Source: Gammaproteobacteria bacterium (GTDB lineage: Bacteria; Pseudomonadota; Gammaproteobacteria; JAJPIJ01). Taken from it: 64,000 nt of DNA. Made by a program: the position numbers and the translations under genes. Location of the stretch: contig DATJVC010000025.1 in the NCBI GenBank assembly GCA_035501935.1, positions 8,905 to 72,904 on the forward strand, given 5' to 3'. Below are positions 1 through 64,000 of this stretch, piece by piece. The number at the start of each line of letters is the position of its first letter. Within the stretch, counting starts at the first letter, position 1. The notes beneath the pieces are model-generated. The model had not been told where the DNA came from. It made no database searches and saw nothing but the letters and a program-made list of their open reading frames with translations.

Positions 1-488
1 CGGATAAGGAACCGCAAATTTTATTCACACGGCGCGCTGAACACTTGATCCGTCACGGCGGCCAGATCAGTTTTCCGGGCGGCCAAATCGAAGCCCACGA
101 CAATAGTCCGCTGGCCGCCGCCCTGCGCGAAGCACGCGAGGAAATCGGACTCGATCCCAGCCGGGTGTCGCCGGTAGGCCGGCTGACCACGCGCAGCATC
201 ACTACTGGCTACGCAGTGACCCCCATTGTCGGCCTCCTGCCCGCCGGCACCGCATTCACCCCCAATCCCGATGAGGTGGCCGAGATTTTTCCGGTGCCGC
301 TGGCCTATCTCATGGATTCTGATCATTATCAAGTTCAGTCCGCCGCCAGTTGTCACGGACGCTCGCACCCCACCCTCGCCTTGCAATATCGGCAACATAG
401 GATCTGGGGCGCCACCGCGGCCATGTTGTCAGAGCTGTGCAGTCGATGGCATCGCGCCACCAAGTTTGTAACCCTGTATGACAATTAA
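1..488 (+). CDS. NUDIX hydrolase, CoA pyrophosphatase-like. 5-prime partial; the frame stays open to the window edge and the track start at 45 is TTG.
   Basis: Nudix box FPGGQIEAHDNSPLAAALREAREEIGL. No stop codon in frame from nt 3. Confidence 0.7.
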   Translation, partial: DKEPQILFTRRAEHLIRHGGQISFPGGQIEAHDNSPLAAALREAREEIGLDPSRVSPVGRLTTRSITTGYAVTPIVGLLPAGTAFTPNPDEVAEIFPVPLAYLMDSDHYQVQSAASCHGRSHPTLALQYRQHRIWGATAAMLSELCSRWHRATKFVTLYDN

Positions 489-586
489 AAAAATCGTTGC
501 GAATTCCGGCGAAATGGGTCATCATGCACTTCTAAGGTCGGACTGACCTTAAGGGCCCTTAAACTACGGAAATTAGGAGACTACTC

Positions 587-871
587 ATGAAGAAAGTGGT
601 GAAAATCTCTGCTCTGGCTTTCATCATGGCGATGGCTTCCGGCTGCGCGAACATCACGAGGGAAGAGTTCGATGCCGTCAAGAACACCGCCAACAGCGCG
701 CTGAGCGAGGCCCGTGCAGCCAAGTCGACGGCTGATGCCGCCGCCTCTGCCGCCAGTGCCGCGCAACTTGCCGCTGATTCAGCCAAAGCGGCGGCGAATG
801 CAGCGCAAGCCTGCTGCGACGCCAACACGGCACGTGATGAGGAGATGTTCAAAAAGAAGATGCACAAGTAA
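587..871 (+). CDS. OprI/Lpp-family alanine-zipper outer-membrane lipoprotein
   Basis: SD AGGAGA 6 nt upstream. Signal peptide with lipobox MASGC. Ala-rich heptad coiled coil, C-terminal Lys, ~90 aa as in OprI/Lpp. Rho-independent terminator follows. Confidence 0.65.
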   Translation: MKKVVKISALAFIMAMASGCANITREEFDAVKNTANSALSEARAAKSTADAAASAASAAQLAADSAKAAANAAQACCDANTARDEEMFKKKMHK

Positions 872-906
872 GCAGCCGTTACAGTCTTACTTGTTCATAA
901 TTCGAT

Positions 907-943
907 CCCCGGTAGCCGCAAGGCACCGGGGATTTTTGTTTTG
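907..943 (+). terminator. Rho-independent terminator after the lipoprotein gene
   Basis: GC stem ccccggt...accgggg followed by a TTTTTGTTTTG run. Confidence 0.6.
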
Positions 944-973
944 TAACCGCCCATCTCGAACGATTTGTAATAA

Positions 974-2038
974 TCACCAGACAGCGCCGGTCTGAACGGC
1001 CTGATTTGATGACGGCGGTGTCTTCTGCACATCCGCCTTGAGTGAAGGATCGGGCTCGCTGGCAACCGACCTTCCAATCATCACGGGTACGCCATTCCTG
1101 GTATCAATGGCACTGCGGACCTGTATCCAATTGATCTCCACCCGACGTTTGCGCACTGTGGCGGTGAGGGTATCCACCGCCTGTTCATACTGATCGGCGC
1201 GGGCGGCCGGGTCTTCTTCCAGGCGCGGGTGGGCTTCCAGATAGAGACCACCCTCCAGCCACCCCACCTTGTAGGGTTGATTGACGATTCGCACCGGCGT
1301 GCCTTTATCGACCTGTGCAAACAGGGTGGCGATGTCCTTGGGGTATAGACGGATGCAACCGTGCGTCACCCGCATGCCTATACCCTCTTCCTTTTCCTCA
1401 TCGGTACCGTGAATGTAATAGCCGGGGATCCCCAGCTTTAGCGCGAATTGCCCCATGGGATTGTCGGGACCGGGCTTGACCACCGCCGGCAGCACCTCGT
1501 CGTACTCACGCAGATGCTCCTCACGTATGGATTTCGGCGGCACCCATGCCGGATCTTTAATCTTGGCGATGACCTTGGTTACCCCATATGGGGTGGTCCA
1601 GTTTTCACGGCCGATGCTGATGGGATGAGTAATGACCACCTGCGGTTCGTTTTTTTTGGGTTTGGGATAGTAGTACAGCCGCATCTCGGCGACATTGATG
1701 ACGATGCCTTCGTGTGGCGTGTCCGGCAATACGTACTGGCTCGGGATCAGGAGTTCCGTACCGTCCTTGATCATGGCGAACGGGTTGACCTTCGGATTGG
1801 CCATGCGCATCTCGTCGTAACCTTGATCGTAGAGCATGTACAGATCAATGACCGAATCATTGGCGGACAATGTGGTGAGGTTGGTGCTGCCCACCACGTT
1901 GTCGCCGTTGCGCGGCAACCGGAAAGTTTCGGCGTGCGCCGTCGTGGCCAGTGCCATACCCAACAGCATGGCAGCGACGTTTTCTCCAATATGCTCAGTT
2001 ACCGGCATGCGGGAGCCCCAGAACCTCGTCATTTCCAT
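974..2038 (-). CDS. L,D-transpeptidase (YkuD domain, YbiS/ErfK/LdtB-like)
   Basis: Aligns along its length to E. coli YbiS, including the catalytic HGT...GIGMRVTHGCIRL motif. Signal peptide ...MLLGMALATTAHA. ATG chosen at 2038; 2032 is also possible. Confidence 0.8.
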   Translation of the reverse strand: MEMTRFWGSRMPVTEHIGENVAAMLLGMALATTAHAETFRLPRNGDNVVGSTNLTTLSANDSVIDLYMLYDQGYDEMRMANPKVNPFAMIKDGTELLIPSQYVLPDTPHEGIVINVAEMRLYYYPKPKKNEPQVVITHPISIGRENWTTPYGVTKVIAKIKDPAWVPPKSIREEHLREYDEVLPAVVKPGPDNPMGQFALKLGIPGYYIHGTDEEKEEGIGMRVTHGCIRLYPKDIATLFAQVDKGTPVRIVNQPYKVGWLEGGLYLEAHPRLEEDPAARADQYEQAVDTLTATVRKRRVEINWIQVRSAIDTRNGVPVMIGRSVASEPDPSLKADVQKTPPSSNQAVQTGAVW

Positions 2039-2068
2039 TGGACTGTAAACTTCAGGAATGATTCTCAA

Positions 2069-2437
2069 CTATTCAGCGCGCCATGCGGCAATCATCAGGC
2101 ACAGCCAGCCTGCCATGTATGCCACCCCACCCAGCGGAATGATCGGACGCAAATTCACCGCCAGTAAGTATGAAACATACAGCCCGCCGCCGAAGAGCAG
2201 CATGCCCGTCCCCCAGCAACCGCACGCCGCGGTATACCATCGACCGTTCACCGCCCGCCTGGTCCCCACGGCAACGAGAGCCAGGGCATGCATAAACTGG
2301 TAATGCGCGGCCAACTCCAAGTGTGCCAGTATTTCCGCTGCCATGCGCTGTCGAAGAATATGTTCAGCGTAAGCGTCGAACAGGATCGCCGTCAGCGCCG
2401 CGGCGGCGCCCACGCCCAGCCAGACCCTGCCCGTCAC
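2069..2437 (-). CDS. DUF423 (YgdD-like) small inner-membrane protein
   Basis: C-terminal 120 aa align to E. coli YgdD (GMLLFGGGLYVSYLL...GGVAYMAGW). GTG start 1 nt after the upstream stop. The longer track ORF overlaps the neighbouring gene. Confidence 0.6.
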   Translation of the reverse strand: MTGRVWLGVGAAAALTAILFDAYAEHILRQRMAAEILAHLELAAHYQFMHALALVAVGTRRAVNGRWYTAACGCWGTGMLLFGGGLYVSYLLAVNLRPIIPLGGVAYMAGWLCLMIAAWRAE

Positions 2438-2438
2438 A

Positions 2439-2954
2439 TCAATAGGCCCGTCTCGGTGGCAACGGGGCGGCCGTGCCTTCCAGCGCGTGCAACTCGTCAA
2501 GCAGGGTATCGATACGACGCAACATTTCCACGGTGATTTGATCGCCGCGCAGGGCGGCCACGGAAGCTGCATCCTTGATATCGTCAAGCTCCCGGTGTAA
2601 TTCCTTGATGCGGTTTTGCCGGTCTACTTCAGCTTGCTGCGTCATCAGCCTGGCGCGGGCTTCCTCGGCCGCGGCTTCACGCGCCTCCTGTACCGACCGG
2701 GCGTGATCGGCGTCACGCCGCACCAGATCGTGACGGAGCTGGTTTTGATTCAGTGCGGCCACCTGTTCGGGGTCGGCCAGCGGCTGGGAAATGGAACTGC
2801 AATGCGGGGCTATGGTCTGACCGCGGAAGCATCGTGGCGGGACATTACTGATTTGCTTGACTCCATGCGCATCGCGCCAGACGTAGAATTCCGCCTGCGC
2901 ATTCACCGCGCCGAGCAGCATCGCGGCACCGAACACGTATAATGGGCTTCGCAT
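2439..2954 (-). CDS. DUF4124 domain secreted protein with C-terminal coiled coil
   Basis: Signal peptide, then the DUF4124 signature FYVWRDAHGVKQISNVPP. Confidence 0.55.
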   Translation of the reverse strand: MRSPLYVFGAAMLLGAVNAQAEFYVWRDAHGVKQISNVPPRCFRGQTIAPHCSSISQPLADPEQVAALNQNQLRHDLVRRDADHARSVQEAREAAAEEARARLMTQQAEVDRQNRIKELHRELDDIKDAASVAALRGDQITVEMLRRIDTLLDELHALEGTAAPLPPRRAY

Positions 2955-3001
2955 TGTTTCAAGCCTAGCACAGCCGCCCGCCTACGTTAATCCGCCAATT
3001 C

Positions 3002-4027
3002 ATGCCCATGCCTCCCGTGCTACCACGGCTTCGACTGGCCGCCTGCCTGCTGACTGGAATGTGTTTCGCGACACCCTGCACCGCCGAGCCCATTGGCACG
3101 CCAGTGGAATTTTCGCAAAAAATAAAAACCGGCGGCCATTACATGCACGTTCGTCCGATGGGTATGTTGCGTTTGTCCAATACGCCGGTGGATGGCCTGC
3201 CCGCCAATGAATTATCCGGACTGGCCTGGGATGAGGACGAGCAATTGCTTTATGCCGTTTCCGACAAGGGTCATCTTGTGCATTTACGCCCGCAGTTCAA
3301 GGACGGCGTGCTCGTCGGCGCGGAGTTCCTGCACGCCTATCCGCTGCTTGACGGGCGCGGTCACAAACTCAAGCGCGGCATGGCGGACGCGGAGGATCTG
3401 GCCATACGCAATGCGCAAAACGGCAAGCGCGGCGACAGCGAACTGGTGATTTCGTTTGAAGGCGTCCCGCGCCTGGAGCGTTACCGTCCCGATGGTACCT
3501 GGCTGGGCGGGGAATCGCTGCCCGAGGTGCTGAGCGATGGACGCAATTATGAGGGCAAGAATGCGGAACTGGAGGCAGTGGCCTTGCATCCCACCTTTGG
3601 CCTGCTGACGGCGCCACAAAAGCCCCTGAAGATTGATTCGCCGGGCCTGATGAGTTTGTATGCGCAATCCGGGCGCCAGTGGCAATTCGAGCCCATTGAC
3701 GCCGAAGACAGCGATATCGTTGGCATGGCCGTCACACCGAAAAACGAAGTGCTGATTCTGGAGCGCCGTTACAAGAATTTCTTCATGCCCATCATATTCG
3801 CCGTACGCCGCGTTCGTCTGGAGGAACACCCGGAGGGCGGCCTCCTGACGGTGGAGGACGTTGCCCGCTTCAGCAACACCGACGGATTCCAGATCGACAA
3901 CTTTGAGGGACTTGCCCATCACCAGGGCAACCGGTATTTCATGGTGAGCGACGACAACAACAGCGCCATACAGCGAACCCTGCTGCTCTACTTCGAGATC
4001 GACGACCCGCCGGTCAGCGGAAAATGA
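3002..4027 (+). CDS. Secreted protein, esterase-like-activity-of-phytase family (beta-propeller-like)
   Basis: Signal peptide. Repeated ...SGLAWD... and NFEGLAHH... motifs typical of PF13449-type proteins. Confidence 0.45.
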   Translation: MPMPPVLPRLRLAACLLTGMCFATPCTAEPIGTPVEFSQKIKTGGHYMHVRPMGMLRLSNTPVDGLPANELSGLAWDEDEQLLYAVSDKGHLVHLRPQFKDGVLVGAEFLHAYPLLDGRGHKLKRGMADAEDLAIRNAQNGKRGDSELVISFEGVPRLERYRPDGTWLGGESLPEVLSDGRNYEGKNAELEAVALHPTFGLLTAPQKPLKIDSPGLMSLYAQSGRQWQFEPIDAEDSDIVGMAVTPKNEVLILERRYKNFFMPIIFAVRRVRLEEHPEGGLLTVEDVARFSNTDGFQIDNFEGLAHHQGNRYFMVSDDNNSAIQRTLLLYFEIDDPPVSGK

Positions 4028-4352
4028 AATAGGCCGCACCCACCATGCACAACGCCGCCCACACATAATCCAGTTTCAGCGGCTGCTGCATGTACAACAG
4101 CGCGAAGGGAACAAACACGGTGAGCGTGATGATCTCCTGCAAAATCTTGAGCTGGGACAGGGACAATGCCGTATAGCCGATGCGATTGGCGGGCACCTGG
4201 AAAAGATATTCAAACAAGGCCAGCCCCCAGCTTGCCAGCGCGGCCAGATACCAAGGCCGATCGGCCAGATTGCGCAGGTGGGCATACCAGGCAAAGGTCA
4301 TGAATATGTTTGACAGGATCAGCAGCCCCGATGTTTTCAGCAATACAAACAC
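4014..4352 (-). CDS. Small DMT-superfamily membrane protein (DUF486-like)
   Basis: 112 aa with 4 predicted TM helices, the size and composition of the DUF486 family. Confidence 0.5.
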   Translation of the reverse strand: MFVLLKTSGLLILSNIFMTFAWYAHLRNLADRPWYLAALASWGLALFEYLFQVPANRIGYTALSLSQLKILQEIITLTVFVPFALLYMQQPLKLDYVWAALCMVGAAYFIFR

Positions 4353-4361
4353 GTTATTCCC

Positions 4362-4880
4362 TCATTTTTTTTCCTGCAGGCGGGGCATGAGTTCCACCAG
4401 ATTGCATGGGCGGTTGCGGTAATCCAGCTGTTCGCCTATGAGCTTGTCCCAAGCCAGCGCGCAGGCGCCCGGCGACCCTGGCAGGCTAAAGACATAAGTG
4501 CCATTGGCCACCCCTGCCAGGGCGCGGGATTGCAAGGCCGAGGTCTTGATCTCCGCAAACGACAGGACGCGGAATAATTCACCGAAACCTTCGATGATCT
4601 TGTCCAGCAACGGTCGCACCGCTTCCGGCGTGCCGTCGCGGCCGGTGAGCCCGGTGCCGCCGGTAATCAGCACGACGTCAATTTCCTTGCGCGCGATCCA
4701 TTCCGACACCGCCGCGCGGATGCGGTGGACATCGTCCGGAACAATGCGCTTGTCACGCAATTGATGGCCCGTGCGTTGCAGGCGCTCCACCAGCAGCCCG
4801 CCGGATTTGTCGGTTTCCTCCGTGCGGGTATCCGATACTGTCAACACCGCAATACCGACTGGCGTGAATTGCCGTTCCAT
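4362..4880 (-). CDS. moaB: Molybdenum cofactor biosynthesis protein B (MoaB/MogA family)
   Basis: GIAVLTVSDTR...VVLITGGTGLTGRD...YVFSLPGSPGA motifs. Confidence 0.8.
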   Translation of the reverse strand: MERQFTPVGIAVLTVSDTRTEETDKSGGLLVERLQRTGHQLRDKRIVPDDVHRIRAAVSEWIARKEIDVVLITGGTGLTGRDGTPEAVRPLLDKIIEGFGELFRVLSFAEIKTSALQSRALAGVANGTYVFSLPGSPGACALAWDKLIGEQLDYRNRPCNLVELMPRLQEKK

Positions 4881-4925
4881 ATCATCTCCCGCCGTCATGG
4901 TAATACAAGCCCGCCCACGGTTTCA

Positions 4926-5531
4926 TCATGCGCGGATGCCCGCGCCCCAGTCAGACTCAAAGAAAGATTCCTGCAATGGACGGCGTTCACGCCGCGCGTA
5001 TTCGCGCTCCTTCAACTCGGCGGGGATCGCCGGTTCCGCAAGCTGATAACCCACGGCGATCATCGCCATCGGCGTGTATCGATCCGGAATCTTGAATTCG
5101 CGCCGCGCCCGGCCACTGTCAAAACCACCCATCTGATGCACTGTCAGGCCCAGTGCGGTGGCCTGCAGGGCCAGGCTGATCGCCGCCGCACCGGTGTCAT
5201 ATTGCCCCCAGCGGTTCGGTGAACCGTCACGGGTCAGCACGCTGTCGGCGCATGCCAGCATCAGCACCGGTGCGTGTCGTGCCCAGGCCTTGTTGCCTTC
5301 GACAAGACAATCCCGGGCCCGCTGCCAGGCGGCGACGTCGCTCATTTTGTCCCAAACAATAAACCGCCACGGCTGATCGCCGTAGCAGGATGGCGCCCAG
5401 CGCGCCGCCTCCAGCAAGGCGGTGATTTTCACGCGTTCCACGGGCCGATACGGATCAAAGGCGCGGCCGCTCCAGCGGCTGGCAAGCAACTCATGAATGG
5501 GTTGTGCGGCATCAATGGGCTTTTTGAACAT
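4926..5531 (-). CDS. Nitroreductase family protein
   Basis: RWSGRAF...EAARWAPS...QPWRF nitroreductase motifs. Start MFKKPID with GGAG 6 nt upstream. Confidence 0.75.
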   Translation of the reverse strand: MFKKPIDAAQPIHELLASRWSGRAFDPYRPVERVKITALLEAARWAPSCYGDQPWRFIVWDKMSDVAAWQRARDCLVEGNKAWARHAPVLMLACADSVLTRDGSPNRWGQYDTGAAAISLALQATALGLTVHQMGGFDSGRARREFKIPDRYTPMAMIAVGYQLAEPAIPAELKEREYARRERRPLQESFFESDWGAGIRA

Positions 5532-5793
5532 GGGCGCTCCGTGGAAATGGTCCGGGCTAAAATAGCAGAACCCCCCGACTAAATGAAAATTCCATGGAAT
5601 CGGCCAGTAACTGCGCCGCCGATGTACGCCACACCATCGAACGTCTGTGTCATTTGGAACATGCCAGCGGGTTGTAAAAGCAAAATTCTTCCCTTTCGCA
5701 GCGCTCTTCCGCGCTCGCAACTATCCGTGGGCGGCCCTCAAATTGTTGTGGAGAAACCTGACTCGATAGTGATGCTCCATAACGAGTTCATAA

Positions 5794-5807
5794 TTAACTC
5801 ATTGATT
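5794..5807 (-). promoter_or_regulatory. IHF-like site (AATCAATGAGTTAA) between an AT-rich upstream region and the sigma-54 promoter
   Basis: Matches WATCAANNNNTTR. About 35-45 nt upstream of the -24 element. Confidence 0.35.
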
Positions 5808-5837
5808 AATGATGTATTAATTAAAACAAAATCGAGT

Positions 5838-5853
5838 TGGCACGACTGTCGCT
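5838..5853 (+). promoter_or_regulatory. Sigma-54 (-24/-12) promoter TGGCACGactgTCGCT upstream of bdhA
   Basis: GG and GC dinucleotides at the canonical 10-nt spacing. One mismatch to TGGCACG-N4-TTGCW. About 45 nt upstream of the bdhA SD. Confidence 0.5.
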
Positions 5854-5910
5854 ATGTTGACCACAAGGAAGTTCTAACTTACGAGAAATTACGAGATGGG
5901 AGACAGCATC

Positions 5911-6708
5911 ATGGCCAACGGCAATTCACTTAAAGGTAAAACCGCCGTCATCACCGGTTCGACCAGCGGTATAGGTCTCGGCATCGCCCGGGGACTGGCG
6001 GAGGCCGGCGCCAATATCGTGCTCAATGGGTTTGGCGATCAGAACGAAATCGACAAAATCCAAAAAGAGCTGCGTTCCAAAACCGGCGTGCAGGTGCTCT
6101 ACAACGCGGCGGACATGAGCAAGCCGGCACAGATTACCGCCATGATCAACGATACTCACAAGGCCTGGGGCGGCGTGGATATCGTCGTGAATAACGCCGG
6201 TATACAGAAAGTGGCGCCGATCGAGGATTTTCCAGTGGACAAATGGGACGCGATCATCGCCATCAACCTTTCGTCGGCCTTTCACACCATTCGCACCGCC
6301 CTGCCGTTCATGAAAGCGAAACGCTGGGGGCGCATCATCAATATCGCCTCGGCCCACGCGCTGGTGGCCTCACCCTTCAAATCGGCCTATGTCGCCGCCA
6401 AGCACGGTGTCATCGGGCTGACCAAGACCGTGGCACTTGAAGCCGCGGAAGCAGGCATCACCTGCAACGCCATCTGTCCGGGCTACGTCTTCACGCCACT
6501 GGTGGAAGGTCAGATCAAGGACACCGCCAAGGCACGCGGCCTGACCGAAGAACAGGTCGTACGCGATGTGCTTCTGGCGGCGCAGTCGACCAAACAATTC
6601 GTAACCGTGGAACAGCTGGCGGCGTTTGCCGTGTTTCTGTGCACGGATTCCGCGGCCCAGATTACCGGGACCGCGTTACCTGTCGACGGCGGCTGGACCG
6701 CCCATTAA
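5911..6708 (+). CDS. bdhA: 3-hydroxybutyrate dehydrogenase (SDR)
   Basis: GKTAVITGSTSGIGLGIA...NAG..YVAAKHGV..CPGYV, closely matching BdhA enzymes. GGGAGA SD 7 nt upstream of the ATG at 5911. Confidence 0.85.
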   Translation: MANGNSLKGKTAVITGSTSGIGLGIARGLAEAGANIVLNGFGDQNEIDKIQKELRSKTGVQVLYNAADMSKPAQITAMINDTHKAWGGVDIVVNNAGIQKVAPIEDFPVDKWDAIIAINLSSAFHTIRTALPFMKAKRWGRIINIASAHALVASPFKSAYVAAKHGVIGLTKTVALEAAEAGITCNAICPGYVFTPLVEGQIKDTAKARGLTEEQVVRDVLLAAQSTKQFVTVEQLAAFAVFLCTDSAAQITGTALPVDGGWTAH

Positions 6709-6724
6709 TTTCAGGAGACCCATC

Positions 6725-7537
6725 ATGAACCGCGAACAAATACTGAAAACCCCCTCCATGCCGGCGGCCAGCCCCAGTTATCCCGCCGGCCCCTACCGCT
6801 TCATCAACCGGGAATACCTGATCGTGGCTTATCAATCCGATCCAGAGGCGATCCGCGCGGCGGTGCCCGAACCCCTGGCGCCGGATGGCAGTCAGACCGT
6901 GCTTTATGAGTTCATCCGCATGCCGGACAGTTCAGGGTTCGGCGATTACACGGAATCCGGCATCGTCATCCCCTGCACCTTCAAGGGCATGCCGGTGAAC
7001 TTCACCGCGCAGATGTACCTGGACTGCGAACCGCCGATCGCAGGGGGACGCGAAATCTGGGGGTTTCCGAAAAAACACGCCCAGCCGAAACTCACGGTGG
7101 CAAGCGACACCCTGACCGGCACGCTCGAATACGCCGGCCAGATGGTGGCAATGGCCACCATGGGGTACAAGCACGAAAACCTGCTGGACGGCCATGAACA
7201 AGCCCTGGCGGAGAAGATGGGCAAAACACAAATCAATCTCAAGATTATTCCAGACGTCGACGGCAAACCCGCCATCGCGCAACTGATCGCCTACAACCTG
7301 TCTGATGTGCAAATCAAGGGCGGTTGGGGCGGTCCGGCAAGATTGCATCTGGTGCCGCACGTCAACGCTCCGGTGGCCGATCTGCCGGTCAGACGGGTGT
7401 TGGGAGGGACGCATTTGATCGCCGATCTGACCCTGCCCTATGGCCGTGTGCTGCACGATTACCTGTTGCCGGCAAAAATTCAGGGGGTGTCCGCCATGGA
7501 AGTGGGAAATACACTGGAGATTTCCCGTGCGAAATAA
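6725..7537 (+). CDS. adc: Acetoacetate decarboxylase family protein
   Basis: Aligns to clostridial ADC (PAGPYRFINREYL..., YTESG..IP, FPKK lysine pair). GGAGA SD. Confidence 0.75.
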   Translation: MNREQILKTPSMPAASPSYPAGPYRFINREYLIVAYQSDPEAIRAAVPEPLAPDGSQTVLYEFIRMPDSSGFGDYTESGIVIPCTFKGMPVNFTAQMYLDCEPPIAGGREIWGFPKKHAQPKLTVASDTLTGTLEYAGQMVAMATMGYKHENLLDGHEQALAEKMGKTQINLKIIPDVDGKPAIAQLIAYNLSDVQIKGGWGGPARLHLVPHVNAPVADLPVRRVLGGTHLIADLTLPYGRVLHDYLLPAKIQGVSAMEVGNTLEISRAK

Positions 7538-8897
7538 CGCGGTTTCGGCCTCCCGGGCACACGTCGTCATCGTCGGCGGTGGATTCGCCGGCTTGTCGGC
7601 GGCTAGGGCCATGGCCAGGGCGCCGGTGCGGATCACCCTGATCGAGCGCCACAATTATCACTTGTTTCAGCCGCTGCTCTATCAGGTAGCCACCTCTGCA
7701 TTGACGCCCGCAGAGATCGCCTCTCCGGTGCGAGGCATCCTGCGCGACCAGAAAAACGCGACGGTATACATGGATACCGTGGTGGACGTCGATAAAACAC
7801 AGCGACGCGTCCGTACGCAGAGTGGACGCGATTTCGCCTATGACTATTTGATTCTCGCCACGGGTGCGCGCCACAGCTATTTCGGCAACGATCAGTGGGC
7901 AGCTCATGCGCCGGGGCTCAAGACGCTGGATGACGCGATGGAGGTGCGGCAGCGTATTCTGATCGCCTTCGAGCGCGCCGAGATGGAGACCATCGACCGG
8001 GAGCGCAGGCGTGCACACCTTACCTTCGTAATCGTTGGTGCCGGCCCCACGGGAGTGGAGATGGCCGGTGCCATCGCCGAACTGGCTCACTCCATCGCCC
8101 ATGATTTCCGCAATGTCTCCACGCGTTGCGCCCACGTCATACTGGTGGAGGCCGGCGACCGCGTCCTGCCGCAATTCCCGCCGTCACTTTCACAACGCGC
8201 CCAACGGGATCTCAAACGCATGGATGTGGACGTGCGCGTCAAAACGCGAGTGGAACAGATCGAACCTGGTCACGTGGTGCTGAACGGGGCCCGACTGGCG
8301 GCCGAGACGGTGATCTGGGCCGCCGGCGTCCAGGCCTCACCGGCCAGCCAGTGGTTGAAGGTCACCGCCGACCGTTCCAGCCGCGTGATCGTCAACGCGG
8401 ATCTTTCCGTACCTGGTCATGAGGATATCTTCGTGATCGGTGACACCGCAGCCTGTACGCCAGCGGGCGCTGAAAGGCCGTTGCCGGGTCTTGCGCCTGT
8501 GGCCAAACAGGAGGGCGAATTCGTCGGGCGTCTGATCGCCTCGCGCGTGACCGGCAGAAAAGCGCCACGCCCTTTCCATTATCTTGATTTCGGCACCATG
8601 GCCACCATCGGCAGGAACAGCGGGATCGCCAGTTTGCGCAGCATGCGCTTCAGCGGGTTCATCGGCTGGCTGCTGTGGGGCGCGGTGCACATTTATTTCT
8701 TGATCGATTTCCGCAGCCGGGTCATGGTGGCCCTGAACTGGTTGTGGGCGTATCTCACCTATCAACGCGGCTCCCGGCTCATCACGGGCCTGAACCTGGA
8801 AACACAAGGAGAACAACATGGCAACGAATCCCAAAATGGTAAATCTGGCACTGCAGGGTGGAGGGGCGCACGGAGCCTTCGCCTGGGGAGTGCTTGA
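7527..8897 (+). CDS. ndh: Type II NADH dehydrogenase (NDH-2) / FAD-dependent pyridine nucleotide-disulfide oxidoreductase
   Basis: Two GxGxxG Rossmann motifs (VVIVGGGFAGL, FVIVGAGPTGVE) and a C-terminal amphipathic tail. GTG start overlaps the adc stop. The 3-prime end overlaps the patatin start by 80 nt. Confidence 0.75.
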   Translation: MRNNAVSASRAHVVIVGGGFAGLSAARAMARAPVRITLIERHNYHLFQPLLYQVATSALTPAEIASPVRGILRDQKNATVYMDTVVDVDKTQRRVRTQSGRDFAYDYLILATGARHSYFGNDQWAAHAPGLKTLDDAMEVRQRILIAFERAEMETIDRERRRAHLTFVIVGAGPTGVEMAGAIAELAHSIAHDFRNVSTRCAHVILVEAGDRVLPQFPPSLSQRAQRDLKRMDVDVRVKTRVEQIEPGHVVLNGARLAAETVIWAAGVQASPASQWLKVTADRSSRVIVNADLSVPGHEDIFVIGDTAACTPAGAERPLPGLAPVAKQEGEFVGRLIASRVTGRKAPRPFHYLDFGTMATIGRNSGIASLRSMRFSGFIGWLLWGAVHIYFLIDFRSRVMVALNWLWAYLTYQRGSRLITGLNLETQGEQHGNESQNGKSGTAGWRGARSLRLGSA

Positions 8898-9978
8898 TAA
8901 GCTGCTTGAGGACGGCCGCGTCGACATCGAGGGCTTGAGCGCGGCCAGCGCCGGCGCGATGAATGCCTCGGTGTACGCCTTTGGCAAGATGACCGGCGGC
9001 ACTGATGGCGCGCGCCAGGCCCTGCATGACTTCTGGTCCAGGATCAGCGCGGCGGGCAGTCTCTACAGCCCCGCCAAACGTATGCCCTGGGAATTCTGGA
9101 GCATGGGCGGAAACAGCGACAATTCGCTGGGATACTGGCTGTTCGACAGCGTCACCCGCATGTTTTCGCCGTATCAATTGAATCCATTTGACATCAATCC
9201 ACTCCGTGATGTGCTGACCGCCTCGGTAGATTTCGAAAAACTGGTGATGTGCCAATGCACCAACCTGTTCATCAGCGCGACCAACGTCCGCACCGGCAAG
9301 GTGCGTGTATTCAAGAATGAGGAAATGTCCCTGGACGTGGTGATGGCCTCCGCCTGCCTGCCCTATCTGTTCAAGGCCGTGGAGATCGGCGGCGAGCATT
9401 ATTGGGACGGCGGCTACATGGGCAACCCGGCCCTGTTCCCGCTTTTTTATCACACCGGATCCAAGGACGTGATCATCCTGCATCTCAATCCCATCCACCG
9501 CGCGGATATTCCGAAGACCTCGGTGGATATCGCCGATCGCATCAATGAGATCTCGTTCAATTCCTCATTGCTGAAGGAATTGCGCGCGGTCGCTTTTGTC
9601 AACAAGCTGATCGACGAAGACTGGGTCAAGGAGGAATACCGTGCACGACTGAAACACGTGCTGGTGCATTCCATACGGGCGGACATGGCGTTGAGTGACC
9701 TGAATGTATCCAGCAAATTCAACTGCGACTGGGATTTCCTGACCAGTCTGCGCGACAAGGGCCGCGAGACCGCGGCCGAATGGCTTGATAAAAATTATCA
9801 ACACCTCGGCAAACAATCCACTGTCGATCTCAGGGCCGAATACCTGGGCCTGCACTCCGGTGGAATCGTGGACGAGCACCATCAAAAGTCACAACCCAAT
9901 CCGACCAACGGCCGCAAGGCAAAGACACGGTCGGCGCCGGCATCGGAAATAAAACCAACGATCAGGGCCATTTCGTGA
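8818..9978 (+). CDS. Patatin-like phospholipase
   Basis: GGGAHGAFAWG oxyanion motif and GASAGA nucleophile elbow. SD AGGAGA. Confidence 0.8.
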   Translation: MATNPKMVNLALQGGGAHGAFAWGVLDKLLEDGRVDIEGLSAASAGAMNASVYAFGKMTGGTDGARQALHDFWSRISAAGSLYSPAKRMPWEFWSMGGNSDNSLGYWLFDSVTRMFSPYQLNPFDINPLRDVLTASVDFEKLVMCQCTNLFISATNVRTGKVRVFKNEEMSLDVVMASACLPYLFKAVEIGGEHYWDGGYMGNPALFPLFYHTGSKDVIILHLNPIHRADIPKTSVDIADRINEISFNSSLLKELRAVAFVNKLIDEDWVKEEYRARLKHVLVHSIRADMALSDLNVSSKFNCDWDFLTSLRDKGRETAAEWLDKNYQHLGKQSTVDLRAEYLGLHSGGIVDEHHQKSQPNPTNGRKAKTRSAPASEIKPTIRAIS

Positions 9979-10033
9979 GTACCCTGCAGAATTAAAAAAA
10001 TCACGAACCAACATTCAACCTGGAGCAATCATC

Positions 10034-10483
10034 ATGCGTAACCTCATTAGATCACTTCTGAGCCTCACCCAATCATTGGACTGGCTGGCGCCGCTCATGG
10101 TGCGGCTGTTTTTCGGTTATTTCTGGCTGGAAACCGGTTGGGCCAAGCTGCACAACCTTGACGCAGCCACCGCCCGCTTCGTCGACTGGGGGATTCCGTT
10201 CCCATCCTTCAACGCACCGTTCTCGGCCGGCGCGGAATTCGTCTTCGGCGGACTGCTTATGGTGGGTTTGCTCACGCGATTCTCCTCAATCGCGCTGCTC
10301 ATCAACATGGTCGTCGCCATTGCCCTGGTGGTCATCAAGAATGTCGGTAGCTTCGACGACTTCGTCGAGTTGGATGAATTCACTTACATCCTGATTTTCT
10401 TCTGGCTTGCGATGGCCGGTCCCGGCAAAGCCAGCCTCGATGCGATATTCGGCCCCCGCTTGGGACTGGTGCCAGCCCGGTAG
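10034..10483 (+). CDS. DoxX family membrane protein
   Basis: Four-TM DoxX pattern. SD GGAG. Confidence 0.75.
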   Translation: MRNLIRSLLSLTQSLDWLAPLMVRLFFGYFWLETGWAKLHNLDAATARFVDWGIPFPSFNAPFSAGAEFVFGGLLMVGLLTRFSSIALLINMVVAIALVVIKNVGSFDDFVELDEFTYILIFFWLAMAGPGKASLDAIFGPRLGLVPAR

Positions 10484-10650
10484 CACCACGGCCTGGGCAC
10501 TCTCGGCGGGCTCCTCTCCGAAATCGGAGGACTGACGGGGACGCTAGGGATTCTCAGCCTCCCGGATGAAGGCGGAGGAGTCGCCCAACCCCTTGAATGC
10601 AGCCGACCGGCCGAGAGCTGACCGACGGCTGGCTGATAACCTTAGGCCGC

Positions 10651-11097
10651 ATGGAAAAGACCTCGCGGAGTTTCGAAGTAGAAACCGCGGCATTTCCGGC
10701 CGTCGATTCCTATCTGGCCGATAGGATCTATGAATTCAATGTCGAGGCGACGCAACTCCCAGACGCCAAAGAGTTCGCCCTCGTAGTCAGAGACAAATCG
10801 CAGGAGGTCATTGCAGGAATAAGCGGGCACAGATGGGGCGGAACGTGCCACATCAATCATCTATGGGTCCATCAAGAACATAGAAAGAGTGGCCTCGGCA
10901 CCGCACTCATAAAAGAAGCGGAAGCAGAAGCGCGAAAGGCCAAATGCAGCCAGGTCCTGCTTTCGAGCCATAGCTTTCAAGCGCCCGGCTTCTATGAAAA
11001 GATGGGTTATCACTTGGTGGCGGTAATCACGGACTATCCCAACGGGCATTCGAATCAGCACTTCATGAAGATCCTTTATACCTCCGATGCCGCCTGA
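10651..11097 (+). CDS. GNAT family N-acetyltransferase. Start uncertain; the alternative is 10597.
   Basis: Acetyl-CoA binding motif VHQEHRKSGLGTALI. Confidence 0.6.
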   Translation: MEKTSRSFEVETAAFPAVDSYLADRIYEFNVEATQLPDAKEFALVVRDKSQEVIAGISGHRWGGTCHINHLWVHQEHRKSGLGTALIKEAEAEARKAKCSQVLLSSHSFQAPGFYEKMGYHLVAVITDYPNGHSNQHFMKILYTSDAA

Positions 11098-11109
11098 CGG
11101 CGCGTTAAA

Positions 11110-11946
11110 TCAGCCGATGTTTTCGAACCCCGGATAAAGGGTCATGCCGCCATCGACGTAGAGCGTGGTGCCGGTGACATAGTCGGCCTCATCGGAGACC
11201 AGCCATACCGCGGCCCTGGCGACATCAATGGTGGCGCCGAGACGGCCATAAGGAATCAGTTGCAGCAACTCCGCTTCCTTTTCCGGCGTGGGCAACGCGC
11301 CGCTGCCCGGCGTTTTGACTGCGCCCGGAGAAATGCTGTTGACACGGATCTTGTGTGGCGCCAGTTCCTGGGCCAACGTCTTCATCATCATTTGAACGCC
11401 ACCCTTGGAGGCGGCGAAGCACGCGTGGCCCGGCCATGGAATGACATCATGCACGGAGGATAAACATAGAATTTTGCCGGCCGAACGGGATAACTCCGGT
11501 ATCACGCCCTGCTTGATGTACTCGCGCGCTGCCATGCGTGCACATAGAAACTGACCGGTCAGGTTGACGCGCAGGATCTGATCCCAATCCTGCAGGGTCA
11601 TGTCCACCAGCGCGGCCTTCTTCTGCAATTCAGTGCCGTTCACGAGGATATCGATGCCGCCGTACGATTCCAGCACCTGACCGAACAGGGTCTGCAGCTG
11701 ATGCTCCTGGCTGACATCGGCCTGGACGGCGATGGCCTCGCCGCCGTCATCCTTGATTTTTTTGACCAGATATTGCGCTTCTTCCGGCCCGCGCTCGTAA
11801 TTGATCACCACTCGGGCGCCGGCAGCGGCCAGGGCTTCGGCGATGGCGGCACCGATGCCAAAGTTGGCGCCCGTCACCAAGGCTCGCTGGCCGACCAGCA
11901 CCCTAGATGGGGCCGATCCTGCCTTCATGCATACCGACAAATTCAT
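11110..11946 (-). CDS. SDR family oxidoreductase (glucose-1-dehydrogenase-like)
   Basis: TGANFGIG, NGT, S...Y..AASK motifs. SD GGGGAGA 6 nt before the ATG at 11946. Confidence 0.8.
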   Translation of the reverse strand: MNLSVCMKAGSAPSRVLVGQRALVTGANFGIGAAIAEALAAAGARVVINYERGPEEAQYLVKKIKDDGGEAIAVQADVSQEHQLQTLFGQVLESYGGIDILVNGTELQKKAALVDMTLQDWDQILRVNLTGQFLCARMAAREYIKQGVIPELSRSAGKILCLSSVHDVIPWPGHACFAASKGGVQMMMKTLAQELAPHKIRVNSISPGAVKTPGSGALPTPEKEAELLQLIPYGRLGATIDVARAAVWLVSDEADYVTGTTLYVDGGMTLYPGFENIG

Positions 11947-11947
11947 C

Positions 11948-12172
11948 TCACGTCTCCCCGGGCATGTAGCTTCCTGGGGCAACATTCAGGCGCCGGAAAG
12001 TGGTCACCCGATTGCCCTTCCACGCACTCAAAACGTCCTGTGATCGCTCTTTGGCCGTACCCTGAGGGGCCGTGGAGATGAGGAGGTTATATTTGTCGGC
12101 GCGAATGCGGCCGGTAAAAAGCGCCAGAGACTGGTTCCGTTGCATCGGAATAACTTGGTCTGCCGGTTTCAT
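11948..12172 (-). CDS. Hypothetical small protein (74 aa) with no family recognised. Its stop lies 1 nt before the SDR start.
   Basis: ATG with a weak AAGGG SD. Stop and the downstream start are back to back, so it is co-oriented and translationally coupled with the SDR gene. Confidence 0.35.
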   Translation of the reverse strand: MKPADQVIPMQRNQSLALFTGRIRADKYNLLISTAPQGTAKERSQDVLSAWKGNRVTTFRRLNVAPGSYMPGET

Positions 12173-12323
12173 GAGGTTCCCTTTCTTGGCTAGGAATAAT
12201 GGGTTGCTGCACCCGTCACCCTGATATTGCAGGCGGCATGCCAATAGGATTTACGTTAATTTAATCCATATATTTCATAAGGTTAATTGAAATCAAGCGG
12301 AAGTAAGCGGCTGTGGTCAGCCA

Positions 12324-12357
12324 CAGGATTTCGTGGAACCTCAGGATTTCGTGGAAC
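12324..12357 (+). repeat. Perfect 16-bp tandem direct repeat CAGGATTTCGTGGAAC x2 (period 18), with the adjacent palindrome CTGTGGtcagCCACAG at ~12311-12326
   Basis: Read directly from the sequence. Sits in the intergenic region between the sigma-54 activator stop and the small ORF. Confidence 0.6.
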
Positions 12358-12398
12358 GACGAACCTAAAGAAGCCCCGGATTTAGGGCCCTCTGAACC

Positions 12399-14291
12399 TC
12401 AACCGCCCGCACCCGGGCGCTTTATTGCCAGCTTTTGCATGCGATACCGCAGCGTACTCGGCTCCAGCCCCAGTATGGTCGCCGCGCCACGCTTGCCTTC
12501 AATGACCCAGTCCGATTGCTGCAGGATCTGGCGTATGTGGGCCTCCTCAATCTGCTCCAGCGTGCGCATATCCGTTGCTGTGGCAACTGCCGTCGTGCCT
12601 GCCGGCGGCGTCAGGGATTCCTGTATGACCAGCCGTTCACCCGCACCCAGGATCGCCGCGCGCTCGATGATGTTCTGCAGCTCACGGATGTTGCCGGGCC
12701 AGTGATACCGCCGCAGGCGGTTCAGGGATTCCGCATCCACGCCCTTGAAGGATTTGCCAAGCTTGCGCGTGCATTTCTCCAGGAAATGACCGGCCAGCAG
12801 GGCGATGTCCTCCACCCGCTCGCGCAGCGGCGGCAGTTGCAGGGGAAATACGTTGAGACGGTAATACAGGTCGGAGCGGAAGGTGCCGGCCTCCACCATG
12901 TCGGCCAGGTTGCGGTTGGTGGCGGCGATGATGCGCACGTCCACCCGGATGGTGCGGGTGCCACCCACCCGTTCGAATTCCTGTTCCTGCAAGACGCGCA
13001 GCAGCTTGGCCTGGGCCGGCGCCGATAATTCCCCCACTTCGTCCAGAAACAGGGTGCCACCGTCGGCCACTTCAAAACGCCCCTTGCGCTGCGCCGTGGC
13101 CCCGGTAAACGCCCCCTTCTCGTGCCCGAAGAGCTCGCTTTCAATCAATTCGGAGGGCAGCGCCGCGCAGTTCATTTTGACGAAGAGTTTGTCCTTGCGG
13201 CTGCTGAGATTGTGCAGGGCATGGGCGATGAGTTCCTTGCCGGTGCCGGTCTCGCCGTTGATCAAAACGGTGGCGTCCACCTGCGCCACGTTGCGCACGG
13301 CGGCAAACAGTTCCTTCATGGCAGGCGCCTCCCCCACCATGTCCTCGAATTTGTGCTCGCCGTGGATCTCGGACTGCAAATAGATGTTCTGTTGCTGCAG
13401 GCGGCTGAGTTCGGCCTGCGTCTTCATGCGCTCGTTGACGTCGCGCAGGATGATGGTGTACAGCGGCTGGCCGCCGGCTTCGAGCGGCGAAATGCTGGCC
13501 TCGATGGGAAATTCCTCGCGATTGGCCCGCACCGCCGTGAGACCAGCCGGCGTCCACAGCTGCTGACGCACCTTTTCGTCCCGGAAATAATCCTCCAGCA
13601 AACCGCGGAAGGGCCTGGACAGAAACCGGTCAAACGGCTGCCCCAGCGCCCAGCCCGCGGAACACGTAAATATGCGCTCGGCCGCCTGATTGAACAATAC
13701 AATCCGACGGTCATGATCGATGGCAATAATGGCGTCCATCGCCGAGGCCAGGATGCGCGAAAGCTTTTCCTCGCTCTGTTTCAGGGCATCTTCGAAACGC
13801 TTGCGTTGCAATTCGGCGCATGCTCGCGCGCCGAAAATCTTGAACATGTCGATGTCGCGCGGTTCGGCCTTCATGGGCTTGTCGTCGAATATGGCGAGAT
13901 GGCCCATCACCTCCCTGGCGCTGCTGAGCAGGGGGATGGCAAGAAAGCTGCGAAGTTTCATCTCCTCCAGTGCCTGATCCCGGGGGAACAATTTGCCGAC
14001 CTGATCCGGGAAGCAGTGTATTTCGCCGTCAAGGACGGCCTCACAGGGTGTCCCGGCAAGCGCGTACTGGCCGGGATTGTGGGAATTCTCACCATCCCAC
14101 CAGGCAAGAATACGCGCAACAGTGCCGCTCTCGATGAATTCAGCCACAAAGGCGATGCGGACATTGAGCGCTTGCGATACCGAGCGCACCAATTCACGCA
14201 GGAATTCCTCGCCGGTGGTATGCGCCGTGGTCTCGGCGATCAGACGCAAAATACCCGCCGTGTCGTTGTAATGATTGACAGCCTCGTTCAC
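12399..14291 (-). CDS. Sigma-54-dependent transcriptional activator, AcoR-like (GAF-PAS-AAA+-Fis HTH)
   Basis: GAFTGA loop, Walker A GETGTGKE, ESELFGHEKGAFTGA, and a C-terminal Fis-type HTH. N-terminal GAF plus PAS domains. Confidence 0.85.
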   Translation of the reverse strand: MNEAVNHYNDTAGILRLIAETTAHTTGEEFLRELVRSVSQALNVRIAFVAEFIESGTVARILAWWDGENSHNPGQYALAGTPCEAVLDGEIHCFPDQVGKLFPRDQALEEMKLRSFLAIPLLSSAREVMGHLAIFDDKPMKAEPRDIDMFKIFGARACAELQRKRFEDALKQSEEKLSRILASAMDAIIAIDHDRRIVLFNQAAERIFTCSAGWALGQPFDRFLSRPFRGLLEDYFRDEKVRQQLWTPAGLTAVRANREEFPIEASISPLEAGGQPLYTIILRDVNERMKTQAELSRLQQQNIYLQSEIHGEHKFEDMVGEAPAMKELFAAVRNVAQVDATVLINGETGTGKELIAHALHNLSSRKDKLFVKMNCAALPSELIESELFGHEKGAFTGATAQRKGRFEVADGGTLFLDEVGELSAPAQAKLLRVLQEQEFERVGGTRTIRVDVRIIAATNRNLADMVEAGTFRSDLYYRLNVFPLQLPPLRERVEDIALLAGHFLEKCTRKLGKSFKGVDAESLNRLRRYHWPGNIRELQNIIERAAILGAGERLVIQESLTPPAGTTAVATATDMRTLEQIEEAHIRQILQQSDWVIEGKRGAATILGLEPSTLRYRMQKLAIKRPGAGG

Positions 14292-14317
14292 GCCGCCCCC
14301 CGTGATCCTTGACTGAC

Positions 14318-15148
14318 CTACTTGACGGGCAGTTTGCCGGCAAGCTGATCGATGGCGATTTCCAAATTATCCACCTTTTTCAGCAATTCGGTAATCTCCA
14401 GTTCCGCCTTGAGATTGACCTTGTAATCAAGTTCGCTGCGGATACGGTCCTTGGCGTCCGTGCGGTTCTGACTCATCATGATCACGGGCGCCTGTATCGC
14501 CGCCAGCATTGAGAGAAAAAGATTGAGCAGAATATAAGGATAAGGATCAAAGGCCTTCTGCTCCAGAAGAAATGAATTAATCAATGTCCAGACAAACAGA
14601 AATGCCGCGAACAGTCCGATAAACGTCCAACTGCCGCCGAATTGCGCCACCCTGTCGGCGATGCGATTGCCAAAAGTCTCCTTTTCCTCGATGACCTCAT
14701 TTGGATTGGGCGTGGTCCAGCGCCTGAGGAAATCGCCGGTTCGCCGGAAACGCCGCACCATCCCTTTGATGACGTCCTGGGCCATGTGCGGCCGCCGCAT
14801 CAGGAGTTCAAGGATCTGATCATGCCCCAGGGTGAATGCCTTGGTCGGCTCCGTGCTCGTAACAGTCGCTGAACGCGGGCCCCCGTCAAAAAGCGACATT
14901 TCACCGAAATAATCCCCGGGGCCCATGATGTCGATGGTGATTTTGTCCCCGTTTTCGTTGAGCAGGCTGACGGCCACCTGCCCGCTGTCTATGACATAAA
15001 GCCTGTCGCCCGTCTGACCCTCCCGGAAAATTGTCTGCCCCGCCCGGAATGATTCCTCGGTGAATATGCCGGCCAGCGCGGCCAATTCATCGTCGTCCAT
15101 GGTGGCAAATAATGGAATGCTCTTCAGTAATTCAATATTGATTGACAT
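14318..15148 (-). CDS. Cyclic-nucleotide-binding (CAP effector) domain fused to a DUF1003 membrane domain
   Basis: cNMP-binding motifs FGEMSLF...RSATV in the N-terminal half. C-terminal two-TM plus coiled-coil region typical of DUF1003. G-rich SD. Confidence 0.6.
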   Translation of the reverse strand: MSINIELLKSIPLFATMDDDELAALAGIFTEESFRAGQTIFREGQTGDRLYVIDSGQVAVSLLNENGDKITIDIMGPGDYFGEMSLFDGGPRSATVTSTEPTKAFTLGHDQILELLMRRPHMAQDVIKGMVRRFRRTGDFLRRWTTPNPNEVIEEKETFGNRIADRVAQFGGSWTFIGLFAAFLFVWTLINSFLLEQKAFDPYPYILLNLFLSMLAAIQAPVIMMSQNRTDAKDRIRSELDYKVNLKAELEITELLKKVDNLEIAIDQLAGKLPVK

Positions 15149-15277
15149 ACCCCCCCCTCGAAAAGATTAATTGCGATTATGCCCGTACACAAAAAATACA
15201 AATAATGTATCCGGGCTGAGATCGGAACAACTCCAGCGTATAGACGGCAAACGATTACCGGAGTTGCAGCGAGGACA

Positions 15278-16300
15278 TTAATCGCCGCTGGAGCCGTATT
15301 TCTCGAGATATTGCTGGGACAAACGCTGGGCTTCCGCCAGCTGGTCGGGCGGCAGCTGTTTGGCCAGGGCGTCGCGCTTCTCGCGGGCGACGTTCATGCC
15401 GCCGGCCACGCTGGCGTCAAACCAGGCATAGGCCTGCATGGGATCCTTGCCGACGCCAACCCCCTCCAGATACAAAAGGGCAAGATTGTATTGTGCGGCG
15501 TTGAATCCCTGCTCGGCGGCGCGGCGTATCCATTCCGATCCCTCCGCGGGATCTGCGGCAACACCGCGTCCAGCCACGTAGAGCATGCCGAGATTGAGTT
15601 GCGCGCGCCTGACGCCCTGCGCCGCGGATTTCTTGAGCCATTCGAAGGCCATGACGTCATCCTGCTTCAACTCACGGCCTTCCATGTAGTACACACCGAC
15701 GGTGTACTGGGCGTCGGCGTTGCCCTGATCGGCGGCGCGCAAAAACCAGGTGTTCGCCTCCACGGAGTCGGCCTTCACCCCGAGCCCTTTGGCATAAAGA
15801 ATCCCGAGATTGTACTGGGCGCTGCTCAGGTTCTGTGCCGCGGCCCTGGCAAACCACTCACGCGACTGCGGGTAGTCCTGCGCCACGCCTTCTCCGGTGA
15901 AATAGCGCACGCCGAGTTGAAACTGGGCCTCGCGATCGCCTTGCATGGCGGCTTTTTCAAACCACCGAACCGCCTCGTGTGCGCTTTTATCCACGCCATT
16001 GCCGCGCAGATAAGCCATGCCGAGATTATATTGGGCGCCTGCCAGTCCATGGTCCGCCGCAAGCTTGAACCAGCGCGCGGCCTGACCATAGTCCTTCTCC
16101 ACCCCCAAGCCCTGGTAGTGCATGACGCCAAGATTATTCTCGGCCACATGGTCACCTTGCGCGGCGGCCTCACGGAATTCCCGGAGTGCGGCGGCGTAGT
16201 CCTTGTTCGCCAGCGCCGCCCTGGCGGCGGTGACATCCGCGACCGCCAGCGCCGGCATCAACCAGAGCAGCGCCAATGCCATGCGTCGCGATTTATTCAC
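15278..16300 (-). CDS. Sel1-repeat (TPR-like) periplasmic protein
   Basis: Signal peptide plus eight or more Sel1 repeats (AQYNLGxxYxxGxGVxxD). Confidence 0.75.
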   Translation of the reverse strand: MNKSRRMALALLWLMPALAVADVTAARAALANKDYAAALREFREAAAQGDHVAENNLGVMHYQGLGVEKDYGQAARWFKLAADHGLAGAQYNLGMAYLRGNGVDKSAHEAVRWFEKAAMQGDREAQFQLGVRYFTGEGVAQDYPQSREWFARAAAQNLSSAQYNLGILYAKGLGVKADSVEANTWFLRAADQGNADAQYTVGVYYMEGRELKQDDVMAFEWLKKSAAQGVRRAQLNLGMLYVAGRGVAADPAEGSEWIRRAAEQGFNAAQYNLALLYLEGVGVGKDPMQAYAWFDASVAGGMNVAREKRDALAKQLPPDQLAEAQRLSQQYLEKYGSSGD

Positions 16301-16401
16301 GGCTCTTGAGGGAATTCAGGATAAATCACCCGCCGGACCACGGCCATTTGGGGGTTCTGCTTGCTGCCGGGCGAAAATCCGCTGCCTGCGGCAGAACAGC
16401 T

Positions 16402-16965
16402 TTACCAGCGGTAGCCGAAGCGAACCAGCTGGAAATTGATGCCGTTGTTGGGGTTACCAAGACCGGCGTTGGAGAGATGCTGATAGCGGTAATTGATCTC
16501 GTACTGGCCCCGATCGCCGAAGCGGATGCCGCCGCCCAGGGAATCGCCGAAGGAATAGTTGATGCCGAACCCGGCGCTGCCCAAGGCCGTCTCGCTGAAC
16601 AGGTGGGCGCCGATGGCGCCCTCAAGGAACGGCCGCATACCGAGCCAGCTGTCGTCGGTTTGTATGCGGAATACCGGCGTGATACCGAAATCAACGAGGG
16701 AAGTGTTGCCGCTTTTGCCGCCGTGGCGGGCGTCCCAGTAGCTTGCACTCAATTCCCACTGGCCGCCCAGATACCAGTCGTGAAACGGCAGCCATTTCAC
16801 GCCCCAATCCCACACCAGCGCACCACCGCCCCGCCAGGCATCACGGTTGGGATTGTCCTCGTCCGTATATCCGCCCTCGATGGCGAAGCCGTCGACCGCG
16901 TGCGCGCTCATGGGCGCCAGCAGGACCAGCAGCGCAGCAAGCAGGCTGCGAATACTCCACTTCAC
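16402..16965 (-). CDS. pagL: Lipid A 3-O-deacylase PagL-like outer-membrane protein
   Basis: Signal peptide. HLSNAG (His-x-Ser-Asn) catalytic motif near the C-terminus. Terminal aromatic residues RFGYRW. Confidence 0.5.
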   Translation of the reverse strand: MKWSIRSLLAALLVLLAPMSAHAVDGFAIEGGYTDEDNPNRDAWRGGGALVWDWGVKWLPFHDWYLGGQWELSASYWDARHGGKSGNTSLVDFGITPVFRIQTDDSWLGMRPFLEGAIGAHLFSETALGSAGFGINYSFGDSLGGGIRFGDRGQYEINYRYQHLSNAGLGNPNNGINFQLVRFGYRW

Positions 16966-17258
16966 AATGACCCCCTCGTATATCGTCCCTTTCCCCGGGG
17001 ACGTTATTGATTATTGGCTGCACAAACTACAAGAAAACGGGAACGCCGTAAAGCGACGGCCACTCTCAGGCCTGTGACCCGCCTCGGGCATTCCGTTTTT
17101 AAGAATTCATGGTAGCATTGCGCGTGTTTTTTCGGCCCGCTTTCACGCGGGGCGGGTCAAAGCGAAAAAAATCAGGTGAAACGTGCCACCCAGGGGATGA
17201 CAGGGGCCCCGCGAGAGATGGCCATCGGGGAATATCCAGCCCCTGGAGGAACCGCATC

Positions 17259-17588
17259 ATGATGAAAAAGCATTGGCTCATGCTGACAGGCTTGGGCATG
17301 GGTTGTATTGGCATGAACGCGGCGCCGGCCGCTGGTGACGCGGCGGCGGGCAAGCTTAAGGCCGAAACCTGCATGGGCTGTCATGCCGTGGCCACCTACA
17401 AGAACGTCTACCCCACCTACAACGTGCCCAAACTTGGGGGGCAGCACCCGGAATACATCGTTTCCGCGCTCAAGGCCTACAAGTCAGGGGACCGCGCCCA
17501 CCAGACCATGCATGCCAACGCCTCCAATTTAAGCGATCAGGACATGCAGGATATCGCCGCTTTCTTCGCCGCGCAGGGCGGCAAGTAG
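17259..17588 (+). CDS. Monoheme class I cytochrome c (c4/c553-like half)
   Basis: Signal peptide, a single CMGCH heme motif, a distal Met. SD GGAGGA. Confidence 0.75.
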   Translation: MMKKHWLMLTGLGMGCIGMNAAPAAGDAAAGKLKAETCMGCHAVATYKNVYPTYNVPKLGGQHPEYIVSALKAYKSGDRAHQTMHANASNLSDQDMQDIAAFFAAQGGK

Positions 17589-17623
17589 GCATTGGCCCCA
17601 CAGAATCCATGGAGAGAGTACAC

Positions 17624-17959
17624 ATGAAAACGTTGTTAATGATCACGAGCGCCATGATGCTGTGCCTGCTGTCATTGACTGCCCGGGCGGAGGGCGATTA
17701 CGCGGCGGGGCAGCAGAAGGCCAAGGAAATCTGTGCCGCCTGCCACAACGCCGACGGCAACAGCACCAACGCGATGTATCCCAAGCTGGCCGGCCAGTGG
17801 GAAAGCTACATCGTTCAGGCCCTGAAGGAATACAAGTCGGGCGAGCGCAAAAATCCGATCATGGGCCCGATGGCCGCCCCGCTCACGGAACAGGAAGTCG
17901 AGAACGCCGCCGTGTATTTCTCGCAGCAAAAACCCGCGGTGTTCGTCCTCCAGCGTTGA
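17624..17959 (+). CDS. Monoheme class I cytochrome c (second c4-like half)
   Basis: Signal peptide, CAACH motif, paralogous to the upstream gene. SD GGAGAG. Confidence 0.75.
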   Translation: MKTLLMITSAMMLCLLSLTARAEGDYAAGQQKAKEICAACHNADGNSTNAMYPKLAGQWESYIVQALKEYKSGERKNPIMGPMAAPLTEQEVENAAVYFSQQKPAVFVLQR

Positions 17960-17994
17960 ACCGAAGCAGTTTGATCCAGAAGCAACACCGATAC

Positions 17995-18022
17995 GGCCCG
18001 GATTTCCGGGCCGTCGTTTTTT
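17995..18022 (+). terminator. Rho-independent terminator after the cytochrome c pair
   Basis: cggcccgga/tccgggccg stem followed by TCGTTTTTTG. Confidence 0.6.
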
Positions 18023-18058
18023 GCATCACACTTTCTTATCGCCCATGATTAAGCAATC

Positions 18059-18559
18059 ATGGTACGTCCCTTTAAATTCCGGCTCTCTCAACTCCCCATG
18101 CTCGACGCCGAGATCGAAAACCTGAGCCAGCGCCGGCAGGCCCTGGAGGCAGAAACCCAAGGCAAGTGGCTCACCGAATTGACGGACACCGAGACCAAAC
18201 TCGCGGACTTGAACCAGGACCTCATCAAGGCCCAGAACCGCTACACCTTGCAACAACTGGCCGCCCCCGTAGCCGGCACCGTCCAGCAACTGGCCCTCCA
18301 CACGATCGGTGGCGTAGTCACCCCTGCCCAGGAACTCATGCGCATCGTTCCTGAAGAGGACAGTATCCAAATCGAGGCCTGGGTCGAGAACAAGGACATC
18401 GGCTTTGTCCATGACGGCCAGAACACTGAAATCAAGGTAGAGACCTTCCCGTATACCAAATATGGCACCCTCACCGGCCGGCTCATCAAAGTATCCACTG
18501 ATGCCATCACCGAAATGAAGGAACTTCAGGTCGATAAGGATCACCGAAATGAAAAATAA
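18059..18559 (+). pseudogene. hlyD: hlyD remnant: the central/C-terminal ~165 aa of a type I secretion membrane-fusion protein. It lacks about 300 N-terminal and about 60 C-terminal residues.
   Basis: Aligns to E. coli HlyD residues ~300-440 (APVAGTVQQLALHTIGGVVTPAQELM...NKDIGF...KVETFPYTKYG). No TM/N-domain upstream, since the cytochrome terminator abuts it. The ORF ends at a 14-bp duplicated junction. Confidence 0.6.
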
Positions 18560-19382
18560 TTTATCTCGGGTTCCGTTGCTTGCTTTCGTTTCCCCCCTTT
18601 TAGTTTCTATGGCGGTTTACGCAGATGATTATTTACTTGATCCAGCGCCTGTGTATTACCAAGGCACGGCGCATGTTGAGACTCCATACGAAAAGCCGAC
18701 CGACTCCGGTGTTTGTGAGCTTTATCTGGAGAATCTGCGATATTTCGCAAAACAAAATATACCCATGTCCTGCGATAGACCTATAGCGCCACATTTGAAG
18801 AAGAAAATCCATGATGTAGCGTGGGAGAACCTGGATCCAGCACGGTATCCAGATCTGTTTAATGCAGTAGTTGCCGCTACTTTCCCGCCTTCAGGCGGGG
18901 GCGTGAAGCGCTGGAGTGAGGAAGTAAAAAAAGGTGTTGCTGTATTCCGGCGAGCCAAATTGCAACTGAAAGGGTATCCAACTTTTATGGGCACTTCCGG
19001 TGTAGGTACATCGCCGCCTCCACGCCCGATCGCATTTAATATTGTGCAATTTGGCATCAACCATAATGATCCAAACAGCCCTGATCCAGTATGGCGCTGC
19101 TATCCAATTCGTGGAAAGAAAGAAGGGCACGAACCAACTGACCTTCGTTTCTTTATTGTTACTGAAGATCTGACGAAAATGTACGATCAACTACGCGACA
19201 TTAATACAGGCCACACGGGAGACTATATAAAAATTATCAACACTCATCCTTATGTTGAAAGTTCATATACTGACACAGCAAATATACAAGAAATACAGTT
19301 ATCCGAAATCCAGACTAAATTCCCAGTTCATCTCGAGCCGGTTTGCCTTTACCGCTTCGATTTCATAGACAAAGGGCGGTAA
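18549..19382 (+). CDS. Orphan secreted hypothetical protein encoded on low-GC (~45%) inserted DNA
   Basis: Sec signal peptide MKNNLSRVPLLAFVSPLLVSMAVYA. No recognisable domain. Sharp GC drop relative to the flanks. Confidence 0.55.
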   Translation: MKNNLSRVPLLAFVSPLLVSMAVYADDYLLDPAPVYYQGTAHVETPYEKPTDSGVCELYLENLRYFAKQNIPMSCDRPIAPHLKKKIHDVAWENLDPARYPDLFNAVVAATFPPSGGGVKRWSEEVKKGVAVFRRAKLQLKGYPTFMGTSGVGTSPPPRPIAFNIVQFGINHNDPNSPDPVWRCYPIRGKKEGHEPTDLRFFIVTEDLTKMYDQLRDINTGHTGDYIKIINTHPYVESSYTDTANIQEIQLSEIQTKFPVHLEPVCLYRFDFIDKGR

Positions 19383-19538
19383 CATTAAGGGACGTACCAC
19401 CATTGTTTTCGAGGATTGAGGCATTAAAGATGTTGGGTTTGCTTCGTTTATGTGAGGGGAACATTAAGGGACGTACCACTATTGTTTTCGAGGATTGAGG
19501 CATTAAAGATGCTGGGTTTGCTTCGTTTATGTGAGCGA
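19381..19538 (+). repeat. Two tandem copies of a 79-bp unit with 3-4 mismatches. Each encodes the mini-ORF MLGLLRLCE... behind a GAGG SD.
   Basis: aacattaagggacgtaccac[c/t]attgttttcgaggattgaggcattaaagatg[t/c]tgggtttgcttcgtttatgtgag repeated at 19381 and 19460. A hairpin GCTTCGTT...AACGAAGC forms at the 3-prime end of copy 2. Confidence 0.8.
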
Positions 19539-19557
19539 ACGAAGCTGCGCCCCCATT

Positions 19558-20622
19558 ATGAGCGCAACCTCTAATTCCACGCCGGCGCGAATGGGCTACC
19601 GCCTGCCGGCGGAATGGGAGCCGCATCAAGCAGTGTGGTTCTCCTGGCCGCACAATCGCGAGTCATGGCCCGGCAAGTTCGAGACCGTCGAGCCGGTGAT
19701 GACTCAGGCGGTGGCGGCGATCCAGCAGAGCGAGACCGTGCGCATCAACGTGCTCGACGCCGCGCATGAAGCTCATGTGCGTGGTGTACTGGCAGCACAT
19801 CGTGTCAGCACGAACAACCTCCTCTTCCACCACTTCCCCACCAATGACGCCTGGTGCCGGGATCATGGCGCAATTTTCGTCGTGCGCGAGCAGGCCGGAC
19901 GCCGCGAACTGGCGGCAACGCACTGGGACTACAACGCCTGGGGAGATAAATATCCACCCTTCGATCGCGATCAGGAGATTCCACGACGTATGGCCGAGGC
20001 GCTGGCTGTGCCCCGGTTTGAGGGCGGCATGGTGCTGGAAGGCGGCTCCATCGAAACCAACGGCGCCGGTACCCTGCTGACGACCGAACAATGCCTGCTC
20101 AACTCCAACCGCAATCCGGGGATGAGCCGCGCGGAGATAGAGCAGCGGCTGCGCGATTTTCTGGGCGTGCAGACCATTCTCTGGCTGGGCGAAGGCATCG
20201 TCGGCGACGACACCGATGGCCATATCGACGATCTCACCCGCTTCGTGGCGGAAGATACTGTGGTCACGGTCGTCGAAGATGACCCGACGGACGCCAATTA
20301 CGCCGTATTGCAGGACAATCTGCGGCGTCTAAAGACCATGCGACTGCCAGGTGGACGCTCGCTAAACATCATCAATCTCCCGATGCCGGAACCGGTGATT
20401 TACGACGGCCAGCGCCTGCCGGCGAGCTACGCCAATTTCTACACCGGCAACACCGTGGTGCTGACGCCGGTGTTCAACTGCGCGCAGGATGCGCGGGCGC
20501 TGTCTATACTTGAACAATGCTTCCCCGGGCGGCGCGTCGTGGGTATTGATTGCACCGATTTGGTGTGGGGGTTGGGGGCTTTCCATTGCCTGACCCAACA
20601 AGTCCCCGCCACAGGCCGCTGA
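19558..20622 (+). CDS. aguA: Agmatine deiminase
   Basis: RLPAEWEPH...WFSWPH N-terminus and porphyromonas-type peptidyl-arginine deiminase fold motifs. Start ambiguous among 19531, 19558 and 19591. Confidence 0.8.
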   Translation: MSATSNSTPARMGYRLPAEWEPHQAVWFSWPHNRESWPGKFETVEPVMTQAVAAIQQSETVRINVLDAAHEAHVRGVLAAHRVSTNNLLFHHFPTNDAWCRDHGAIFVVREQAGRRELAATHWDYNAWGDKYPPFDRDQEIPRRMAEALAVPRFEGGMVLEGGSIETNGAGTLLTTEQCLLNSNRNPGMSRAEIEQRLRDFLGVQTILWLGEGIVGDDTDGHIDDLTRFVAEDTVVTVVEDDPTDANYAVLQDNLRRLKTMRLPGGRSLNIINLPMPEPVIYDGQRLPASYANFYTGNTVVLTPVFNCAQDARALSILEQCFPGRRVVGIDCTDLVWGLGAFHCLTQQVPATGR

Positions 20623-20881
20623 AAATCTATTACGGAGCCCGTCTGCGTTGTTGCTGCTCGCTCGAAAGCTCGCCGTACTGCCTTTGTACTCTCCCGCTTT
20701 CTCGCTCTCGGCGCCTGGCAGCCGTGCTTCCTCATGACGATTTACATCTGCCTGTTAACGAATCTCAACTGCTCGGCATCAGATTCACACAAAAAACACT
20801 TGCTGTTGACGGCTATTTACCCTACATTTCGCGCAAAATTTCCTCATCACACAAAAAATATGGCCAACCACAGGAACGGGA

Positions 20882-21877
20882 ATGAAAAATACGGCAGCGG
20901 TCGCTGAATTCATCCGCCATCACTACCGTCATTTCAACGCCGCCGCCCTGATCGACGCCGCCAACGGCTACATCGACCTGCTTGAAGACAACGGCAAGAT
21001 GTTCATGACCCTGGCCGGCGCCATGAGCACCGCTGAACTTGGCTTGTCGCTGGCGGAGATGATCCGGCAGGACAAAGTCCATGCCATAACCTGCACGGGC
21101 GCCAACCTTGAGGAGGACCTCTTCAACCTCGTGGCGCACGATCACTACGTCCGCCTCCCCCGATACCGCGATCTCACTCCCGAAGACGAGGAGAAGCTGC
21201 TGCAGCGCCATTTAAACCGGGTCACGGATACCTGCATCCCCGAGGATGAAGCCATCCGGCGCCTTGAAAAGGCCGTTTTAAAGGAGTGGACTGCCGCCGA
21301 CAAAAAAGGCGGAAGTTACTTTCCCCACGAATTCCTGTACCGCGTCATCAAAAGCGGCGCATTGGAAAAGCATTATCAAATCGACCCCCACGACAGCTGG
21401 CTGGTGGCCGCCTGCGAGGCCGATCTGCCGCTATTCGTCCCTGGCTGGGAAGACTCCACGCTCGGCAACATCTACGCCAGCCACTGCGTCAGCGGCACCA
21501 TCAAAAATGTTCACACGGTGCGGTCCGGCATCGAATACATGGTGTCGCTGGCACGGTGGTATCAGGCGACCTGTCGCGAGCATCCCATCGGCTTCTTCCA
21601 GATCGGCGGCGGCATCGCCGGCGACTTCCCGATTTGCGTAGTCCCGATGCTGGAGCAGGATTTGCAGATCCGGGACATCCCGCGCTGGAGCTACTTCTGC
21701 CAGATCAGCGACTCGACCACCAGTTACGGCTCCTATTCCGGCGCCGTGCCAAATGAGAAGATCACCTGGGGTAAATTGTCGGTGAAAACGCCCAAATACA
21801 TCATCGAGTCGGACGCCACCATTGTGGCTCCGCTCATTTTTGCCTGCGTGCTGTCTCCCCCGGGCCGGAAGATTTAA
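20882..21877 (+). CDS. Deoxyhypusine synthase-like protein, a probable homospermidine synthase-type polyamine enzyme
   Basis: DHS-family NAD-binding motifs (TCTGANLEEDL, GGGIAGDF). Stop overlaps the speA start (TAATG). Confidence 0.7.
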   Translation: MKNTAAVAEFIRHHYRHFNAAALIDAANGYIDLLEDNGKMFMTLAGAMSTAELGLSLAEMIRQDKVHAITCTGANLEEDLFNLVAHDHYVRLPRYRDLTPEDEEKLLQRHLNRVTDTCIPEDEAIRRLEKAVLKEWTAADKKGGSYFPHEFLYRVIKSGALEKHYQIDPHDSWLVAACEADLPLFVPGWEDSTLGNIYASHCVSGTIKNVHTVRSGIEYMVSLARWYQATCREHPIGFFQIGGGIAGDFPICVVPMLEQDLQIRDIPRWSYFCQISDSTTSYGSYSGAVPNEKITWGKLSVKTPKYIIESDATIVAPLIFACVLSPPGRKI

Positions 21878-23907
21878 TGAGCACGCCGCAACCCCTGCCC
21901 TCGCCAGCGGCTGCCGAATCGCCGGGCTGGACCGCCCAGGACGCGGAGGATTTGTACCGCATGCGCCAATGGGGCGACGGTTTCTTCTTCGTCAATGAGC
22001 GCGGGCACGTGGCCGTGCACCCGCTGAGCGATCAGGAGCTGAGCATAGACATCGCCGACGTGGTGCAGGACCTGCGCAACCGCAAGGTGAAGTTTCCAAT
22101 CCTGCTGCGATTCCAGGACGTGCTGCAGGCGCGCGTCGTGCGTCTCAACACCGCCTTTCGCGAAGCCATCGAGGGGGCGGGCTACCAGAACCATTATCAA
22201 GGCGTCTATCCCATCAAGGTCAACCAGCTGCACGAAGTGGTCGAAGAAGTCGTGGAGGCCGGCAAGCCGTTCAAGATGGGTTTGGAATGCGGCTCCAAGG
22301 CGGAACTCATCGCTGCGCTGCCGCACATGATGGACGACGAGGCGCTGTTGATCTGCAACGGCTACAAGGACGCCGTCATGCTGCGTTTGATTCTGGCCGC
22401 ACAGCAGATCGGCAAGAACGTCATTCCGGTCATGGAGAAATACGGCGAATTCGAGCACTTGCTGCGGCTGGCCCGCGATCTGAATGTCACGCCGCGTTTC
22501 GGCGTGCGCGTGCGCCTGGGCACCAGCGGCGCCGGCAAATGGGCGGAGTCCGGCGGGGATCAGTCCAAATTCGGCATCTCCATACCGGAGCTGGTCAATC
22601 TCGTCAGCCATCTCAAGGCGGATGGACTGAACGAGTCGCTGGTGCTGCTGCATTTCCACCTCGGCAGCCAGATCGCCGACGTGCAAATCCTGAAAAAGGC
22701 AGTCAAGGAAATCGCGCAAATATACGTGCAACTGCTGAAACGCGGCATGCCGCTGAAATACGTCGACGTCGGCGGCGGCCTGGGCGTCAACTACGAGGCG
22801 GGCTACGGCGGCGAGGAAAACAGCATCAATTACAGTCTGCGCGAATACGCCAACGCCGTGGTGTATTCGATGAAGGAGGTCTGCGACGAGGAGCAGAGCC
22901 CGCATCCGATCCTGATCTCGGAGAGCGGACGCGCCATCACCGCGCATCATTCCGTGTTGATCGTCGAGGCCCTGGGCGCCTACCGCAAGGACACGGTGGA
23001 GGACAACTTCATGCCGGCGCCGGAACACAACATCGTGGTCCGGCAATTGTTTGACACCCTCGCCCGCGTGCGCCAGCTCGCCGCCAACAAGCGCCGCAAG
23101 AATCCGCCGCTGGCCGAGTTGATGGAGAACTATCACGACGCCGTCGAGAAACGCCAGGAGGCCGACACTCTTTTCAACCTCGGCTATCTGCCCATGGAGG
23201 AGAAGGCGGTTGCCGAACGGCTGTACTGGACCATCTGCCGGGATATCGACAGGCAGGTCAAGAAGGCGCCCAAACCGGAATTGGTGCCGGTCGAGCTGCG
23301 CGCACTGGATGATCACTTGGTCGATCAATTTCTGTGCGATTTTTCCGTGTTCCAATCCATCCTTGACCACTGGGCCATCGGCCAGCGTTTTCCCATCCTT
23401 CCCATCCGTGGCCTCGACTGCCGCCCCACCCGTCGCGCCGTGCTGGTCGACCTGACCTGCGATTCGGACGGCAAGGTTTCACATTACGTCTCCTCGAATA
23501 CGGACAAGGACTTTCTGGAACTGCACGACTTTAAAAATGACGACCCTTACGACCTGGGCTTCTTTTTGATGGGCGCCTACCAGGACATCATGGGTGACGC
23601 GCACAACCTGTTCGGCCGCGTCTCCGAGGCGCACATTTATGCCGATGCCGCCGAGCCGGGTGGCTATTACATCGAAAAGATCATCCCCGGCACCTCCGTG
23701 CAGGAAATGCTGGCGCTGGTGCAGTATTTCCCCAACGACCTGCAGCGGCGCATGAACGACCTTATCAAGCAAAAAATAGACGAGGGTCGCATCCGTCCCA
23801 AGGCCGGCGTGGATTTGCTGGATCAATACATGCAGTGTTTCGCGCAAAGCACCTACTACGAACCCGCCACCCGGGAAACCCCGCCGAACAACGGCAATTC
23901 CGCATGA
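21877..23907 (+). CDS. speA: Biosynthetic arginine decarboxylase
   Basis: Full-length match to SpeA with the PLP-binding region and an N-terminal extension, 676 aa. Confidence 0.9.
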   Translation: MSTPQPLPSPAAAESPGWTAQDAEDLYRMRQWGDGFFFVNERGHVAVHPLSDQELSIDIADVVQDLRNRKVKFPILLRFQDVLQARVVRLNTAFREAIEGAGYQNHYQGVYPIKVNQLHEVVEEVVEAGKPFKMGLECGSKAELIAALPHMMDDEALLICNGYKDAVMLRLILAAQQIGKNVIPVMEKYGEFEHLLRLARDLNVTPRFGVRVRLGTSGAGKWAESGGDQSKFGISIPELVNLVSHLKADGLNESLVLLHFHLGSQIADVQILKKAVKEIAQIYVQLLKRGMPLKYVDVGGGLGVNYEAGYGGEENSINYSLREYANAVVYSMKEVCDEEQSPHPILISESGRAITAHHSVLIVEALGAYRKDTVEDNFMPAPEHNIVVRQLFDTLARVRQLAANKRRKNPPLAELMENYHDAVEKRQEADTLFNLGYLPMEEKAVAERLYWTICRDIDRQVKKAPKPELVPVELRALDDHLVDQFLCDFSVFQSILDHWAIGQRFPILPIRGLDCRPTRRAVLVDLTCDSDGKVSHYVSSNTDKDFLELHDFKNDDPYDLGFFLMGAYQDIMGDAHNLFGRVSEAHIYADAAEPGGYYIEKIIPGTSVQEMLALVQYFPNDLQRRMNDLIKQKIDEGRIRPKAGVDLLDQYMQCFAQSTYYEPATRETPPNNGNSA

Positions 23908-24797
23908 CCGCGTCGCGCAGCGTTCGCGTGGGTCTGGTGCAGATGGCCTGCGACCCCGACCCGGCAGGCAATCTGGACAAAGCGCTGCGCCTCGCCCGGC
24001 AGGCGGCGACAAAAGGCGCGCAGATTGTCTGCCTGCCGGAGATGTATCGCTCGCGCTACTTCTGCCAGATCGAAGACCACGCTCATTTTGAACTGGCCGA
24101 GCCCGTGCCCGGCCCTTCCAGCGATGCCTTCGGCAGGCTGGCGGCGGAGCTCGACCTCGCGATCATCGTGCCGATCTTCGAGAAGCGCGCGGCCGGTCTT
24201 TATCATAATTCCGCGCTGGTGATCGACGGCGGGCGCGGTGAGATCGGCATGTATCGCAAGATGCACATCCCCGACGATCCGCGCTTCTACGAGAAATTCT
24301 ATTTCACGCCGGGTGATCTCGGCTTCAAAAAATTTCCCACCCGCCATGCCGATGTCGGCGTGCTGATCTGCTGGGATCAATGGTATCCGGAGGCGGCGCG
24401 GCTGACCGCGCTGCAGGGCGCGCAAATCCTGTTCTACCCGACCGCCATCGGCTGGCAGCCCGCGGAAAAGGCCGAGTACGGCCGGGCCCAGCATGACAGC
24501 TGGGAAGTCATCCAGCGCGCGCATGCCATTGCCAACGGTTGCTTTGTGGCAGCCGTCAACCGCATCGGCTTTGAACCCGATCCCGCGCACGCCGGCCAGG
24601 GCATCGAGTTTTGGGGCCAAAGTTTCATCGCGGCCCCGGACGGTTCGATATTGACGCGCGCGCCCGCCGACAAAGAAGCGGTCATCGTCCAGTCGCTGGA
24701 TCTGACGCGGCTGGACTTCTCCCGCACGCACTGGCCGTTCCTGCGCGATCGCCGCATCGACGCCTATGGCGGTCTCACCCGGAGATTTTTGGATTAG
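23904..24797 (+). CDS. aguB: N-carbamoylputrescine amidase (nitrilase superfamily)
   Basis: Glu-Lys-Cys triad context (LPEM..., ICWDQWYPE). ATGA overlap with the speA stop. Confidence 0.85.
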   Translation: MTASRSVRVGLVQMACDPDPAGNLDKALRLARQAATKGAQIVCLPEMYRSRYFCQIEDHAHFELAEPVPGPSSDAFGRLAAELDLAIIVPIFEKRAAGLYHNSALVIDGGRGEIGMYRKMHIPDDPRFYEKFYFTPGDLGFKKFPTRHADVGVLICWDQWYPEAARLTALQGAQILFYPTAIGWQPAEKAEYGRAQHDSWEVIQRAHAIANGCFVAAVNRIGFEPDPAHAGQGIEFWGQSFIAAPDGSILTRAPADKEAVIVQSLDLTRLDFSRTHWPFLRDRRIDAYGGLTRRFLD

Positions 24798-26697
24798 CGA
24801 AGAACGCCTGCACATCACTCAATTCATGGGTAAGCGGCATCGGCGGCAGGGCGGCCATGAACTTTTTGCCGTAGGATTTTTCCGTAAGCCTGGGGTCGCA
24901 CAGCACCACCACGCCCCAATCCCTGACGTCGCGGATGAGACGCCCGACGCCCTGTTTGAGCGCGATCACCGCCTCCGGGATTTGATATTCCACGAATGGG
25001 TTGCCGCCGCGCTCTTCCATGGCGCGCATACGCGCCCGCATGACCGGATCGTCCAGTGCGGCGAACGGCAATTTATCGATGACCACGCAGGACAGCGCAT
25101 CGCCGCGCACATCGACCCCCTCCCAGAAACTGCTGGTACCCAGCAACACGGCGCGTTCGGCGTGGCGGAATTGCTCCAGCAATTGCGCGCGCGGCGCCTG
25201 CCCCTGCACCCATAATGAAAAACCCGCGTCTTTCCCCCTTAATAATTCGCTGGCCGTATTCAGCGCCCGATGACTTGTAAACAGCAGAAACGCCCGTCCG
25301 CCGCTCGCCTGCAATACCGGCATCGCCGTCTCCACGACGGCCCGGGTGTAATTCGCGCTGCGGGGATCGACCTCGATAGAAGGCAGATAGATCAGGCCCT
25401 GATGCGCGTAATCGAAAGGGCTGTCGAAACGCCGCTCCTCGGCCCCTGCAAGTCCCAACTGACGGGTGAAATAGCTGAAATCCTCGCCGACCGCCAGCGT
25501 CGCCGACGTATAGATACGCGCGCCACGGTGCCGGCTCATGCGTTCGTTGAATAATTCCGCCACCTCCAGCGGCGTCTGATAGAGCACGAAGCCGCGCCGA
25601 TGTGTCTCGTACCAGCGAATTATTCCGGGGGCCTCTTGTGTGGCGTATGTTTCGAGCTGCTCCCGTAGCGCGCCCGCACGGCGATGGCAATTGGCGAGCG
25701 AAGGACCACGCTCCGCGACACGGGCGAGCCCTTCGACCAGTCCGAGCAATGCCGCCTGCAACTGCTGCAAGGCCCCTGTCACCGCCGGCTTGAGGGTTTG
25801 CTCCTGCCAGTAACCGCGCTCCCTGCCATCCATTGCCAGCCGCAGATCGCGCACCGCCCTCTCCAGATGAGAGGCGATATCGCGCAACGCCGGGGTATCC
25901 GCGGCTTCGCCGATCTGCGACCGCAACGTATCCCTGCCCAGTTCGCTCAATTGCCGGCTGCTGAAGACGGTGCCAAAAAATTGAGATGCAATTTCCGGGA
26001 GCTGATGCGCCTCATCGAAAATGACCGCCTCGGCCCCTGGCAATACCTCGCCAAAGCCTTGTTCCCTCAATGCCAGATCGGCCAGAAACAGGTGGTGGTT
26101 GACCACCACCACTTCCGCCGCCTGCGCCTCGCGCCGCGCCTTGACGACGTGGCAATCTTCATAGAGCGGACACTCCTGGCGCAGACAATTCTCCACAGTG
26201 GAGGTCACCAGCGGCCAGATGGCCGCGTCTTCCGGCACCTCGGCCAATTCTGCAATGTCACCGCTCTCCGTGCGCCCGGCCCATGTCTGGATCGTTTGCA
26301 ATTCCGCCTGCCGCCCGGTGGTTCCCACGCCGGCGGCGATTACCTGGTGCAGACGGTGCAGGCAGAGATAGTTTGCGCGCCCCTTGAGCAGGGCCGCCTG
26401 TACTGGGGCGCACAGCGCCTCTCTCACCACGGGCAGATCTCGATGGAACAGCTGATCCTGAAGATTCTTCGTGCCGGTGGAAATGATGATCCGCTTGCCG
26501 GATAAAAGCGCGGGCACGAGATAAGCGAAGGTCTTGCCGGTGCCCGTACCCGCCTCGCAGACCAGCGTACCGGCATCGGCGATGGCCGCCGCCACTTCCT
26601 CCGCCAACTGCTGCTGCACCGGACGCGGGTGGAATCCGGGCAACAAACGTGCGAACGGCCCTTGTGGACCCAGCAGGCTGGCGGGAGAGTCTTGCAC
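24775..26697 (-). CDS. dinG: ATP-dependent DNA helicase, DinG/YoaA family
   Basis: DEAH-box Rad3-like helicase motifs (GTGTGKTFAYLVP, DEAH, VLLGTSSFWEGVD) and FeS-cluster cysteines. Confidence 0.8.
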   Translation of the reverse strand: MQDSPASLLGPQGPFARLLPGFHPRPVQQQLAEEVAAAIADAGTLVCEAGTGTGKTFAYLVPALLSGKRIIISTGTKNLQDQLFHRDLPVVREALCAPVQAALLKGRANYLCLHRLHQVIAAGVGTTGRQAELQTIQTWAGRTESGDIAELAEVPEDAAIWPLVTSTVENCLRQECPLYEDCHVVKARREAQAAEVVVVNHHLFLADLALREQGFGEVLPGAEAVIFDEAHQLPEIASQFFGTVFSSRQLSELGRDTLRSQIGEAADTPALRDIASHLERAVRDLRLAMDGRERGYWQEQTLKPAVTGALQQLQAALLGLVEGLARVAERGPSLANCHRRAGALREQLETYATQEAPGIIRWYETHRRGFVLYQTPLEVAELFNERMSRHRGARIYTSATLAVGEDFSYFTRQLGLAGAEERRFDSPFDYAHQGLIYLPSIEVDPRSANYTRAVVETAMPVLQASGGRAFLLFTSHRALNTASELLRGKDAGFSLWVQGQAPRAQLLEQFRHAERAVLLGTSSFWEGVDVRGDALSCVVIDKLPFAALDDPVMRARMRAMEERGGNPFVEYQIPEAVIALKQGVGRLIRDVRDWGVVVLCDPRLTEKSYGKKFMAALPPMPLTHELSDVQAFFANPKISG

Positions 26698-26770
26698 GCT
26701 AAATAGCTTTAATGATGATCATTAACTGATTAATTTATGAATATATTTATATTCTAATTTAGAAACAATC

Positions 26771-27757
26771 TCAGGCACGTAGCGTATCGAATGCCATGAC
26801 TTCGTCCAGGCGATGGCGGTGGGCGGCGATCATGACCAGTCTGTCAAAACCCAGGGCCACACCGGAACAGGCAGGTAATCCATGTTCCAATGCCGCCAGC
26901 AGACGTTCATCAACGGGCATCACGGCAAGACGCCGTGCCTGGCGCGCGTTGTTATCGTCTTCGAAACGTCGGCGCTGCTCTCCGGCATCGCGCAATTCTT
27001 CGAAGCCGCTGGCTATTTCGATACCGTTGATGAAGAGTTCAAACCGCGCCGCCACGGGCGGGTCTTCGTCGGGAATGATGCGAGCGAGCGCCGCCTGGCT
27101 CGCGGGGAAGTGGCAAAGAAACAACGGCCGGTCCTTGCCCAATTTCGGTCCAACCACCCAGCTCAATACCCAGTCCAGGCAATCATCGCGTCCCCACTCA
27201 TCAACGATTGCCGTGCCTGACCCCAAACGCTGCACTGTCCTTCGCAACTCGTCGTCATGAACGGCCAGCGGGTCGAATCCCGCATGTTCCTTGAAGGCGG
27301 TGGCGTAGGTCGTGCGATCGCAGTAGTCCGTTCGCAGCAACCATGTCAGCAGGTCTTCGATTTCCCCCATAAGGTCGTGCATGTCAAAGCCCGGCCGGTA
27401 CCATTCAAGCAACGTAAATTCCGGATTGTGCAATCCGCCCGATTCGCCGTTGCGGAAGGCCTTCGTAATTTGATAGATGGGGCCGGCGCCCGCCGCCAGT
27501 AATCGCTTCATGGCATATTCCGGTGAAGTTTGCAGACAAAGCCCCGTGGGCGTGGATTGCCCCGGCAGCACGCATTCCGCGCGCAGGTTTTCCAGATGCG
27601 GATCTGTGACTCCGGCCGCTGCAAGCAGTGGTGTTTCCACCTCCATCACCTGCCGGTCGGAGAAAAAGGCACGGACGCGTTCCAACAATCCAGCGCGCAA
27701 CTTGAGCACGTCCAGCGACGCGCCGGGCCGCCAATCGGATGGGGTTGCCGGGCCCAC
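26771..27757 (-). CDS. epmA: EF-P--(R)-beta-lysine ligase EpmA (PoxA/GenX)
   Basis: Class II aaRS-like motifs (FELFINGIEIASGFEEL, GVALGFDRLVM). GTG start 17 nt after the efp stop. Confidence 0.8.
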   Translation of the reverse strand: MGPATPSDWRPGASLDVLKLRAGLLERVRAFFSDRQVMEVETPLLAAAGVTDPHLENLRAECVLPGQSTPTGLCLQTSPEYAMKRLLAAGAGPIYQITKAFRNGESGGLHNPEFTLLEWYRPGFDMHDLMGEIEDLLTWLLRTDYCDRTTYATAFKEHAGFDPLAVHDDELRRTVQRLGSGTAIVDEWGRDDCLDWVLSWVVGPKLGKDRPLFLCHFPASQAALARIIPDEDPPVAARFELFINGIEIASGFEELRDAGEQRRRFEDDNNARQARRLAVMPVDERLLAALEHGLPACSGVALGFDRLVMIAAHRHRLDEVMAFDTLRA

Positions 27758-27773
27758 GCAAGCCGCCGCGCGG

Positions 27774-28343
27774 CTATTCCTTGACGCGTGAGGAATATTG
27801 ACCGGTGCGGGTATCAATACGGATTATTTCGTTGTTATTGATGAAGAGCGGCACCTTGACCATGGCGCCGGTCTCCAGTTTGGCGGGCTTGGAACCGCCG
27901 GTCACCGTGTCGCCACGCACGCCTGGATCCGTTTCCACGATCTTCAGGTTCACGAACGCCGGCGGCTGTATGGTCAGCGGTACGCCGTTCCACAACGTGA
28001 CGATACAAGTCTCCTCGCCCTTCAACCACTGCGCCGCGTCAGTCATCGCCGTGCGGCTGGCGGCAATCTGCTCGAAGTTCTGTGGGTTCATGAAGTGCCA
28101 GAATTCGCCGTCACTGTAAAGATACTGCAATTCCACGTCCACGACATCGGCGCCCTCGCAGGTGTCTCCTGATTTGAAGGTGCGCTCCAGCATGCGGCCG
28201 GTCTTGAGATTGCGCAGTTTGACGCGATTGAACGCCTGTCCCTTGCCGGGTTTGACGTATTCGTTTTCCAGGACGTTATAGGGATCGCCGTCGATCATCA
28301 GCTTCAATCCGGCCTTGAATTCGTTGGTGCTGTAGGTGGTCAT
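27774..28343 (-). CDS. efp: Elongation factor P
   Basis: Near-colinear with E. coli EF-P, including the KPGKGQAF loop that is beta-lysylated at Lys34. Confidence 0.9.
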
Positions 28344-28380
28344 GTCGTCTTCCAGGTGAAAATGGGTTAAAAAGACGCGC

Positions 28381-29397
28381 ATGATAACCCAAGCCGCCGT
28401 TTCGTTTCAGCCTCCATCTCAGTCCGCGTGGCAAAAAGCGCTTGCCGAAGCCATTTCCAGCCCCTTGGAGCTGCTGCAACTGCTGGAAATCGATCCCGCG
28501 GTCGCAGGGTTCAGATTGTCCGCGGATATCCGATTCAGACAACGCGTGCCGCGTGGTTTCGCCGCGCGCATGCGCAAAGGTGACCCGCTTGATCCCCTGC
28601 TGCTCCAGGTATTGCCCCTGGCCGAGGAGGATGCGGAAATTCCCGGATTCCTTGTCGATCCGGTGGGTGATCTCAAGGCCGAGACCGTGCCCGGGATGCT
28701 GCACAAATACCACGGCCGCGCGCTCATCGTCATCACCGGCGCCTGCGCCATCCATTGCCGCTATTGCTTCCGCAGACACTTTCCCTACGGGGACTCCAAC
28801 CCTTCCGCTGATCACTGGCGGCGCGTACTGGAGTATCTGCGCGGCGATGGCTCCATTACCGAGGTGATTCTGAGCGGTGGTGACCCGTTGTCGCTGCCCG
28901 ATGCCCGACTCGCGGACCTGGCGCAGGCACTGGCCGAGATTCCCCACCTGAAACGGCTGCGCGTGCACACCCGCCTGCCGGTGGTGCTGCCTGAACGTGT
29001 CGTCGATTCATTGCTGGCGTGGCTTGTCGGCACACGCTTGCACCCGGTCATGGTCATACATGCCAATCACGCCAATGAAATCGATGATGCCGTCCGTGCC
29101 GGACTGCGGCTGTTGCGTGACGCCAGAGTACCCCTTTTGAATCAGTCCGTGCTGCTCAAGAACATCAACGATAGCGTTGAGGCGTTGTGCGATTTGAACG
29201 AGGCGCTGTTTGAGGCTGATGTGCTGCCCTATTATCTGCATCTGCTCGATCCCGTACAGGGCTCCGCCCATTTCAATATCGACGATGCGGCTGCCCACAG
29301 GCTGCTCGATGCCATGCGCGCCCGGCTTCCCGGTTATCTCGTGCCGCGGCTGGTACGCGAAATTGCCGGTTTACCCTATAAACTTCTCTTCAAATAG
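28381..29397 (+). CDS. epmB: EF-P beta-lysylation protein EpmB (lysine 2,3-aminomutase-like radical SAM)
   Basis: [11 protein letters not shown] radical-SAM cysteine motif. Divergent from efp. Confidence 0.85.
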
Positions 29398-29429
29398 CCA
29401 GAAACGGCCGAGTGAACCAGGGGGGACCC

Positions 29430-30485
29430 ATGCCTTATCAATACAACCGGAAGCATGCCAGCCTGATCGATGCCGCCATTGAACGGTGGCAGGCGGAGGG
29501 ACTGCTGGAGACGGAAACCGCCGCGCGGCTCAAGGCCAGTTACCAGGCGGTGCCGTTTGATTGGGGACGGTTGGCCAAATACGCCTTCTGGGCGGCGTTG
29601 GCATGCACACTCATCGCCGTGGGGTCGGTATTCAGCGATCGCCTGCTCATGGAACTGCTGGCCCAGCTTTTCAATGCACCGGAATCCGTAAAGGCGCTGT
29701 TTTTCACGGTGCTGGCGGCCATGTTTTATTCCTGGGGATCACAGCGCCGCCAGCGCATGCCCGGAAAACGCTATTCCAATGAAGCGGTGTTTTTTCTCGG
29801 CATCGTCTCCACCGCGGCCGCCGTGGCCTTCCTGGGCCGTGCGCTGGATACCGGCAGTGGACACTACTCACTGCTGCTGGCACTTGCCGCCGTCGTGTAT
29901 GGCGTGCTGGGACTATGGTTTCCTTCCGGTCTGGTGTGGGTCTTCGCACTGCTGTCGCTGGGCAGCTGGTTCGGCGCCGAAACCGGCTATATGTCAGGCT
30001 GGGGCGCCTATTATCTGGGCATGAATTACCCGCTGCGCTTCGTGGCCTTCGGCATCGCCCTCATCGCCGCCGGCACCGCCTTCGGCGGCTGGCCGGCGCG
30101 GCGCGCATTTTTGCGCCCGACCCGCGCGATGGGCCTGCTATACCTGTTCATTGCGCTCTGGATCATGTCCATTTTCGGAAATTACGGCGACATCAATGTC
30201 TGGTACCACGTCAAGCAGATCGAATTATTTCACTGGTCGCTGCTCTTTGCGATCGCAAGCGGCGCCGCGATCTGGCATGGGTTGAAGTATGACGACGGCA
30301 TGACCCGCGGTTTTGGCCTTGTGTTTCTGTTCATCAATCTCTACACGCGGTTTTTTGAGTATTTCTGGAACAGCTTGCACAAGGCGGTATTTTTTGCCTT
30401 GCTGGCCGCAAGCCTTTGGTACATCGGCAGCCACGTGGAGCGTATTTGGAGTCTCGGCCGCGCGCCCGTTCCTGAGCGGGCCTAG
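29430..30485 (+). CDS. Polytopic integral membrane protein of unknown function, with 8 or more TM helices
   Basis: G-rich SD. Multiple hydrophobic helices. No catalytic motif recognised. Confidence 0.5.
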   Translation: MPYQYNRKHASLIDAAIERWQAEGLLETETAARLKASYQAVPFDWGRLAKYAFWAALACTLIAVGSVFSDRLLMELLAQLFNAPESVKALFFTVLAAMFYSWGSQRRQRMPGKRYSNEAVFFLGIVSTAAAVAFLGRALDTGSGHYSLLLALAAVVYGVLGLWFPSGLVWVFALLSLGSWFGAETGYMSGWGAYYLGMNYPLRFVAFGIALIAAGTAFGGWPARRAFLRPTRAMGLLYLFIALWIMSIFGNYGDINVWYHVKQIELFHWSLLFAIASGAAIWHGLKYDDGMTRGFGLVFLFINLYTRFFEYFWNSLHKAVFFALLAASLWYIGSHVERIWSLGRAPVPERA

Positions 30486-30486
30486 C

Positions 30487-31113
30487 TCAGGAAGATGAGA
30501 TTTCAGCGGGAGGCCGCTGCTCCGCGTTGATGTAATCGGCGAAACGGCGGTAATCGTCGCGGCCCAGCCACCAAACACGGAAGCGGCCCAGTCTCATGTA
30601 TTCCTGAAAGCGGCGATCGACCAGGCCGTCGCCCGCCAATTGCGACGCCGCCCAGCGCCCGACACGAGGCGCCACGGATTTGATCAAAGCCAGCTGTGTC
30701 GCGCCGAGGCGCGCCGCAAGCCACGCGGCAAGACTGTCGGAACTGGTTCCCCAATCACAATGTATGTCTGTTGCATCATTCGCCATCGACGCGGGCATCC
30801 ATACGGGCACTTCGCGCTGGTCGAGGATATTGCGCAATTCCTTGTCCTGGGACGCAGGCTGCAGACCGGGTTGCAGGCGGACGAGCTCGCGGCCGTATTG
30901 CTCCATGGCCAGCAGCGCCATGCCATGCGCGGTGGCATCGTCGAATCCCGTCTGCTTTTGCGCCGCGCGCACCTTATCGGCGAACGGCCCGCCGCCGGGC
31001 ACGACGACCAGGCGTCCGCCGCCCGTCAGTGCCAACGCATGCAGCCAGCGCCTTAATTCCGGCGCATCATGCAGGCTGCCGCCGACCTTCACCACCCACA
31101 GATCAAACGGCAT
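30487..31113 (-). CDS. Amino acid kinase-family protein (aspartate/glutamate/uridylate kinase fold; small, MfnE-like)
   Basis: VVKVGGSL P-loop-like N-terminus and VVVPGGGPF. 208 aa. Confidence 0.6.
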   Translation of the reverse strand: MPFDLWVVKVGGSLHDAPELRRWLHALALTGGGRLVVVPGGGPFADKVRAAQKQTGFDDATAHGMALLAMEQYGRELVRLQPGLQPASQDKELRNILDQREVPVWMPASMANDATDIHCDWGTSSDSLAAWLAARLGATQLALIKSVAPRVGRWAASQLAGDGLVDRRFQEYMRLGRFRVWWLGRDDYRRFADYINAEQRPPAEISSS

Positions 31114-32497
31114 CCTGGGTCTCGGTGTTCATGAACAGCCTGATCATGCCCGCCGCTTTATCCAGACTTTCCTGGTATTCCGCTTCCATCAGCGAATCCA
31201 TGACGATGCCGCCACCCGCCCAGGCATGCATGAAACCATCGTGGCAGACCAGCGTGCGGATGGCGATATTGGTGTCCATGCCACCGTCGAAGCCAATGTA
31301 TCCGATGGCGCCGCAATAGACGCTGCGGCGATGCGGCTCCAGTTCCTCGATGATTTCCATGGCGCGGAGCTTGGGCGCACCGGTGATGGAACCGCCGGGA
31401 AAACAGCCCCGCAGCAGATCGACTGGATGTCGTCCTTCTGCCAGCTCGCCCCGCACAGTGCTGACCAGATGGTGCACGGTGGCGAAACTCTCGACTGCGA
31501 ACAGGTTCGGCACGCTGACTGAACCGGTGCGGCAGTTCTTGCCGAGATCATTGCGCAGCAGATCCACAATCATGACGTTCTCGGCGCGGTCCTTGAGGCT
31601 GTTGCGCAACTCCTCCATCATTTGTTGATCGCGCAAGGGATCGGCGGATCGCGGCCTAGTGCCCTTGATCGGCTTGGTTTCGACCACGCCGTTTCTCACA
31701 TTAAGAAAACGCTCCGGAGACGAGCTCAACACCTCACCGCCGGGCACGCGTAAAAATGCAGAATACGGCGCCGGATTCAACTGCCGGAGATACCGGTAGG
31801 CATCCCATGGATCACCCTGGGCACGCGCGCTGAAACGCATGGCGAGGTTCACCTGGTAACAATCACCGTCGCGCAGATAACGCTTGATGCGTTCGAAGCG
31901 CTCCGCATATTGCGCATGGCTGAGATTCGGCTTGACCGCCGACAATACGCGGAACTGGGGACGAAACGCCACGGGCGTCGGGGGTGGCTCGGCCACCTCC
32001 AGCAGGCGCAGCCATTCGTCATCCAGCCTGTTGTCTTCGGCACGGCTGATGAAATACGCGCGTTTACCGAGATGATCGATCACCACACAACGCTCATAAA
32101 AACCAATCGCCATGTCCGGCAAGTCTATGTCGTGAATGGCGATGTCAGGCAGATGCTCCACGCGCCGCCCCAGGTCGTAGGCGAAATACCCCATCGCACC
32201 GCCGGTGAACGGCAGTTCCGGATGGCCCGGCAGCGTTTCGCCCAGATGCTGTTTCAGAAGTGCAAAGGGATCCGCGTCGGAAACCTTCGTCTTTCCATCG
32301 GAACAGATTTCAGTCTCATGGCCGCGCGTGATCAGCGTAAGGCGGGGCTCGGCCGCAAAAATATCGAATCTGCCCTGCCTCTGACACAGGCGGTCGCTGT
32401 CCAACAGTACGCACCACGGCCGGCCAGCGAAGGCGTCAAAGCGGGCGGCGCTGTCCTCATGGTAGGACAGCTCCACTATGCGCGGGACATTCAGCAC
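31103..32497 (-). CDS. pabB: Chorismate-utilising enzyme, aminodeoxychorismate synthase component I-like (PabB/TrpE family)
   Basis: C-terminal chorismate-binding motifs SPERF..., GAPK..AMEII..E, GYIG.DG..D. GTG start overlapping the upstream stop. Confidence 0.75.
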   Translation of the reverse strand: MLNVPRIVELSYHEDSAARFDAFAGRPWCVLLDSDRLCQRQGRFDIFAAEPRLTLITRGHETEICSDGKTKVSDADPFALLKQHLGETLPGHPELPFTGGAMGYFAYDLGRRVEHLPDIAIHDIDLPDMAIGFYERCVVIDHLGKRAYFISRAEDNRLDDEWLRLLEVAEPPPTPVAFRPQFRVLSAVKPNLSHAQYAERFERIKRYLRDGDCYQVNLAMRFSARAQGDPWDAYRYLRQLNPAPYSAFLRVPGGEVLSSSPERFLNVRNGVVETKPIKGTRPRSADPLRDQQMMEELRNSLKDRAENVMIVDLLRNDLGKNCRTGSVSVPNLFAVESFATVHHLVSTVRGELAEGRHPVDLLRGCFPGGSITGAPKLRAMEIIEELEPHRRSVYCGAIGYIGFDGGMDTNIAIRTLVCHDGFMHAWAGGGIVMDSLMEAEYQESLDKAAGMIRLFMNTETQDAV

Positions 32498-33534
32498 GAT
32501 GCCTGTCTCAGCATGGCCAGTGCCACGGCGGGTGCGCAAACGGCCGCATGAACGCGCCACCGGCGCGGTATGTCCATCAATTCAGCGTAATCGATATAGG
32601 TATGACCCATCCGGCGCGCCAGTCGTTTGGCAATGAAGCGACCCACACCGGCGCCGACCACCGGCAGCTTGGAAAGTCTGGAAGACTGTGACATCACCCG
32701 TTTCATTTCACGCGCGATGTCATCCTGCTGGATTCCGGCGATGTGGCGCGCCACCCGCCGCCAGTCTTTCATTGAAGCATTGCGCAGGTCGCATCCCAGC
32801 ATGCGCGCCAGGCGACGGGCGCAGTCGCGCGGGTTTTTGCCGCGGCGATCCGCGGTTTCATCTCCGTCATAACGCAGATCGCCGGTCAGCCGGTAGACAT
32901 CAGCCATACCGGCAAAGTGTTCAGCCGCCAGACCCTGCCATGCACCATGAAATCGCACCCGCCGCGCCACCGCCATGATCGGTGTGCGGGCCACGCCGGT
33001 GTATACCAGTTCACCGGTGCGCAAACGGCCGGCGTCCGTCAACCCCCGCGCCGCCACCCGGCCGTTGCGGATGGGAATGATGTCGGTGGTGGTGCTGCCT
33101 ATATCGACCAGCAGTGCCTGCGGCATAATCTTCGCCACCGATGCCGCCGTCGCATGCCAGTTCGCCGATGCGACTTCAGCATGGGCGCGCCGCGCGTTCC
33201 TCGCATCGCACAAACCCCGGTGCAATGAATACACCTGCATGCGCTTTGCATCAATGTGCTGGACGACCATCCGCAGCAGAGTTTGCACGCCCTCTCCGCG
33301 ATCGGCAAACACATCGGCCAGCTCGCCGGTCATGGTGAGGCCATGCAGGCCCCCCCTCAATCGCCAGCGCTGGCAAAGCCGCGACAGCAGACTGTCGAGT
33401 TCATGCAGCCCCCGCCATAAACGACAGGGATATTGCCCGACATGAAGCAATCGGCCCTGCGTGTCCGCGACCGCAAGCTTCAAATGCGCCCCGCCGATGT
33501 CCCAACCTGCGAAGCAGGTTACAGATTCATGCAT
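32491..33534 (-). CDS. Hydantoinase/oxoprolinase N-terminal-like protein (ASKHA fold), of the kind annotated as H4MPT-linked C1-pathway proteins
   Basis: DIGGAHLKLAV and VDIGSTTTDIIPI actin-like ATPase phosphate motifs. 347 aa. Confidence 0.5.
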   Translation of the reverse strand: MHESVTCFAGWDIGGAHLKLAVADTQGRLLHVGQYPCRLWRGLHELDSLLSRLCQRWRLRGGLHGLTMTGELADVFADRGEGVQTLLRMVVQHIDAKRMQVYSLHRGLCDARNARRAHAEVASANWHATAASVAKIMPQALLVDIGSTTTDIIPIRNGRVAARGLTDAGRLRTGELVYTGVARTPIMAVARRVRFHGAWQGLAAEHFAGMADVYRLTGDLRYDGDETADRRGKNPRDCARRLARMLGCDLRNASMKDWRRVARHIAGIQQDDIAREMKRVMSQSSRLSKLPVVGAGVGRFIAKRLARRMGHTYIDYAELMDIPRRWRVHAAVCAPAVALAMLRQASC

Positions 33535-34528
33535 GATGGGGCACCTCCACCCTCACCGTACGGGCCCCCAGCGTACGGGTCGTCGTCGCCTTCCGTTCCA
33601 GGCATGCGTCCAGGATCAATTGTGCGGTATTGATGCCAAGGGAATCGCTCATGGCCACATAACTGGTGGTCAGGCGGGGATTGATTTCCAGCACGACCGG
33701 GCCCGCAACAGTCTCAATGTAATCGACGCCTACGAAACCGCGCAAACCCGGAATGAGGTTCATCAGCAAATCGGCGAGTCCCTGCATGATCGGCCTCTGC
33801 TGCGGACGGGCGTTGACCAACGTGCCGGTTTGTCTCAACTCCATCCCTTCGTGAATCTGTATTTGCTCATTGACCGCCAGCACCCCGGCGTGTCCACGAC
33901 TGCAGAGCAGTGCCAGACTCATCGCCCTGCCCTGCACGTAAGGTTGCATCACCCATGCGCGTCCCTCGTCCGCCGGCCGCCACTCCGAAAGCGCCTCGGC
34001 GTCTTCAAAGAAAAATGTATCTTCGCTGCCGGCCCCATCGTCCGGCTTTACCACGTATCCCCGCCCGCTTTCCGGAAGACGCTGTCCAAGATACACGGTC
34101 TCCGGCACCGCCACGCCGTGGGACGCCAGCGCCCGTATGGTGGCGATCTTGCTTGCCGCCACGGCCACCGCCGCCGATGTACACCCCAACAACAGCCTGC
34201 CCGCATCTTCGACCATGCGATTGAACCGCTCCAGCACGCCGCCGGTTTCGGGTGCGATGATCAATGCCGCGTCCGCCGCTGATATGCATCGCCGCCACAA
34301 ATCCCAGGGTTCGACCCGCACGTTGAGAATCTCCACCTTCTGATCCAACGCCGGCATTCTTGGGTCGCGGGTCACCGTGATTCTGCAGTCGTTCAACGCG
34401 CAAAAATCGCCGAGTGCCGCGCGCAATATCGCGTCGCCTTCGCTGGCAAGTGCGGGCGGCAGGGATTGGCCCGCAAGCCCCCCTCCCGTGATGAATTCAC
34501 ATAGGAATATTTTCACAGGTCGCGGCAT
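33527..34528 (-). CDS. ATP-grasp domain ligase
   Basis: ATP-grasp B/C-domain motifs (YVVKPDDGAGSED, VLEINPR). Overlaps the downstream start by 8 nt. Confidence 0.6.
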   Translation of the reverse strand: MPRPVKIFLCEFITGGGLAGQSLPPALASEGDAILRAALGDFCALNDCRITVTRDPRMPALDQKVEILNVRVEPWDLWRRCISAADAALIIAPETGGVLERFNRMVEDAGRLLLGCTSAAVAVAASKIATIRALASHGVAVPETVYLGQRLPESGRGYVVKPDDGAGSEDTFFFEDAEALSEWRPADEGRAWVMQPYVQGRAMSLALLCSRGHAGVLAVNEQIQIHEGMELRQTGTLVNARPQQRPIMQGLADLLMNLIPGLRGFVGVDYIETVAGPVVLEINPRLTTSYVAMSDSLGINTAQLILDACLERKATTTRTLGARTVRVEVPHHA

Positions 34529-34671
34529 CACCTCAGGAGTGTCGCATTATGGCGCTCGAGGCCGGACTCGACCGCTTCGTCCGGAACGAAACGGCGCGCA
34601 AGCCCCGCACGGGTCCGTCTCGGGGAAGAGACGAACAACCGCACGGATACAGTCACCACCATCGCTCCAGT

Positions 34672-34758
34672 TGGTGCCCAGGGCCGGACTCGAACCGGCA
34701 CGGGGTTTCCCCCAAGGGATTTTAAGTCCCTTGCGTCTACCTGTTCCGCCACCCGGGC
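34672..34758 (-). tRNA. tRNA-Leu (anticodon TAA)
   Basis: Cloverleaf with a long variable arm, 7-nt loop CUUAAAA, CCA end. Confidence 0.85.
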
Positions 34759-34801
34759 TGACACGTACTGGCAAATTATAGGTGATCGTTGATGCAGAAA
34801 G

Positions 34802-34875
34802 TGGAGGCTGGAGTCGGAATCGAACCGGCGTACACGGATTTGCAGTCCGCTGCATGACCACTCTGCCATCCAGCC
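34802..34875 (-). tRNA. tRNA-Cys (anticodon GCA)
   Basis: Cloverleaf, loop CUGCAAA, CCA end. Confidence 0.85.
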
Positions 34876-34931
34876 TTGATAAATGTCGGGTGCCCGCCAG
34901 GCGCACCCCCGAAGCACACCGATTAAAAAAG

Positions 34932-34953
34932 AAAACCCCGATGCCGGGGTTTT
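34932..34953. terminator. Palindromic hairpin aaaaccccgatgccggggtttt between tRNA-Gly and tRNA-Cys (bidirectional terminator-like)
   Basis: GC stem flanked by an A-run and a T-run. Confidence 0.4.
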
Positions 34954-34965
34954 CTTGGGTCAATC

Positions 34966-35041
<76 letters not shown>

Positions 35042-35126
35042 GTGCGTCAGGTCGTATTGTTCACAGCCCCGGCGGAGGTGTCAAGGGCGGATCCAGTGCA
35101 AGGCATATAAAACAACCTCCTGCCGC

Positions 35127-35711
35127 TCAATTCGCTTTTAACTTTGTTTTTTCATTTTTCCCGCCAGCGCGTAATTGCGGCCAGGCGGCCACTAAATAGA
35201 CGAACATCGACCAGAGCGTGAGCAACGCGGCAAGATAAAGCAATCGCAGACCGAGTGCATAGGTATCGATCCCGCCAACCGGGACCCGGTAGAGCATCAG
35301 GATCAGCGCCAGCATTTGCAGGGTGGTCTTGACCTTGCCGAGCACCGAAACCGCCACGCGCCGCCGCGCACCCAGTTCCGCCATCCATTCCCGCAGTGCC
35401 GAGACCGCAATCTCGCGGCCGATGATAACCGCGGTCAGCAGTGCCAGCAGCACGGTCGGATCCTGTTGCAACAAAAGCACCAGCACGACCGCGACCATGA
35501 TCTTGTCGGCGACCGGGTCGAGGAATTCGCCCAGCAGTGAGGTTTGTTTCAGCCGGCGCGCCAGATAACCATCCAGCCAGTCGGTGATCGCTGCGAAGAA
35601 GAAAATCAACGCGGCAGCGGCGTGCGAGCCGCGAAAGGGCAGATAAAACACCACCACGAACACCGGGATCAAAAACAGCCGCAGCAGCGTCAGCGTATTG
35701 GGGAGGTTCAT
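35127..35711 (-). CDS. pgsA: CDP-diacylglycerol--glycerol-3-phosphate 3-phosphatidyltransferase
   Basis: CDP-alcohol phosphatidyltransferase motif DGYLAR...GEFLDPVADK. uvrC-pgsA-tRNA synteny as in E. coli. Confidence 0.85.
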   Translation of the reverse strand: MNLPNTLTLLRLFLIPVFVVVFYLPFRGSHAAAALIFFFAAITDWLDGYLARRLKQTSLLGEFLDPVADKIMVAVVLVLLLQQDPTVLLALLTAVIIGREIAVSALREWMAELGARRRVAVSVLGKVKTTLQMLALILMLYRVPVGGIDTYALGLRLLYLAALLTLWSMFVYLVAAWPQLRAGGKNEKTKLKAN

Positions 35712-35740
35712 GTGGTGCGCGGCTTATCGCGGCACGGGCA

Positions 35741-37579
35741 TCATACCGCGTGAAATCGCTCGTAGATACGTTGTGCGAGTTCGCGGCTGATCCCGGGCAC
35801 CTGGCAAAGATCCTCAACGCCCGCTCTGGCCACACCCCGCAGGCCGCCGAAGTGCTGGATCAGGGTACGCCGTCGGTGTGAGCCGATGCCGTCAATCTCC
35901 TCCAGACTTGAGGTATTGCGCCGACGGGCGCGCCGCTGGCGATGGCCGGTAATGGCGAAGCGGTGGGCCTCATCACGAATGCGCTGGATGAGATGCAGCG
36001 CCGCGGAGTCCGGCGGCAGGGTCAGGGTTTTGCCACCCTGCGCCAGCACCAGCGTCTCCTGCCCCGGCTTGCGGGCCGGACCCTTGGCCACGCCGACGAC
36101 GACGGCATCCGCAATACCCAGTTCCTGCAAGACCGACAGCGCCTGCGCCACCTGGCCCGGACCGCCATCGATCAGCACGAGGTCGGGCAATTTCCCGTCT
36201 TCGCGCTGCACGCGCCCATACCGCCGCTCCACGACCTGGCGCATGGCGGCATAATCATCGCCGGCCATGATGCCTTCAATGTTGTAGCGGCGATAATCGG
36301 ACTTGATGGGACCCGTGGGGCCGGAAACCACGCAGGCGCCCACCGTGGCCTCGCCACGGGTATGGCTGATATCGAAACACTCGATGCGCTCCGGCAATTC
36401 CGGCAATCCCAGCGCCTTCCGCAACGCCTCCCGGTGCCCACGCTCCCCTCCACTCATCAACTCTCTCTGCGTCAGAGCGTGGCGGGCGTTTTCCTCGGCC
36501 ATGGCGAGCCAGCGTGCATTTTCACCGCGCGCTTCATGCTGTATGCGCACTTTATGTCCCGCCACCGTGGACAACGCCGCCGCCAGTGCGGTGATTTCGG
36601 GCAATGGATAATTGATTAGAATGCCGGCGGGCAACGCCTGTTTGCCCTCGCCGCCGAGATAATACTGCGTCAAAAAGGCGCTCAGAATTTCCTCCGCACC
36701 GGCGCCCTCGCTGTTGTTGAAGAAAAACGTCCGGTTGCCCAGATGCAGCCCCCCCCGTACGAAGAAAATCTGTACGCAGCCGCCCTGATCATTCGCCGCC
36801 GCTGCGACGACATCGCAATCGCCGCGTTCGCCGCTGATGTGCTGCTTGAGCCGTATCTGCTTGAGATCGGCAATCTGATCGCGATAGCGGGCGGCGAGTT
36901 CGTAGTCCAGCCGTTGCGCGGCGTCCTCCATGCGCGGAACCAGAATGTCGATGACTTCGTTGCCGCGCCCCTGCAGAAACAATTCCGCATGCGCCACATC
37001 TTCGCGGTAGGCGTCGGCGGCGATCAGGCCCACGCAGGGCGCCGTGCATCGCCTGATCTGGTATTGCAGACAGGGCCGGGTGCGATGACGGAAAAAACTG
37101 TCGGCGCAATTGCGGATGCGAAATAATTTCTGCAACTGGTTGATGCTGGCGCGCACCGCGCCGGCGTTCGGATAAGGTCCGAAATAGCGCCCGGGGCCGG
37201 AACGGCGGCCGCGATGGAAAGACAGCCGCGGGAATTCCCGATCGCTGCTCAAATAAATCCACGGGAAACTCTTGTCGTCCCGCAGTGTCACGTTGTAGCG
37301 CGGCCGTTGCTCCTTGATGAGGTTGTTTTCCAGCAGCAGCGCCTCAGTCTCCGTGTGCGTCATCGTGACTTCGATGGTCGCTGTTCTGGCCAGCATGGTC
37401 CGGACCTTCGGGCTCAAGCGTGCGACGCGCGTGAAATAACTGCTCACTCGCTTTTTTAAATTGCGCGCCTTGCCGACATAGAGCAGATGATTGTCCGCAT
37501 CCAGCATACGGTAAACGCCGGGACGCGAGGTGAGCGTCCGGCAAAACGTCCTGCCGTCAAAACCGGTGGTCGTCATCAA
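35741..37579 (-). CDS. uvrC: Excinuclease ABC subunit C
   Basis: GIY-YIG N-terminus (GVYRMLDADNHLLYVGKA), UvrBC domain, C-terminal HhH. Confidence 0.9.
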   Translation of the reverse strand: MMTTTGFDGRTFCRTLTSRPGVYRMLDADNHLLYVGKARNLKKRVSSYFTRVARLSPKVRTMLARTATIEVTMTHTETEALLLENNLIKEQRPRYNVTLRDDKSFPWIYLSSDREFPRLSFHRGRRSGPGRYFGPYPNAGAVRASINQLQKLFRIRNCADSFFRHRTRPCLQYQIRRCTAPCVGLIAADAYREDVAHAELFLQGRGNEVIDILVPRMEDAAQRLDYELAARYRDQIADLKQIRLKQHISGERGDCDVVAAAANDQGGCVQIFFVRGGLHLGNRTFFFNNSEGAGAEEILSAFLTQYYLGGEGKQALPAGILINYPLPEITALAAALSTVAGHKVRIQHEARGENARWLAMAEENARHALTQRELMSGGERGHREALRKALGLPELPERIECFDISHTRGEATVGACVVSGPTGPIKSDYRRYNIEGIMAGDDYAAMRQVVERRYGRVQREDGKLPDLVLIDGGPGQVAQALSVLQELGIADAVVVGVAKGPARKPGQETLVLAQGGKTLTLPPDSAALHLIQRIRDEAHRFAITGHRQRRARRRNTSSLEEIDGIGSHRRRTLIQHFGGLRGVARAGVEDLCQVPGISRELAQRIYERFHAV

Positions 37580-38100
37580 AGGGAATCCAGAAAAATAGGT
37601 TCGCGCAACAGCCGCTCGAGGATCAGCGGCACCGTCCCGGCGTAAAAATCAGGCTGCTGTTTCAATGCCTGCAACAGTTGCTCCAGTGTCAGCCATTTCA
37701 AGGTGTCGATTTCATCCGCATTGGGCTTGAACGGCCCTTCAGAACGGCAGGCGTAGCACCAGACAAACTCCCATCCGGTATCGGGGCAGGCGTTTATTTT
37801 GAACCACCTCTTGAGTACGGATGGATGCGGATGGATGCCCAGCTCCTCGGCGAGTTCTCGCCGCGCACAGGCATCGTAATCCTCGTCGCGATCCACATGC
37901 CCGGCCGCCGAGGAGTCCCATAAACCCGGAAAGCAGTCCTTGCGCAGAGAGCGTTTCTGCAGAAGCACTTCGCCACGTCGATTCAAAACCCAGACATGGA
38001 CCGCGCGATGACGCAGACGCAACCGGTGAATTTCCGAGCGCGGGCGGTAATCAACCACCTCGTCCCGTTCGTTCACCACCGCGAAGATTTCTTCAGCCAT
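37576..38100 (-). CDS. NUDIX hydrolase
   Basis: Nudix box GHVDRDEDYDACARRELAEELG. Confidence 0.7.
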   Translation of the reverse strand: MAEEIFAVVNERDEVVDYRPRSEIHRLRLRHRAVHVWVLNRRGEVLLQKRSLRKDCFPGLWDSSAAGHVDRDEDYDACARRELAEELGIHPHPSVLKRWFKINACPDTGWEFVWCYACRSEGPFKPNADEIDTLKWLTLEQLLQALKQQPDFYAGTVPLILERLLREPIFLDSL

Positions 38101-38134
38101 ACCGGCATCCACAGCGTGCAGATATGGAAATTGA

Positions 38135-38224
38135 TGGCGGAGAGGGTGGGATTCGAACCCACGGCGGGCTTGCGCCCGCGCCGGTTTTCAAGACCGGTGC
38201 ATTCAACCGCTCTGCCACCTCTCC
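38135..38224 (-). tRNA. tRNA-Ser (anticodon TGA)
   Basis: Cloverleaf with a long variable arm, loop CUUGAAA, CCA end. Confidence 0.85.
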
Positions 38225-38311
38225 TGAATGAGTTCAGCGGAATTATACGATATACATGAATTCGATGGGTCAAGAAACCCGTATGACGCCGCCCTGCGCC
38301 ACTTCGATCTT

Positions 38312-39052
38312 CTAGTACTCCGTGCGACGTGGCGTGGCGTAGGAGTCCCCGGGCAGCACAAACGGCGGGACGCGGCCCACCAAGGCCTCGATAAGTTCGA
38401 GTTCCTGGTCGGTGTGATTTTTGAACGGTGCCGGGCGGATGCGTGCGCCGGCCGCCCCGCTTGCAAGGATGTAGCGCGGAGCGTCGTGATGGTGGGACTG
38501 GATGGTCTCGTGCTGGGAAGGGTCGTCGATGGCCTGCAGCTCGGTCGTGCCGTAACACGTGCATACATAGCTTTGATCCGGTTCCGATTCGACGTACAGG
38601 CCCGTGCCCCGGATGCCGATCGTCGCGGTCACGGCATGCACGGTGTGTTCGGACTTCCCGAAGACGGACAGAAGCTTGCCGGACAGCACCCGCAAGGTGT
38701 TGATCACCAATCTTCCGCCAGCGGACCCCAATTCAAGCCGGCTGCGCTCGCGAAGGATGAAGGCGTCCTGACCCACCACGAAGATGATGCGACTTTCCTC
38801 CGCGGTTTCTATCGTGTCGGTGGCCGTAATCAGGGTATCGGGCGTGGCCGGCTGATTATTCACGAGCACACGACCGTCAAGGCTGTAAATGGACTTGCCT
38901 TGGGGCAGCATCCCCGGTGTCTTTCCCAGCGCTTCCGTCATTGCCTTCCGCGCCCAGCCGGTCGTGAACGCGCCGGCGGCAAGCATTTTCACAAGCAGTG
39001 AACGACGAACAGGATCAACATCCTCTGTGTTGCCCTTCATGAGCACGGCCAT
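38312..39052 (-). CDS. Hypothetical periplasmic protein with a twin-arginine-like signal (FecR-like beta domain?)
   Basis: RRSLLVKMLAAGAFT Tat-like motif. Weak resemblance to FecR sensor domains. Confidence 0.4.
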   Translation of the reverse strand: MAVLMKGNTEDVDPVRRSLLVKMLAAGAFTTGWARKAMTEALGKTPGMLPQGKSIYSLDGRVLVNNQPATPDTLITATDTIETAEESRIIFVVGQDAFILRERSRLELGSAGGRLVINTLRVLSGKLLSVFGKSEHTVHAVTATIGIRGTGLYVESEPDQSYVCTCYGTTELQAIDDPSQHETIQSHHHDAPRYILASGAAGARIRPAPFKNHTDQELELIEALVGRVPPFVLPGDSYATPRRTEY

Positions 39053-39103
39053 CCTTTATGCGAAGTGATGTTATGGACTGTTTGTGAAGTAGAATATACG
39101 CAA

Positions 39104-39982
39104 ATGCGGGACTCCAGAACAGGGGTGTTTGCGCTGTTCGTCACCCTCGGCGCCTGGCTGCCGGTCTGTGCCTCTGTCAATGCGGCGCAGCCGTATTATG
39201 ACGCCGAGCTTTCGGTTGATCACGACAGCAATATCGGCAACGCCGAGCACCGCGTGGACAAACTGGACGACAATATTCTCATCTTTGGCATCACTGCCAG
39301 CCAGCCATATCCGGTCACGCAATATAGCGGCCTGCTATTTTCCGGCAGCGTGAATTATCGACGCTACACACAGTGGGATTATCTCAGTCATTGGGCGTTC
39401 GGCGGCAAAGTCGTCTATCGTGTAAAGCCCGGCGCGGCTTACGATGCGGAATGGTTCGAACTGACGGCGAGTGCGACGCTCCTTCAATTTGAGCGCAGTA
39501 GTTTGCGCGATGGCGGGCTGGCATTCATCGATGCCGCCACGGGCAGGAAACTCACCGATCGACTGGTGGTGCGCGTCGGCTATCAATACAGCGTGCGGCG
39601 GTCATGGAATGACAACATATTCGACAATGACGATCATCGGCTTTATGCCCATTTCGATTGGCAGCCCGCCGACCGCGGCACATTGTACGGCACCCTGGCC
39701 TGGCAAACGGGGGATGTCGTTTCCACTGCGAGTCAGAATCCGGTTATTCTCGCCGTTTCGACCGCGGCCTCGCCCGATCGCGCGCTCAGCCCGACGAATC
39801 TGCCTCCGCGGATCGCCTACCGAATCGATGCCGATGTCGTCAGCGGCGAAGCGGGTTTAAATTATGCACTCACCACCAGTCTGGCGTTCGATCTGTCGGC
39901 GCGCTATTTACATGCCGACGGTGACGGCAATCAGCGATACAGTGATACAAGAATACTGGCGGGTTTGCTGTATCGCTTCTGA
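39104..39982 (+). CDS. Putative outer-membrane beta-barrel protein
   Basis: Signal peptide, alternating hydrophobic beta-strand pattern, C-terminal LLYRF. Confidence 0.45.
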   Translation: MRDSRTGVFALFVTLGAWLPVCASVNAAQPYYDAELSVDHDSNIGNAEHRVDKLDDNILIFGITASQPYPVTQYSGLLFSGSVNYRRYTQWDYLSHWAFGGKVVYRVKPGAAYDAEWFELTASATLLQFERSSLRDGGLAFIDAATGRKLTDRLVVRVGYQYSVRRSWNDNIFDNDDHRLYAHFDWQPADRGTLYGTLAWQTGDVVSTASQNPVILAVSTAASPDRALSPTNLPPRIAYRIDADVVSGEAGLNYALTTSLAFDLSARYLHADGDGNQRYSDTRILAGLLYRF

Positions 39983-40121
39983 GTCAACATTCTTTTCCTC
40001 AACTACATTTTTCCGGCCGTAAAAATTATGTGAGCGCCTTCACAAATATGGCTGCCGATTGCTGCAGCGCGCATTGATTATTGTCTATAAGGGTGTCCTC
40101 CCAACGAGACAGGAGAGCACC

Positions 40122-40643
40122 ATGAAAAAGACCTTACTGGCAGTAGCAGCATCGGGTCTGGCGCTGGCCGGTTGCGGCACCACGACCGCGGACCGCACCG
40201 TAAGCGGCGCCGGGATCGGTGCCGGTGCGGGCGCCATCGTGGGCGCGGTGACCAGCCTGTCGGTTCCCGAGGCTGCGGTGCTGGGCGCGGTCGCCGGCGG
40301 CTTGACCGGGGCGTTGACGAAACCTGATCAGGTCAATCTTGGCAGGCCGGCGTGGAGTCAGTCCAGCAATCCGCCACCGGCCTCGCCGACGGCGCAACAA
40401 GGCTCCTCGCAGTATTCAAATTATGCCTATGCGCCGGTGGACTCGGGCACGGTACGGCAGATTCAATCGGCACTCAAACGTCTGGGGCTCTATGACGGCC
40501 AGGTGGACGGCGTTGCCGGACCACGGACCCAAAATGCCATCCGCTCTTATCAGCAGCAAAATGGCCTGGCCGTAAACGGCCAGCCGAGTACGCAACTGCT
40601 TGAACACTTGCGTCAACGCGGTGTCGCCGGCACCAGCGCCTGA
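40122..40643 (+). CDS. Lipoprotein with a C-terminal peptidoglycan-binding (PG_binding_1) domain
   Basis: Lipobox LAGC. Gly-rich linker. IQSALKRLGLYDGQVDGVAGPRTQNAIRSYQ PG-binding motif. SD GGAGAG. Confidence 0.65.
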   Translation: MKKTLLAVAASGLALAGCGTTTADRTVSGAGIGAGAGAIVGAVTSLSVPEAAVLGAVAGGLTGALTKPDQVNLGRPAWSQSSNPPPASPTAQQGSSQYSNYAYAPVDSGTVRQIQSALKRLGLYDGQVDGVAGPRTQNAIRSYQQQNGLAVNGQPSTQLLEHLRQRGVAGTSA

Positions 40644-40661
40644 TTAGTCACTCGACACCCG

Positions 40662-40696
40662 GCCGGCAGTGGACAAGCCGCTGCCGGCTTTTTTTA
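40662..40696. terminator. Bidirectional rho-independent terminator between convergent genes
   Basis: ccggcag...ctgccgg stem followed by TTTTTTTATTTTT. Confidence 0.55.
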
Positions 40697-41749
40697 TTTT
40701 TGCTTCAGCGACGCCAGATCGATGACAAAGCGATACTTGACGTCGCTCTTCAGCAGTCGTTCGTAAGCCTCGTTGATCTTCTGGATGGGGATGACCTCCA
40801 CATCCGAGGTGATATTGTGTTTGCCGCAGAAATTGAGCATCTCCTGGGTTTCCTTGATCCCCCCGATCAGTGAACCGCCAAGTTGTCGCCGTTTGAAGAT
40901 CAGATTGGATACGCTGGGCGAGGGATGCGGCTGGTCAGGCACGCCCACCAGGCACATCGTGCCGTCGCGCTTTAGCAGCTCGAGATAGGCGTCGAGATTG
41001 TGCGGCGCCGCCACCGTGTTCAAAATGAAATCAAAACTGTTGGCGTGCTTTTTCATCTCGTCGGGATTTTTCGAGATGACGACCTCTTTCGCGCCCAGGC
41101 GCCTGGCGTCCCGCGCCTTGCCTGGCGAGGTGGTAAACAACACTGTCCTTGCCCCAAAGGCATGGGCGAACTTGATGCCCATGTGGCCCAAGCCGCCCAA
41201 ACCCACGACACCAACCTTGCGGCCCTTCTTCACCTTCCAGTGACGCAGCGGGGAATAGGTGGTGATGCCCGCGCACAGCAGCGGAGCGGCCCCCCAGGGA
41301 TCAAGGGTCTTCGGAATTTTAAGTACGAACTTTTCCGTGACAACGATATTATTTGAATAACCGCCGAAAGTCGGCTCGCCGGTATCCTTGTATCGATCAT
41401 TGTAGGTCAGCGTCATGCCGTTCTCGCAATACTGCTCCATGCCCTCGTCACAAGCCGCGCACTTCCGGCATGAATCCACCATGCAGCCCACGCCGACGAG
41501 GTCGTCGGGTTTGAATTTCTTGACCCGTTTGCCGGTCTTCGCCACCCGGCCGATGATTTCGTGCCCCGGCACCATAGGAAAGATCGCGCCACCCCACTCA
41601 TCGCGCACCTGATGCAGGTCCGAGTGGCAGACGCCACAATAGAGAATCTCGATCTGCACATCATGCGGACCCGGTTCGCGCCGCGTGAAGTTGAAGGGCC
41701 CCAGTGGCGCTTTTGCGGCATGCGCAGCGTATCCAGTGGAATTAATCAT
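40694..41749 (-). CDS. NAD(P)-dependent zinc alcohol dehydrogenase (YahK/CAD family)
   Basis: GHEIIG, zinc-binding cysteines, and a GLGGLGHMG Rossmann motif. Confidence 0.8.
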   Translation of the reverse strand: MINSTGYAAHAAKAPLGPFNFTRREPGPHDVQIEILYCGVCHSDLHQVRDEWGGAIFPMVPGHEIIGRVAKTGKRVKKFKPDDLVGVGCMVDSCRKCAACDEGMEQYCENGMTLTYNDRYKDTGEPTFGGYSNNIVVTEKFVLKIPKTLDPWGAAPLLCAGITTYSPLRHWKVKKGRKVGVVGLGGLGHMGIKFAHAFGARTVLFTTSPGKARDARRLGAKEVVISKNPDEMKKHANSFDFILNTVAAPHNLDAYLELLKRDGTMCLVGVPDQPHPSPSVSNLIFKRRQLGGSLIGGIKETQEMLNFCGKHNITSDVEVIPIQKINEAYERLLKSDVKYRFVIDLASLKQK

Positions 41750-41893
41750 ATTTGTAGCCTCGTACCGGTTATTTGACACTGACTATAATGACAACTGATG
41801 AAAATAAAAAGAAGAACGCTTTCTGCTCGCGCCGGAGGCGCCCAAAGGCAAAAATTACAGTTCCAGGGGGGCGTCTTGAACCGTGGCAACGGC

Positions 41894-43309
41894 TCAGGTT
41901 TTTACTGCGGCAAGCACCTCTCCCAGCATTTTTTTCGCATCGCCGAACAACATGCGGTTGTTCTCCTTGTAGAACAGCGGATTGTCCACGCCGGCGTAGC
42001 CTGAGGCCATGCTGCGCTTCATGACGATGGAAGTCCTGGCCTTCCACACCTCCAACACCGGCATGCCGGCGATGGGACTGCGCGGATCCTCCTGCGCCGC
42101 CGGGTTGACGATGTCGTTGGCGCCGATCACCATCGCCACGTCGGTATCCGGGAAATCCTCGTTGATTTCGTCCATCTCCAGCACGATGTCATAAGGCACC
42201 TTGGCCTCGGCCAGCAGCACGTTCATGTGGCCCGGCATGCGGCCGGCCACCGGATGAATCGCAAAGCGGACGTTGATGCCCCTGTCGCGCAGCAGCTTGG
42301 TAATCTCATAGACCGTATGCTGGGCCTGCGCCACCGCCATGCCATAGCCGGGGACGATGATGACGTTCTTCGCCTCGCGCAGCAGCGCGGCCGTGTCCGC
42401 GGCGCTGATCGGAGACACCTCGCCGGCTGGTTTTGCGCCTCCAGCCAGTGCCGGCGTACCTCCCTCCGTGCCGAAACCACCGGCAATGACGCTCAGGAAG
42501 TGCCGGTTCATGGCCTTGCACATGATGTAGGAGAGGATGGCGCCGCTTGAGCCGACCAGGGCGCCCACCACGATCAGCAAGTCATTCGACAGCATGAAAC
42601 CGGTGGCGGAGGCCGCCCATCCGGAATAGCTGTTGAGCATGGACACCACGACCGGCATGTCGGCGCCGCCAATCGCCATCACCATGTGTACGCCAAAGGC
42701 CAGCGCGATGGCCGTCATCAAAATGAGCGGCAGCAATCCTCCTGCGCCTTCGGCGTGGAGGAAGATCTTGCCGAAAATAATGACGGCAATGAGACCGGTG
42801 AGATTGATCCAGTGCCGTCCTGGCAACAGCACGGGTTTGCCGCTGATCTTGGCGGAGAGTTTGCCGAAGGCGATCACCGAGCCGGAGAACGTCACCGCGC
42901 CAATCAGGATGCCGATATAGATCTCCAGCACATGTATGGTCTTTTCGGCACCGGCAAAGTGCGCCGTCGGATCGACGTAGTTGGCGTAGCCTACGAACAC
43001 TGCCGCCAGGCCGACCAGACTGTGCATCAACGCCACCAGTTCCGGCATCTGCGTCATCTTGACCACGCGCGCTGCATAGACTCCCGCGCTGCCGCCGGCC
43101 AGCATGGCGATGATGATCCCGCTCAGAGCACCGGCGCCACCCTGTGTGACCCGTGGACTCAGCAGGGTCGCCATAATGGCGATGGCCATGCCAATGATGC
43201 CGTAGAGATTGCCGCGGCGCGCGGTTTCCGGGTTGCTCAAGCCGCCAAGGCTCTGGATGAATAGTATGGTCGCGCCGATATACGAGACGGTTACCAGTCC
43301 TTCTGACAT
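41894..43309 (-). CDS. pntB: NAD(P) transhydrogenase subunit beta
   Basis: Full-length PntB: membrane domain plus the C-terminal NADP(H)-binding dIII. Confidence 0.9.
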
Positions 43310-43325
43310 TTTTGTTTTTCCCTGA

Positions 43326-44894
43326 TTATTTTCTGAACATCGACAGCATGCGCTGGGTCACCCAAAATCCTCCGAACATGTTGACCGCCGTGAGCGCGAT
43401 CGCCAGCCCCGCCAGTACAGTGATGAAAAAGCCGGGGGAGGAGACCTGGATCAACGCACCGATGGCGATGATACTGCTGATGGCGTTGGTCACGCTCATC
43501 AGTGGCGTGTGCAAGGCGGGAGTGACGTTCCAGATCACCATATAGCCTATGAAACACGCCAGCACGAACACGGTGAAATGCGCCATGAACGCCGCCGGTG
43601 CGTAGGCGCCGATCCAGAAAAACACCAGCGCCCCCGCTCCCAGCGCGAGCGCGGTCCTGAGCGCGGCGGGCATGGCCTTCTTGCCGTGCGCCCTGGCCAT
43701 GGGACCGGCCGCCGCGGCCATATGTGGCGCCGCCGCGGTCGCCATGCCGGGCACCGGAGCCTGAGGAACTTTAAGCGCCGGCGGCGGCCACGTGATTTCG
43801 CCGGCCTGGATGGCGGTAGTGCCGCGGATCATCTCATCGTCCATGTTAACGCTGAGAATGCCATCCTTGTTCGGGCACATCTCTTCCGTCAGATGCAGCA
43901 GATTGGTGGCATACAGGCTGCTGGCCTGTTTGGCCAGCCGGCTGGGCAAATCGGTGTAGCCGATGATCGTCACGCCCCGGCGGACAACCACTTTGCCCGG
44001 CTCGGTCAGCTCACAATTGCCGCCCTGCTCCGCAGCCAGGTCCACAATGACGCTGCCGGGTTTCATGGACTCGACCATGCCGGCGGTGATCAGCTTCGGC
44101 GCCGGCTTGCCGGGGATCAGCGCCGTGGTGATGATGATGTCCACATCGATGGCCTGGCGGGCGAAGGTTTCGCGCTGGGCCTTCTGATAACCCTCGCTCA
44201 TCACCTTGGCATAACCGCCGACACCGCTGCCCTCCTCCTGATAGCTCACCTCGACAAATTCCCCGCCCATGGACTTGACCTGGTCCTTCACCTCGGGACG
44301 GGTATCGTTGGCGCGCACCATGGCGCCAAGCCCTGTGGCCGCGCCGATGGCGGCGAGGCCGGCGACACCGGCGCCGATCACGAAGACCTTGGCCGGCGGT
44401 ACCTTGCCGGCGGCGGTGATCTGACCGGTGAAAAAACGTCCAAAATGGTGCGCGGCCTCGATGACTGCGCGATACCCGGCAATATTGGCCATGGAACTCA
44501 GGGCATCCAGTTTCTGCGCACGCGAAATGCGCGGCACGCAATCCATCGCCAGCACCGTGGCCTTTTTCGCTGCCAGTTTCTTCATCAATTCGGGATTCTG
44601 GGCCGGCCAGATGAAACTCACCAGCGTGGCGCCCTCCGGCATCAACTCCACTTCCTCCAGCATCGGTGCGCGCACTTTGAAAATAATGTCGGCGGTGGAC
44701 CATAATGCCCCGGCATCGGCCACCACTTCGACGCCCACACCGCGATACACCTCGTCGGAATAGTTGGCGTGGTGGCCGGCGCCCGATTCCACAGCAACGG
44801 TGAATCCCAGCTTGATGAGCTTTTCCGCGACCTCCGGCGTCGTGGCGACGCGTTTTTCTTCCGGGTAAATCTCCTTGGGTATGCCTATTTTCAT
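43326..44894 (-). CDS. pntA: NAD(P) transhydrogenase subunit alpha (dI plus membrane dII portion)
   Basis: [18 protein letters not shown]-terminus, Ala-dehydrogenase-like NAD(H)-binding fold, C-terminal TM helices. Confidence 0.9.
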
Positions 44895-44906
44895 GTCATC
44901 CCTCGT

Positions 44907-46187
44907 TTATGACTGTCGTGTAATCAACGAAACACCGCCCATGTAAGGCCGCAACACTTCCGGGACGCGGATGCTGCCATCCGCGCTCTGATAATTTTCC
45001 ATCACGGCGATCAACGCCCGGCCCGCGGCCACGCCGGAACCGTTGAGGGTGTGCAGTAGTTCCGTTTTGCCCGTTTCGGGGCTGCGAAAGCGCGCCATCA
45101 TACGCCGGCTTTGAAAATTTTCGAAGTTGCTGCAGGAGGAAATCTCGCGATAGGCGTTCTGGCCCGGCAGCCAGACTTCCAAATCGTAGGTCTTGGCGGC
45201 GGCGAAACCCATGTCGCCGGCGCACAGAGCCACCACGCGGTAAGGCAGCGCCAGCCGTTTCAACACCTCTTCGGCGTGTCCGGTCAACGCCTCCAGCGCA
45301 TCGTAGGATTTTGTAGGCTCAACGAGCTGCACCAGTTCGACTTTTTCGAATTGGTGCTGTCGAATCATGCCACGGGTGTCCTTGCCATAGGAACCCGCCT
45401 CGCTGCGAAAACAAGGGCTGTGGCAGGCGTATTTGCGCGGCAGGGTTTTTACGTCCAGTATGGCATCGCGCGCAATGTTGGTGACCGGCACTTCGGCCGT
45501 CGGAATCAAATAAAAATCCTGTTGCGGCACATGGAATAGATCGGTCTTGAACTTCGGCAACTGACCGGTACCGCGCATGGAATCCGCGTTGACGAGAAAC
45601 GGCACATACACTTCGGTGTAGCCGTGCTCGCGGATGTGCAGGTCCAGCATGAACTGGATGAGTGCCCGCTGCATGCGCGCCAGCGGTCCGGAAAGTACGA
45701 CGAAGCGGCTGCTCGCGATTTTGGCGGCAACGTCGAAATCCATGCCTTCGAGCGCCGCGCCCAGTTCGACATGATCCTTGGGGGCAAAATCGAACTTGGG
45801 CGGCGCGCCCCAGCGCCGCTGTTCCACATTGTCCTCCGGACCCTTGCCATCTGGCACGCCGGCATGCGGCATGTTGGGCAGATGCAGCGCAAATTCATGA
45901 ATGCGTGCCTGCACGTCGGCCAGTTTGTTCTCGGAGGCCGCCAATTGTTCGCCCAGACCAGTGACCTCGGCCATCATCGCCGCCGTGTCCTCGCCCCGCT
46001 TCCTGGCTGCGCCGATGGCCTTGGACTTGCTGTTGCGCGCCGCCTGCAGCTCCTGGGTGCGGACTTGCAGGTCTTTGCGCTCGTCTTCAAGCGCTTTGAT
46101 GGAGACAACGTCGAGGATGAGCCCGCGACGCGCCAGCGCCACGCGGACATCTTCAATATGGCTGCGTAACAGTTGTGGATCCAGCAT
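44907..46187 (-). CDS. serS: Seryl-tRNA synthetase
   Basis: N-terminal coiled-coil arm plus class II core motifs. Confidence 0.9.
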
Positions 46188-46376
46188 GTTTTTCGACGCC
46201 GTCCACCGGACAGGAGAACAGCCCGGCTTGACGAATGGCCATCAATAAATTTTTGCTAGTGTAACGCGGCTTCCAATCAAACGCGATCGCGAACGGCCAA
46301 ATTCGTTGCGGAACTTCCAATTCGTGACCATCTGAGAATCTTGCGCCTGCGGGCCAATTCCATTATTCTTTGAGTC

Positions 46377-46432
46377 ACGGGAGATGGCATTCCTCCCGAT
46401 AACAACCGCCACACGGCTGATGATGCCTGCTT
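46377..46432 (+). ncRNA. Fluoride riboswitch (crcB motif) aptamer, with a candidate terminator hairpin at ~46425-46460
   Basis: GGGAG-AUGGCAUUC-CUCCC (P1) ...AACCGCC... GGCUGAUGAUGCC. The P1 loop GGCAU is complementary to the 3-prime AUGCC (pseudoknot covariation). The downstream hairpin GCCTGCTT...AAGCAGGC shares its left arm with the pseudoknot strand. Confidence 0.7.
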
Positions 46433-46660
46433 GAGTACCCACTGAGGTGCAAAGCAGGCGGCATTATTGTCTCCTTTGTGTCTCGCTTTAAGCAGGAAAA
46501 ACTGCGTGACAGGCACAAAGATTTTCGCAAACACCACGTCTTTGACCGCGGAAGCCATCGCGGCACGCTCCGGAAACAGCCGCGGATTCACTGCCGCGGC
46601 CATAGATTCTTTTGCCCGGGAAAACTACGGACAGTACCCGATATTACCGGAGCGCGATGC

Positions 46661-47062
46661 ATGAGCATGGTTAGCATCATCGCCGTCGGCGCCGGGGCAA
46701 TGCTCGGCGCGTGGTTGCGCTGGTGGCTGGGAATGCTGCTGAATCCCGTTTTTCCGACATTACCGTTGGGAACTCTCGCCTCCAATCTGATCGGAGGATA
46801 CATCATCGGACTTGCCGTCGGCGCCGTGAGCCTTGAACTCGGCCTGCCGCCACAAGCCAGACTGTTCTTGATGACCGGTTTCTGCGGCGGGCTGACGACA
46901 TTCTCCACGTTTTCCGCGGAAACTTTCACTTTGTTCTCGGAAGGACAGATCGCATGGGGAATTGGTGAAGTCCTCATACATGTCAGCGGTTCCCTGCTGG
47001 CAACGACAATGGGGTTTTTCAGCGTGAAAATCCTGCATCATCTGATGGAGGGCCTGCCATGA
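46661..47062 (+). CDS. crcB: Fluoride channel CrcB/Fluc (paralog 1)
   Basis: Four-TM CrcB fold, with GFCGGLTTFSTFS matching the conserved GxxGxxTTFSTF motif. Confidence 0.8.
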   Translation: MSMVSIIAVGAGAMLGAWLRWWLGMLLNPVFPTLPLGTLASNLIGGYIIGLAVGAVSLELGLPPQARLFLMTGFCGGLTTFSTFSAETFTLFSEGQIAWGIGEVLIHVSGSLLATTMGFFSVKILHHLMEGLP

Positions 47063-47463
47063 ATCAACAGCGGCGCGATTGGAGAGTACACGGTCTGGAA
47101 GGTGTGTTTCTGCGGTTCGTCCTGCACGAAAACCGCAAATACAAAGGACAACTGATCTACGACTGGCTCTTGATAAAAGCTAGAAACCTCGGCATTCACG
47201 GTGGATCGGCGTTTCATGGAATCGCCGGTTTCGGCCGCCACGGCGTGTTGCATGAACAGCATTTCTGGGAGTTGTCCGGCGACCTGCCGGTCGAAGTGCG
47301 CTTCATATGCAGCGAAAACGAGGCGGGTAAGCTGCTCGATGCGGTCGAGGAGGCCGGGCTCTCCCTGTTTTACGTGATTTCGCCGGTCAGGTACGGGGTG
47401 ACCGGTGTCCAGAAGACCGAGTTGGTCAAGGCAATGCCTCCGCTAAAGGGGGAAACACAATGA
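47059..47463 (+). CDS. DUF190 (PII-like) protein, a crcB-associated family
   Basis: GIAGFGRHG and a PII-like fold pattern. ATGA overlap with the crcB stop. Confidence 0.7.
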   Translation: MNQQRRDWRVHGLEGVFLRFVLHENRKYKGQLIYDWLLIKARNLGIHGGSAFHGIAGFGRHGVLHEQHFWELSGDLPVEVRFICSENEAGKLLDAVEEAGLSLFYVISPVRYGVTGVQKTELVKAMPPLKGETQ

Positions 47464-48692
47464 CGGAAATCTGGGCGCTGTCGGCGTTGTGGATAGGTTT
47501 GGCGTTGCTCGCCACATTGTTGTCGATCTGGTTCCGGGTCGCCACGGCGCTGTCTGAAATCGTTGTGGGAACCGTGGCACAACTGCTGATCGGCGCATTC
47601 ATCGGGACCGCATTGCTCGCCACTGATTCCATATGGGTCAAATATCTCTCGGGGACAGGTGCAATCGTACTCACGTTCCTCGCCGGCGCCGAACTCGACC
47701 CCGAGGTATTCCGGCGCAAATGGAAGGAGGCGACGGTGGTCGGGCTGATCGGCTTTTTCGCACCGTTCTTCGGATGTGCTGCCGGCGCCTACTGGCTGCT
47801 GGGATGGGGGCACGAACCCAGTCTGCTTGCCGGGATTGCGATGTCCACGACTTCCGTCGCCGTGGTTTATGCAGTGATGCTCGAATTCGGTCTGAACAAG
47901 ACTGAATATGGCAAGACGGTGCTCGCGTCGTGCTTCATCAACGATCTCGGCACGGTGATTGGACTCGGCCTGATCTTTGCGCCCTTCACGTTCAAAACTC
48001 TCGTGTTCGTCGCCGGTATGGCCATGGCGGCGCTGGTACTGCCCTGGTTGACTCCGCGCTTCTTCAGGCGCTACGGCGGGAGGCCATCGGAAATGGAGGC
48101 CAAGTACCTTCTATTGTGTCTCTTCGGCCTCGGGGCGCTGGCCGGCTGGGCTGACAGCGAAGCAGTGCTCCCGGCCTACTTGATAGGAATGGTGCTTGCC
48201 GGCACGGTCGGCAAGGATCACGCTCTGATACGCCGGCTGCGCACGCTCACCTTCGGCCTGCTGACCCCCTTCTATTTCATCCGCGCCGGCTCGTTCGTTT
48301 CGATGCCGGCGCTGATCGCGGCACCGGCGGCCTTTATTGCGATGTTCCTGATAAAAATGGTGACCAAGTTCGCCGGCATCTACCCGGTCACCAAGGCTTT
48401 TCGCTCGCCGCAGAAAGAGAGTCTCTATACGACATTGCTGATGTCAACGGGCCTGACCTTCGGTACGATCTCCTCACTTTTCGGGCTGTCGCATGGGATA
48501 ATCAACCAGGCGCAGTATTCAGCACTGGTCGCGGCGGTGGTCGCCAGCGCGGTGATCCCCACCCTCATCGCGAATGCCTGGTTCCTGCCGCACCATTTGC
48601 TGCCCAAGCCGGGGAATGCGGTCGAAGAAAAAACAGGACACGGCATGTCGCCACTGCCGGCGGGAAAACCAGCACGGGCCAATACGGGATAA
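47460..48692 (+). CDS. Cation:proton antiporter (CPA/Na+-H+ exchanger membrane domain)
   Basis: 12 or more TM helices, with motifs LATDSIWV...GAELD typical of NhaP/KefB-type exchangers. Confidence 0.75.
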   Translation: MTEIWALSALWIGLALLATLLSIWFRVATALSEIVVGTVAQLLIGAFIGTALLATDSIWVKYLSGTGAIVLTFLAGAELDPEVFRRKWKEATVVGLIGFFAPFFGCAAGAYWLLGWGHEPSLLAGIAMSTTSVAVVYAVMLEFGLNKTEYGKTVLASCFINDLGTVIGLGLIFAPFTFKTLVFVAGMAMAALVLPWLTPRFFRRYGGRPSEMEAKYLLLCLFGLGALAGWADSEAVLPAYLIGMVLAGTVGKDHALIRRLRTLTFGLLTPFYFIRAGSFVSMPALIAAPAAFIAMFLIKMVTKFAGIYPVTKAFRSPQKESLYTTLLMSTGLTFGTISSLFGLSHGIINQAQYSALVAAVVASAVIPTLIANAWFLPHHLLPKPGNAVEEKTGHGMSPLPAGKPARANTG

Positions 48693-48695
48693 CCC

Positions 48696-49112
48696 ATGTA
48701 CCGGAAAATTTTGATCGCCTACGATGGCTCCGAACCCGGCAGAAAGGCGTTCAACATGGCACTTGACCTCGCCGTCAGAGACAAGGCCGATTTGTACGTG
48801 CTGTCCGTGGTGAGGACGCTCGATGTCGCGGACGACGTTGAGACTGAAGCAGTGATCGAAAACTCGCGCGCGTACCACACCGAACAATTTGCGCTGCTCA
48901 AACATCTCATTTCGGAAAAAGGCATCAAGGGGCATTTCGAGGTTACCGTGGGCCATCCGGCAGAACAAATCATCTACAGCGCCGACCGGCATGATGTGGA
49001 CCTGATAGTCATTGGCCATCGGGGACGATCGAAGTTCGCGCGGCTTCTGCTGGGGTCCGTGTCAAAAAATGTGGTGCAGTATGCCGACCGGCCGGTTATG
49101 GTGGTCCGGTGA
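48696..49112 (+). CDS. uspA: Universal stress protein (UspA family)
   Basis: ATP-binding type Usp motifs (ILIAYDGS..., VIGHRGRS.....LGSVS). Confidence 0.75.
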   Translation: MYRKILIAYDGSEPGRKAFNMALDLAVRDKADLYVLSVVRTLDVADDVETEAVIENSRAYHTEQFALLKHLISEKGIKGHFEVTVGHPAEQIIYSADRHDVDLIVIGHRGRSKFARLLLGSVSKNVVQYADRPVMVVR

Positions 49113-49135
49113 CGCACTCGCCTTGAGAGCAAACC

Positions 49136-49510
49136 GTGAAGGACGTGATCTGGATTGCACTCGGCGCGGTCGTCGGAGCGAACCTGCGCTATGCGATCAA
49201 CCGTCTGGCGCTGAAACACCTTTCCGCGTCGGTCCCTTATGGGACCCTGATAGTCAACGTCACGGGCAGTTTTATTCTCGGCTTCTTTCTCGCCTGGACC
49301 GCAGAACGCGTGCTGGCGGATCCACGCTGGCGCGCGCTGGTCGCGGTGGGTTTCTGCGGCGCCTACACGACCTATTCCAGCTACAGCTACGAGACGGTCG
49401 CGTTGCTGGAGCAGGGGCATTATGGCCTTGCGACAATGAATTTTTTCGCCAATAATCTCCTGTCACTTCTCGGAGTAGTCGCCGGCATGGTTCTGGCGCG
49501 GACCATCTGA
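49136..49510 (+). CDS. crcB: Fluoride channel CrcB/Fluc (paralog 2)
   Basis: CrcB fold with GFCGAYTTYSSYS. Sequence is divergent from paralog 1. Confidence 0.8.
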   Translation: MKDVIWIALGAVVGANLRYAINRLALKHLSASVPYGTLIVNVTGSFILGFFLAWTAERVLADPRWRALVAVGFCGAYTTYSSYSYETVALLEQGHYGLATMNFFANNLLSLLGVVAGMVLARTI

Positions 49511-49511
49511 C

Positions 49512-49841
49512 ATGAGCCGCGAATTCGTCCGCGTATCGGTGTATATCAATGAAGCCGATGAATGGCATCACCGGCCGCTCCATCTTGAAGTGTTGCGCAT
49601 GCTGCACGACCGCGGCGTGGCGGGCGGCACAGTGTTGCGCGCCGTCGCCGGCTTCACCGGGAAAGGCGGCGTGGAGACCACTTCGCTCGTCGATGCCGGC
49701 GGCAAACTGCCGCTGGTGATCGAGTTTATCGATGCAATGGAAAAAATCGGACGTGTGATGCCAGAACTGAAAAAAATGGTCGGCCATCGACTCATTGTGC
49801 ATGAACAGGTCGAAGTCGATGACACTGAAAGGCCGGGTTGA
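49512..49841 (+). CDS. DUF190 (PII-like) protein, second copy
   Basis: VAGFTGKGG motif, paralogous to the 47059-47463 product. Confidence 0.7.
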   Translation: MSREFVRVSVYINEADEWHHRPLHLEVLRMLHDRGVAGGTVLRAVAGFTGKGGVETTSLVDAGGKLPLVIEFIDAMEKIGRVMPELKKMVGHRLIVHEQVEVDDTERPG

Positions 49842-49989
49842 CCAGGCGCATCAAGTCAGCATTTCTGTCATTTAAACTTTGTGAGCAATGCCCCCAGTCA
49901 TGCCCCACCACGAATTGGGATCTTCCTTTATTTCAACCGTGGCGGCATTCCGTACCGTCGATACTGGAAGCGCCCAGTGCTTTCGCCCG

Positions 49990-50256
49990 TCACGCCTTGC
50001 CGCGACCATTGTTGATTACGGTGCAGGGGATCCCTGTCTGCCTGAGCGCCCGGCTTGCGGTGCCAAAAGTATCAGCCGTCAGTACTTCGATCGCCAAAAT
50101 CCTCCGCAGTCGTCTTAATCTGCCCGTCACGCCACGCATCAGACGGCCGTCACGGGCCAATGTGCCATTGAAATCGAGCACGAGATGGCGTAAAAACAAT
50201 TTGCCACGTCCCGGAATATCTATTTTCAGCCCCGCCGGTTCATTCATGCCCGTCAA
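49990..50256 (-). CDS. Small HAD-like fragment (degenerate DxDGT motif LVLDFNGTL). Possible gene remnant.
   Basis: 88-aa ORF. Motif I has Asn in place of the second Asp. Arg-rich. No SD identified. Confidence 0.3.
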   Translation of the reverse strand: MTGMNEPAGLKIDIPGRGKLFLRHLVLDFNGTLARDGRLMRGVTGRLRRLRRILAIEVLTADTFGTASRALRQTGIPCTVINNGRGKA

Positions 50257-50274
50257 CTTTCACGCGGATAATTG

Positions 50275-51585
50275 TCAACGCTTATTCTTGTTTCGCGCTG
50301 TTTCATCCAGCGCCCGCAACTGCCGCAACTTCTCGGCGATTTTGGCTTCCAGGCCGCGGTCAGTGGGTTCGTAATAGCGGCGATTGTGCAGTTTTTCAGG
50401 CAGATAATTCTCACCGGCCGCGTAGGCGTCAGGTTCGTCGTGGGCGTAGCGGTAATCCTTGCCGTAATCAAGATGCTTCATGAGTTTGGTCGGCGCATTG
50501 CGCAGATACAGCGGCACCTCCAGCGAACCCTGCTCCTGCGCATCGCGCATCGCGCTGTTAAACGCAGTGTAAACCGCGTTGCTCTTGGCGCAACAGGCGA
50601 GGTACACCACTGCTTGCGCGATGGACAGTTCGCCCTCCGGGCTGCCGAGTCGTTCCTGCGTTTCCCAGGCATCGAGCGCCAGGCGCAACGCGCGCGGATC
50701 GGCATTGCCGATGTCCTCCGAGGCCATGCGCACCACGCGCCGGGCGACGTACAGCGGATCACAGCCACCATCAATCATGCGCGCCAACCAGTACAGGGCC
50801 CCGTCGGGGTTCGAACCGCGCACCGATTTATGCAGAGCGGAGATCTGGTCATAGAATGCCTCGCCGCCCTTATCGAAGCGCCGCAGGCTGCCGCCAGTGA
50901 TCACCTCATCCAGCAACGCCTCGTTAATATCCCTTCCTTCCGTCAATGACATGGCGATTTCGAGATAAATGAGTGCACGGCGCGCATCGCCATCGGCGGC
51001 CTGCGCGAGCTTGTCCCGCACTCCAGGGGCCATGCCTGCACCGGTCGCCGCCAGAGCGGAATCGATGAGAGTGCGCAACTGCGATGCCCCAAGGCTCTTC
51101 AAGACATAGACCCGCACCCTCGACAACAGCGCATTATTCAGTTCAAAGGAGGGATTTTCCGTCGTTGCCCCGATAAAAATGATCGTGCCGTCCTCAATAT
51201 GTGGCAGAAAGGAATCCTGTTGGGACTTGTTGAAGCGATGCACCTCGTCAATGAACAAAATTGTTCGCCTGCCCTCCCCTTCCCTTGCCTTCCTGGCCTG
51301 ATCGATGGCGGCGCGGATTTCCTTGACGCCTGAAAGCACCGCCGACAACTGCAGAAATTCCGCGTTGCTTTGAGTCGCGATCAGTCGGGCCAGCGTGGTC
51401 TTGCCGGAGCCGGGCGGCCCCCAGAAGATCATGGAGTGCACCTGGCCGGTTTCGATGGCCCGTCGCAACGGTTTGCCCGGCGCCAGCAGATGTTCCTGGC
51501 CGACCACATCCTCAATACGTTGAGGACGCAGTCGATCCGCCAGGGGGCGGAAATCGGAAACAGTAGGGCTATCCGGTCTGTTCAA
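50275..51585 (-). CDS. rarA: Replication-associated recombination protein A (MgsA/RarA AAA+ ATPase)
   Basis: [11 protein letters not shown] Walker A, sensor motifs, C-terminal MgsA domain. Confidence 0.9.
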
Positions 51586-52229
51586 GGTCTGGGCGCGTTG
51601 CGCGGACGGCTCAAATCATTGACGTCGACGCCGTCGGGCGGCGTAAAACTGAACACGCCGTCGTCGATGGAGGCATTGCGCTGTTCGTCCCTGAATTTGA
51701 GATGTGTGACCTGACCGAAATTGTCGGCCAGCTCCATCTCACGCAGGTTGGATTTCTCGAAACCGAGCTTGATGCCTGCGTAATCGTGACTGGCGTCCTT
51801 GGGGATGAGCGAAATCCATTGCACGCCATCCTTCTCGCCCATCTCGGTGACATTGTATTTCTCATCGATATGCACCTGGTTGCCCAGAATCAGTGCCGGG
51901 GCACTGTTCAATACCTTGTCGATGGGCCGGATCGTCACCTGCTCCAGATCCTTGTCGTAAATCCAGACCTTTTGTCCGTCGCCGATGATGGATTGCTCAT
52001 AAGGCCTGGTATATTCCCAGTGAAACTTGCCGGGACGCTCCAAATACACCGTGCCCTGGGAAGTTTCGCGAAGTTTGCCCTGCTCGTCGGTGACGGTTTG
52101 CTCGAATTGCGCCCTGAGCGTCTTGAAATCCGCGAGATAATCGTCCAGCGCCTTGCGCGCTTCTCCCGCCGCTGCCGGCCAGGGCAGCAAAACCAGTCCT
52201 GAAAGTACAATCGCCCTGAATATTTTCAT
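51582..52229 (-). CDS. lolA: Outer-membrane lipoprotein carrier protein LolA
   Basis: Signal peptide [21 protein letters not shown]. LolA fold motifs. ftsK-lolA-rarA synteny. Confidence 0.8.
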
Positions 52230-52416
52230 TGCCCGGAACCAAAGATGCTCACATATAAATGTGACTAATGACTGTTGTCTTGGTTCTGAATCATCGCATG
52301 TCCGCAAGAACCCGACAAACAAAAAGAACGGGGGAATTTGCAGGGTCTGTGAAATCGGTGAATACTGTACGAACAAGTTATCCAATAACTACAACAAACC
52401 GTACTCGAGTTGCTTG

Positions 52417-53178
52417 ATGCTTCAACTTCCACGGCGGGTAGCAAGAAATAACCCCCTTCTGCGCAACGCTGGCCGTCATGAAGCGTTGGTACTGCTGATC
52501 ATCAGCATCGCGTTGCTCGTTCTGTCCGGCATTGCCCCGCATGATCGATTGACATGGTGGCTGGAGACCCTGCCAATTTTCACCATCGTGCCCATCCTGA
52601 TTGCCACGGGCCAGGTATTCCCGTTCACACCGCTGGCCTACCGGCTCATGTTTTTGCACTCGCTCGTGCTCATGGTCGGAGGCCACTACACTTATGCACA
52701 CGTCCCCTTCGGCGACTGGATGGAGGAATGGTTCGGTTTCGGTCGCAATAATTTCGATCGCATCGGCCATTTCATGCAGGGCTGCGTACCGGCCATCGCG
52801 GCGCGTGAAATCCTGCTGCGTCGCTCGCCGCTCTTTCCAGGCCGCTGGTTGTTCACGCTGGTAACCGCAACATGCCTGGCGATCAGCGCCAGTTACGAGC
52901 TGCTCGAATGGGCGGCGGCGATGACCCTCGGACAGGCGGCGGACGCCTTCCTCGGGACGCAGGGCGACCCCTGGGACACGCAGTGGGACATGCTTTGGGC
53001 CTTGATCGGCGCGCTGACCTCGCAACTTTTATTCTCCCGAATCCATAATCAGCAGATCAACAGTCTGGCCCTGACGCCCCATTTGCTCACTGAAAAATAT
53101 TCATACGTTTCCCTGCGACGGTTGCGCCGCCTGCTTAGGCGGGCGGGACTCAACGTTTATCGCCTCCGTCTAAGGTAG
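52417..53178 (+). CDS. DUF2238 (YjdF-like) membrane protein
   Basis: Conserved HYTYA..PFGDW...FGF..NNFDR.GHF motif block. Confidence 0.6.
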   Translation: MLQLPRRVARNNPLLRNAGRHEALVLLIISIALLVLSGIAPHDRLTWWLETLPIFTIVPILIATGQVFPFTPLAYRLMFLHSLVLMVGGHYTYAHVPFGDWMEEWFGFGRNNFDRIGHFMQGCVPAIAAREILLRRSPLFPGRWLFTLVTATCLAISASYELLEWAAAMTLGQAADAFLGTQGDPWDTQWDMLWALIGALTSQLLFSRIHNQQINSLALTPHLLTEKYSYVSLRRLRRLLRRAGLNVYRLRLR

Positions 53179-53383
53179 AACTTTTGGATCGGAATAGTCA
53201 GAGCCCTGGTGTTCTTTTCGAAAAAAGTGCTGGTGGGTGGCGATACTGACATCCCCGGCCACGGCGGCCCCCGCCGCACGGGGCGCCGCCCCTTCGACCC
53301 CCTCACCTGGTTTATATTACGCGCCCCGGAAGATCGCGGCTGCGGAAATAGCATCGGCCACTGTCATCATCCGGCGTCACCGG

Positions 53384-55696
53384 TTATTGCTTCGGTGGCG
53401 GAGGCGCCAGGACTTCACGACTGCCGTTGGATTGCAGGGCGCCGACAATGCCGGCACGCTCCATGTCCTCCACCAGCCGTGCGGCGCGGTTGTAGCCGAT
53501 CTTGAGCCGCCGTTGCACGCCGGAGACCGAGGCGCGCCGGGTTTCCGTCACAATGCGCACGGCCTGATCGTACAACTCGTCTTTTTCGCCGCCGCCGCCA
53601 CTGGCGAAACTTTCCGCGCCGTCGCCCGCCGCTTCCTCCTCTTCAAGATCGCCCCGCACAATGGCCTCGATGTATTCCGGCTTGCCGGAACGCTTGAGCC
53701 GGTTCACCACCTTGTGCACCTCCTGATCCGAGACAAAAGCGCCATGCACTCGCGTAGGCAGGCCGACGCCGGGCGGCAGATACAGCATGTCGCCGTGGCC
53801 GAGCAGATTCTCGGCGCCCATCTGATCAAGGATGGTGCGCGAATCCACCCGCGAGGACACCTGAAACGCGATGCGACTGGGAATATTTGCCTTGATCAGG
53901 CCGGTGATCACGTCTACGGAGGGACGTTGTGTTGCGAGAATGAGATGGATGCCGGCGGCGCGTGCCTTTTGCGCCAGCCGCGCGATCAGCTCTTCCACCT
54001 TTTTGCCGACGGTCATCATCATGTCGGCCAGCTCATCAACGATGACGACGATGTAAGGCAGCGCTTTCAATACCGGCGCTGCTTCTCCCTCACCAGCCAA
54101 TTCGGGCTGGAATAGCGGATCATGCAATGGCTGGCCGCTGCCGGCGGCGTCTTCAACCTTGCGGTTGTAACCGCTGATATTGCGCACACCCAGCGCCGCC
54201 ATCAGCCGGTAACGCCGTTCCATCTCATTGACGCACCAACGCAGCGCGTTAGCGGCCTCCTTCATGTCCGTCACCACCGGCGCCAACAACGGCGGGATGC
54301 CTTCGTAGACGGACAGCTCCAGCATTTTTGGATCGATCATGATGAGCCGCGTCTGCACCGCGGTGGTTTTATAAAGCAGGCTTAGCACCATGGCGTTCAA
54401 GGCGACGGATTTGCCCGATCCCGTGGTGCCGGCCACCAGCAGGTGAGGCATGCGCGCCAGATCCACCACGATGGGCTTGCCGCCGATATCCTTGCCCAAC
54501 GCCAGCGTCAGCGGTGAGGCGCTCTCCTCGTATTCTCGTGAACTCAGGATTTCGCTCAAGCTGACCAGTTCGCGTTGCGCGTTTGGGATTTCCAGACCAA
54601 TGACGGACTTTCCGGGGATCACCTCCACCACGCGCACGCTGACGGTGGAGAGCGAGCGGGCCAGATCCTTGGACAGATTACTGATGCGGCTGGCCTTCAC
54701 GCCCGGCGCGGGTTGCAATTCGAAGCGGGTGATCACCGGCCCTGGATGCACGGCGACCACCTGCGCCTCGACGCCAAAATCCTTGAGTTTCAGTTCGACC
54801 TGCCGCGACATCGCCTCCAGCGCCTCGGTGGAATATCCCCCCTTGGCGGGCGGTGGCGCGTCCAGAAGATCCAGCGACGGCAGTTCGGAGGGCGCCAGTG
54901 GCGTGTCGAATAATTTTTCCTGCTTGGCCTTGACCGCCCGCCTGCTGACCTCCGGCGTCAGCATCGGCACCTCGATCTTGGGCTTTGGGCGGCTGATAAC
55001 CCGCTCTATTTCCTCCTTGACGAAGCTTTCGCGCGCACGCCTGGCGCGCTGACCGGCGGTGTAATCTACAAGGATCTCGAACAACCGTTGCAGCGTATCC
55101 GCCAACCCCAGGGTATGGCGCCCAACGGTCTCCATCAGCCACAGCCAGGATAGGCCCGTCAACAGGGTGACGCCCGTCAGAAACAAGGCCACCATCAACA
55201 GAATGCCGCCGCGCGCGCCAAAAATCGCAATGCAGGCCTTGCCGATCACGTCGCCAAGGATGCCGCCACCCATTTGCTGGGGCGGCACGCCGCGCGTATT
55301 CGCCCAGAACAGACCGCAACCCATGATTACGGTGAGCAGGAAACCCACAGTACGGGCGGTGATATGGAAATAATCGAATTCTCGCGGCCTGACCTCCAGC
55401 CGATAGACACGCCATGCCGCTCCGGCGATCATGATCGGAAAGAGATAGGCCACATAACCAAAGAGATAAAGTATCCAGTCCGCCACGTAGGCGCCGACGA
55501 TGCCGCCTTGATTGTGGATCTGACCGGCGCTGCCGGCATGCGACCAGCCGGGATCATCCGGACTGTGCGTCAGCAGCGCCAGCAGCAGAAACAATGCCAC
55601 CGCGGCCAGCACGATCAGTCCGCCTTCGCGCAGGCGCTTTGCCAGATGCAGCGTAATTGGCGGGGAGGTCTGGTGCTTGCGTACGGCTTGCGTCAA
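53384..55696 (-). CDS. ftsK: DNA translocase FtsK
   Basis: N-terminal 4-TM domain, Pro/Ala-rich linker, RecA-like motor (GTTGSGKS), C-terminal gamma/KOPS-binding domain. Confidence 0.9.
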
Positions 55697-55826
55697 GTAA
55701 GTTAATCCTGTTTAATTGAAATATAATATAACATACTGAATTTATATAATTATAAATTAGAATATAAAGTGTTTTATCATTGCGATATCGCGAATCTCAC
55801 CATGCCTTCAAACCACCTGTCCGTAT

Positions 55827-56555
55827 ATGCGCATTCAATTCTTCTCCGACATCCATCTTGAGTTCGGACCGCTGGAGTTCCGTCAGGCCGATGCTGAGGT
55901 GATCGTCGCGGCGGGTGACATCAGCCTCGGGCTGGACGGCCTGCGCTGGTTGCAAACTGCCACTGTGCCAGTGATCTACGTGGCCGGCAATCACGAATAC
56001 TATTGCGCCAACATGCCGGAGGTTCTGGAGAAACTGCGTGCCGAGGGTCGCGGTAATCCCGTGTATTTTCTGGAAAACGATCAGGTCGTCATCAATGATG
56101 TGCGTTTCCTGGGCACGACATTATGGACTGACTTCAACGGTGGTGATCAGAAGCTCATCGATGAATCACGCTTGAAGATGAATGACTACTGGCAGATCAG
56201 CAATGGCCGCGAACGTCTGCGGCCCAAGGACACCTGGGATGCCCATCATAAAGCCCGGCAATGGCTGCGGGAGCGGCTGGCGGAACCCTTCCCGGGCAAG
56301 ACCGTGGTGGTGACACATCACGCCCCCAGCCTGCGCAGTTGGTATGGCGGACGAAGTTCGCCTTTTTTGCACATTTACTGCAGTGACATGGATAGCGAAC
56401 TGAATAACAGCGGCGTCGCGCTTTGGATCCATGGCCATATTCACCGCACCAACGACTACGCCATCGGGCGGACCCGGGTGGTGAGCAACACCCGGGGTTA
56501 TGCCGGCGTGCAGGACATCGATGGCTTTGATCTAGGCAAAGTCGTTGAGATCTAG
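55827..56555 (+). CDS. Calcineurin-like metallophosphoesterase
   Basis: Metal-binding motifs SDIHLE, GDIS, GNHEYY, HHAP, GHIH. Confidence 0.75.
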   Translation: MRIQFFSDIHLEFGPLEFRQADAEVIVAAGDISLGLDGLRWLQTATVPVIYVAGNHEYYCANMPEVLEKLRAEGRGNPVYFLENDQVVINDVRFLGTTLWTDFNGGDQKLIDESRLKMNDYWQISNGRERLRPKDTWDAHHKARQWLRERLAEPFPGKTVVVTHHAPSLRSWYGGRSSPFLHIYCSDMDSELNNSGVALWIHGHIHRTNDYAIGRTRVVSNTRGYAGVQDIDGFDLGKVVEI

Positions 56556-56884
56556 TTCTTCTTGCCGTCGCCGTGGGTGTATAGCGGAAAGGGCGCGACA
56601 TTGGACGCCGTATCAGCCATCGTCGTGATCTTGCCATGACCCTGCTTTTCGACCTCATCGATGCGGATGATGGAATGAATCGGCAGGAAGGTCCGCACCA
56701 CACCCTTGAATTCCGTTTTCAGATGTTCCTCGGAGGGATCCAGCACCACGGTGGATTTCTCGCCAAACAACAGCTTGTCGATCTCGATGAAGCCCATCAT
56801 GCTGCTCTGGTGCACACTGCGGGCGAAGACTTCATAGACCCTGCCCTGATTATGGAAAGTGACCTTGTAGATGGGTTTGGCCAT
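56552..56884 (-). CDS. DUF1820-family small protein
   Basis: MAKPIYKVTFHNQGRVYEV... conserved N-terminus. Confidence 0.5.
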   Translation of the reverse strand: MAKPIYKVTFHNQGRVYEVFARSVHQSSMMGFIEIDKLLFGEKSTVVLDPSEEHLKTEFKGVVRTFLPIHSIIRIDEVEKQGHGKITTMADTASNVAPFPLYTHGDGKKN

Positions 56885-57097
56885 GCGCGCGTTCAAAAAA
56901 AGAATAGTGCCGGGCGACAATAGTAACATGGGGATCCCCCTCCATTAAGAGCATGTTCAGGCCGACTGGTATAGAATTAAATTGATTTCGGGAAGGAAAT
57001 TCCCGCGTCCCCGGGGCATCGGCTGCGGTCCTGGAGGAATCGCAGAACCATGACGGCTGGACTATGCTTAACAGGGCGTAAGGATGGGGTGTGATTT

Positions 57098-57595
57098 ATG
57101 AGCAGGATATTTTCCGTAATAACCGTATGCGGCTTGCTGCTGTTTTCATCACCCGGCCGCGCCGAATGCGATTCACAGCAGACCGGCAGCGGCGAGGTTG
57201 TCGGCACCCTGTTGGGCGCGGCGGTGGGTGGTTTGATCGGCGCTCAGATCGGCAAGGGAACGGGCAACAAGGTCGCCATCGGCGCCGGTGTGCTGGCCGG
57301 CGGCCTGCTTGGCAACAAGCTGGGCTCGCAACTGGATTGCCGGGATCAGGAATACCACGCCAGCACCGCACAGAATTCCTTTGAAACGCAGAAGACCGGC
57401 ACCACCACCAGCTGGGTCAACCCCGACAGCGGGCACAGCGGTTCGGTGACGCCGACGCGCACCTATCAAACCGACGATGGCACCCCCTGCCGCGAATTCA
57501 CCCAGACCATCGAGGTCAACGGTCAGAAGCAGAGCGGCTACGGCACCGCCTGCCGCCAGCCCGACGGCAGCTGGAAGATCGTCAGCAGCAATTGA
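57098..57595 (+). CDS. Glycine-zipper (17-kDa surface antigen/SlyB-like) outer-membrane lipoprotein with a C-terminal cysteine-containing domain
   Basis: Signal peptide. Gly-zipper GTLLGAAVGGLIGAQIGKGTGNKVAIGAGVLAGGLLG. SD AAGGATGGGG. Confidence 0.55.
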   Translation: MSRIFSVITVCGLLLFSSPGRAECDSQQTGSGEVVGTLLGAAVGGLIGAQIGKGTGNKVAIGAGVLAGGLLGNKLGSQLDCRDQEYHASTAQNSFETQKTGTTTSWVNPDSGHSGSVTPTRTYQTDDGTPCREFTQTIEVNGQKQSGYGTACRQPDGSWKIVSSN

Positions 57596-57604
57596 CCGGC
57601 AGGC

Positions 57605-58636
57605 TCACTTCGGCGGCCGTGCGTATGGTTCGAATTGCGGCGTGGCCCGGACTTTGAAATCGCTTTGACCGGTCGCTGTTTCACGGGTAATAAATAGGGC
57701 GGGTATTTTCAGCTTCAAGGCCAGGGCCCAGCCGCGTTCCGGCCCCATCACCATGAGCGCCGTGTCCCACGCGTCCGCCTCCACGGCGATCGGCGCGATC
57801 ACGGAAACCGACGTCAGCGCGTGAGTGACCGGCCGCCCCGTCGCCGGATCGAGGATGTGGGAATAATGCCTGCCATCCTCGTCGAAGTATTGGCGATAGT
57901 CGCCGGCGGTGGACAGCCCTTCCGCGCTCAGACCGACGATCTGCTGCGCCACGCGGCTCGTCTTCAAAGGCTTTTCAATCGCCACGCGCCATGCACCTCC
58001 CTCCGGCCGCTGGCCCCGCGCATACACCGCGCCGCCCAATTCGATGAGGTAATCATCGACGCCCAAACGGCTCAATGCCCGGGCGATTCGGTCCACGGTA
58101 TACCCCGGACCCAGGGAATTCACGTCGATCCGGAGTTCCGGAACATCCTTGCGCAGCGCCGGGGGATCCCGCCGGCTGTGCAAGTGGCCATGACCCACCT
58201 GCAGTCTGGCGCGTTCGATTTCCGCATCCGTTGGGACGCGAAAAACGTGCCGCTGCGGCCCGAATCCCCACAACTCGCTCAACGGCTCCACGGTAATGTC
58301 GTAAGCGCCGTCTGTTTCGCGGCTGACCTGCAAGGCAACGTCGACCAACTCCCGAAGCTCGCCAGATACGGGAAACCAATCCGTGCCTTGGCTGGCATTG
58401 AAACGCGACAGATCGGAATCCGGACGATAGGCGGACATCTCCCGATCGATCCTGGTCAGCACCGTAGTAATCGCCTCTTGCAACACCTCGCGCGTCAGGG
58501 GTTCGGGCGGCTGTGCCAATTTAATGTGATAGGTCGTGCCTTCGGCCGCGCCACTGAAGCTTTCGACCGCGGCGGGGGGATGCCGGTCACATGCCGGAAG
58601 CGTCGGACTCAATCCCAAAACCAGCGTCAGCGGCAT
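57605..58636 (-). CDS. apbE: FAD:protein FMN transferase ApbE
   Basis: Lipobox LPAC. ApbE motifs (GPGYTVDRI, AGDYRQYF..DGR.YSHILDP.TG). Confidence 0.75.
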   Translation of the reverse strand: MPLTLVLGLSPTLPACDRHPPAAVESFSGAAEGTTYHIKLAQPPEPLTREVLQEAITTVLTRIDREMSAYRPDSDLSRFNASQGTDWFPVSGELRELVDVALQVSRETDGAYDITVEPLSELWGFGPQRHVFRVPTDAEIERARLQVGHGHLHSRRDPPALRKDVPELRIDVNSLGPGYTVDRIARALSRLGVDDYLIELGGAVYARGQRPEGGAWRVAIEKPLKTSRVAQQIVGLSAEGLSTAGDYRQYFDEDGRHYSHILDPATGRPVTHALTSVSVIAPIAVEADAWDTALMVMGPERGWALALKLKIPALFITRETATGQSDFKVRATPQFEPYARPPK

Positions 58637-58727
58637 GAACCGGCAGCGCCATTTGCGGTCAGAAACGGTACAATCTTGAGCGCGTGCTATCACTCCGATC
58701 ACCCGGTAAAACTAGGTTCCGTCCCCC

Positions 58728-59708
58728 ATGAATGACACCGTCCCCGTCGCTTCCGATGCCATCACGCAATTGCGCCGCTACATCCAGAGCCGCATCATCG
58801 GTCAGGACAAGCTCATCGACAGCCTGCTCATTGCCCTGCTCGCCGACGGGCATCTGCTCGTTGAAGGCGCGCCGGGACTGGCCAAGACACGCCTCATCAA
58901 GGTACTGGCACAGGGCATCGAGGCCAGTTTTCATCGCATCCAGTTTACACCCGATCTGTTGCCGGCCGACCTGACCGGCACGGAGGTCTTCCAGCCGCAC
59001 GACGGGCAGTTCCGCTTTCAGCAAGGACCACTGTTTCAGAATCTGGTGCTGGCGGATGAAATCAACCGCGCGCCGGCCAAGGTGCAATCGGCGCTGCTGG
59101 AGGCGATGGCCGAACGGCAGATCACGGTGGGCCGCACCACCTACGCCCTGCCCGAACTGTTTATGGTCATGGCCACACAAAACCCTCTCGAACAGGAAGG
59201 CACTTATCCGCTGCCGGAGGCGCAGCTCGATCGTTTCCTGTTATACGTGCGCATAGAGCATCCCGGCATGGAGGAAGAGGCGCGCATCCTGGCGCTGGCG
59301 CGCAGTGAAGCGGCGGCGGATACGGGCCAAACGCATCCGCCTCCCGTCATACCGCAACAGGCCATCTTCGCGGCCCGTCGTTCCGCACTGAGCGTCCATC
59401 TGGCGCCCGCCCTTGAAACGTATCTGCTGCAACTGGTCCAGGCCACCCGCCATCCGGGCGCTTATCACGCCACATTGGAGCGCTGGCTGCGCCACGGCGC
59501 CAGTCCGCGCGCGAGCATCGCGTTGGATCGCTGCTCCCGCGTGCTGGCCTGGCTCCGCGGACGGGATTACGTGACGCCGGAGGACATCCAGATGACGGCG
59601 CCCGACATCCTGCGCCATCGCATCCTCCTCAGCTATGAGGCGGAGGCCGAGCAGGTGAGCCGCGAACACATTATCGGCGAAATCCTGGCGCGCGTAGGGG
59701 TGCCATGA
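58728..59708 (+). CDS. moxR: MoxR-family AAA+ ATPase
   Basis: GAPGLAKT Walker A, ADEINRA Walker B region, ~320 aa. Confidence 0.85.
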   Translation: MNDTVPVASDAITQLRRYIQSRIIGQDKLIDSLLIALLADGHLLVEGAPGLAKTRLIKVLAQGIEASFHRIQFTPDLLPADLTGTEVFQPHDGQFRFQQGPLFQNLVLADEINRAPAKVQSALLEAMAERQITVGRTTYALPELFMVMATQNPLEQEGTYPLPEAQLDRFLLYVRIEHPGMEEEARILALARSEAAADTGQTHPPPVIPQQAIFAARRSALSVHLAPALETYLLQLVQATRHPGAYHATLERWLRHGASPRASIALDRCSRVLAWLRGRDYVTPEDIQMTAPDILRHRILLSYEAEAEQVSREHIIGEILARVGVP

Positions 59709-60604
59709 TGACCGCGCCATTCGCGGTCCGGTTTGAGGAGTTGCTGGCGTTGCGCCATGCCGCCATGCTGCTGCCGGCATGGCACCGTCATCCGCGCGCC
59801 ATGTCGCACGGCCAGCGGTTGTCACCATTCAAGGGCCGCGGCATGGAGTATGAAGAATCACGGTTGTATCAATCCGGCGACGATGCCCGCCGCATGGACT
59901 GGCGGGTGACCGCCCGCACCGGCCGCCCGCACGTCAAGGTATTCCGCGAAGAACGCGAGCAGTCGGTGTGGCTGTGGGTGGACTACCGCCCCGCCATGTT
60001 TTTTGCCACCCGTGGCGCTTTCAAAAACGTACTGGCAGCCAGGATCGCCGCGCTCTATGCCTGGCAGGCGCTGGAACACGGCGATCACGTGGGTGGATGG
60101 GTCATCGGCGCGCATACCGTGCAGGAACAATTACCGCAACGCGGGCGGTCATCGGCTTTGACCCTATTTCATCATTTGGCTCAGGGATCGGCACCCACAA
60201 CGGACAATTCATCCGCGATGATCACGCCGAATTTGCACGCGCAATTTCAACGGGTGCGTCCCGGCAGCCGGGTGGTGATGATCAGCGATTTTCGCGATCT
60301 TCCCGATGTGGAGGCCGCCGTGGAATCGGTGTCGCGGCACAGCCAGGTGGTGTTGTGTTTCTTATACGACCTGCTGGAACAGCGCCTGCCGCCGCCGGGC
60401 CGTTATCCCATGAGCGATGGCGCGCGCCGGATGATGTTACCAACCTACGACGTCGGCCTGGCGCAGGCATATACCAGACGTTTCGCGGCGCGCCAGCAAC
60501 AACTGATACAACTCAGCCGGCGCTGCCAGGCGCGGTTTTATTCCTGCGCCACCACTGACAATCCCCTGTTGGTCCTGCAAGGATCGGAACTTCAGGCGGC
60601 CTAG
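59705..60604 (+). CDS. DUF58 domain protein (MoxR partner)
   Basis: GxEYEESRLYQSGDDARRMDWRVTART signature. Confidence 0.75.
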   Translation: MMTAPFAVRFEELLALRHAAMLLPAWHRHPRAMSHGQRLSPFKGRGMEYEESRLYQSGDDARRMDWRVTARTGRPHVKVFREEREQSVWLWVDYRPAMFFATRGAFKNVLAARIAALYAWQALEHGDHVGGWVIGAHTVQEQLPQRGRSSALTLFHHLAQGSAPTTDNSSAMITPNLHAQFQRVRPGSRVVMISDFRDLPDVEAAVESVSRHSQVVLCFLYDLLEQRLPPPGRYPMSDGARRMMLPTYDVGLAQAYTRRFAARQQQLIQLSRRCQARFYSCATTDNPLLVLQGSELQAA

Positions 60605-60625
60605 ACTCTCCCCGGACTCTCCGCG

Positions 60626-61129
60626 ATGGACCCGGAACAATTACCGCTACGTGACATCCATCTGCCGCCGTCAATTTCCTGGTGGCCGCCGGCGCCCGGC
60701 TGGTGGCTCTTGTTGCTGGTCATTCTCGGCGCCGGCCTGCTGGCAGGGTATTTCTACCGACGTGAGCGATCCGTCCCCTGGCATCGCATCGCGGAACGCG
60801 AGTTGCAGCTAATCCAACAGCGCTACGAATCCACGCGCGACGCGCATATTCTGGTCGGCGAACTGTCCACCCTGCTACGCCGGGTGTGTTTAAGTCTTTA
60901 TCCGCGCCGGATCGTTGCCGGGCTCACGGGCGAAAACTGGCTGGCCTTCCTCGATCAGATGGCAGGCATGGAGGGCTTCCGGCATGGCGGCGGCCGCGTG
61001 CTTGCCACCGCACCCTATCAAGCCGTGATGCCTGTGGATGCGCGGACATTGCTGAGTCTGTGCGCGGCATGGCTGTGCGCGGTCACGCGTCAGTCTGAAA
61101 ACGACGGGCACCGGCGCCCACATGTTTGA
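60626..61129 (+). CDS. DUF4381-like membrane-anchored protein of Bat operons
   Basis: N-terminal TM helix (WWLLLLVILGAGLLAG), position between DUF58 and the vWA genes. Confidence 0.5.
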   Translation: MDPEQLPLRDIHLPPSISWWPPAPGWWLLLLVILGAGLLAGYFYRRERSVPWHRIAERELQLIQQRYESTRDAHILVGELSTLLRRVCLSLYPRRIVAGLTGENWLAFLDQMAGMEGFRHGGGRVLATAPYQAVMPVDARTLLSLCAAWLCAVTRQSENDGHRRPHV

Positions 61130-62117
61130 ATTTGCCTGGCCCTGGCTGTTTCTGATCCTGCCGCTGCCCTGGCTGCTGCGGGCGTGGTTGCCGCCTGTTC
61201 GAGCCGTCCGTGGCACAGCGCTGCGGGTGCCTTTTTTCGATGACTTTCTGCGACTGGAAAAAACCTCCTCGTGGCGCCGCTTCCCATACCTTTTGCTGTT
61301 GATGGCGGCGCTGGCCTGGCTGCTGCTCGTCGCGGCGGCGGCGCGCCCGCAATGGGTGGCCAGTGTGACTGACGTTCCCCTCACCGGCCGGGATTTGCTG
61401 CTCGCAGTCGATCTTTCCCGCAGCATGGAACAAAACGATATGTCGTGGGGCGGCGAGACAGTCGATCGCCTCACTGCCGTCAAGCGGGTGGCCGGTGAGT
61501 TCATCGACCGGCGCGCAGGCGACCGGGTGGGTTTGATACTCTTCGGCGAACGGCCCTATCTGCAGACACCATTGACCTTCGATCGCCAGACGGTGAAGAC
61601 GCTGCTGGATGAGGCGCAAATCGGTATCGCCGGCGACGCCACCGCCATCGGCGACGCCATCGGCCTGGCTCTCAAGCGCCTGCGCAAGGCCGAACACGCC
61701 GACGCCGTGCTGATCCTGCTCACCGACGGCGCCAATACCGCAGGCGAGATCGAACCGTTGCAGGCCGCGGAAATGGCAGCGCGGCAGGGCGTGCGCATCT
61801 ACACCATTGGCATCGGCGCCGAAACCGAAACACGCGGGCTGTTCGGCTTCCTGCAGCGCAATCCGGGACAGGATTTGGACGAAAAAACGCTTACCGCCAT
61901 TGCCGCCGCAACCGGCGGCCGTTATTTCCGCGCCCGCGATTTGGACGAGTTAAGCAAGATTTATCGCGTGCTGGATCAGATCGAGCCCGCCGCCCAGGAT
62001 CCCAAACACTATCGTCCGGTGATGCCGTTATTTTATTTCCCACTGAGCCTGGCGCTGTTGCTGGGCCTGTTGATTTTCATGCGGCAAACCGGTGCGTACC
62101 GTCATGTCCATGACTGA
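61122..62117 (+). CDS. batA: vWA-domain membrane protein (BatA-like)
   Basis: Two N-terminal TM helices, a vWA MIDAS motif DLSRSM...T.IGDAI, and a C-terminal TM. Confidence 0.75.
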   Translation: MFEFAWPWLFLILPLPWLLRAWLPPVRAVRGTALRVPFFDDFLRLEKTSSWRRFPYLLLLMAALAWLLLVAAAARPQWVASVTDVPLTGRDLLLAVDLSRSMEQNDMSWGGETVDRLTAVKRVAGEFIDRRAGDRVGLILFGERPYLQTPLTFDRQTVKTLLDEAQIGIAGDATAIGDAIGLALKRLRKAEHADAVLILLTDGANTAGEIEPLQAAEMAARQGVRIYTIGIGAETETRGLFGFLQRNPGQDLDEKTLTAIAAATGGRYFRARDLDELSKIYRVLDQIEPAAQDPKHYRPVMPLFYFPLSLALLLGLLIFMRQTGAYRHVHD

Positions 62118-63909
62118 ACTGCATTTCCTGCGCCCCTGGTGGTTGCTGGCGCTGTTGCTGCTGCCGCTACTCTGGCGTGTCTGGTCCAGGCTCGGGAGGC
62201 AGCACAGCCCCTGGCAGCGGGTTTGTGACGCCGCGCTGCTGCCCCACGTGTTGGAACGCCCTGCCGGAAGGGAAGAGCGCGGATGGAGGCGCGTTGAATT
62301 ATGGGTGGGTCTGGCGCTGCTGCTTGCCGTCCTTGCGCTGGCCGGTCCGGCCTGGACAAAACTGCCGGTGCCCGTGGCGCGTTCCACAGCCGCACTGGTG
62401 ATCGCGCTGGATCTGTCGCGTTCCATGGATGCCGCCGATCTCCCCCCCAGCCGGCTGACGCGGGCGCGTTTCAAAATCGCCGATATCCTGACGGCACGCC
62501 GCGAAGGACAAACCGCTTTGCTGGTATACGCCGCGCGCCCATTCGTCGTGGCGCCACTGACGGATGACACCGAAACCCTGATGGCGCAATTACCGGCCCT
62601 GACCACCGACATCATGCCGGCGCAGGGCAGCCGCCCCGATCTCGCCCTGCGCAAAGCCGGCGAACTCCTGAGCCAGGCGGGAATTGCCCACGGTGATATC
62701 CTGCTGGTGACGGATGGCGTCCACGCAGACTATGTCGACGCCACGCGAAAAGCCATTTCCAGTCTGCCCCACCGGATTTCCGTCCTGGCTGTGGGGACGG
62801 AAGACGGCGCACCCATTCCTCTCCCGGGCGGCGGTTTCGTCAAGGATGAGTCGGGCAAGATCGTCGTCGCCAGCGTGAATCATGCCGATCTGCGCGCGTT
62901 GTCCGCAGCGGGACGCGGCCTCTATCTCAAGGCCGGCGTCGATGATGGAGACACCCGTGCCTATACCGAATTTCTGCGCGCTTCAGCGCCGATTGGCACG
63001 ACTGCACGAACCGACCTCAATGCGCCACGTTGGTTGGATGCCGGACCATGGCTGCTGCTGCCCCTCCTGCCTCTGGCCGCCCTGACGTTCCGGCGTGGGT
63101 TGTTGCTCGCTGTTTTGTTCATGCTATTTCTGCCCCTGCCAAGGCCCGCGCAGGCCTTCGAATGGGATGATCTCTGGTGGCGTCAGGATCAACAAGCCGC
63201 GCATGCACTGGCACAGGGCGACAATGAACGGGCGGCGGCGGAATTCAATGATCCGCGATGGCGGGCCGCTGCTCATTATCGCGCGCACCATTACCACGAC
63301 GCCCTTCGTGCGCTGACGCAACCGCAGGGCGACGACGATCATTACAACCGTGGCAACGCGCTGGCCCGGCTGGGGCAATTCGAGAATGCCATCGCCGAAT
63401 ATGAGGAAGCGCTGCGATTGAACCCGAAAAACGGTGATGCGCGCTATAACCGCGGGCTGTTGCAAAAAAAACTAAGGAAACAGAAGCAGGAGGAAGGCGG
63501 CGGTAACGGAAACTCATCACCCCGAAAACCCGAAAATAAGAACGAGGCCGGTCATGGCGGGGGCGCTGAGACCGCGCCGGACAAGCAGAATTCCCCGTCT
63601 GCTCAAGCGGGATCTCGGGAGCAGCGCCCGCAATCCGCGCCGCCGGATCAATCGAAAAAGCAGGAAGCCCGGGCAGATCAGGCCGACAAACAAAAAGAAC
63701 AGCAACACGCGCAGGGACAAACCGCCGAACAGAGCGGCGATAAACCATTGCCGGCGCCCAAAAGCGGACATCAGCAAAGTGAAACTTCAATGGCCGATGA
63801 GCAATGGTTGCGGCGCATTCCCGACGATCCAGGCGGGTTGTTGCGCCGCAAGTTCCTGCTGCAATACCGCCAGCAGTCCAAATCCGACACTGAATCTCAG
63901 CCATGGTAG
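62092..63909 (+). CDS. batB: vWA-domain protein fused to TPR repeats and a charged low-complexity tail (BatB/BatC-like fusion)
   Basis: vWA MIDAS DLSRSM. TPR repeats NRGNALARLGQFENAIAEYEEALRLNPKNGDARYNRG. K/E/Q-rich tail. Confidence 0.7.
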   Translation: MRTVMSMTELHFLRPWWLLALLLLPLLWRVWSRLGRQHSPWQRVCDAALLPHVLERPAGREERGWRRVELWVGLALLLAVLALAGPAWTKLPVPVARSTAALVIALDLSRSMDAADLPPSRLTRARFKIADILTARREGQTALLVYAARPFVVAPLTDDTETLMAQLPALTTDIMPAQGSRPDLALRKAGELLSQAGIAHGDILLVTDGVHADYVDATRKAISSLPHRISVLAVGTEDGAPIPLPGGGFVKDESGKIVVASVNHADLRALSAAGRGLYLKAGVDDGDTRAYTEFLRASAPIGTTARTDLNAPRWLDAGPWLLLPLLPLAALTFRRGLLLAVLFMLFLPLPRPAQAFEWDDLWWRQDQQAAHALAQGDNERAAAEFNDPRWRAAAHYRAHHYHDALRALTQPQGDDDHYNRGNALARLGQFENAIAEYEEALRLNPKNGDARYNRGLLQKKLRKQKQEEGGGNGNSSPRKPENKNEAGHGGGAETAPDKQNSPSAQAGSREQRPQSAPPDQSKKQEARADQADKQKEQQHAQGQTAEQSGDKPLPAPKSGHQQSETSMADEQWLRRIPDDPGGLLRRKFLLQYRQQSKSDTESQPW

Positions 63910-64000
63910 GCATCAGCCGACGACTGATGATGGCACTGCTTCTGTGCGGCGCATTGTTCGCGCGTCCTGCGCCGGCGGCGGAAGCCACGGTGGATCAGGA
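63903..64000 (+). CDS. BatD-like protein, 5-prime fragment running off the window (signal peptide only)
   Basis: ATG overlaps the batB stop. MVGISRRLMMALLLCGALFARPAPAAEA signal peptide. Confidence 0.3.
   Translation, partial: MVGISRRLMMALLLCGALFARPAPAAEATVDQ

Follow-up and report, generated by a model that had tools for sequence, protein, structure and literature searches.

Four overlapping genes next to a gammaproteobacterial tRNA cluster form a probable H4MPT/methylofuran cofactor-biosynthesis operon

Four overlapping genes in a stretch of gammaproteobacterial DNA (the whole 64 kb analysed, hereafter the window) constitute, at a probability that we put at roughly 85%, a cofactor-biosynthesis operon for the H4MPT and methylofuran of formaldehyde oxidation. 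The four minus-strand ORFs, spanning 30487-34531, and the four protein families named for them in an initial annotation were all recovered from the ORF coordinates and Pfam (Table 1). They are the already known block orf1, orf9, pabB and orf21, whose product is no mystery; the earlier wording, an operon of "unknown product" with its "function unassigned either way", was overstated, since all four genes have been named in the literature. Orf22, Orf21 and Orf9 are described as homologs of MfnB, MfnE and MfnF, and orf1 (Mfla_1650) as an MfnD homolog (PMC8141765), orf1 being another name of mfnD (PMC5020050); these equivalences of orf1, orf9 and orf21, and the tie of pabB to H4MPT biosynthesis, are found in PMC8141765, PMC5020050, PMC3615186 and PMC4109929.

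Table 1 Features of the four-gene block in the window.
Feature	Position	Strand	Basis
ATP-grasp ligase, orf1/MfnD-like	33527-34531	-	Pfam, NCBIfam, structure match, synteny
ASKHA/hydantoinase-A-fold protein, orf9/MfnF-like	32491-33534	-	TIGR03123, Pfam, 3c0b match
Aminodeoxychorismate synthase component I (PabB), 464 aa, GTG start	31103-32497	-	TIGR00553, 1k0e alignment
Small amino-acid-kinase-fold protein, orf21/MfnE-like	30487-31113	-	Pfam AA_kinase, MfnE match, 7qrh
8-nt overlap (ATGCATGA), ATP-grasp stop/hydantoinase-like start	33527-33534	-	ORF coordinates
7-nt overlap, hydantoinase-like stop/pabB start	32491-32497	-	ORF coordinates and independent gene call
11-nt overlap, pabB stop/kinase start	31103-31113	-	ORF coordinates and independent gene call
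140-nt leader, tRNA-Leu to operon	34532-34671	-	Interval between tRNA-Leu and ATP-grasp gene

The gene junctions had been reported to overlap by 8-11 nt; the values of 8 and 11 nt hold, and the overlap at 32491-32497 is 7 nt. The same 8/7/11-nt pattern is repeated in two relatives (L082 and L083, with hydantoinase-like proteins 70% and 64% identical to that of the window), so the overlaps are conserved rather than accidental. The four genes form a translationally coupled operon, and we infer that they are co-transcribed. Both relatives share the N-terminus "PRPxKIFxCEF" of the ATP-grasp protein, which makes the ATG at 34528 its probable start, and we placed the pabB start at 32497 because an independent gene call on an identical contig gave 464 aa, the longest ORF extending to 32560. 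As the initial annotation stated, the block adjoins a tRNA Gly-Cys-Leu cluster: the genes for tRNA-Leu, tRNA-Cys and tRNA-Gly occupy 34672-35041 on the operon's own strand, and the operon begins 140 nt downstream of them, flanked by this cluster and by epmB-efp-epmA. This standalone context is also kept in both relatives. Within the leader we found neither an Rfam family match nor a consensus sigma-70 site, and its predicted fold is unexceptional (z = -1.75); the leader may hold a promoter, or read-through from the tRNA genes may drive the operon.

We then examined the family membership of each protein. The hydantoinase-like protein passed NCBIfam TIGR03123 (one_C_unchar_1) with 342.9 bits against a cutoff of 244.1, covering profile positions 2-325 of 327, and was matched by Pfam PF01968 Hydantoinase_A with 79.6 bits. 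It keeps every invariant column of an 18-sequence family alignment (61/61), including GWDxGGAH and DxGSTTxD, and matches 3c0b, the solved structure of a conserved protein of the archaeon Methanococcus maripaludis (2e-28). Against the archaeal MfnF equivalog NF040623 it scored 151.1 bits, below the cutoff of 520; judged from its sequence, it is a homolog of that equivalog outside its membership, and is predicted to couple F1-PP to gamma-glutamyl-tyramine. TIGR03123 bears the title "probable H4MPT-linked C1 transfer pathway protein" and corresponds to bacterial Orf9; in the source MAG the protein is annotated merely as a "hydantoinase/oxoprolinase family protein".

The ATP-grasp protein contains both expected domains (PF18301 preATP-grasp_3, 82.9 bits; PF02655 ATP-grasp_3, 109.5 bits), and among solved structures it comes closest to 3df7, itself a putative ATP-grasp protein (2.5e-13). 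Its top NCBIfam match is MfnD_Meth (NF040722, tyramine-L-glutamate ligase), at 79.1 bits against a cutoff of 400, and it is a predicted tyramine- or tyrosine-glutamate ligase. The kinase-like protein exceeds the gathering cutoff of Pfam PF00696 AA_kinase (49.3 bits vs 24.9) and matches the solved structure 7qrh (1.5e-12); its sole specific NCBIfam match is MfnE (NF040622, F1-P kinase; E 5e-16, residues 6-144), at 59 bits against a cutoff of 300, and we predict that it is an F1-P kinase. The proposed MfnD/MfnE-type likeness is sound; MfnD and MfnE are the top specific matches, and the hydantoinase-like protein is the MfnF-like partner. Since the MfnD-, MfnE- and MfnF-like scores fall far under the archaeal cutoffs, the substrates of the trio are extrapolated.

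The remaining gene is, by the alignment evidence, a true PabB, which would convert chorismate to aminodeoxychorismate. The protein passed NCBIfam TIGR00553 (377.1 bits vs cutoff 328.4), whereas the anthranilate synthase model trpE_most gave 398 bits, under its own cutoff of 517.7. It aligned over its full length with E. coli PabB (1k0e; 437 bits, 7e-130), its "KPIKGTRPR" against "RPIKGTLPR", so that the PIKGT lysine falls on E. coli K274. At this position TrpE has an alanine and PabB a catalytic lysine. Among the scanned ORFs of the window there was no pabA or pabC, and the window showed no further pabB or trpE gene.

Conservation of the neighbourhood was evaluated across 80 species-level genomes, an island gene being counted if it lay no more than 10 kb from the block. 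The identical four-gene order occurs in 30/80 genomes, and the block lies within this distance of at least one of fae, mch, mtdB, mptG, orf5, orf7, orfY, orf17, mfnB and fhcB in 65/80; the neighbours identified by NCBIfam comprise fae, mch, beta-RFAP synthase, a RimK/MptN-like ligase, a HisA/F-like protein, an MfnB-like protein and FhcB. In most relatives the ATP-grasp gene immediately precedes the hydantoinase-like gene, in 54 of the 80 loci the kinase gene comes after the gene for PabB or for the hydantoinase-like protein, and in some genomes (e.g. L055) the kinase gene adjoins mfnB-like orf22 (cluster 12). In about 40 of the 80 genomes, from several phyla, pabB sits between orf9 and orf21, with mptG, mch and fae nearly always beside it. 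In 14 genomes the other three genes stand side by side without pabB, showing that the trio does not require PabB as a partner. Furthermore, the window's proteins cluster with island-linked copies from 43-66 other loci, those of L002 and L003 being the most closely related.

Within the 64-kb window itself, ORF annotation revealed no fae, mch, fhc or other C1 enzyme, in agreement with the initial annotation, and the association of TIGR03123 with H4MPT-linked C1 genes, present in 65/80 related loci, is not seen there by adjacency. The suggested check for such genes elsewhere in the genome came out positive, with a second contig (L084/L085) carrying the run mptG-mtdB-orfY-mch-orf5-orf7-fae, through which the association appears at genome level (sample, MAG label, accession and composition). 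Three genes of this contig, those for fae, mch and beta-RFAP synthase, passed their family cutoffs, and a further gene is of the Mpt_N (MtdB-like) type; mtdB, orfY, orf5 and orf7 are labelled here as mtdB-like, orfY/myfA-like, orf5/myfB-like and orf7-like. At NCBI its orf7-like protein P0132 has the accession HTT08899.1 and the protein of the window HTT08488.1; the two carry the label "MAG TPA ... Gammaproteobacteria bacterium" and occur in run SRR8881005. With a tetranucleotide correlation of 0.987, the second contig resembles the window more than any other locus does (thirds of the window correlate mutually at 0.966-0.983), and the GC contents are 0.596 and 0.595. From accession proximity, shared sample and composition, rather than from a closed genome, the second contig very probably belongs to the same MAG as the window, which would place fae, mtdB-like, mch and mptG all in this genome. 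With the C1 genes there, we infer that an ancestral single island was split in this lineage, leaving the four-gene half at the tRNA cluster; one of the two relatives displays the same split within a single metagenome. On neither contig is orf17 present at its expected position; most relatives have it immediately upstream of orf1. Neither fhcABCD, mfnB (orf22) nor orf17 was found in the window or the 21-kb L084 locus, and mfnC and the late H4MPT genes were not located at the window or second-contig locus.

Formaldehyde oxidation in bacteria uses two carriers, H4MPT and methylofuran. In the proposed scheme, the orf1/MfnD-like protein would attach glutamate to tyramine or tyrosine, the orf21/MfnE-like kinase would convert the aminomethylfuran phosphate F1-P to F1-PP, and the orf9/MfnF-like protein would couple F1-PP to the glutamyl-tyramine phenol, yielding the methylofuran core. 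Archaeal MfnD, MfnE and MfnF have been assigned biochemically to methanofuran (cited in PMC8141765), and bacterial methylofuran has a tyrosine or tyramine core with a long polyglutamate tail (PMC8141765). PabB would form aminodeoxychorismate from chorismate and thereby supply p-aminobenzoate (pABA); the condensation of pABA and PRPP by beta-RFAP synthase (MptG) is the first committed step towards H4MPT. MptG takes pABA directly. Of the two outcomes considered initially, the H4MPT/methylofuran cofactor module is thus the one upheld.

PabB might instead be a housekeeping folate enzyme that lies among methylofuran genes by chance, with no specific role in H4MPT. This is consistent with its being most similar to the folate PabB of E. 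coli, with the 14 genomes that have the block without pabB, and with its possibly being the only copy, the window having shown no other pabB or trpE; nevertheless, we consider it unlikely given its recurrent place between orf9 and orf21, nearly always by mptG, mch and fae, its translational coupling on both sides in this lineage, the use of pABA by MptG and the inclusion of pabB among H4MPT-associated genes in the literature. Moreover, the roles are not exclusive, for one pABA pool could feed both cofactors. The same position in about 40 genomes, the two-sided coupling and the scores under the archaeal cutoffs might also point beyond co-regulation, to bacterial Mfn-like enzymes that act on an intermediate derived from pABA or chorismate, or that associate with PabB in a complex; we regard this as improbable, and if true, the accepted assignment of Orf1, Orf9 and Orf21 to the methylofuran core would be partly wrong.

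A placement of the trio in the pterin (H4MPT) branch instead of the methylofuran branch is very improbable. TIGR03123 is named only for an H4MPT-linked C1 pathway, pabB is embedded in the block, and the cited papers on these genes mention no enzyme assay for Orf1, Orf9 or Orf21 from bacteria; against this, the methanofuran enzymes MfnD, MfnE and MfnF are the top specific family matches, the kinase gene adjoins mfnB-like orf22 in some genomes, and Hemmann et al. assign Orf21 and Orf9 to their proposed methylofuran pathway (PMC8141765). Least probable of all is the second outcome of the initial annotation, a new ATP-grasp-built pABA/chorismate metabolite unrelated to C1 cofactors, which could appeal to the block's detachment from any C1 gene in the window and to the three scores under archaeal equivalog cutoffs, but is left unsupported by the grouping with island-linked copies, the trio without PabB in 14 genomes and the C1 island very probably in the same MAG.

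We compared the block, read as an H4MPT/methylofuran operon, with known systems. The Methylophilaceae/Methylococcales island segment orf17-orf1-orf9-pabB-orf21/22 contains the same four families in the same order and strand; examples are Methylobacillus flagellatus KT (orf1 = Mfla_1650) and Methylomonas sp. DH-1 AYM39_08565-08580. A Methylophilaceae gene list reads "...orf5,7,17,1,9, pabB, orf22...", and in Methylomonas DH-1 an MfnF-PabB-"uridylate kinase" run adjoins fae (PMC11533326). Identity to Methylobacillus sp. MM3 is 46% for the hydantoinase-like protein and 58% for PabB. Unlike this island, the window's block is apart from fae, orf7, orf5, mch, orfY, mtdB and mptG, has no divergent orf17 upstream, and lies between tRNA Gly-Cys-Leu and epmB-efp-epmA with 3/3 junctions overlapping. 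MfnD (tyramine-L-glutamate ligase), MfnE (F1-P kinase) and MfnF (APMF-Glu synthase) of Methanocaldococcus jannaschii share their folds with the window's trio, for which the archaeal families are the top specific matches, yet the trio scores far below their equivalog cutoffs. E. coli PabB resembles the window's PabB in full length and in the PIKGT lysine, whereas the latter sits within a probable C1-cofactor operon and not in a folate context, with no pabA or pabC nearby in the window.

The significance of these results is mainly correct annotation, and little beyond. For the formaldehyde-oxidation/detoxification pathway, an uncultured gammaproteobacterial lineage very probably has the principal H4MPT genes together with some of those for methylofuran biosynthesis, and adds an example of the usual island in two pieces. 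That the bacterial MfnD-, MfnE- and MfnF-like steps rest on homology is known in the field and not specific to this locus. In the Methylorubrum extorquens AM1/PA1 cluster (orf9; orf19-orf20-afpA-orf21-orf22), Orf9 and Orf21 have the proposed MfnF and MfnE roles; unlike the window, Methylorubrum (Methylobacterium) is without a recognisable orf1/mfnD (PMC8141765, PMC5020050), and its orf21 adjoins orf22 (PMC8141765).

We examined the four minus-strand ORFs spanning 30487–34531 beside the tRNA cluster, and their coordinates agreed exactly with those of the initial annotation; its range of 8–11 nt for the overlaps holds for the outer junctions (8 and 11 nt), and fails for the middle one, which is 7 nt. 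The start used for the chorismate-binding enzyme is the choice of an independent gene caller on an identical contig. The three tRNAs (ARAGORN and Rfam) lie 140 nt upstream on the strand of the block, with pgsA, uvrC and a NUDIX gene on their far side; the downstream side carries a membrane protein gene followed by epmB, efp and epmA. Both closest relatives, L082 and L083 (hydantoinase-like proteins with 70% and 64% identity to that of the window), retain the 8, 7 and 11 nt overlaps and the standalone context, and the conserved overlaps suggest translational coupling of the four genes. The predicted multi-pass membrane protein (357 aa, no NCBIfam match) is encoded convergently with the kinase gene, the stops at 30485 and 30487 leaving one base between them; its gene is missing at this position in both relatives (only a 58-aa ORF in L082, nothing in L083), and thus looks like a lineage-specific insertion.

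Coordinates of the four-gene block and of other features in the window
Feature	Position	Strand	Remark
ATP-grasp protein	33527-34531	-	ORF coordinates
Hydantoinase-A-fold protein	32491-33534	-	ORF coordinates
Chorismate-binding enzyme (PabB)	31103-32497	-	464-aa start; longest ORF reaches 32560
Amino-acid-kinase-fold protein	30487-31113	-	208 aa; ORF coordinates
Leader of the block	34532-34671		140 nt
tRNA-Leu, tRNA-Cys, tRNA-Gly	34672-35041	-
Terminator-like hairpin	34929-34956	-	between tRNA-Gly and tRNA-Cys
Sigma-70-like site	35056-35084		upstream of tRNA-Gly
Membrane protein	29412-30485	+	357 aa
epmA-efp-epmB	26771-29397		EF-P modification
Polyamine cluster	19531-23907	+
Low-GC patch	17600-20000		ORFs 17662-18048 and 18549-19382
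Weak HvfX-family and HxsA matches	10034-10483, 40059-40643	+	below cutoff
Bat-like operon	58728-63909	+	below cutoff

Two of the four proteins passed curated NCBIfam thresholds. The hydantoinase-fold protein matched TIGR03123, "probable H4MPT-linked C1 transfer pathway protein" (342.9 bits, cutoff 244.1), its one other match being archaeal MfnF (151 bits, cutoff 520). The chorismate enzyme passed the pabB equivalog TIGR00553 (377.1 against 328.4 bits), fell under every anthranilate and isochorismate synthase cutoff, and could be aligned along its whole length with E. coli PabB (1k0e; 437 bits), its KPIKGTRPR motif lying on the E. coli RPIKGTLPR that contains K274; in PabB enzymology this PIKGT lysine is the catalytic nucleophile by which the enzyme differs from TrpE. 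The ATP-grasp protein (Pfam preATP-grasp_3 and ATP-grasp_3) had archaeal MfnD as its best NCBIfam match (79 bits, cutoff 400), and the kinase (Pfam AA_kinase) had archaeal MfnE as its sole specific one (59 bits, cutoff 300). Since the MfnD, MfnE and MfnF scores lie under their cutoffs, these three proteins are, as judged from sequence, homologs of the archaeal methanofuran enzymes that fall outside the archaeal equivalogs. Among solved structures, the hydantoinase-fold protein matched 3c0b (a conserved archaeal protein) best, the ATP-grasp protein 3df7 (itself a putative ATP-grasp protein), and the kinase 7qrh (an Asp/Glu/uridylate kinase); a literature search on entry 7QRH found no paper.

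The initial annotation left the function unassigned, which is out of date: the block is already described, with functions assigned by homology. Homologs of MfnB, MfnE and MfnF are Orf22, Orf21 and Orf9, M. flagellatus has its closer MfnD homolog in orf1 (Mfla_1650), OrfY and Orf5 were shown to be the polyglutamate ligases MyfA and MyfB, and methylofuran requires orf17 (Hemmann et al. 2021, PMC8141765). Chistoserdova 2016 (PMC5020050) gives "mfnD ... also known as orf1", and the Methylophilaceae H4MPT gene list reads "...orf5,7,17,1,9, pabB, orf22..." (Beck et al. 2014, PMC4109929); this mapping of orf names is drawn from later papers and not from the primary genetics of 2005. In Methylosinus the genes are split over five separate islands (Matsen et al.). 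In Methylomonas sp. DH-1, fae and two hypothetical proteins stand in the same row as MfnF, aminodeoxychorismate synthase and a "uridylate kinase" (PMC11533326), whereas the block in the window is without fae.

We then compared 80 loci from species-representative genomes, retrieved by alignment of hydantoinase-like homologs; the four window proteins served as tblastn queries, and all flanking ORFs were grouped into clusters. The loci include Methylobacillus, Methylophilaceae, Methylomonas, Methylobacter, Methyloprofundus, the USC-gamma lineage, Candidatus Thiodiazotropha, Paraburkholderia, Caballeronia, Gemmatimonadota and several alphaproteobacteria. All four genes occur in identical order and strand at 30 of the 80 loci; 9 or 10 have the hydantoinase-like, PabB and kinase genes with no ATP-grasp gene at the tblastn threshold used, and 14 have the ATP-grasp, hydantoinase-like and kinase genes without PabB. 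At least one conserved island gene lies within 10 kb at 65 of the 80, the neighbour clusters (NCBIfam, representatives) comprising formaldehyde-activating enzyme, methenyl-H4MPT cyclohydrolase, beta-RFAP synthase, RimK/MptN-like glutamate ligase, a second ATP-grasp protein, a HisA/HisF-related protein, FhcB and an MfnB-like (5-formylfuran-3-yl)methyl phosphate synthase. The usual arrangement is mptG-mtdB-orfY-mch-orf5-orf7-fae, divergent orf17, then the four-gene block. Five island-bearing MAGs (L017, L034, L038, L047, L065) are titled "Klebsiella pneumoniae" or "uncultured Enterobacteriaceae", labels that, from gene content, look like binning or taxonomy errors.

Between the two outcomes initially proposed, the TIGR03123 match, the Mfn homologies and the island synteny bear out an H4MPT/methylofuran cofactor module, and a new ATP-grasp-built metabolite derived from pABA or chorismate is not supported. 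By homology, Orf1/MfnD-like would gamma-glutamylate tyramine or tyrosine in an ATP-dependent manner, Orf21/MfnE-like would phosphorylate F1-P to F1-PP, and Orf9/MfnF-like would condense F1-PP with the glutamyl-tyramine phenol, forming the ether of the methylofuran core, which MyfA and MyfB, on another contig, would subsequently extend with glutamate. PabB would convert chorismate to aminodeoxychorismate and on to pABA, which MptG would join to PRPP for H4MPT.

As noted initially for fae, mch and fhc, tblastn with all cluster members, together with NCBIfam scans covering another 40 ORFs of the window, revealed no fae, mch, mtdB, mptG, fhcB, mfnB, orf17, orf5 or orf7 in the 64-kb window; what the scans showed were housekeeping genes (pntAB, serS, crcB, rarA, ftsK, speA, moaB and others). 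Because the closest relatives are also standalone with the same overlaps, we searched with the orf7-like protein of L002, the nearest island-bearing genome, and obtained P0132 (HTT08899.1; 60% identity). This protein and the hydantoinase-like HTT08488.1 of the window are both labelled "MAG TPA ... [Gammaproteobacteria bacterium]", and P0132 is encoded on a 92–97-kb contig from the same sequencing run, SRR8881005. The gene order on this contig runs from a beta-RFAP synthase family gene through Mpt_N (MtdB-like) and ATP-grasp_3 genes to mch, then a RimK-family ligase, CitG-like orf7 and fae, with an unrelated glycosyltransferase beyond; of these, the beta-RFAP synthase family protein, Mch and Fae scored above their cutoffs. 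Its tetranucleotide correlation with the window was 0.987, the highest among all fetched loci (thirds of the window among themselves, 0.966–0.983), with GC of 0.596 against 0.595. From the shared run, MAG label and composition, we infer that this genome has the H4MPT-linked module; the genome-wide check initially advised found C1 genes on a second contig, very probably of the same MAG. One of the two closest relatives, from JGI metagenome 3300027706, has the same split (island on Ga0209581_1000120, block on Ga0209581_1000212). fhcABCD, mfnB and orf17 were not found in the window or in the 21-kb locus of the second contig (L084), and mfnC, pabA/pabC and late H4MPT genes were not located in the sequence examined.

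In this lineage the ancestral island probably broke after fae, leaving the orf1-orf9-pabB-orf21 half beside the tRNA cluster; the block is a further example of the published one, with minor rearrangement, in an uncultured gammaproteobacterium. orf17 (HisA/HisF-like; needed for methylofuran in M. extorquens), divergent upstream of orf1 in most relatives, is absent both from the leader and after fae on the island contigs (L084, L086). Horizontal transfer of the block was rejected, since its GC (0.61–0.62) and GC3 (0.71–0.73) agree with the flanks and its position is conserved in the relatives with 64–70% identical hydantoinase-like proteins; a decaying remnant was rejected given the intact ORFs and conserved overlaps.

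An Rfam scan of 30300–35200 returned the three tRNAs only, with no riboswitch in the leader, whose predicted fold is unexceptional (z = -1.75). Promoter and terminator sites were no more numerous than in shuffled sequence, with none, and no convincing promoter, in the leader. The hairpin among the tRNAs is strongly terminator-like (12 pairs, then a T-run), and the sigma-70-like site is the sole one of the region.

Elsewhere in the window, the low-GC patch (0.517, window mean 0.595) may be foreign DNA; the two ORFs listed for it have GC3 of 0.40–0.47, against about 0.7 elsewhere, and its 277-aa ORF has no NCBIfam match. Weak matches were to an HvfX-family Cu-binding RiPP maturation protein and the His-Xaa-Ser repeat protein HxsA; a relative's island contig (L086, 15724–18673) carries HxsD and two radical-SAM genes between IS1595 transposases. 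The Bat-like operon encodes a MoxR-type AAA ATPase-like protein, two unassigned ORFs, a VWA-domain BatA-like and a BatB/TPR-like protein, all under curated cutoffs. The polyamine cluster, which lies some 3 kb away from the genes for EF-P modification, encodes an agmatine deiminase-like protein (below cutoff), biosynthetic arginine decarboxylase SpeA and a deoxyhypusine/homospermidine synthase-like protein (122 bits, below cutoff).

Follow-up and report, generated by a model that had tools for sequence, protein, structure and literature searches.

We uncovered a predicted fluoride-resistance (fluoride-response) operon in an uncultured gammaproteobacterium, in a 64-kb stretch of DNA that we refer to as the window and whose positions are used throughout. 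The operon comprises six genes, which code in order for a CrcB fluoride channel, a DUF190 protein, a Na+/H+ exchanger family protein, a universal stress protein (Usp), a second CrcB and a second DUF190 protein, with all six family assignments exceeding the Pfam cut-offs (Table 1). The genes are tightly packed, their adjacent starts and stops either overlapping or lying 1–23 nt apart, and the CrcB protein of the first gene is identical to an NCBI entry from a gammaproteobacterial metagenome-assembled genome that is named fluoride efflux transporter CrcB. Nevskia, Steroidobacteraceae and unclassified Gammaproteobacteria are its closest relatives. On its upstream side it is flanked by a divergently oriented serS gene (44907–46187, minus strand), and between the two, on the same strand as the six genes and upstream of all of them, lies an aptamer of the fluoride riboswitch (crcB motif) class. 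ORF, composition and Pfam checks of the interval between the aptamer and the first crcB yielded no further gene with support. An antisense 108-aa ORF (46277–46603), which is called as a gene in one record of the same strain (L161), was dismissed as spurious, given its antisense course across the aptamer and its lack of coding composition.

Table 1. Features of the riboswitch, the leader and the operon, in window coordinates
Feature	Coordinates	Strand	Basis or remark
Putative sigma-70 promoter	46341..46369	+	-35 TTGCGC (46341-46), 17-nt spacer, -10 TATTCT (46364-69)
Fluoride riboswitch aptamer (crcB motif)	46371..46436	+	Rfam RF01734; 90% identical to L001
P1 stem-loop GGGAG/CUCCC	46379..46397	+	Rfam alignment structure line and direct reading
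Second aptamer helix GCC/GGC, loop ACAC	46408..46417	+	Rfam alignment
Hairpin 1, pseudoknot competitor	46418..46466	+	Predicted minimum-energy fold, about -25 kcal/mol
Pseudoknot 3′ strand AUGCC	46423..46427	+	Pairs with 46386-46390; direct reading
Pyrimidine-rich tail UUGUCUCCUUUGUGU 3′ of hairpin 1	46467..46481	+	No more than a weak, non-canonical U tract
Candidate leader ORF	46467..46664	+	Start UUG 46467 (AUG in L001) or GUG 46506
Hairpin 2, CUUUGUGUCU (46474-83) with AGGCACAAAG (46511-20)	46474..46520	+	Predicted by RNAalifold
Hairpin 3, UCGCGGC (46558-64) with GCCGCGG (46579-85)	46558..46585	+	Predicted by two-sequence RNAalifold
crcB ribosome-binding region CCGGAGCG, SD GGAG 46649-52	46647..46654	+	Predicted 8-bp helix with 46566-73
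crcB, fluoride channel, 133 aa	46661..47062	+	Pfam PF02537, 3.8e-28
DUF190 gene	47059..47463	+	PF02641, 9e-19; start overlaps crcB stop by 4 nt
Na+/H+ exchanger family gene	47460..48692	+	PF00999, 6e-36; start overlaps DUF190 stop by 4 nt
Universal stress protein (Usp) gene	48696..49112	+	PF00582, 5e-35
Second crcB	49136..49510	+	PF02537, 4e-29
Second DUF190 gene, last in cluster	49512..49841	+	PF02641, 1e-28

For comparison, we sought leaders homologous to that of the window in a search covering genome and metagenome scans and individual contigs, and recovered them only in the window's own strain (L161 and L162, both identical), in the locus L001 (the same as L081) and in the locus L002; the loci L163–L165 were without a riboswitch. 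As the neutral level of divergence we used the four-fold degenerate sites of crcB, which are 50% identical between the window and L001, the CrcB proteins of the two being 82% identical. Against this level, the segment 46335–46378, which spans a putative sigma-70 promoter, is 75% identical to L001, and the TTGCGCC at the -35 position together with most of the -10 element is kept in both L001 and L002. This promoter was not listed by the scan tool because, with 8 of 12 consensus positions, it falls below the threshold of that tool. Judging from its placement, the transcript would begin near A46377, just before P1.

The assignment of the aptamer rests on an Rfam search of the entire window at gathering thresholds, which returned four tRNAs and RF01734 and nothing else. 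At 51.1 bits, the RF01734 match is well above its gathering threshold of 34; the E-value is 3e-11 over the 64-kb window and 2.2e-13 when only the local region is scanned, and the alignment is full-length, covering model positions 1–64 of 64. In P1, G46379–G46383 pair with C46393–C46397, which corresponds to the consensus GGAG/CUCC with one additional G-C pair, and the P1 loop AUGGCAUUC contains the 5′ strand of the pseudoknot, GGCAU (46386–46390). The second helix pairs G46408–C46410 with G46415–C46417, and the conserved joining sequences GAUGG, AACCGCC and GGCUGAUGA are all present. Hence, the aptamer displays each defining feature of RF01734 that can be assessed from sequence, and we consider it almost certain that this is a genuine riboswitch of the fluoride (crcB-motif) class (Weinberg et al. 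2010, PMC2864571; Baker et al. 2012). An earlier note on this DNA, made from the letters alone, had proposed a fluoride riboswitch here and had named a sub-threshold Infernal score as the outcome that would speak against it; the score lies above the threshold and, therefore, the proposal stands. Likewise, the 49-nt segment quoted in that note, with its P1, AACCGCC and conserved core, was found at 46379–46427, and the interval 46377–46460 that it had given for the riboswitch with its overlapping hairpin is right to within 1–2 nt.

The pseudoknot GGCAU/AUGCC, which had been noted before, consists of five Watson–Crick pairs, and in two of them both sides are altered relative to the Rfam consensus GGaGU/ACUCC. 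Thus, the compensatory changes formerly read into this pseudoknot are real in that two pairs differ on both sides. They are not specific to this locus: among 26 distinct platform sequences, that of the window being one, the same GGCAU/AUGCC pair of strands occurs in 25, with GGGGU/ACUCC seen in L128 only. The two strands covary between these versions, and on this comparison GGCAU/AUGCC is the common proteobacterial form of the pseudoknot rather than a peculiarity of the window.

The 3′ strand of this pseudoknot is also claimed by a predicted hairpin (hairpin 1), the core of which had earlier been described as GCCUGCUU(n19)AAGCAGGC. This core is indeed found at 46425–46459, its arms GCCTGCTT (46425–46432) and AAGCAGGC (46452–46459) being separated by exactly 19 nt. 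In the predicted fold, the core helix UGCCUGCUU/AAGCAGGCG is continued by an inner helix, GUACC/GGUGC, and by an outer helix in which UGAUG (46418–22) pairs with CAUUA (46462–66), the whole amounting to -25.5 kcal/mol. The hairpin occupies U46424–C46427, four of the five bases of the pseudoknot strand, along with the conserved UGAUG, and its 3′ end, GGCAUUA, resembles the P1-loop strand GGCAUUC. With a z-score of -2.5 to -2.9 against dinucleotide shuffles, the significance of hairpin 1 as a single sequence is modest; the better evidence for it is its conservation across relatives. With the GCC in the 3′ strand of the pseudoknot constrained to pair downstream, every one of 26 distinct proteobacterial fluoride leaders, the window's among them, forms a pseudoknot-anchored hairpin, and the sequences that form it on the 3′ side vary by lineage (GCCUGCUU/AAGCAGGC, GCCUACG/CGUAGGC, GCCUACAGA/UCUGUAGGC, GAUGCC/GGCAUC and others). 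Further, outside the aptamer, hairpin 1 shares 82% identity with L001, compared with 50% for the four-fold sites of crcB.

The structures discussed throughout are thermodynamic predictions. In constrained folding, the aptamer-folded and aptamer-free states of the leader differ only in the outer part of hairpin 1. The mutual exclusion of the pseudoknot and hairpin 1 is well supported by the comparison of the 26 leaders and of L001. A mutually exclusive arrangement of this kind, which likewise characterizes the published ON-switch design (PMC2864571, PMC11077080), leads to an ON-switch logic for the window riboswitch that is also well supported, and here the earlier note, which had the hairpin take over the 3′ strand of the pseudoknot in just such a design, is borne out by both the predicted fold and the 26 leaders. 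In the presence of bound fluoride, the pseudoknot (46386–90 with 46423–27) and the UGAUGA core would be held within the aptamer. In its absence, GGCAUUA (46460–66) and AAGCAGGC would displace the pseudoknot, resulting in the formation of hairpin 1 (46418–66).

What sets this locus apart is the distance that such a switch would have to act across. The ATG of crcB at 46661 is positioned 232 nt past U46428, which comes immediately 3′ of the pseudoknot strand, in keeping with the earlier estimate of about 230 nt and with its being called longer than usual: full predicted fluoride switches averaged 98 nt, and for 82% of 1901 the synthesis limit of roughly 300 nt was enough to take in a start codon (PMC12667848). 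The leader in between is not uniform. Its identity to L001 is 70% over 46467–46530 and 66% over 46531–46595, falling to 44% over 46596–46660; by this comparison the segment 46467–46595 is conserved above the neutral level of 50%, and the last 65 nt are at the neutral level. No other Rfam family was found in the leader, the only further matches being chance-level ones to snoRNAs and miRNAs.

Two further predicted hairpins fall within the conserved part of the leader. In the RNAalifold model built from the window, L001 and L002, hairpin 2 has 18 pairs, of which five are changed on both sides, and it encloses an SD-like AGGA (46494–97) and a GUG (46506–08) that are conserved in the three lineages; the motif GTGRCAGGCRCAA within it is confined to the lineage of the window. 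It is predicted to be stable with or without a folded aptamer. Hairpin 3 shows two compensatory pairs, one a change from G-C to A-U and the other from C-G to U-A, and carries in its loop CGCUCCGG (46566–73), which is complementary to the ribosome-binding site of crcB. This covariation evidence is thin because only two or three homologous leaders were found. By way of the 8-bp helix with CGCUCCGG, the SD of crcB is predicted to be locked, the probability of GGAG being unpaired coming to 0.0 in the aptamer-free as well as the aptamer-folded model. The locking helix (46566–73 with 46647–54) is not conserved in L001, and a second copy of AAGCAGG (46490–96), considered as an alternative pairing partner, is not kept there either. 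In the constrained folding, hairpin 2, the region of the candidate leader-ORF start and the SD of crcB are all predicted to stay closed in both states.

The leader also features a candidate ORF, the UGA stop of which overlaps the AUG of crcB (AUGA). Its frame is open in the window, L001 and L002, and a 55-aa ORF that shares 4 nt with crcB has been called in another relative. Of the two possible starts, the UUG at 46467 has a weak SD (AGGCGG), and its predicted accessibility is not raised by folding of the aptamer; the GUG at 46506 is preceded by AGGA with an 8-nt spacer, an arrangement kept in the window, L001 and L002. As a conserved protein, this ORF was rejected on the grounds of codon changes, GC composition and Pfam. 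Relative to L001, the differences are evenly spread over the three codon positions (14/10/13), with 4 synonymous versus 20 non-synonymous codon changes and an amino-acid identity of about 47% at a nucleotide identity of about 70%. Its GC content by codon position (0.45/0.56/0.59) displays a GC3 pattern unlike that of the genes of the window, the search for a Pfam match came back empty, and in this GC-rich leader the remaining frames, too, are frequently open. Given this lack of a coding signature, only the act of translation could matter if the leader ORF were translated.

A possible origin for this arrangement emerges from sister loci with related riboswitch platforms. In six of these (L005, L006, L085, L137, L166 and L175), the 3′ arm of the pseudoknot-competing hairpin contains a strong SD, GGAGGAAG, and a GUG start; with the SD and start inside the hairpin, these loci are plain translational ON switches. 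Hairpin 1 aligns column by column with this SD/GUG hairpin: the MAFFT alignment places the GAGGUGCAAAGCAGGCGGCAU of the window opposite GGGAGG--AAGUUGUGGGCAU of the sister loci, with the GUG having become AGG in both the window and L001. In the sister loci, the riboswitch gates leader ORFs of 10–45 codons (VGIPVDHPTP* and variants) that precede the main gene, and in L006, L085 and L166 there is an overlap between the stop codon of this ORF and the AUG that starts the Na+/H+ exchanger gene, which has no SD of its own. In L005, a frameshifted usp is found at the position of the leader ORF. Together, the sister-locus leader ORFs and the frameshifted usp suggest decay of the ancestral first gene in several lineages, and the window seems to represent an apparent rewiring of the platform after the loss of the ancestral start codon. 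Searches with tblastn for a usp, DUF190, exchanger or RadC remnant in the leaders of the window, L001 and L002 were negative, and hence we rejected the idea that the leader is itself a recognizable gene remnant, the frameshifted usp of L005 being the only such case. For crcB in the window, an SD and start inside the competing hairpin are absent (its SD at 46649–52 lies 183 nt past hairpin 1); what stands directly 3′ of hairpin 1 is the UUG at 46467, with AGG in the 3′ arm of the hairpin.

The identity of the aptamer, the competition between the pseudoknot and hairpin 1, and the presence of a fluoride-response operon downstream are thus established or strongly supported; how hairpin 1 lowers expression is the step that we infer. 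We tentatively propose that hairpin 1 is a sequestering hairpin whose origin lies in a translational platform and which would now act on events in the long leader. One possible target is initiation at the UUG at 46467 (AUG in L001), from where the leader ORF would run into the AUG of crcB through the AUGA overlap. The other, which might operate in addition or instead, is Rho-type polarity on an otherwise untranslated 200-nt leader, possibly with a little weak termination as well. The sequestering origin is favored because hairpin 1 aligns with the SD/GUG hairpin of the sister loci, and an involvement of the leader is favored because of its conservation, the covarying hairpins 2 and 3, the predicted locking of the SD by a helix inside the leader ORF, the start codon placed alike in the window and L001 with a frame open as far as the AUGA, and the short leader ORFs of the sister loci. 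Counted against an output through the leader ORF are the weak SD, the UUG start, the missing coding signature and the unchanged accessibility of the UUG. The leader, moreover, has a C/G ratio of 1.2–1.4 and is heavily structured, which is not typical of a Rho loading site; a screen for such a site by composition gave ratios of 0.8–1.4. Two further observations weigh against the proposal, namely that the tail following hairpin 1 is the most U-rich of the 26 compared and that the base of hairpin 1, the part predicted to toggle, adjoins this tail, as it does in transcriptional fluoride riboswitches.

These last observations bear on the main rival, which is also where we part from the earlier note and its labeling of the hairpin as a terminator. 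Under this alternative, hairpin 1 and UUGUCUCCUUU would constitute a Rho-independent terminator that is blocked by the fluoride-stabilized pseudoknot, making for a transcriptional ON switch. The published design does have the pseudoknot 3′ strand as the base of the terminator stem (PMC11077080, PMC2864571), and the stem of hairpin 1 overlaps that strand in the same way. The hairpin is strong at -25 kcal/mol, the tail contains 8 U in 15 nt, 4 of them within the first 6, and its T score of 2.64 is the highest among the 26 sequences compared; the loss in the aptamer-folded model is confined to the part of the stem base that adjoins this tail, and a transcriptional output would be the simplest action across the 195 nt to the start of crcB. 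Nevertheless, no U run follows the hairpin, and hairpin 1 with its tail UUGUCUCCUUUGUGU is absent from the terminator-scan calls in the window. In a d'Aubenton-Carafa-type scoring, the extended hairpin comes out at d = -19.8 and the core at -54.9, compared with +63 (40661–89) and +6 (34956–29, minus strand) for two canonical terminators in the window, the positive scores of which indicate that the organism uses classical terminators. A classical terminator would also have a GC-rich stem base directly followed by a U tract, whereas the pairs adjoining the tail of hairpin 1 are U-A, G-U, A-U, U-A and G-C, an AU/GU-rich base with a mismatch.

Nor are the terminator features kept in close relatives: L001 retains the hairpin but its tail CAUGCCUCCCUUGUG is not U-rich (T 0.42, d -63), and none of the 26 sequences compared attains a positive terminator score. 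The aligned hairpins of the sister loci sequester the SD and start, pointing to translational control. Similarly, the riboswitch sequence of Pseudomonas syringae, represented here by the loci L076, L145 and L151, has a tail-less hairpin of the same kind, and in a published study, where it was the control for a translational riboswitch, it gave an in vitro read-through of about 85–90% with or without fluoride (PMC12667848). More generally, a terminator was predicted in only 28% of 1901 fluoride aptamers (PMC12667848). Thus, hairpin 1 is not convincing as a classical terminator from its sequence features, and owing to the missing U run, the negative scores and the tail-less L001 we judge this reading less likely than the sequestering hairpin, and on the whole rather unlikely; the pyrimidine-rich tail of the window may still add some weak termination. 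Hairpin 2 followed by AUUUUCGC was also considered as a true terminator and rejected, with d = -64 and a U run that is not kept.

A narrower version of the leader-based explanation, in which neither a terminator nor direct sequestration of the crcB SD plays a part, would have fluoride gate the translation of the leader ORF that ends in AUGA at the start of crcB, with the transit of the ribosome both opening the locked ribosome-binding site of crcB and shielding the leader from Rho. The structured 200-nt leader would in this case descend from the decayed first gene, with the product of the ORF being irrelevant. We consider this coupled version as a whole doubtful.

The sequestering hairpin acting on leader events, which we prefer, may also be set against a relay that would connect the aptamer to crcB by RNA pairing. 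Here, the freed 3′ arm of hairpin 1, GGUGCAAAG, would pair with the 5′ arm of hairpin 2, CUUUGUG, and the signal would then travel through hairpins 2 and 3 until the SD (46649–52) is released from CGCUCCGG (46566–73). The CAAAG/CUUUG pairing of the window is matched by CAAGG/CCUUG in L001, a compensatory change, and the minimum-energy prediction for L001 is the arm–arm pairing. Covariation of hairpins 2 and 3 and the predicted closure of the SD also speak for a relay, and short relays of this type can be made out by eye in relatives from Nevskia (L003) and Pseudomonas. For the window, such a fold comes out 4–7 kcal/mol worse than a truncated hairpin 1 with hairpin 2, the accessibility of the SD stays at 0.0 in both states, and L001 conserves neither the SD-locking helix nor the last 65 nt, which are at 44%, the neutral level. 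We therefore set aside a relay that starts at hairpin 1, whether it leads to hairpin 2 or to the crcB SD, as thermodynamically unsupported in the window, with L001 folding differently, and regard it as quite improbable. Finally, it is very improbable that the aptamer is a relic of a first ORF that lost its start codon, with the operon being constitutive or served by another promoter: the start of the aligned platform is indeed replaced in the window and L001 (GUG to AGG), and folding and terminator scoring did not identify a clear output element, but the aptamer is full-length at 51 bits, a promoter-like element is placed to start transcription at P1, and identity to L001 reaches 90% in the aptamer and 82% in the hairpin where neutral sites show 50%, which implies continued selection on both.

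Placing the locus among known systems, the aptamer shares with the crcB-motif riboswitches (RF01734; PMC2864571) the P1, second helix, pseudoknot, core, 5′-UTR position and an overlapping hairpin, and shows no difference from them, apart from the distance to the first gene, which is longer than in most. With the transcriptional switches of Bacillus cereus and Thermotoga petrophila it has in common a pseudoknot 3′ strand that forms the base of the hairpin, and a strand-displacement logic (PMC11077080). Unlike the hairpins of these two, which lead into a true U tract and bring about termination in vitro (PMC11077080), that of the window has the tail UUGUCUCCUUUGUGU, an AU/GU-rich base, sub-threshold scores and a tail-less relative. 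The translational P. syringae eriC and Burkholderia pseudomallei riboswitches, which served as controls in a published study (PMC12667848), resemble the window, as do the sister loci, in the GGCAU/AUGCC variant and in an anchored hairpin without a U tract. From these, the window differs in having no strong SD in the hairpin, with AGG in place of GUG, and in that the first annotated gene comes 195 nt on, with a conserved structured leader in between. At the level of the operon, a parallel is offered by Enterobacter cloacae FRM, in which the riboswitch controls ppaC, uspA, eno, gpmA, crcB as well as orf5249 (PMC5533749). In both cases, one fluoride riboswitch precedes six genes that include crcB and a universal stress protein gene; the operon of the window, however, has two crcB–DUF190 pairs and a Na+/H+ exchanger, and lacks an enolase, a pyrophosphatase and a phosphoglycerate mutase.

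In its basic makeup, therefore, this is one more riboswitch-controlled fluoride-resistance operon, here in an uncultured gammaproteobacterium, and routine Rfam annotation would find it. What appears unusual is the combination of a long, conserved and structured leader with an apparent rewiring of the platform, as seen in two or three homologous sequences. The case also calls for caution in that a hairpin overlapping an aptamer is not automatically a terminator. On a broader scale, the clade keeps the pseudoknot-competing hairpin while the output appears to drift, from sequestration of the SD and start, through mini leader ORFs coupled by AUGA, to a long structured leader. Hence, this set of loci could reveal how a riboswitch platform is rewired upon the decay of the first gene that it regulated.

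In three of the sister loci whose pseudoknot-competing hairpin aligns with hairpin 1 of the window (L085, L006 and L166), the hairpin of the fluoride riboswitch sequesters GGAGGAAG together with the GUG of a 10-codon mini-ORF, whose UGA overlaps the AUG of the Na+/H+ exchanger gene, itself lacking a Shine-Dalgarno sequence of its own. This arrangement looks like termination-reinitiation coupling as a mode of riboswitch control. In a further sister locus, L175, the counterpart of the mini-ORF has 42 codons and its stop lies ~60 nt upstream of crcB. In the Nevskia locus (L003 2203-2290), inspection by eye pointed to a putative four-part relay, GAUGCC / GGCGGCAUC / GAUCCGCCC / GGGUGGGG, which starts with the pseudoknot strand (GAUGCC) and ends with the Shine-Dalgarno sequence of crcB (GGGUGGGG); this locus also displays an 18-codon ORF with a GUG start directly 3′ of the hairpin and an end in the form of an AUGA on crcB.

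Features of the window, including the two intrinsic terminators used as internal positive controls, and mini-ORFs of the sister loci
Feature	Location	Strand
Three-tRNA gene cluster	window 34675-35041	-
Textbook intrinsic terminator, 12-bp stem then T run	window 34929-34956	-
Fourth tRNA gene	window 38138-38224	-
Textbook intrinsic terminator, 12-bp stem then T run	window 40661-40689	+
Mini-ORF VGIPVDHPTP* / hairpin region	L085 ~1635-1670	
Mini-ORF VGLPVDHPLP* / hairpin region	L006 ~3210-3245	
Mini-ORF VGIPSDHLTP* / hairpin region	L166 753-785	

For the two leader hairpins 3′ of the riboswitch (window 46474-46520 and 46558-46585), the two relatives with a homologous leader, L001 and L002, carry base changes that are compensatory, and the motif GTGRCAGGCRCAA found in the window's leader hairpins is restricted to this lineage. 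Compared with the window and L001, the loop of the hairpin that competes with the pseudoknot is enlarged in L002 by a 79-nt insertion (~1885-1965). The AAGCAGG of the 3′ arm of hairpin 1 recurs within hairpin 2 (46490-46496); this second copy is not kept in L001 and is probably due to chance. In the public assembly of the window's own strain (L161), a 108-aa ORF antisense to the aptamer and leader (window 46277-46603, minus strand) is annotated as a gene; it lacks the composition of a coding sequence, and the annotation is probably spurious.

The window operon (46661-49841) features two crcB-DUF190 gene pairs, with genes for the Na+/H+ exchanger and a Usp protein in between, and its two CrcB paralogues might constitute a putative heterodimeric channel. 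In the sister locus L005, a universal-stress-protein gene (4495-4960) is placed between the riboswitch and crcB. Its matches are split over two reading frames, and hence the gene is frameshifted and probably a pseudogene. This case suggests ongoing decay, in several lineages, of the gene that comes first under riboswitch control in this operon family.

Follow-up and report, generated by a model that had tools for sequence, protein, structure and literature searches.

A fluoride-riboswitch operon with two crcB-DUF190 modules between serS and rarA

Genes and riboswitch at the locus

Downstream of a fluoride riboswitch, six close-packed plus-strand genes, crcB1, DUF190a, a CPA-type antiporter gene, a universal stress protein (Usp) gene, crcB2 and DUF190b, are bracketed by serS and rarA, both on the minus strand (Table 1). 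By Rfam, this is the sole fluoride riboswitch in the 64 kb window, the whole stretch of DNA analysed. Pfam confirmed each gene, and the original prediction named all of the gene families rightly; the proposed fluoride-stress operon under a single riboswitch is supported. What had been counted as seven genes is six genes and one RNA. The junctions, described as ATGA overlaps or spacings of 2-20 nt, were roughly right: from the coordinates, 4-nt ATGA overlaps at crcB1/DUF190a and DUF190a/CPA are followed by gaps of 3 nt (CPA-Usp), 23 nt (Usp-crcB2) and 1 nt (crcB2-DUF190b). The terminator scan detected no internal terminators above chance in the six-gene block. The gene spacing suggests a single transcript.

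Table 1. Features of the locus, in window positions
Feature	Positions	Strand	Evidence or remark
serS	44907-46187	-	flank gene (Pfam)
candidate sigma-70 promoter (TTGCGC, 17 nt, TATTCT)	46343-46371	+	read from sequence, just upstream of aptamer
fluoride riboswitch aptamer (crcB motif, RF01734)	46371-46436	+	Rfam 51.1 bits, E=3e-11
expression platform, long hairpin 46418-46466 then U-rich tail	46418-46489	+	minimum-free-energy fold
rest of leader	46490-46660	+	leader as a whole unusually long; conservation with L083 partial
crcB1, canonical Fluc fluoride channel subunit, 133 aa	46661-47062	+	Pfam CRCB E=3.8e-28
DUF190a, PII-like, type a, 134 aa	47059-47463	+	Pfam DUF190 E=9e-19
CPA-superfamily cation:proton antiporter, 410 aa	47460-48692	+	Pfam Na_H_Exchanger E=6e-36
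universal stress protein, ATP-binding class, 138 aa	48696-49112	+	Pfam Usp E=5e-35
crcB2, variant Fluc subunit, 124 aa	49136-49510	+	Pfam CRCB E=3.6e-29
DUF190b, PII-like, type b, 109 aa	49512-49841	+	Pfam DUF190 E=1.4e-28
decayed HAD-IC-like gene (small soluble P-type-ATPase-like phosphatase), seventh cassette member	49960-50256	-	homology to L083
rarA	50275-51585	-	flank gene (Pfam)

The Rfam match spans the full model (1-64), whose gathering score is 34, and a model derived from seven cassette riboswitches gives the aptamer 86 bits. In the alignment with a sister-species locus (L083), the aptamer block ranks with the best-conserved stretches, and the promoter block is also kept. Since a strict consensus scan did not call a promoter at this position, we treat it as a candidate. 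The minimum-free-energy fold of 46371-46495 contains a 19-bp interrupted hairpin (z = -3.2 versus shuffles) that shares sequence with the aptamer 3' end; its stem is kept in L083, and the U-tract after it is imperfect. A simple terminator scan did not call this hairpin because the loop exceeds the length allowed by its rule. The terminator-like expression platform implies an ON switch that would work by antitermination. From aptamer end to crcB1 ATG, the leader measures 224 nt, compared with 40-128 nt in related cassettes. Within the remainder of the leader, conservation with L083 is partial over the first ~120 nt and absent over the last ~50 nt; substitutions number 20, 19 and 14 by phase, and given this lack of 3-nt periodicity, the leader is not obviously coding.

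The antiporter has a Kef/NapA-like membrane domain without a KTN/RCK domain, and is 73-88% identical throughout the cassette variants. Its NCBIfam CPA2 match (106 bits) falls under the 238 cutoff. Against KefC in the PDB (E=3e-9), its 'FIND' lies opposite 'FQD', with N-D at the place of KefC Q155-D156. The Usp matches the ATP-binding Usps 1WJG and 1MJH (PDB), and its translation carries the G-2x-G-9x-G-S motif GHRGRSKFARLLLGS.

Two CrcB proteins and their probable DUF190 partners

The two CrcB proteins share 34% identity and the two DUF190 proteins 25% over 51 aa, so that both pairs are old, divergent paralogs, as the original prediction held for CrcB1 and CrcB2. Set beside the Fluc-Ec2 and Fluc-Bpe structures (PDB 5A43, 5A40), CrcB1 matches Ec2 (E~1e-27) with every tested pore residue conserved: R19, N41, F80, F83, S84, E86, H106, S110 and T114 (Ec2 numbering). 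CrcB2 retains R19, N41, S84, E86 and S110 but departs from Ec2 elsewhere. Its Phe box, TTYSSYSYE, has Tyr at both Phe positions, the residue map has Asn in place of Ec2-H106 and Val in place of T114, and the PDB entry that it matches best is the Ec2 F80Y mutant 6B24. In Fluc-Ec2, F80Y, F83Y and H106N each abolish conduction, reducing flux by more than 10^4-fold (PMC5636608); because CrcB2 has the equivalents of all three, activity of its homodimer is not assured.

It had been suggested from the divergence of the paralogs that CrcB1 and CrcB2 are fixed-orientation subunits of one heterodimeric Fluc, as are Lactobacillus acidophilus La1/La2 (PMC3755343). In both systems, a single transcription unit indeed contains a pair of divergent crcB paralogs, which would be co-expressed, and non-canonical pore residues occur in one paralog; such residues are typical of heterodimer subunits (PMC5636608), and known twin Flucs are ~25% identical (PMC3755343). 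However, partner genes are typically adjacent (PMC11139923), whereas crcB1 and crcB2 are separated by three genes, at a distance of 2.07 kb. Under the Lys+Arg loop-bias criterion of Stockbridge 2013 (PMC3755343), twin Flucs have abundantly charged loops of opposite bias, whereas CrcB1 (+1) and CrcB2 (+2) share a sign, CrcB1 loops hold only 1-2 charges, and values across the clade run from 0 to +3. The homodimeric control, Fluc-Ec2, scores +2, and the sparse, balanced, singleton-like loop charges of both window proteins resemble those of homodimeric Flucs. Each Fluc pore takes F80 from one subunit and F83 from the other (PMC5636608), so that a CrcB1/CrcB2 dimer would have one Tyr in both pores, whereas the La and Sa pairs, with substitutions affecting one pore, keep one canonical. 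Each CrcB type is also the only crcB in the 6-10 kb flanks read around riboswitch cassettes elsewhere. We consider a CrcB1-CrcB2 heterodimer unlikely.

A still less likely reading is that the CrcB2 clade consists of Fluc paralogs that are not fluoride channels, being either non-conducting or re-purposed, for example to pass another small anion or to serve in regulation or scaffolding with DUF190b. The three Ec2-inactivating equivalents fit this reading, as do type-2 pairs in two loci (L090 and L091) without any riboswitch. Against it, the clade is strongly conserved (71-99% identity over 120 clusters, 118 of which have Tyr at the second Phe-box position), five of the Ec2 residues are kept as noted above, and type 2 is the only Fluc in the flanks read of the riboswitch-controlled cassettes L089 and L095. 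Moreover, about 35 of the 116 nearest 50%-identity representatives have Tyr at the F83 position and His106 is rare in the same set, so the Ec2 rules do not generalise. The Fluc-Bpe structure reportedly has Ser at the H106 position.

DUF190a matches PDB 1O51/2DCL (E~1e-9) and is 50-85% identical to the DUF190 proteins that follow type-1 CrcB (L083, L084, L086), versus 18-26% to type b. DUF190b matches 2DCL (E=4.5e-14) and, weakly, the true PII protein 7O4X (E=0.003); it is 59-87% identical to DUF190 proteins after type-2 CrcB (L083 and L088-L091). Among the cassettes compared, CrcB type and DUF190 type co-segregate strictly. Such tight, type-specific pairing suggests a direct channel-partner relationship, although simple linkage, rather than interaction, could be its source. 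A functional analogy only is offered by GlnK, a PII protein that is encoded beside AmtB and plugs the channel. In the window, a small PII-fold protein is likewise encoded directly after each channel gene, and at the gene level the likeness extends to translational coupling and type-specific pairing; the mismatch is that Fluc is dimeric and PII-like proteins are trimeric (2DCL: three chains). We know of no demonstrated ligand or target for DUF190. In the Streptomyces cattleya fluorometabolite cluster, flJ is a DUF190 gene present in duplicate copies (PMC9173684). There, as in the window, fluorine biology goes together with DUF190 genes, at times in more than one copy, but that cluster is biosynthetic (fluorinase) while the window holds an export and stress operon.

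The rarA-serS site and cassette variants

Although the block had been taken for an accessory insertion between rarA and serS, of the 54 gammaproteobacterial loci that have both genes, about 40 already have a crcB in the gap, which makes this the usual crcB site, not a naive junction. DUF190 follows in 6-7 of these about 40 loci, and no riboswitch was found in any of them; P. putida, which has no fluoride riboswitch (PMC11777429), agrees with this synteny. The resident arrangement, as in Pseudomonas and Thiohalobacter (L011), shares the chromosomal site with the window but differs in its single crcB, always on the rarA/serS strand, its canonical FxxF box, and a CrcB only 30-45% identical to either window CrcB. 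The island content is lineage-specific relative to more distant Gammaproteobacteria, where CPA or Usp occurred at none of 80 rarA loci.

At rarA-serS of a sister species, represented by at least three data sets (L083/L093, L092, L094), the riboswitch and all six genes recur in the same place, which argues, at shallow phylogenetic depth, against an accessory insertion. Island proteins are 78-88% identical between the two species and flank proteins 84-91%; divergence of the island matches that of serS, rarA and pntA. At the island, there is no integrase, transposase or tRNA, no flanking direct or inverted repeats were found, and GC (0.54-0.61) is the same as in the flanks, without a shift. Recent acquisition of the block as a mobile genomic island, at a junction where rarA and serS were once adjacent, is therefore improbable, despite its strand opposite to both neighbours, the direct adjacency of rarA and serS in 14 of the 54 loci, its lack of CPA/Usp counterparts at the distant rarA loci, and the cassette's unrelated contexts in other lineages. 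The antiporter is 88% identical to one in a Burkholiales-labelled MAG, while its neighbours reach 51-64%, which points to some lateral exchange further back in time. As judged from these sequences, the operon is a stable part of the lineage, not a recent foreign insertion.

Elsewhere, the cassette takes two forms, with or without a HAD gene: riboswitch-crcB1type-DUF190a-CPA-Usp (form A; L084/85 and L086/87) and riboswitch-CPA-Usp-crcB2type-DUF190b (form B; L089 and L095/96). On two different contigs, the genes mobB-moeA-thiS-moaE precede A (L084) and B (L095) alike, with moaE next to the cassette, and thus the modules substitute for one another. Type-2 crcB-DUF190 pairs also stand alone (L088, L090, L091). 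Riboswitch cassettes elsewhere have just one crcB, of either type, within the flanks read, so the window unites the two forms and appears to be the 'both modules' version of a modular cassette widespread in environmental Proteobacteria.

Proposed mechanism and known systems

We think it probable that the locus is one fluoride-inducible transcription unit, with two independent export modules and a CPA-Usp core, vertically inherited at rarA-serS. At low fluoride, the terminator-like hairpin, whose 5' arm is shared with the aptamer 3' end, would halt transcription; fluoride, bound to the aptamer as a Mg-F complex, would block the hairpin and permit read-through into the six genes. This switching step draws on the fold and the known behaviour of the riboswitch family. 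The products would form two complete fluoride-export modules on either side of a constant core: canonical CrcB1 with its own PII-like DUF190a, and variant CrcB2 (Phe-box Tyr clade) with its own DUF190b. Most likely, the two CrcB proteins assemble separately as dual-topology homodimers, through which F- would exit down the membrane potential. Within the core, the antiporter most likely handles the proton and cation load from HF entry, and the ATP-binding Usp, like the DUF190 proteins, is probably a nucleotide-binding accessory or regulatory factor. Elsewhere, the same core is preceded by module 1 or followed by module 2; in the window lineage, the cassette occupies, probably by vertical inheritance, the site where many Gammaproteobacteria keep a riboswitch-free crcB.

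The locus is a genuine but fairly ordinary fluoride-defence operon. Baker et al. 2012 reportedly described a class of fluoride-riboswitch-controlled resistance operons. Gene classes named as riboswitch-associated include Na+/H+ antiporters, HAD-type genes, enolase and formate hydrogen lyase; the antiporter and HAD-type classes rank with those most frequently linked to fluoride riboswitches (PMC11139923). The riboswitch-controlled operon of Enterobacter cloacae FRM, ppaC-uspA-eno-gpmA-crcB-orf5249, includes a Usp (PMC5533749), and operons of this type share with the window one crcB-motif riboswitch and a multigene unit with Fluc and Usp. In contrast, the window operon lacks fluoride-inhibited enzymes (enolase, pyrophosphatase), has two Fluc genes of different subfamilies with a DUF190 gene each, and is chromosomal at rarA-serS, not part of a strain-specific island.

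The original prediction missed the decayed HAD-like gene. Over 96 aa, it shares 77% identity with an intact 158-aa gene in L083; it carries an in-frame TGA at codon 86, and has lost the GNGRND motif because homology ends at about aa 96. This HAD-like gene gives weak NCBIfam HAD-IC and P-type ATPase matches, and intact 156-aa copies close the cassettes in L084 and L089.

A fluoride-riboswitch operon between serS and rarA

The block of genes between serS and rarA is a real fluoride-riboswitch operon, and its riboswitch–crcB–DUF190 arrangement is detected far beyond chance by Rfam and Pfam. A single fluoride riboswitch (RF01734, crcB motif) is detected by Rfam in the 64-kb window, with 51.1 bits (gathering score 34, E=3e-11) over model positions 1-64 of 64. 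The gene order expected by the original prediction stands, but its count of seven genes does not: there are six genes and one RNA. Neighbouring genes overlap by ATGA twice and are then separated by gaps of 3, 23 and 1 nt, as judged from their coordinates. Within the operon, terminator-like sites do not exceed the number expected from shuffled sequence, so a single transcript can reasonably be assumed. Farther out, lolA lies past rarA and pntAB past serS.

Features of the operon, its flanks and related cassettes (L-numbers are loci fetched from other genomes; L083 is the sister species and L084 a MAG labelled Burkholderiales)
Feature	Locus	Position	Strand	Source or composition
Fluoride riboswitch	window	46371-46436	+	Rfam
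CrcB1	window	46661-47062	+	Pfam
DUF190a	window	47059-47463	+	Pfam
Na_H_Exchanger (CPA)	window	47460-48692	+	Pfam
Usp	window	48696-49112	+	Pfam
CrcB2	window	49136-49510	+	Pfam
DUF190b	window	49512-49841	+	Pfam
serS	window	44907-46187	-	flank of block
rarA	window	50275-51585	-	flank of block
HAD-IC / P-type-ATPase-like gene, decayed	window	49960-50256	-
HAD-IC-like gene, intact	L083	7607-8083	-
HAD-IC-like gene, intact	L084	11634-12104	+
HAD-IC-like gene, intact	L089	6713-7183	+
Antiporter homolog	L083	5220-6446
Antiporter homolog	L084	10001-11197
Cassette form A	L084/85, L086/87	9077-12104 (L084)		riboswitch-crcB(type 1)-DUF190(type a)-CPA-Usp, in some cases plus the 156-aa HAD-IC-like gene
Cassette form B	L089, L095/96	6798-9356 (L095)		riboswitch-CPA-Usp-crcB(type 2)-DUF190(type b), in some cases plus the 156-aa HAD-IC-like gene

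Directly 5' of the aptamer lies a TTGCGC-17-TATTCT block that is conserved in the sister species. The predicted fold of 46371-46495 contains a long interrupted hairpin (46418-46466, z-score -3.2) whose 5' arm is the aptamer 3' end, followed by a U-rich tail with an imperfect U-tract. The predicted expression platform would compete with the aptamer, with crcB downstream, and this modelled arrangement is, imperfect U-tract aside, how fluoride riboswitches that act as transcriptional ON switches are usually built. Few stretches of the alignment with the sister species are as well conserved as the aptamer and the hairpin. From aptamer to crcB1 ATG, the leader runs 224 nt (46437-46660), unusually long beside the 40-128 nt of related cassettes; conservation with the sister species is partial over the ~120 nt after the hairpin and is lost in the last ~50 nt. 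The leader holds no recognisable element. A minus-strand ORF is open through it in both species, but substitutions show no 3-nt periodicity and the ORF matches nothing, and the leader is therefore treated as non-coding. Translations read by eye revealed no remnant of an older co-directional crcB/DUF190 in the leader or on the minus strand upstream of serS.

The antiporter scores 124.5 bits against Pfam Na_H_Exchanger (cutoff 26.2), and its alignment with KefC and NapA (E~1e-9 to 1e-7) spans 340 residues; against the NCBIfam CPA2 model TIGR00932 it scores 106 bits, below the 238.3 cutoff. It has N-D at KefC Q155-D156 and ends at 410 aa with no C-terminal KTN/RCK domain detected by Pfam. Judged by sequence, the most fitting label for it is a divergent member of the CPA superfamily. 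Antiporter identity is 88% in all three pairings of the window, the sister species and the Burkholderiales-labelled MAG, and the neighbouring CrcB, DUF190 and Usp proteins are 51-64% identical to those of that MAG. This may reflect either lateral exchange of the antiporter gene alone or unusually strong constraint. The Usp protein (Pfam, 121.5 bits) matches the ATP-binding Usps 1WJG and 1MJH in the PDB and carries the nucleotide-binding motif G-2x-G-9x-G(S/T) as GHRGRSKFARLLLGS in translation, which places it in the ATP-binding (MJ0577-like) class. By the accepted rationale, HF entry acidifies the cytoplasm, Fluc releases F- passively, and pH and ion balance are restored by cation/proton antiporters, which rank second in frequency among riboswitch-linked classes (PMC11139923).

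A further gene of the fluoride cassette encodes, according to weak NCBIfam matches, a small HAD-IC, P-type-ATPase-like phosphatase; genes of the HAD type are already known to accompany riboswitches (PMC11139923). Intact copies in relatives encode 156-158 aa. The window copy is interrupted by an in-frame TGA at codon 86, and its 3' half, GNGRND motif included, is missing. The sister species has an intact copy, which overlaps the rarA stop and runs on the rarA strand, against the direction of the other cassette genes. As predicted, all components come from known fluoride-associated families. Because every gene class has already been linked to fluoride riboswitches, the locus adds little as a fluoride-defence operon; its value is that of a clean natural experiment.

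One heterodimeric channel or two homodimeric channels

Both CrcB proteins have the CRCB domain (PF02537; 98 bits for CrcB1 and 101 bits for CrcB2, cutoff 32.9), the length of about 120-130 aa and the four TM helices that we used to define a Fluc, and both align end to end with homodimeric Fluc-Ec2. They are divergent paralogs as proposed, with 34% identity between CrcB1 and CrcB2 and 25% over 51 residues between DUF190a and DUF190b. CrcB1 (E~1e-27 against Ec2) keeps R19, N41, F80, F83, S84, E86, H106, S110 and T114 and is, by sequence, a near-textbook Fluc. CrcB2 reads TTYSSYSYE versus STFSTFSVE in Ec2, with Asn at H106 and Val at T114; among the positions required in Ec2 it keeps R19, N41 and E86 and differs at Y80, Y83 and N106. 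In Ec2, any one of F80Y, F83Y and H106N abolishes conduction, and T114V keeps full activity (PMC5636608).

This Tyr/Tyr box might point to a dead or highly unusual channel, but that reading loses weight because many Flucs in this part of the family carry Tyr at the second position. Such a Tyr is present in 118 of the 120 closest CrcB2 homologs (71-99% identity), about half of which also have Tyr at the first position. Among the nearest Fluc representatives at 50% identity, ~35 of 116 (~30%) have Tyr at the F83 position, and His106 is rare. The Tyr in CrcB2 thus appears to be a clade trait, not a lesion. Since Tyr83 and non-His106 residues are common in the natural clade of CrcB2 yet dead in Ec2, the published pore rules look homolog-specific, and the Ec2 rule may not define the family.

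The original prediction joined CrcB1 and CrcB2 in a heterodimeric Fluc. Known twin Flucs are encoded by tandem adjacent genes, have abundantly charged loops with opposite Lys+Arg bias, and have neither subunit active alone (PMC3755343; PMC11139923). Here, crcB1 stops at 47062 and crcB2 starts at 49136, 2.07 kb apart, with DUF190a, the antiporter and Usp between them. Counted as Lys+Arg in termini and loop 2 minus those in loops 1 and 3, with homodimeric Ec2 (+2) as the only control, the bias has the same sign in CrcB1 (+1) and CrcB2 (+2), and ranges from 0 to +3 in the CrcB2 clade. Elsewhere, with 6-10 kb flanks read, the CrcB1 subfamily (type 1) is the sole crcB in L084-L087 and the CrcB2 subfamily (type 2) in L088-L091 and L095/96. 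Furthermore, F80 of a Fluc pore comes from one subunit and F83 from the other (PMC5636608), so that a CrcB1/CrcB2 dimer would carry Tyr in both pores, whereas the known La and Sa heterodimers keep one fully canonical pore. The separated genes, the shared sign of bias and the solitary occurrence of each type all speak against the heterodimer.

Because its Tyr is clade-wide and its type is the sole Fluc in riboswitch cassettes, CrcB2 is a putative homodimeric channel, most likely a functional one with different pore-entrance chemistry. Although not proven, the reading of two homodimers stands well ahead of that of a heterodimer, and the operon most likely encodes two independent Fluc–DUF190 modules rather than one heterodimer. 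CrcB2 also represents a large natural clade with Tyr where Ec2 tolerates only Phe, and would allow a direct test of how general the permeation rules are.

DUF190 proteins as candidate channel partners

DUF190a and DUF190b score 68 and 99 bits, respectively, against Pfam DUF190 (PF02641; UPF0166; cutoff 23.4). Both match the PII-fold structures PH1503 (2DCL) and TM0021 (1O51), at best with E=4.5e-14 and E=5e-10, respectively, and DUF190b also has a weak match to a true PII protein. Sequence hits to solved structures such as these were enough to fix the folds. In all loci, a type-1 crcB is followed by a type-a DUF190 (the DUF190a subfamily) and a type-2 crcB by a type-b DUF190 (the DUF190b subfamily), with gene boundaries that overlap or nearly touch. 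DUF190 proteins of one type share 50-87% identity, those of different types 18-33%. Our literature search found no functional study of DUF190, and the sole link was the annotation of flJ, a DUF190 gene, sometimes duplicated, in fluorinase clusters (PMC9173684).

This tight, type-specific coupling, a matter of gene context alone, suggests by analogy that DUF190 may be a direct channel partner, as GlnK is to AmtB. A broader proposal is that DUF190 proteins are dedicated PII-like Fluc partners (gates, chaperones or sensors with co-evolved specificity) and, jointly, that the CrcB2 clade conducts F- via a Tyr83/Asn106 site; taken together, we consider this rather unlikely. If the partner half held, the operon would contain two orthogonal channel–partner pairs. 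If CrcB2 did conduct, it would do so through a remodelled site (Tyr for Phe83, Asn for His106) that Ec2 mutagenesis would call impossible. Were both true, DUF190 would gain a function and the 'strict Phe box' rule for Fluc would be reopened. The cognate Fluc–DUF190 pairing and the natural Tyr-box Fluc clade are worth following up, and an operon in which two Fluc subfamilies each come with a DUF190 type of their own offers a convenient test of the relation between the widespread DUF190 protein and the channel.

At 2225-2992 on its minus strand, L091 encodes a third DUF190, which is divergent (29-43% identity to either type), together with an unannotated 140-aa ORF; the two adjoin a type-2 crcB–DUF190 pair in divergent orientation.

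The rarA–serS junction and the modular cassette

The island had been taken for an accessory insertion between two genes that are neighbours in E. coli. We fetched 80 gammaproteobacterial rarA loci, in which the best RarA identity was 71%, so that no close relative is present among species representatives; 54 of the loci held both rarA and serS. The two genes are directly adjacent, as in E. coli, in 14 of these 54 and flank a crcB in ~40, with a DUF190 right behind it in 6-7 of the latter. Thus, the junction is the usual gammaproteobacterial crcB site. The resident crcB is always on the same strand as both neighbours and encodes a canonical FxxF box, with a single YxxF exception. No riboswitch preceded it in a custom covariance model search over 1.59 Mb or in Rfam on a subset, in agreement with the published absence of a fluoride riboswitch from P. 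putida (PMC11777429).

The sister species, represented by at least three independent data sets (GCA_021324815.1, GCA_037025365.1 and SRR24677603), has exactly the window's layout at the same site, including the riboswitch and the minus-strand HAD-like gene. Its identity to the window is 78-88% for island proteins and 84-91% for flank proteins. There are no integrase or transposase genes at the island, island GC is like that of the flanks with no compositional step, and the closest tRNAs detected by Rfam are >8 kb from the operon. A search of 45900-50500 for flanking repeats returned only short, chance-level ones; one 31-nt repeat was discarded as an island boundary, being the conserved crcB TM3 motif. 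This synteny, together with the lack of mobility genes, repeats, nearby tRNA and compositional step, points to vertical inheritance within the lineage. We conclude that the island stably occupies the canonical crcB site of the chromosome and is not a recent insertion.

The synteny comparison gave different answers at different depths: the same gene set occurs in the sister species, a shallow comparison in which the result that would refute an accessory insertion was obtained, but not in the 80 distant loci. Neither CPA nor Usp is found at the junction in any of the 80, and the window CrcBs are only 30-45% identical to the resident ones; island content is therefore lineage-specific at greater depth.

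Genomic contexts of CPA homologs, which number in the thousands (the best 120 at 75-100% identity), revealed the two cassette forms in the table. The window and the sister species carry forms A and B fused around a single CPA–Usp core. Among the MAGs with one form only are GCA_035499735.1 (form A) and GCA_964638135.1 (form B). The type-2 crcB–DUF190 pair also occurs alone, without a riboswitch, in L090 and L091; in L088, no riboswitch precedes the pair and two lie elsewhere in the locus. In L084 and L095, two different contigs, forms A and B each lie just 3' of moaE, behind mobB-moeA-thiS-moaE, so either Fluc module seems able to serve the cassette alone. Their shared position suggests that a double form lost modules differentially or that modules were swapped. 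A constant CPA–Usp core with alternative Fluc modules shows how fluoride regulons get assembled and trimmed.

Several minor observations were made in passing. On the minus strand of the window, Rfam detects four tRNA genes unrelated to the operon: a cluster of three at 34675-35041 and a long-arm tRNA at 38138-38224. In one assembly of the sister species (L083 1093-2660, minus strand), pntA is split into two ORF calls of 231 and 291 aa, probably because of a frameshift or an assembly error in that MAG; the window and L092, another locus of the sister species, each have one 522-aa gene. Dense fluoride regulons occur at L095/L096 6798-15200 and L088 1-12381. L095 has three fluoride riboswitches in 7 kb, ahead of CPA-Usp-crcB-DUF190, of an enolase fragment with two MutS_V genes, and of an NADH-dehydrogenase/hydrogenase-like operon. 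In L088, two divergent riboswitches precede two MutS_V genes and HIT/MFS genes, and crcB–DUF190 follows hydrogenase-like genes and precedes a dynamin-like GTPase.
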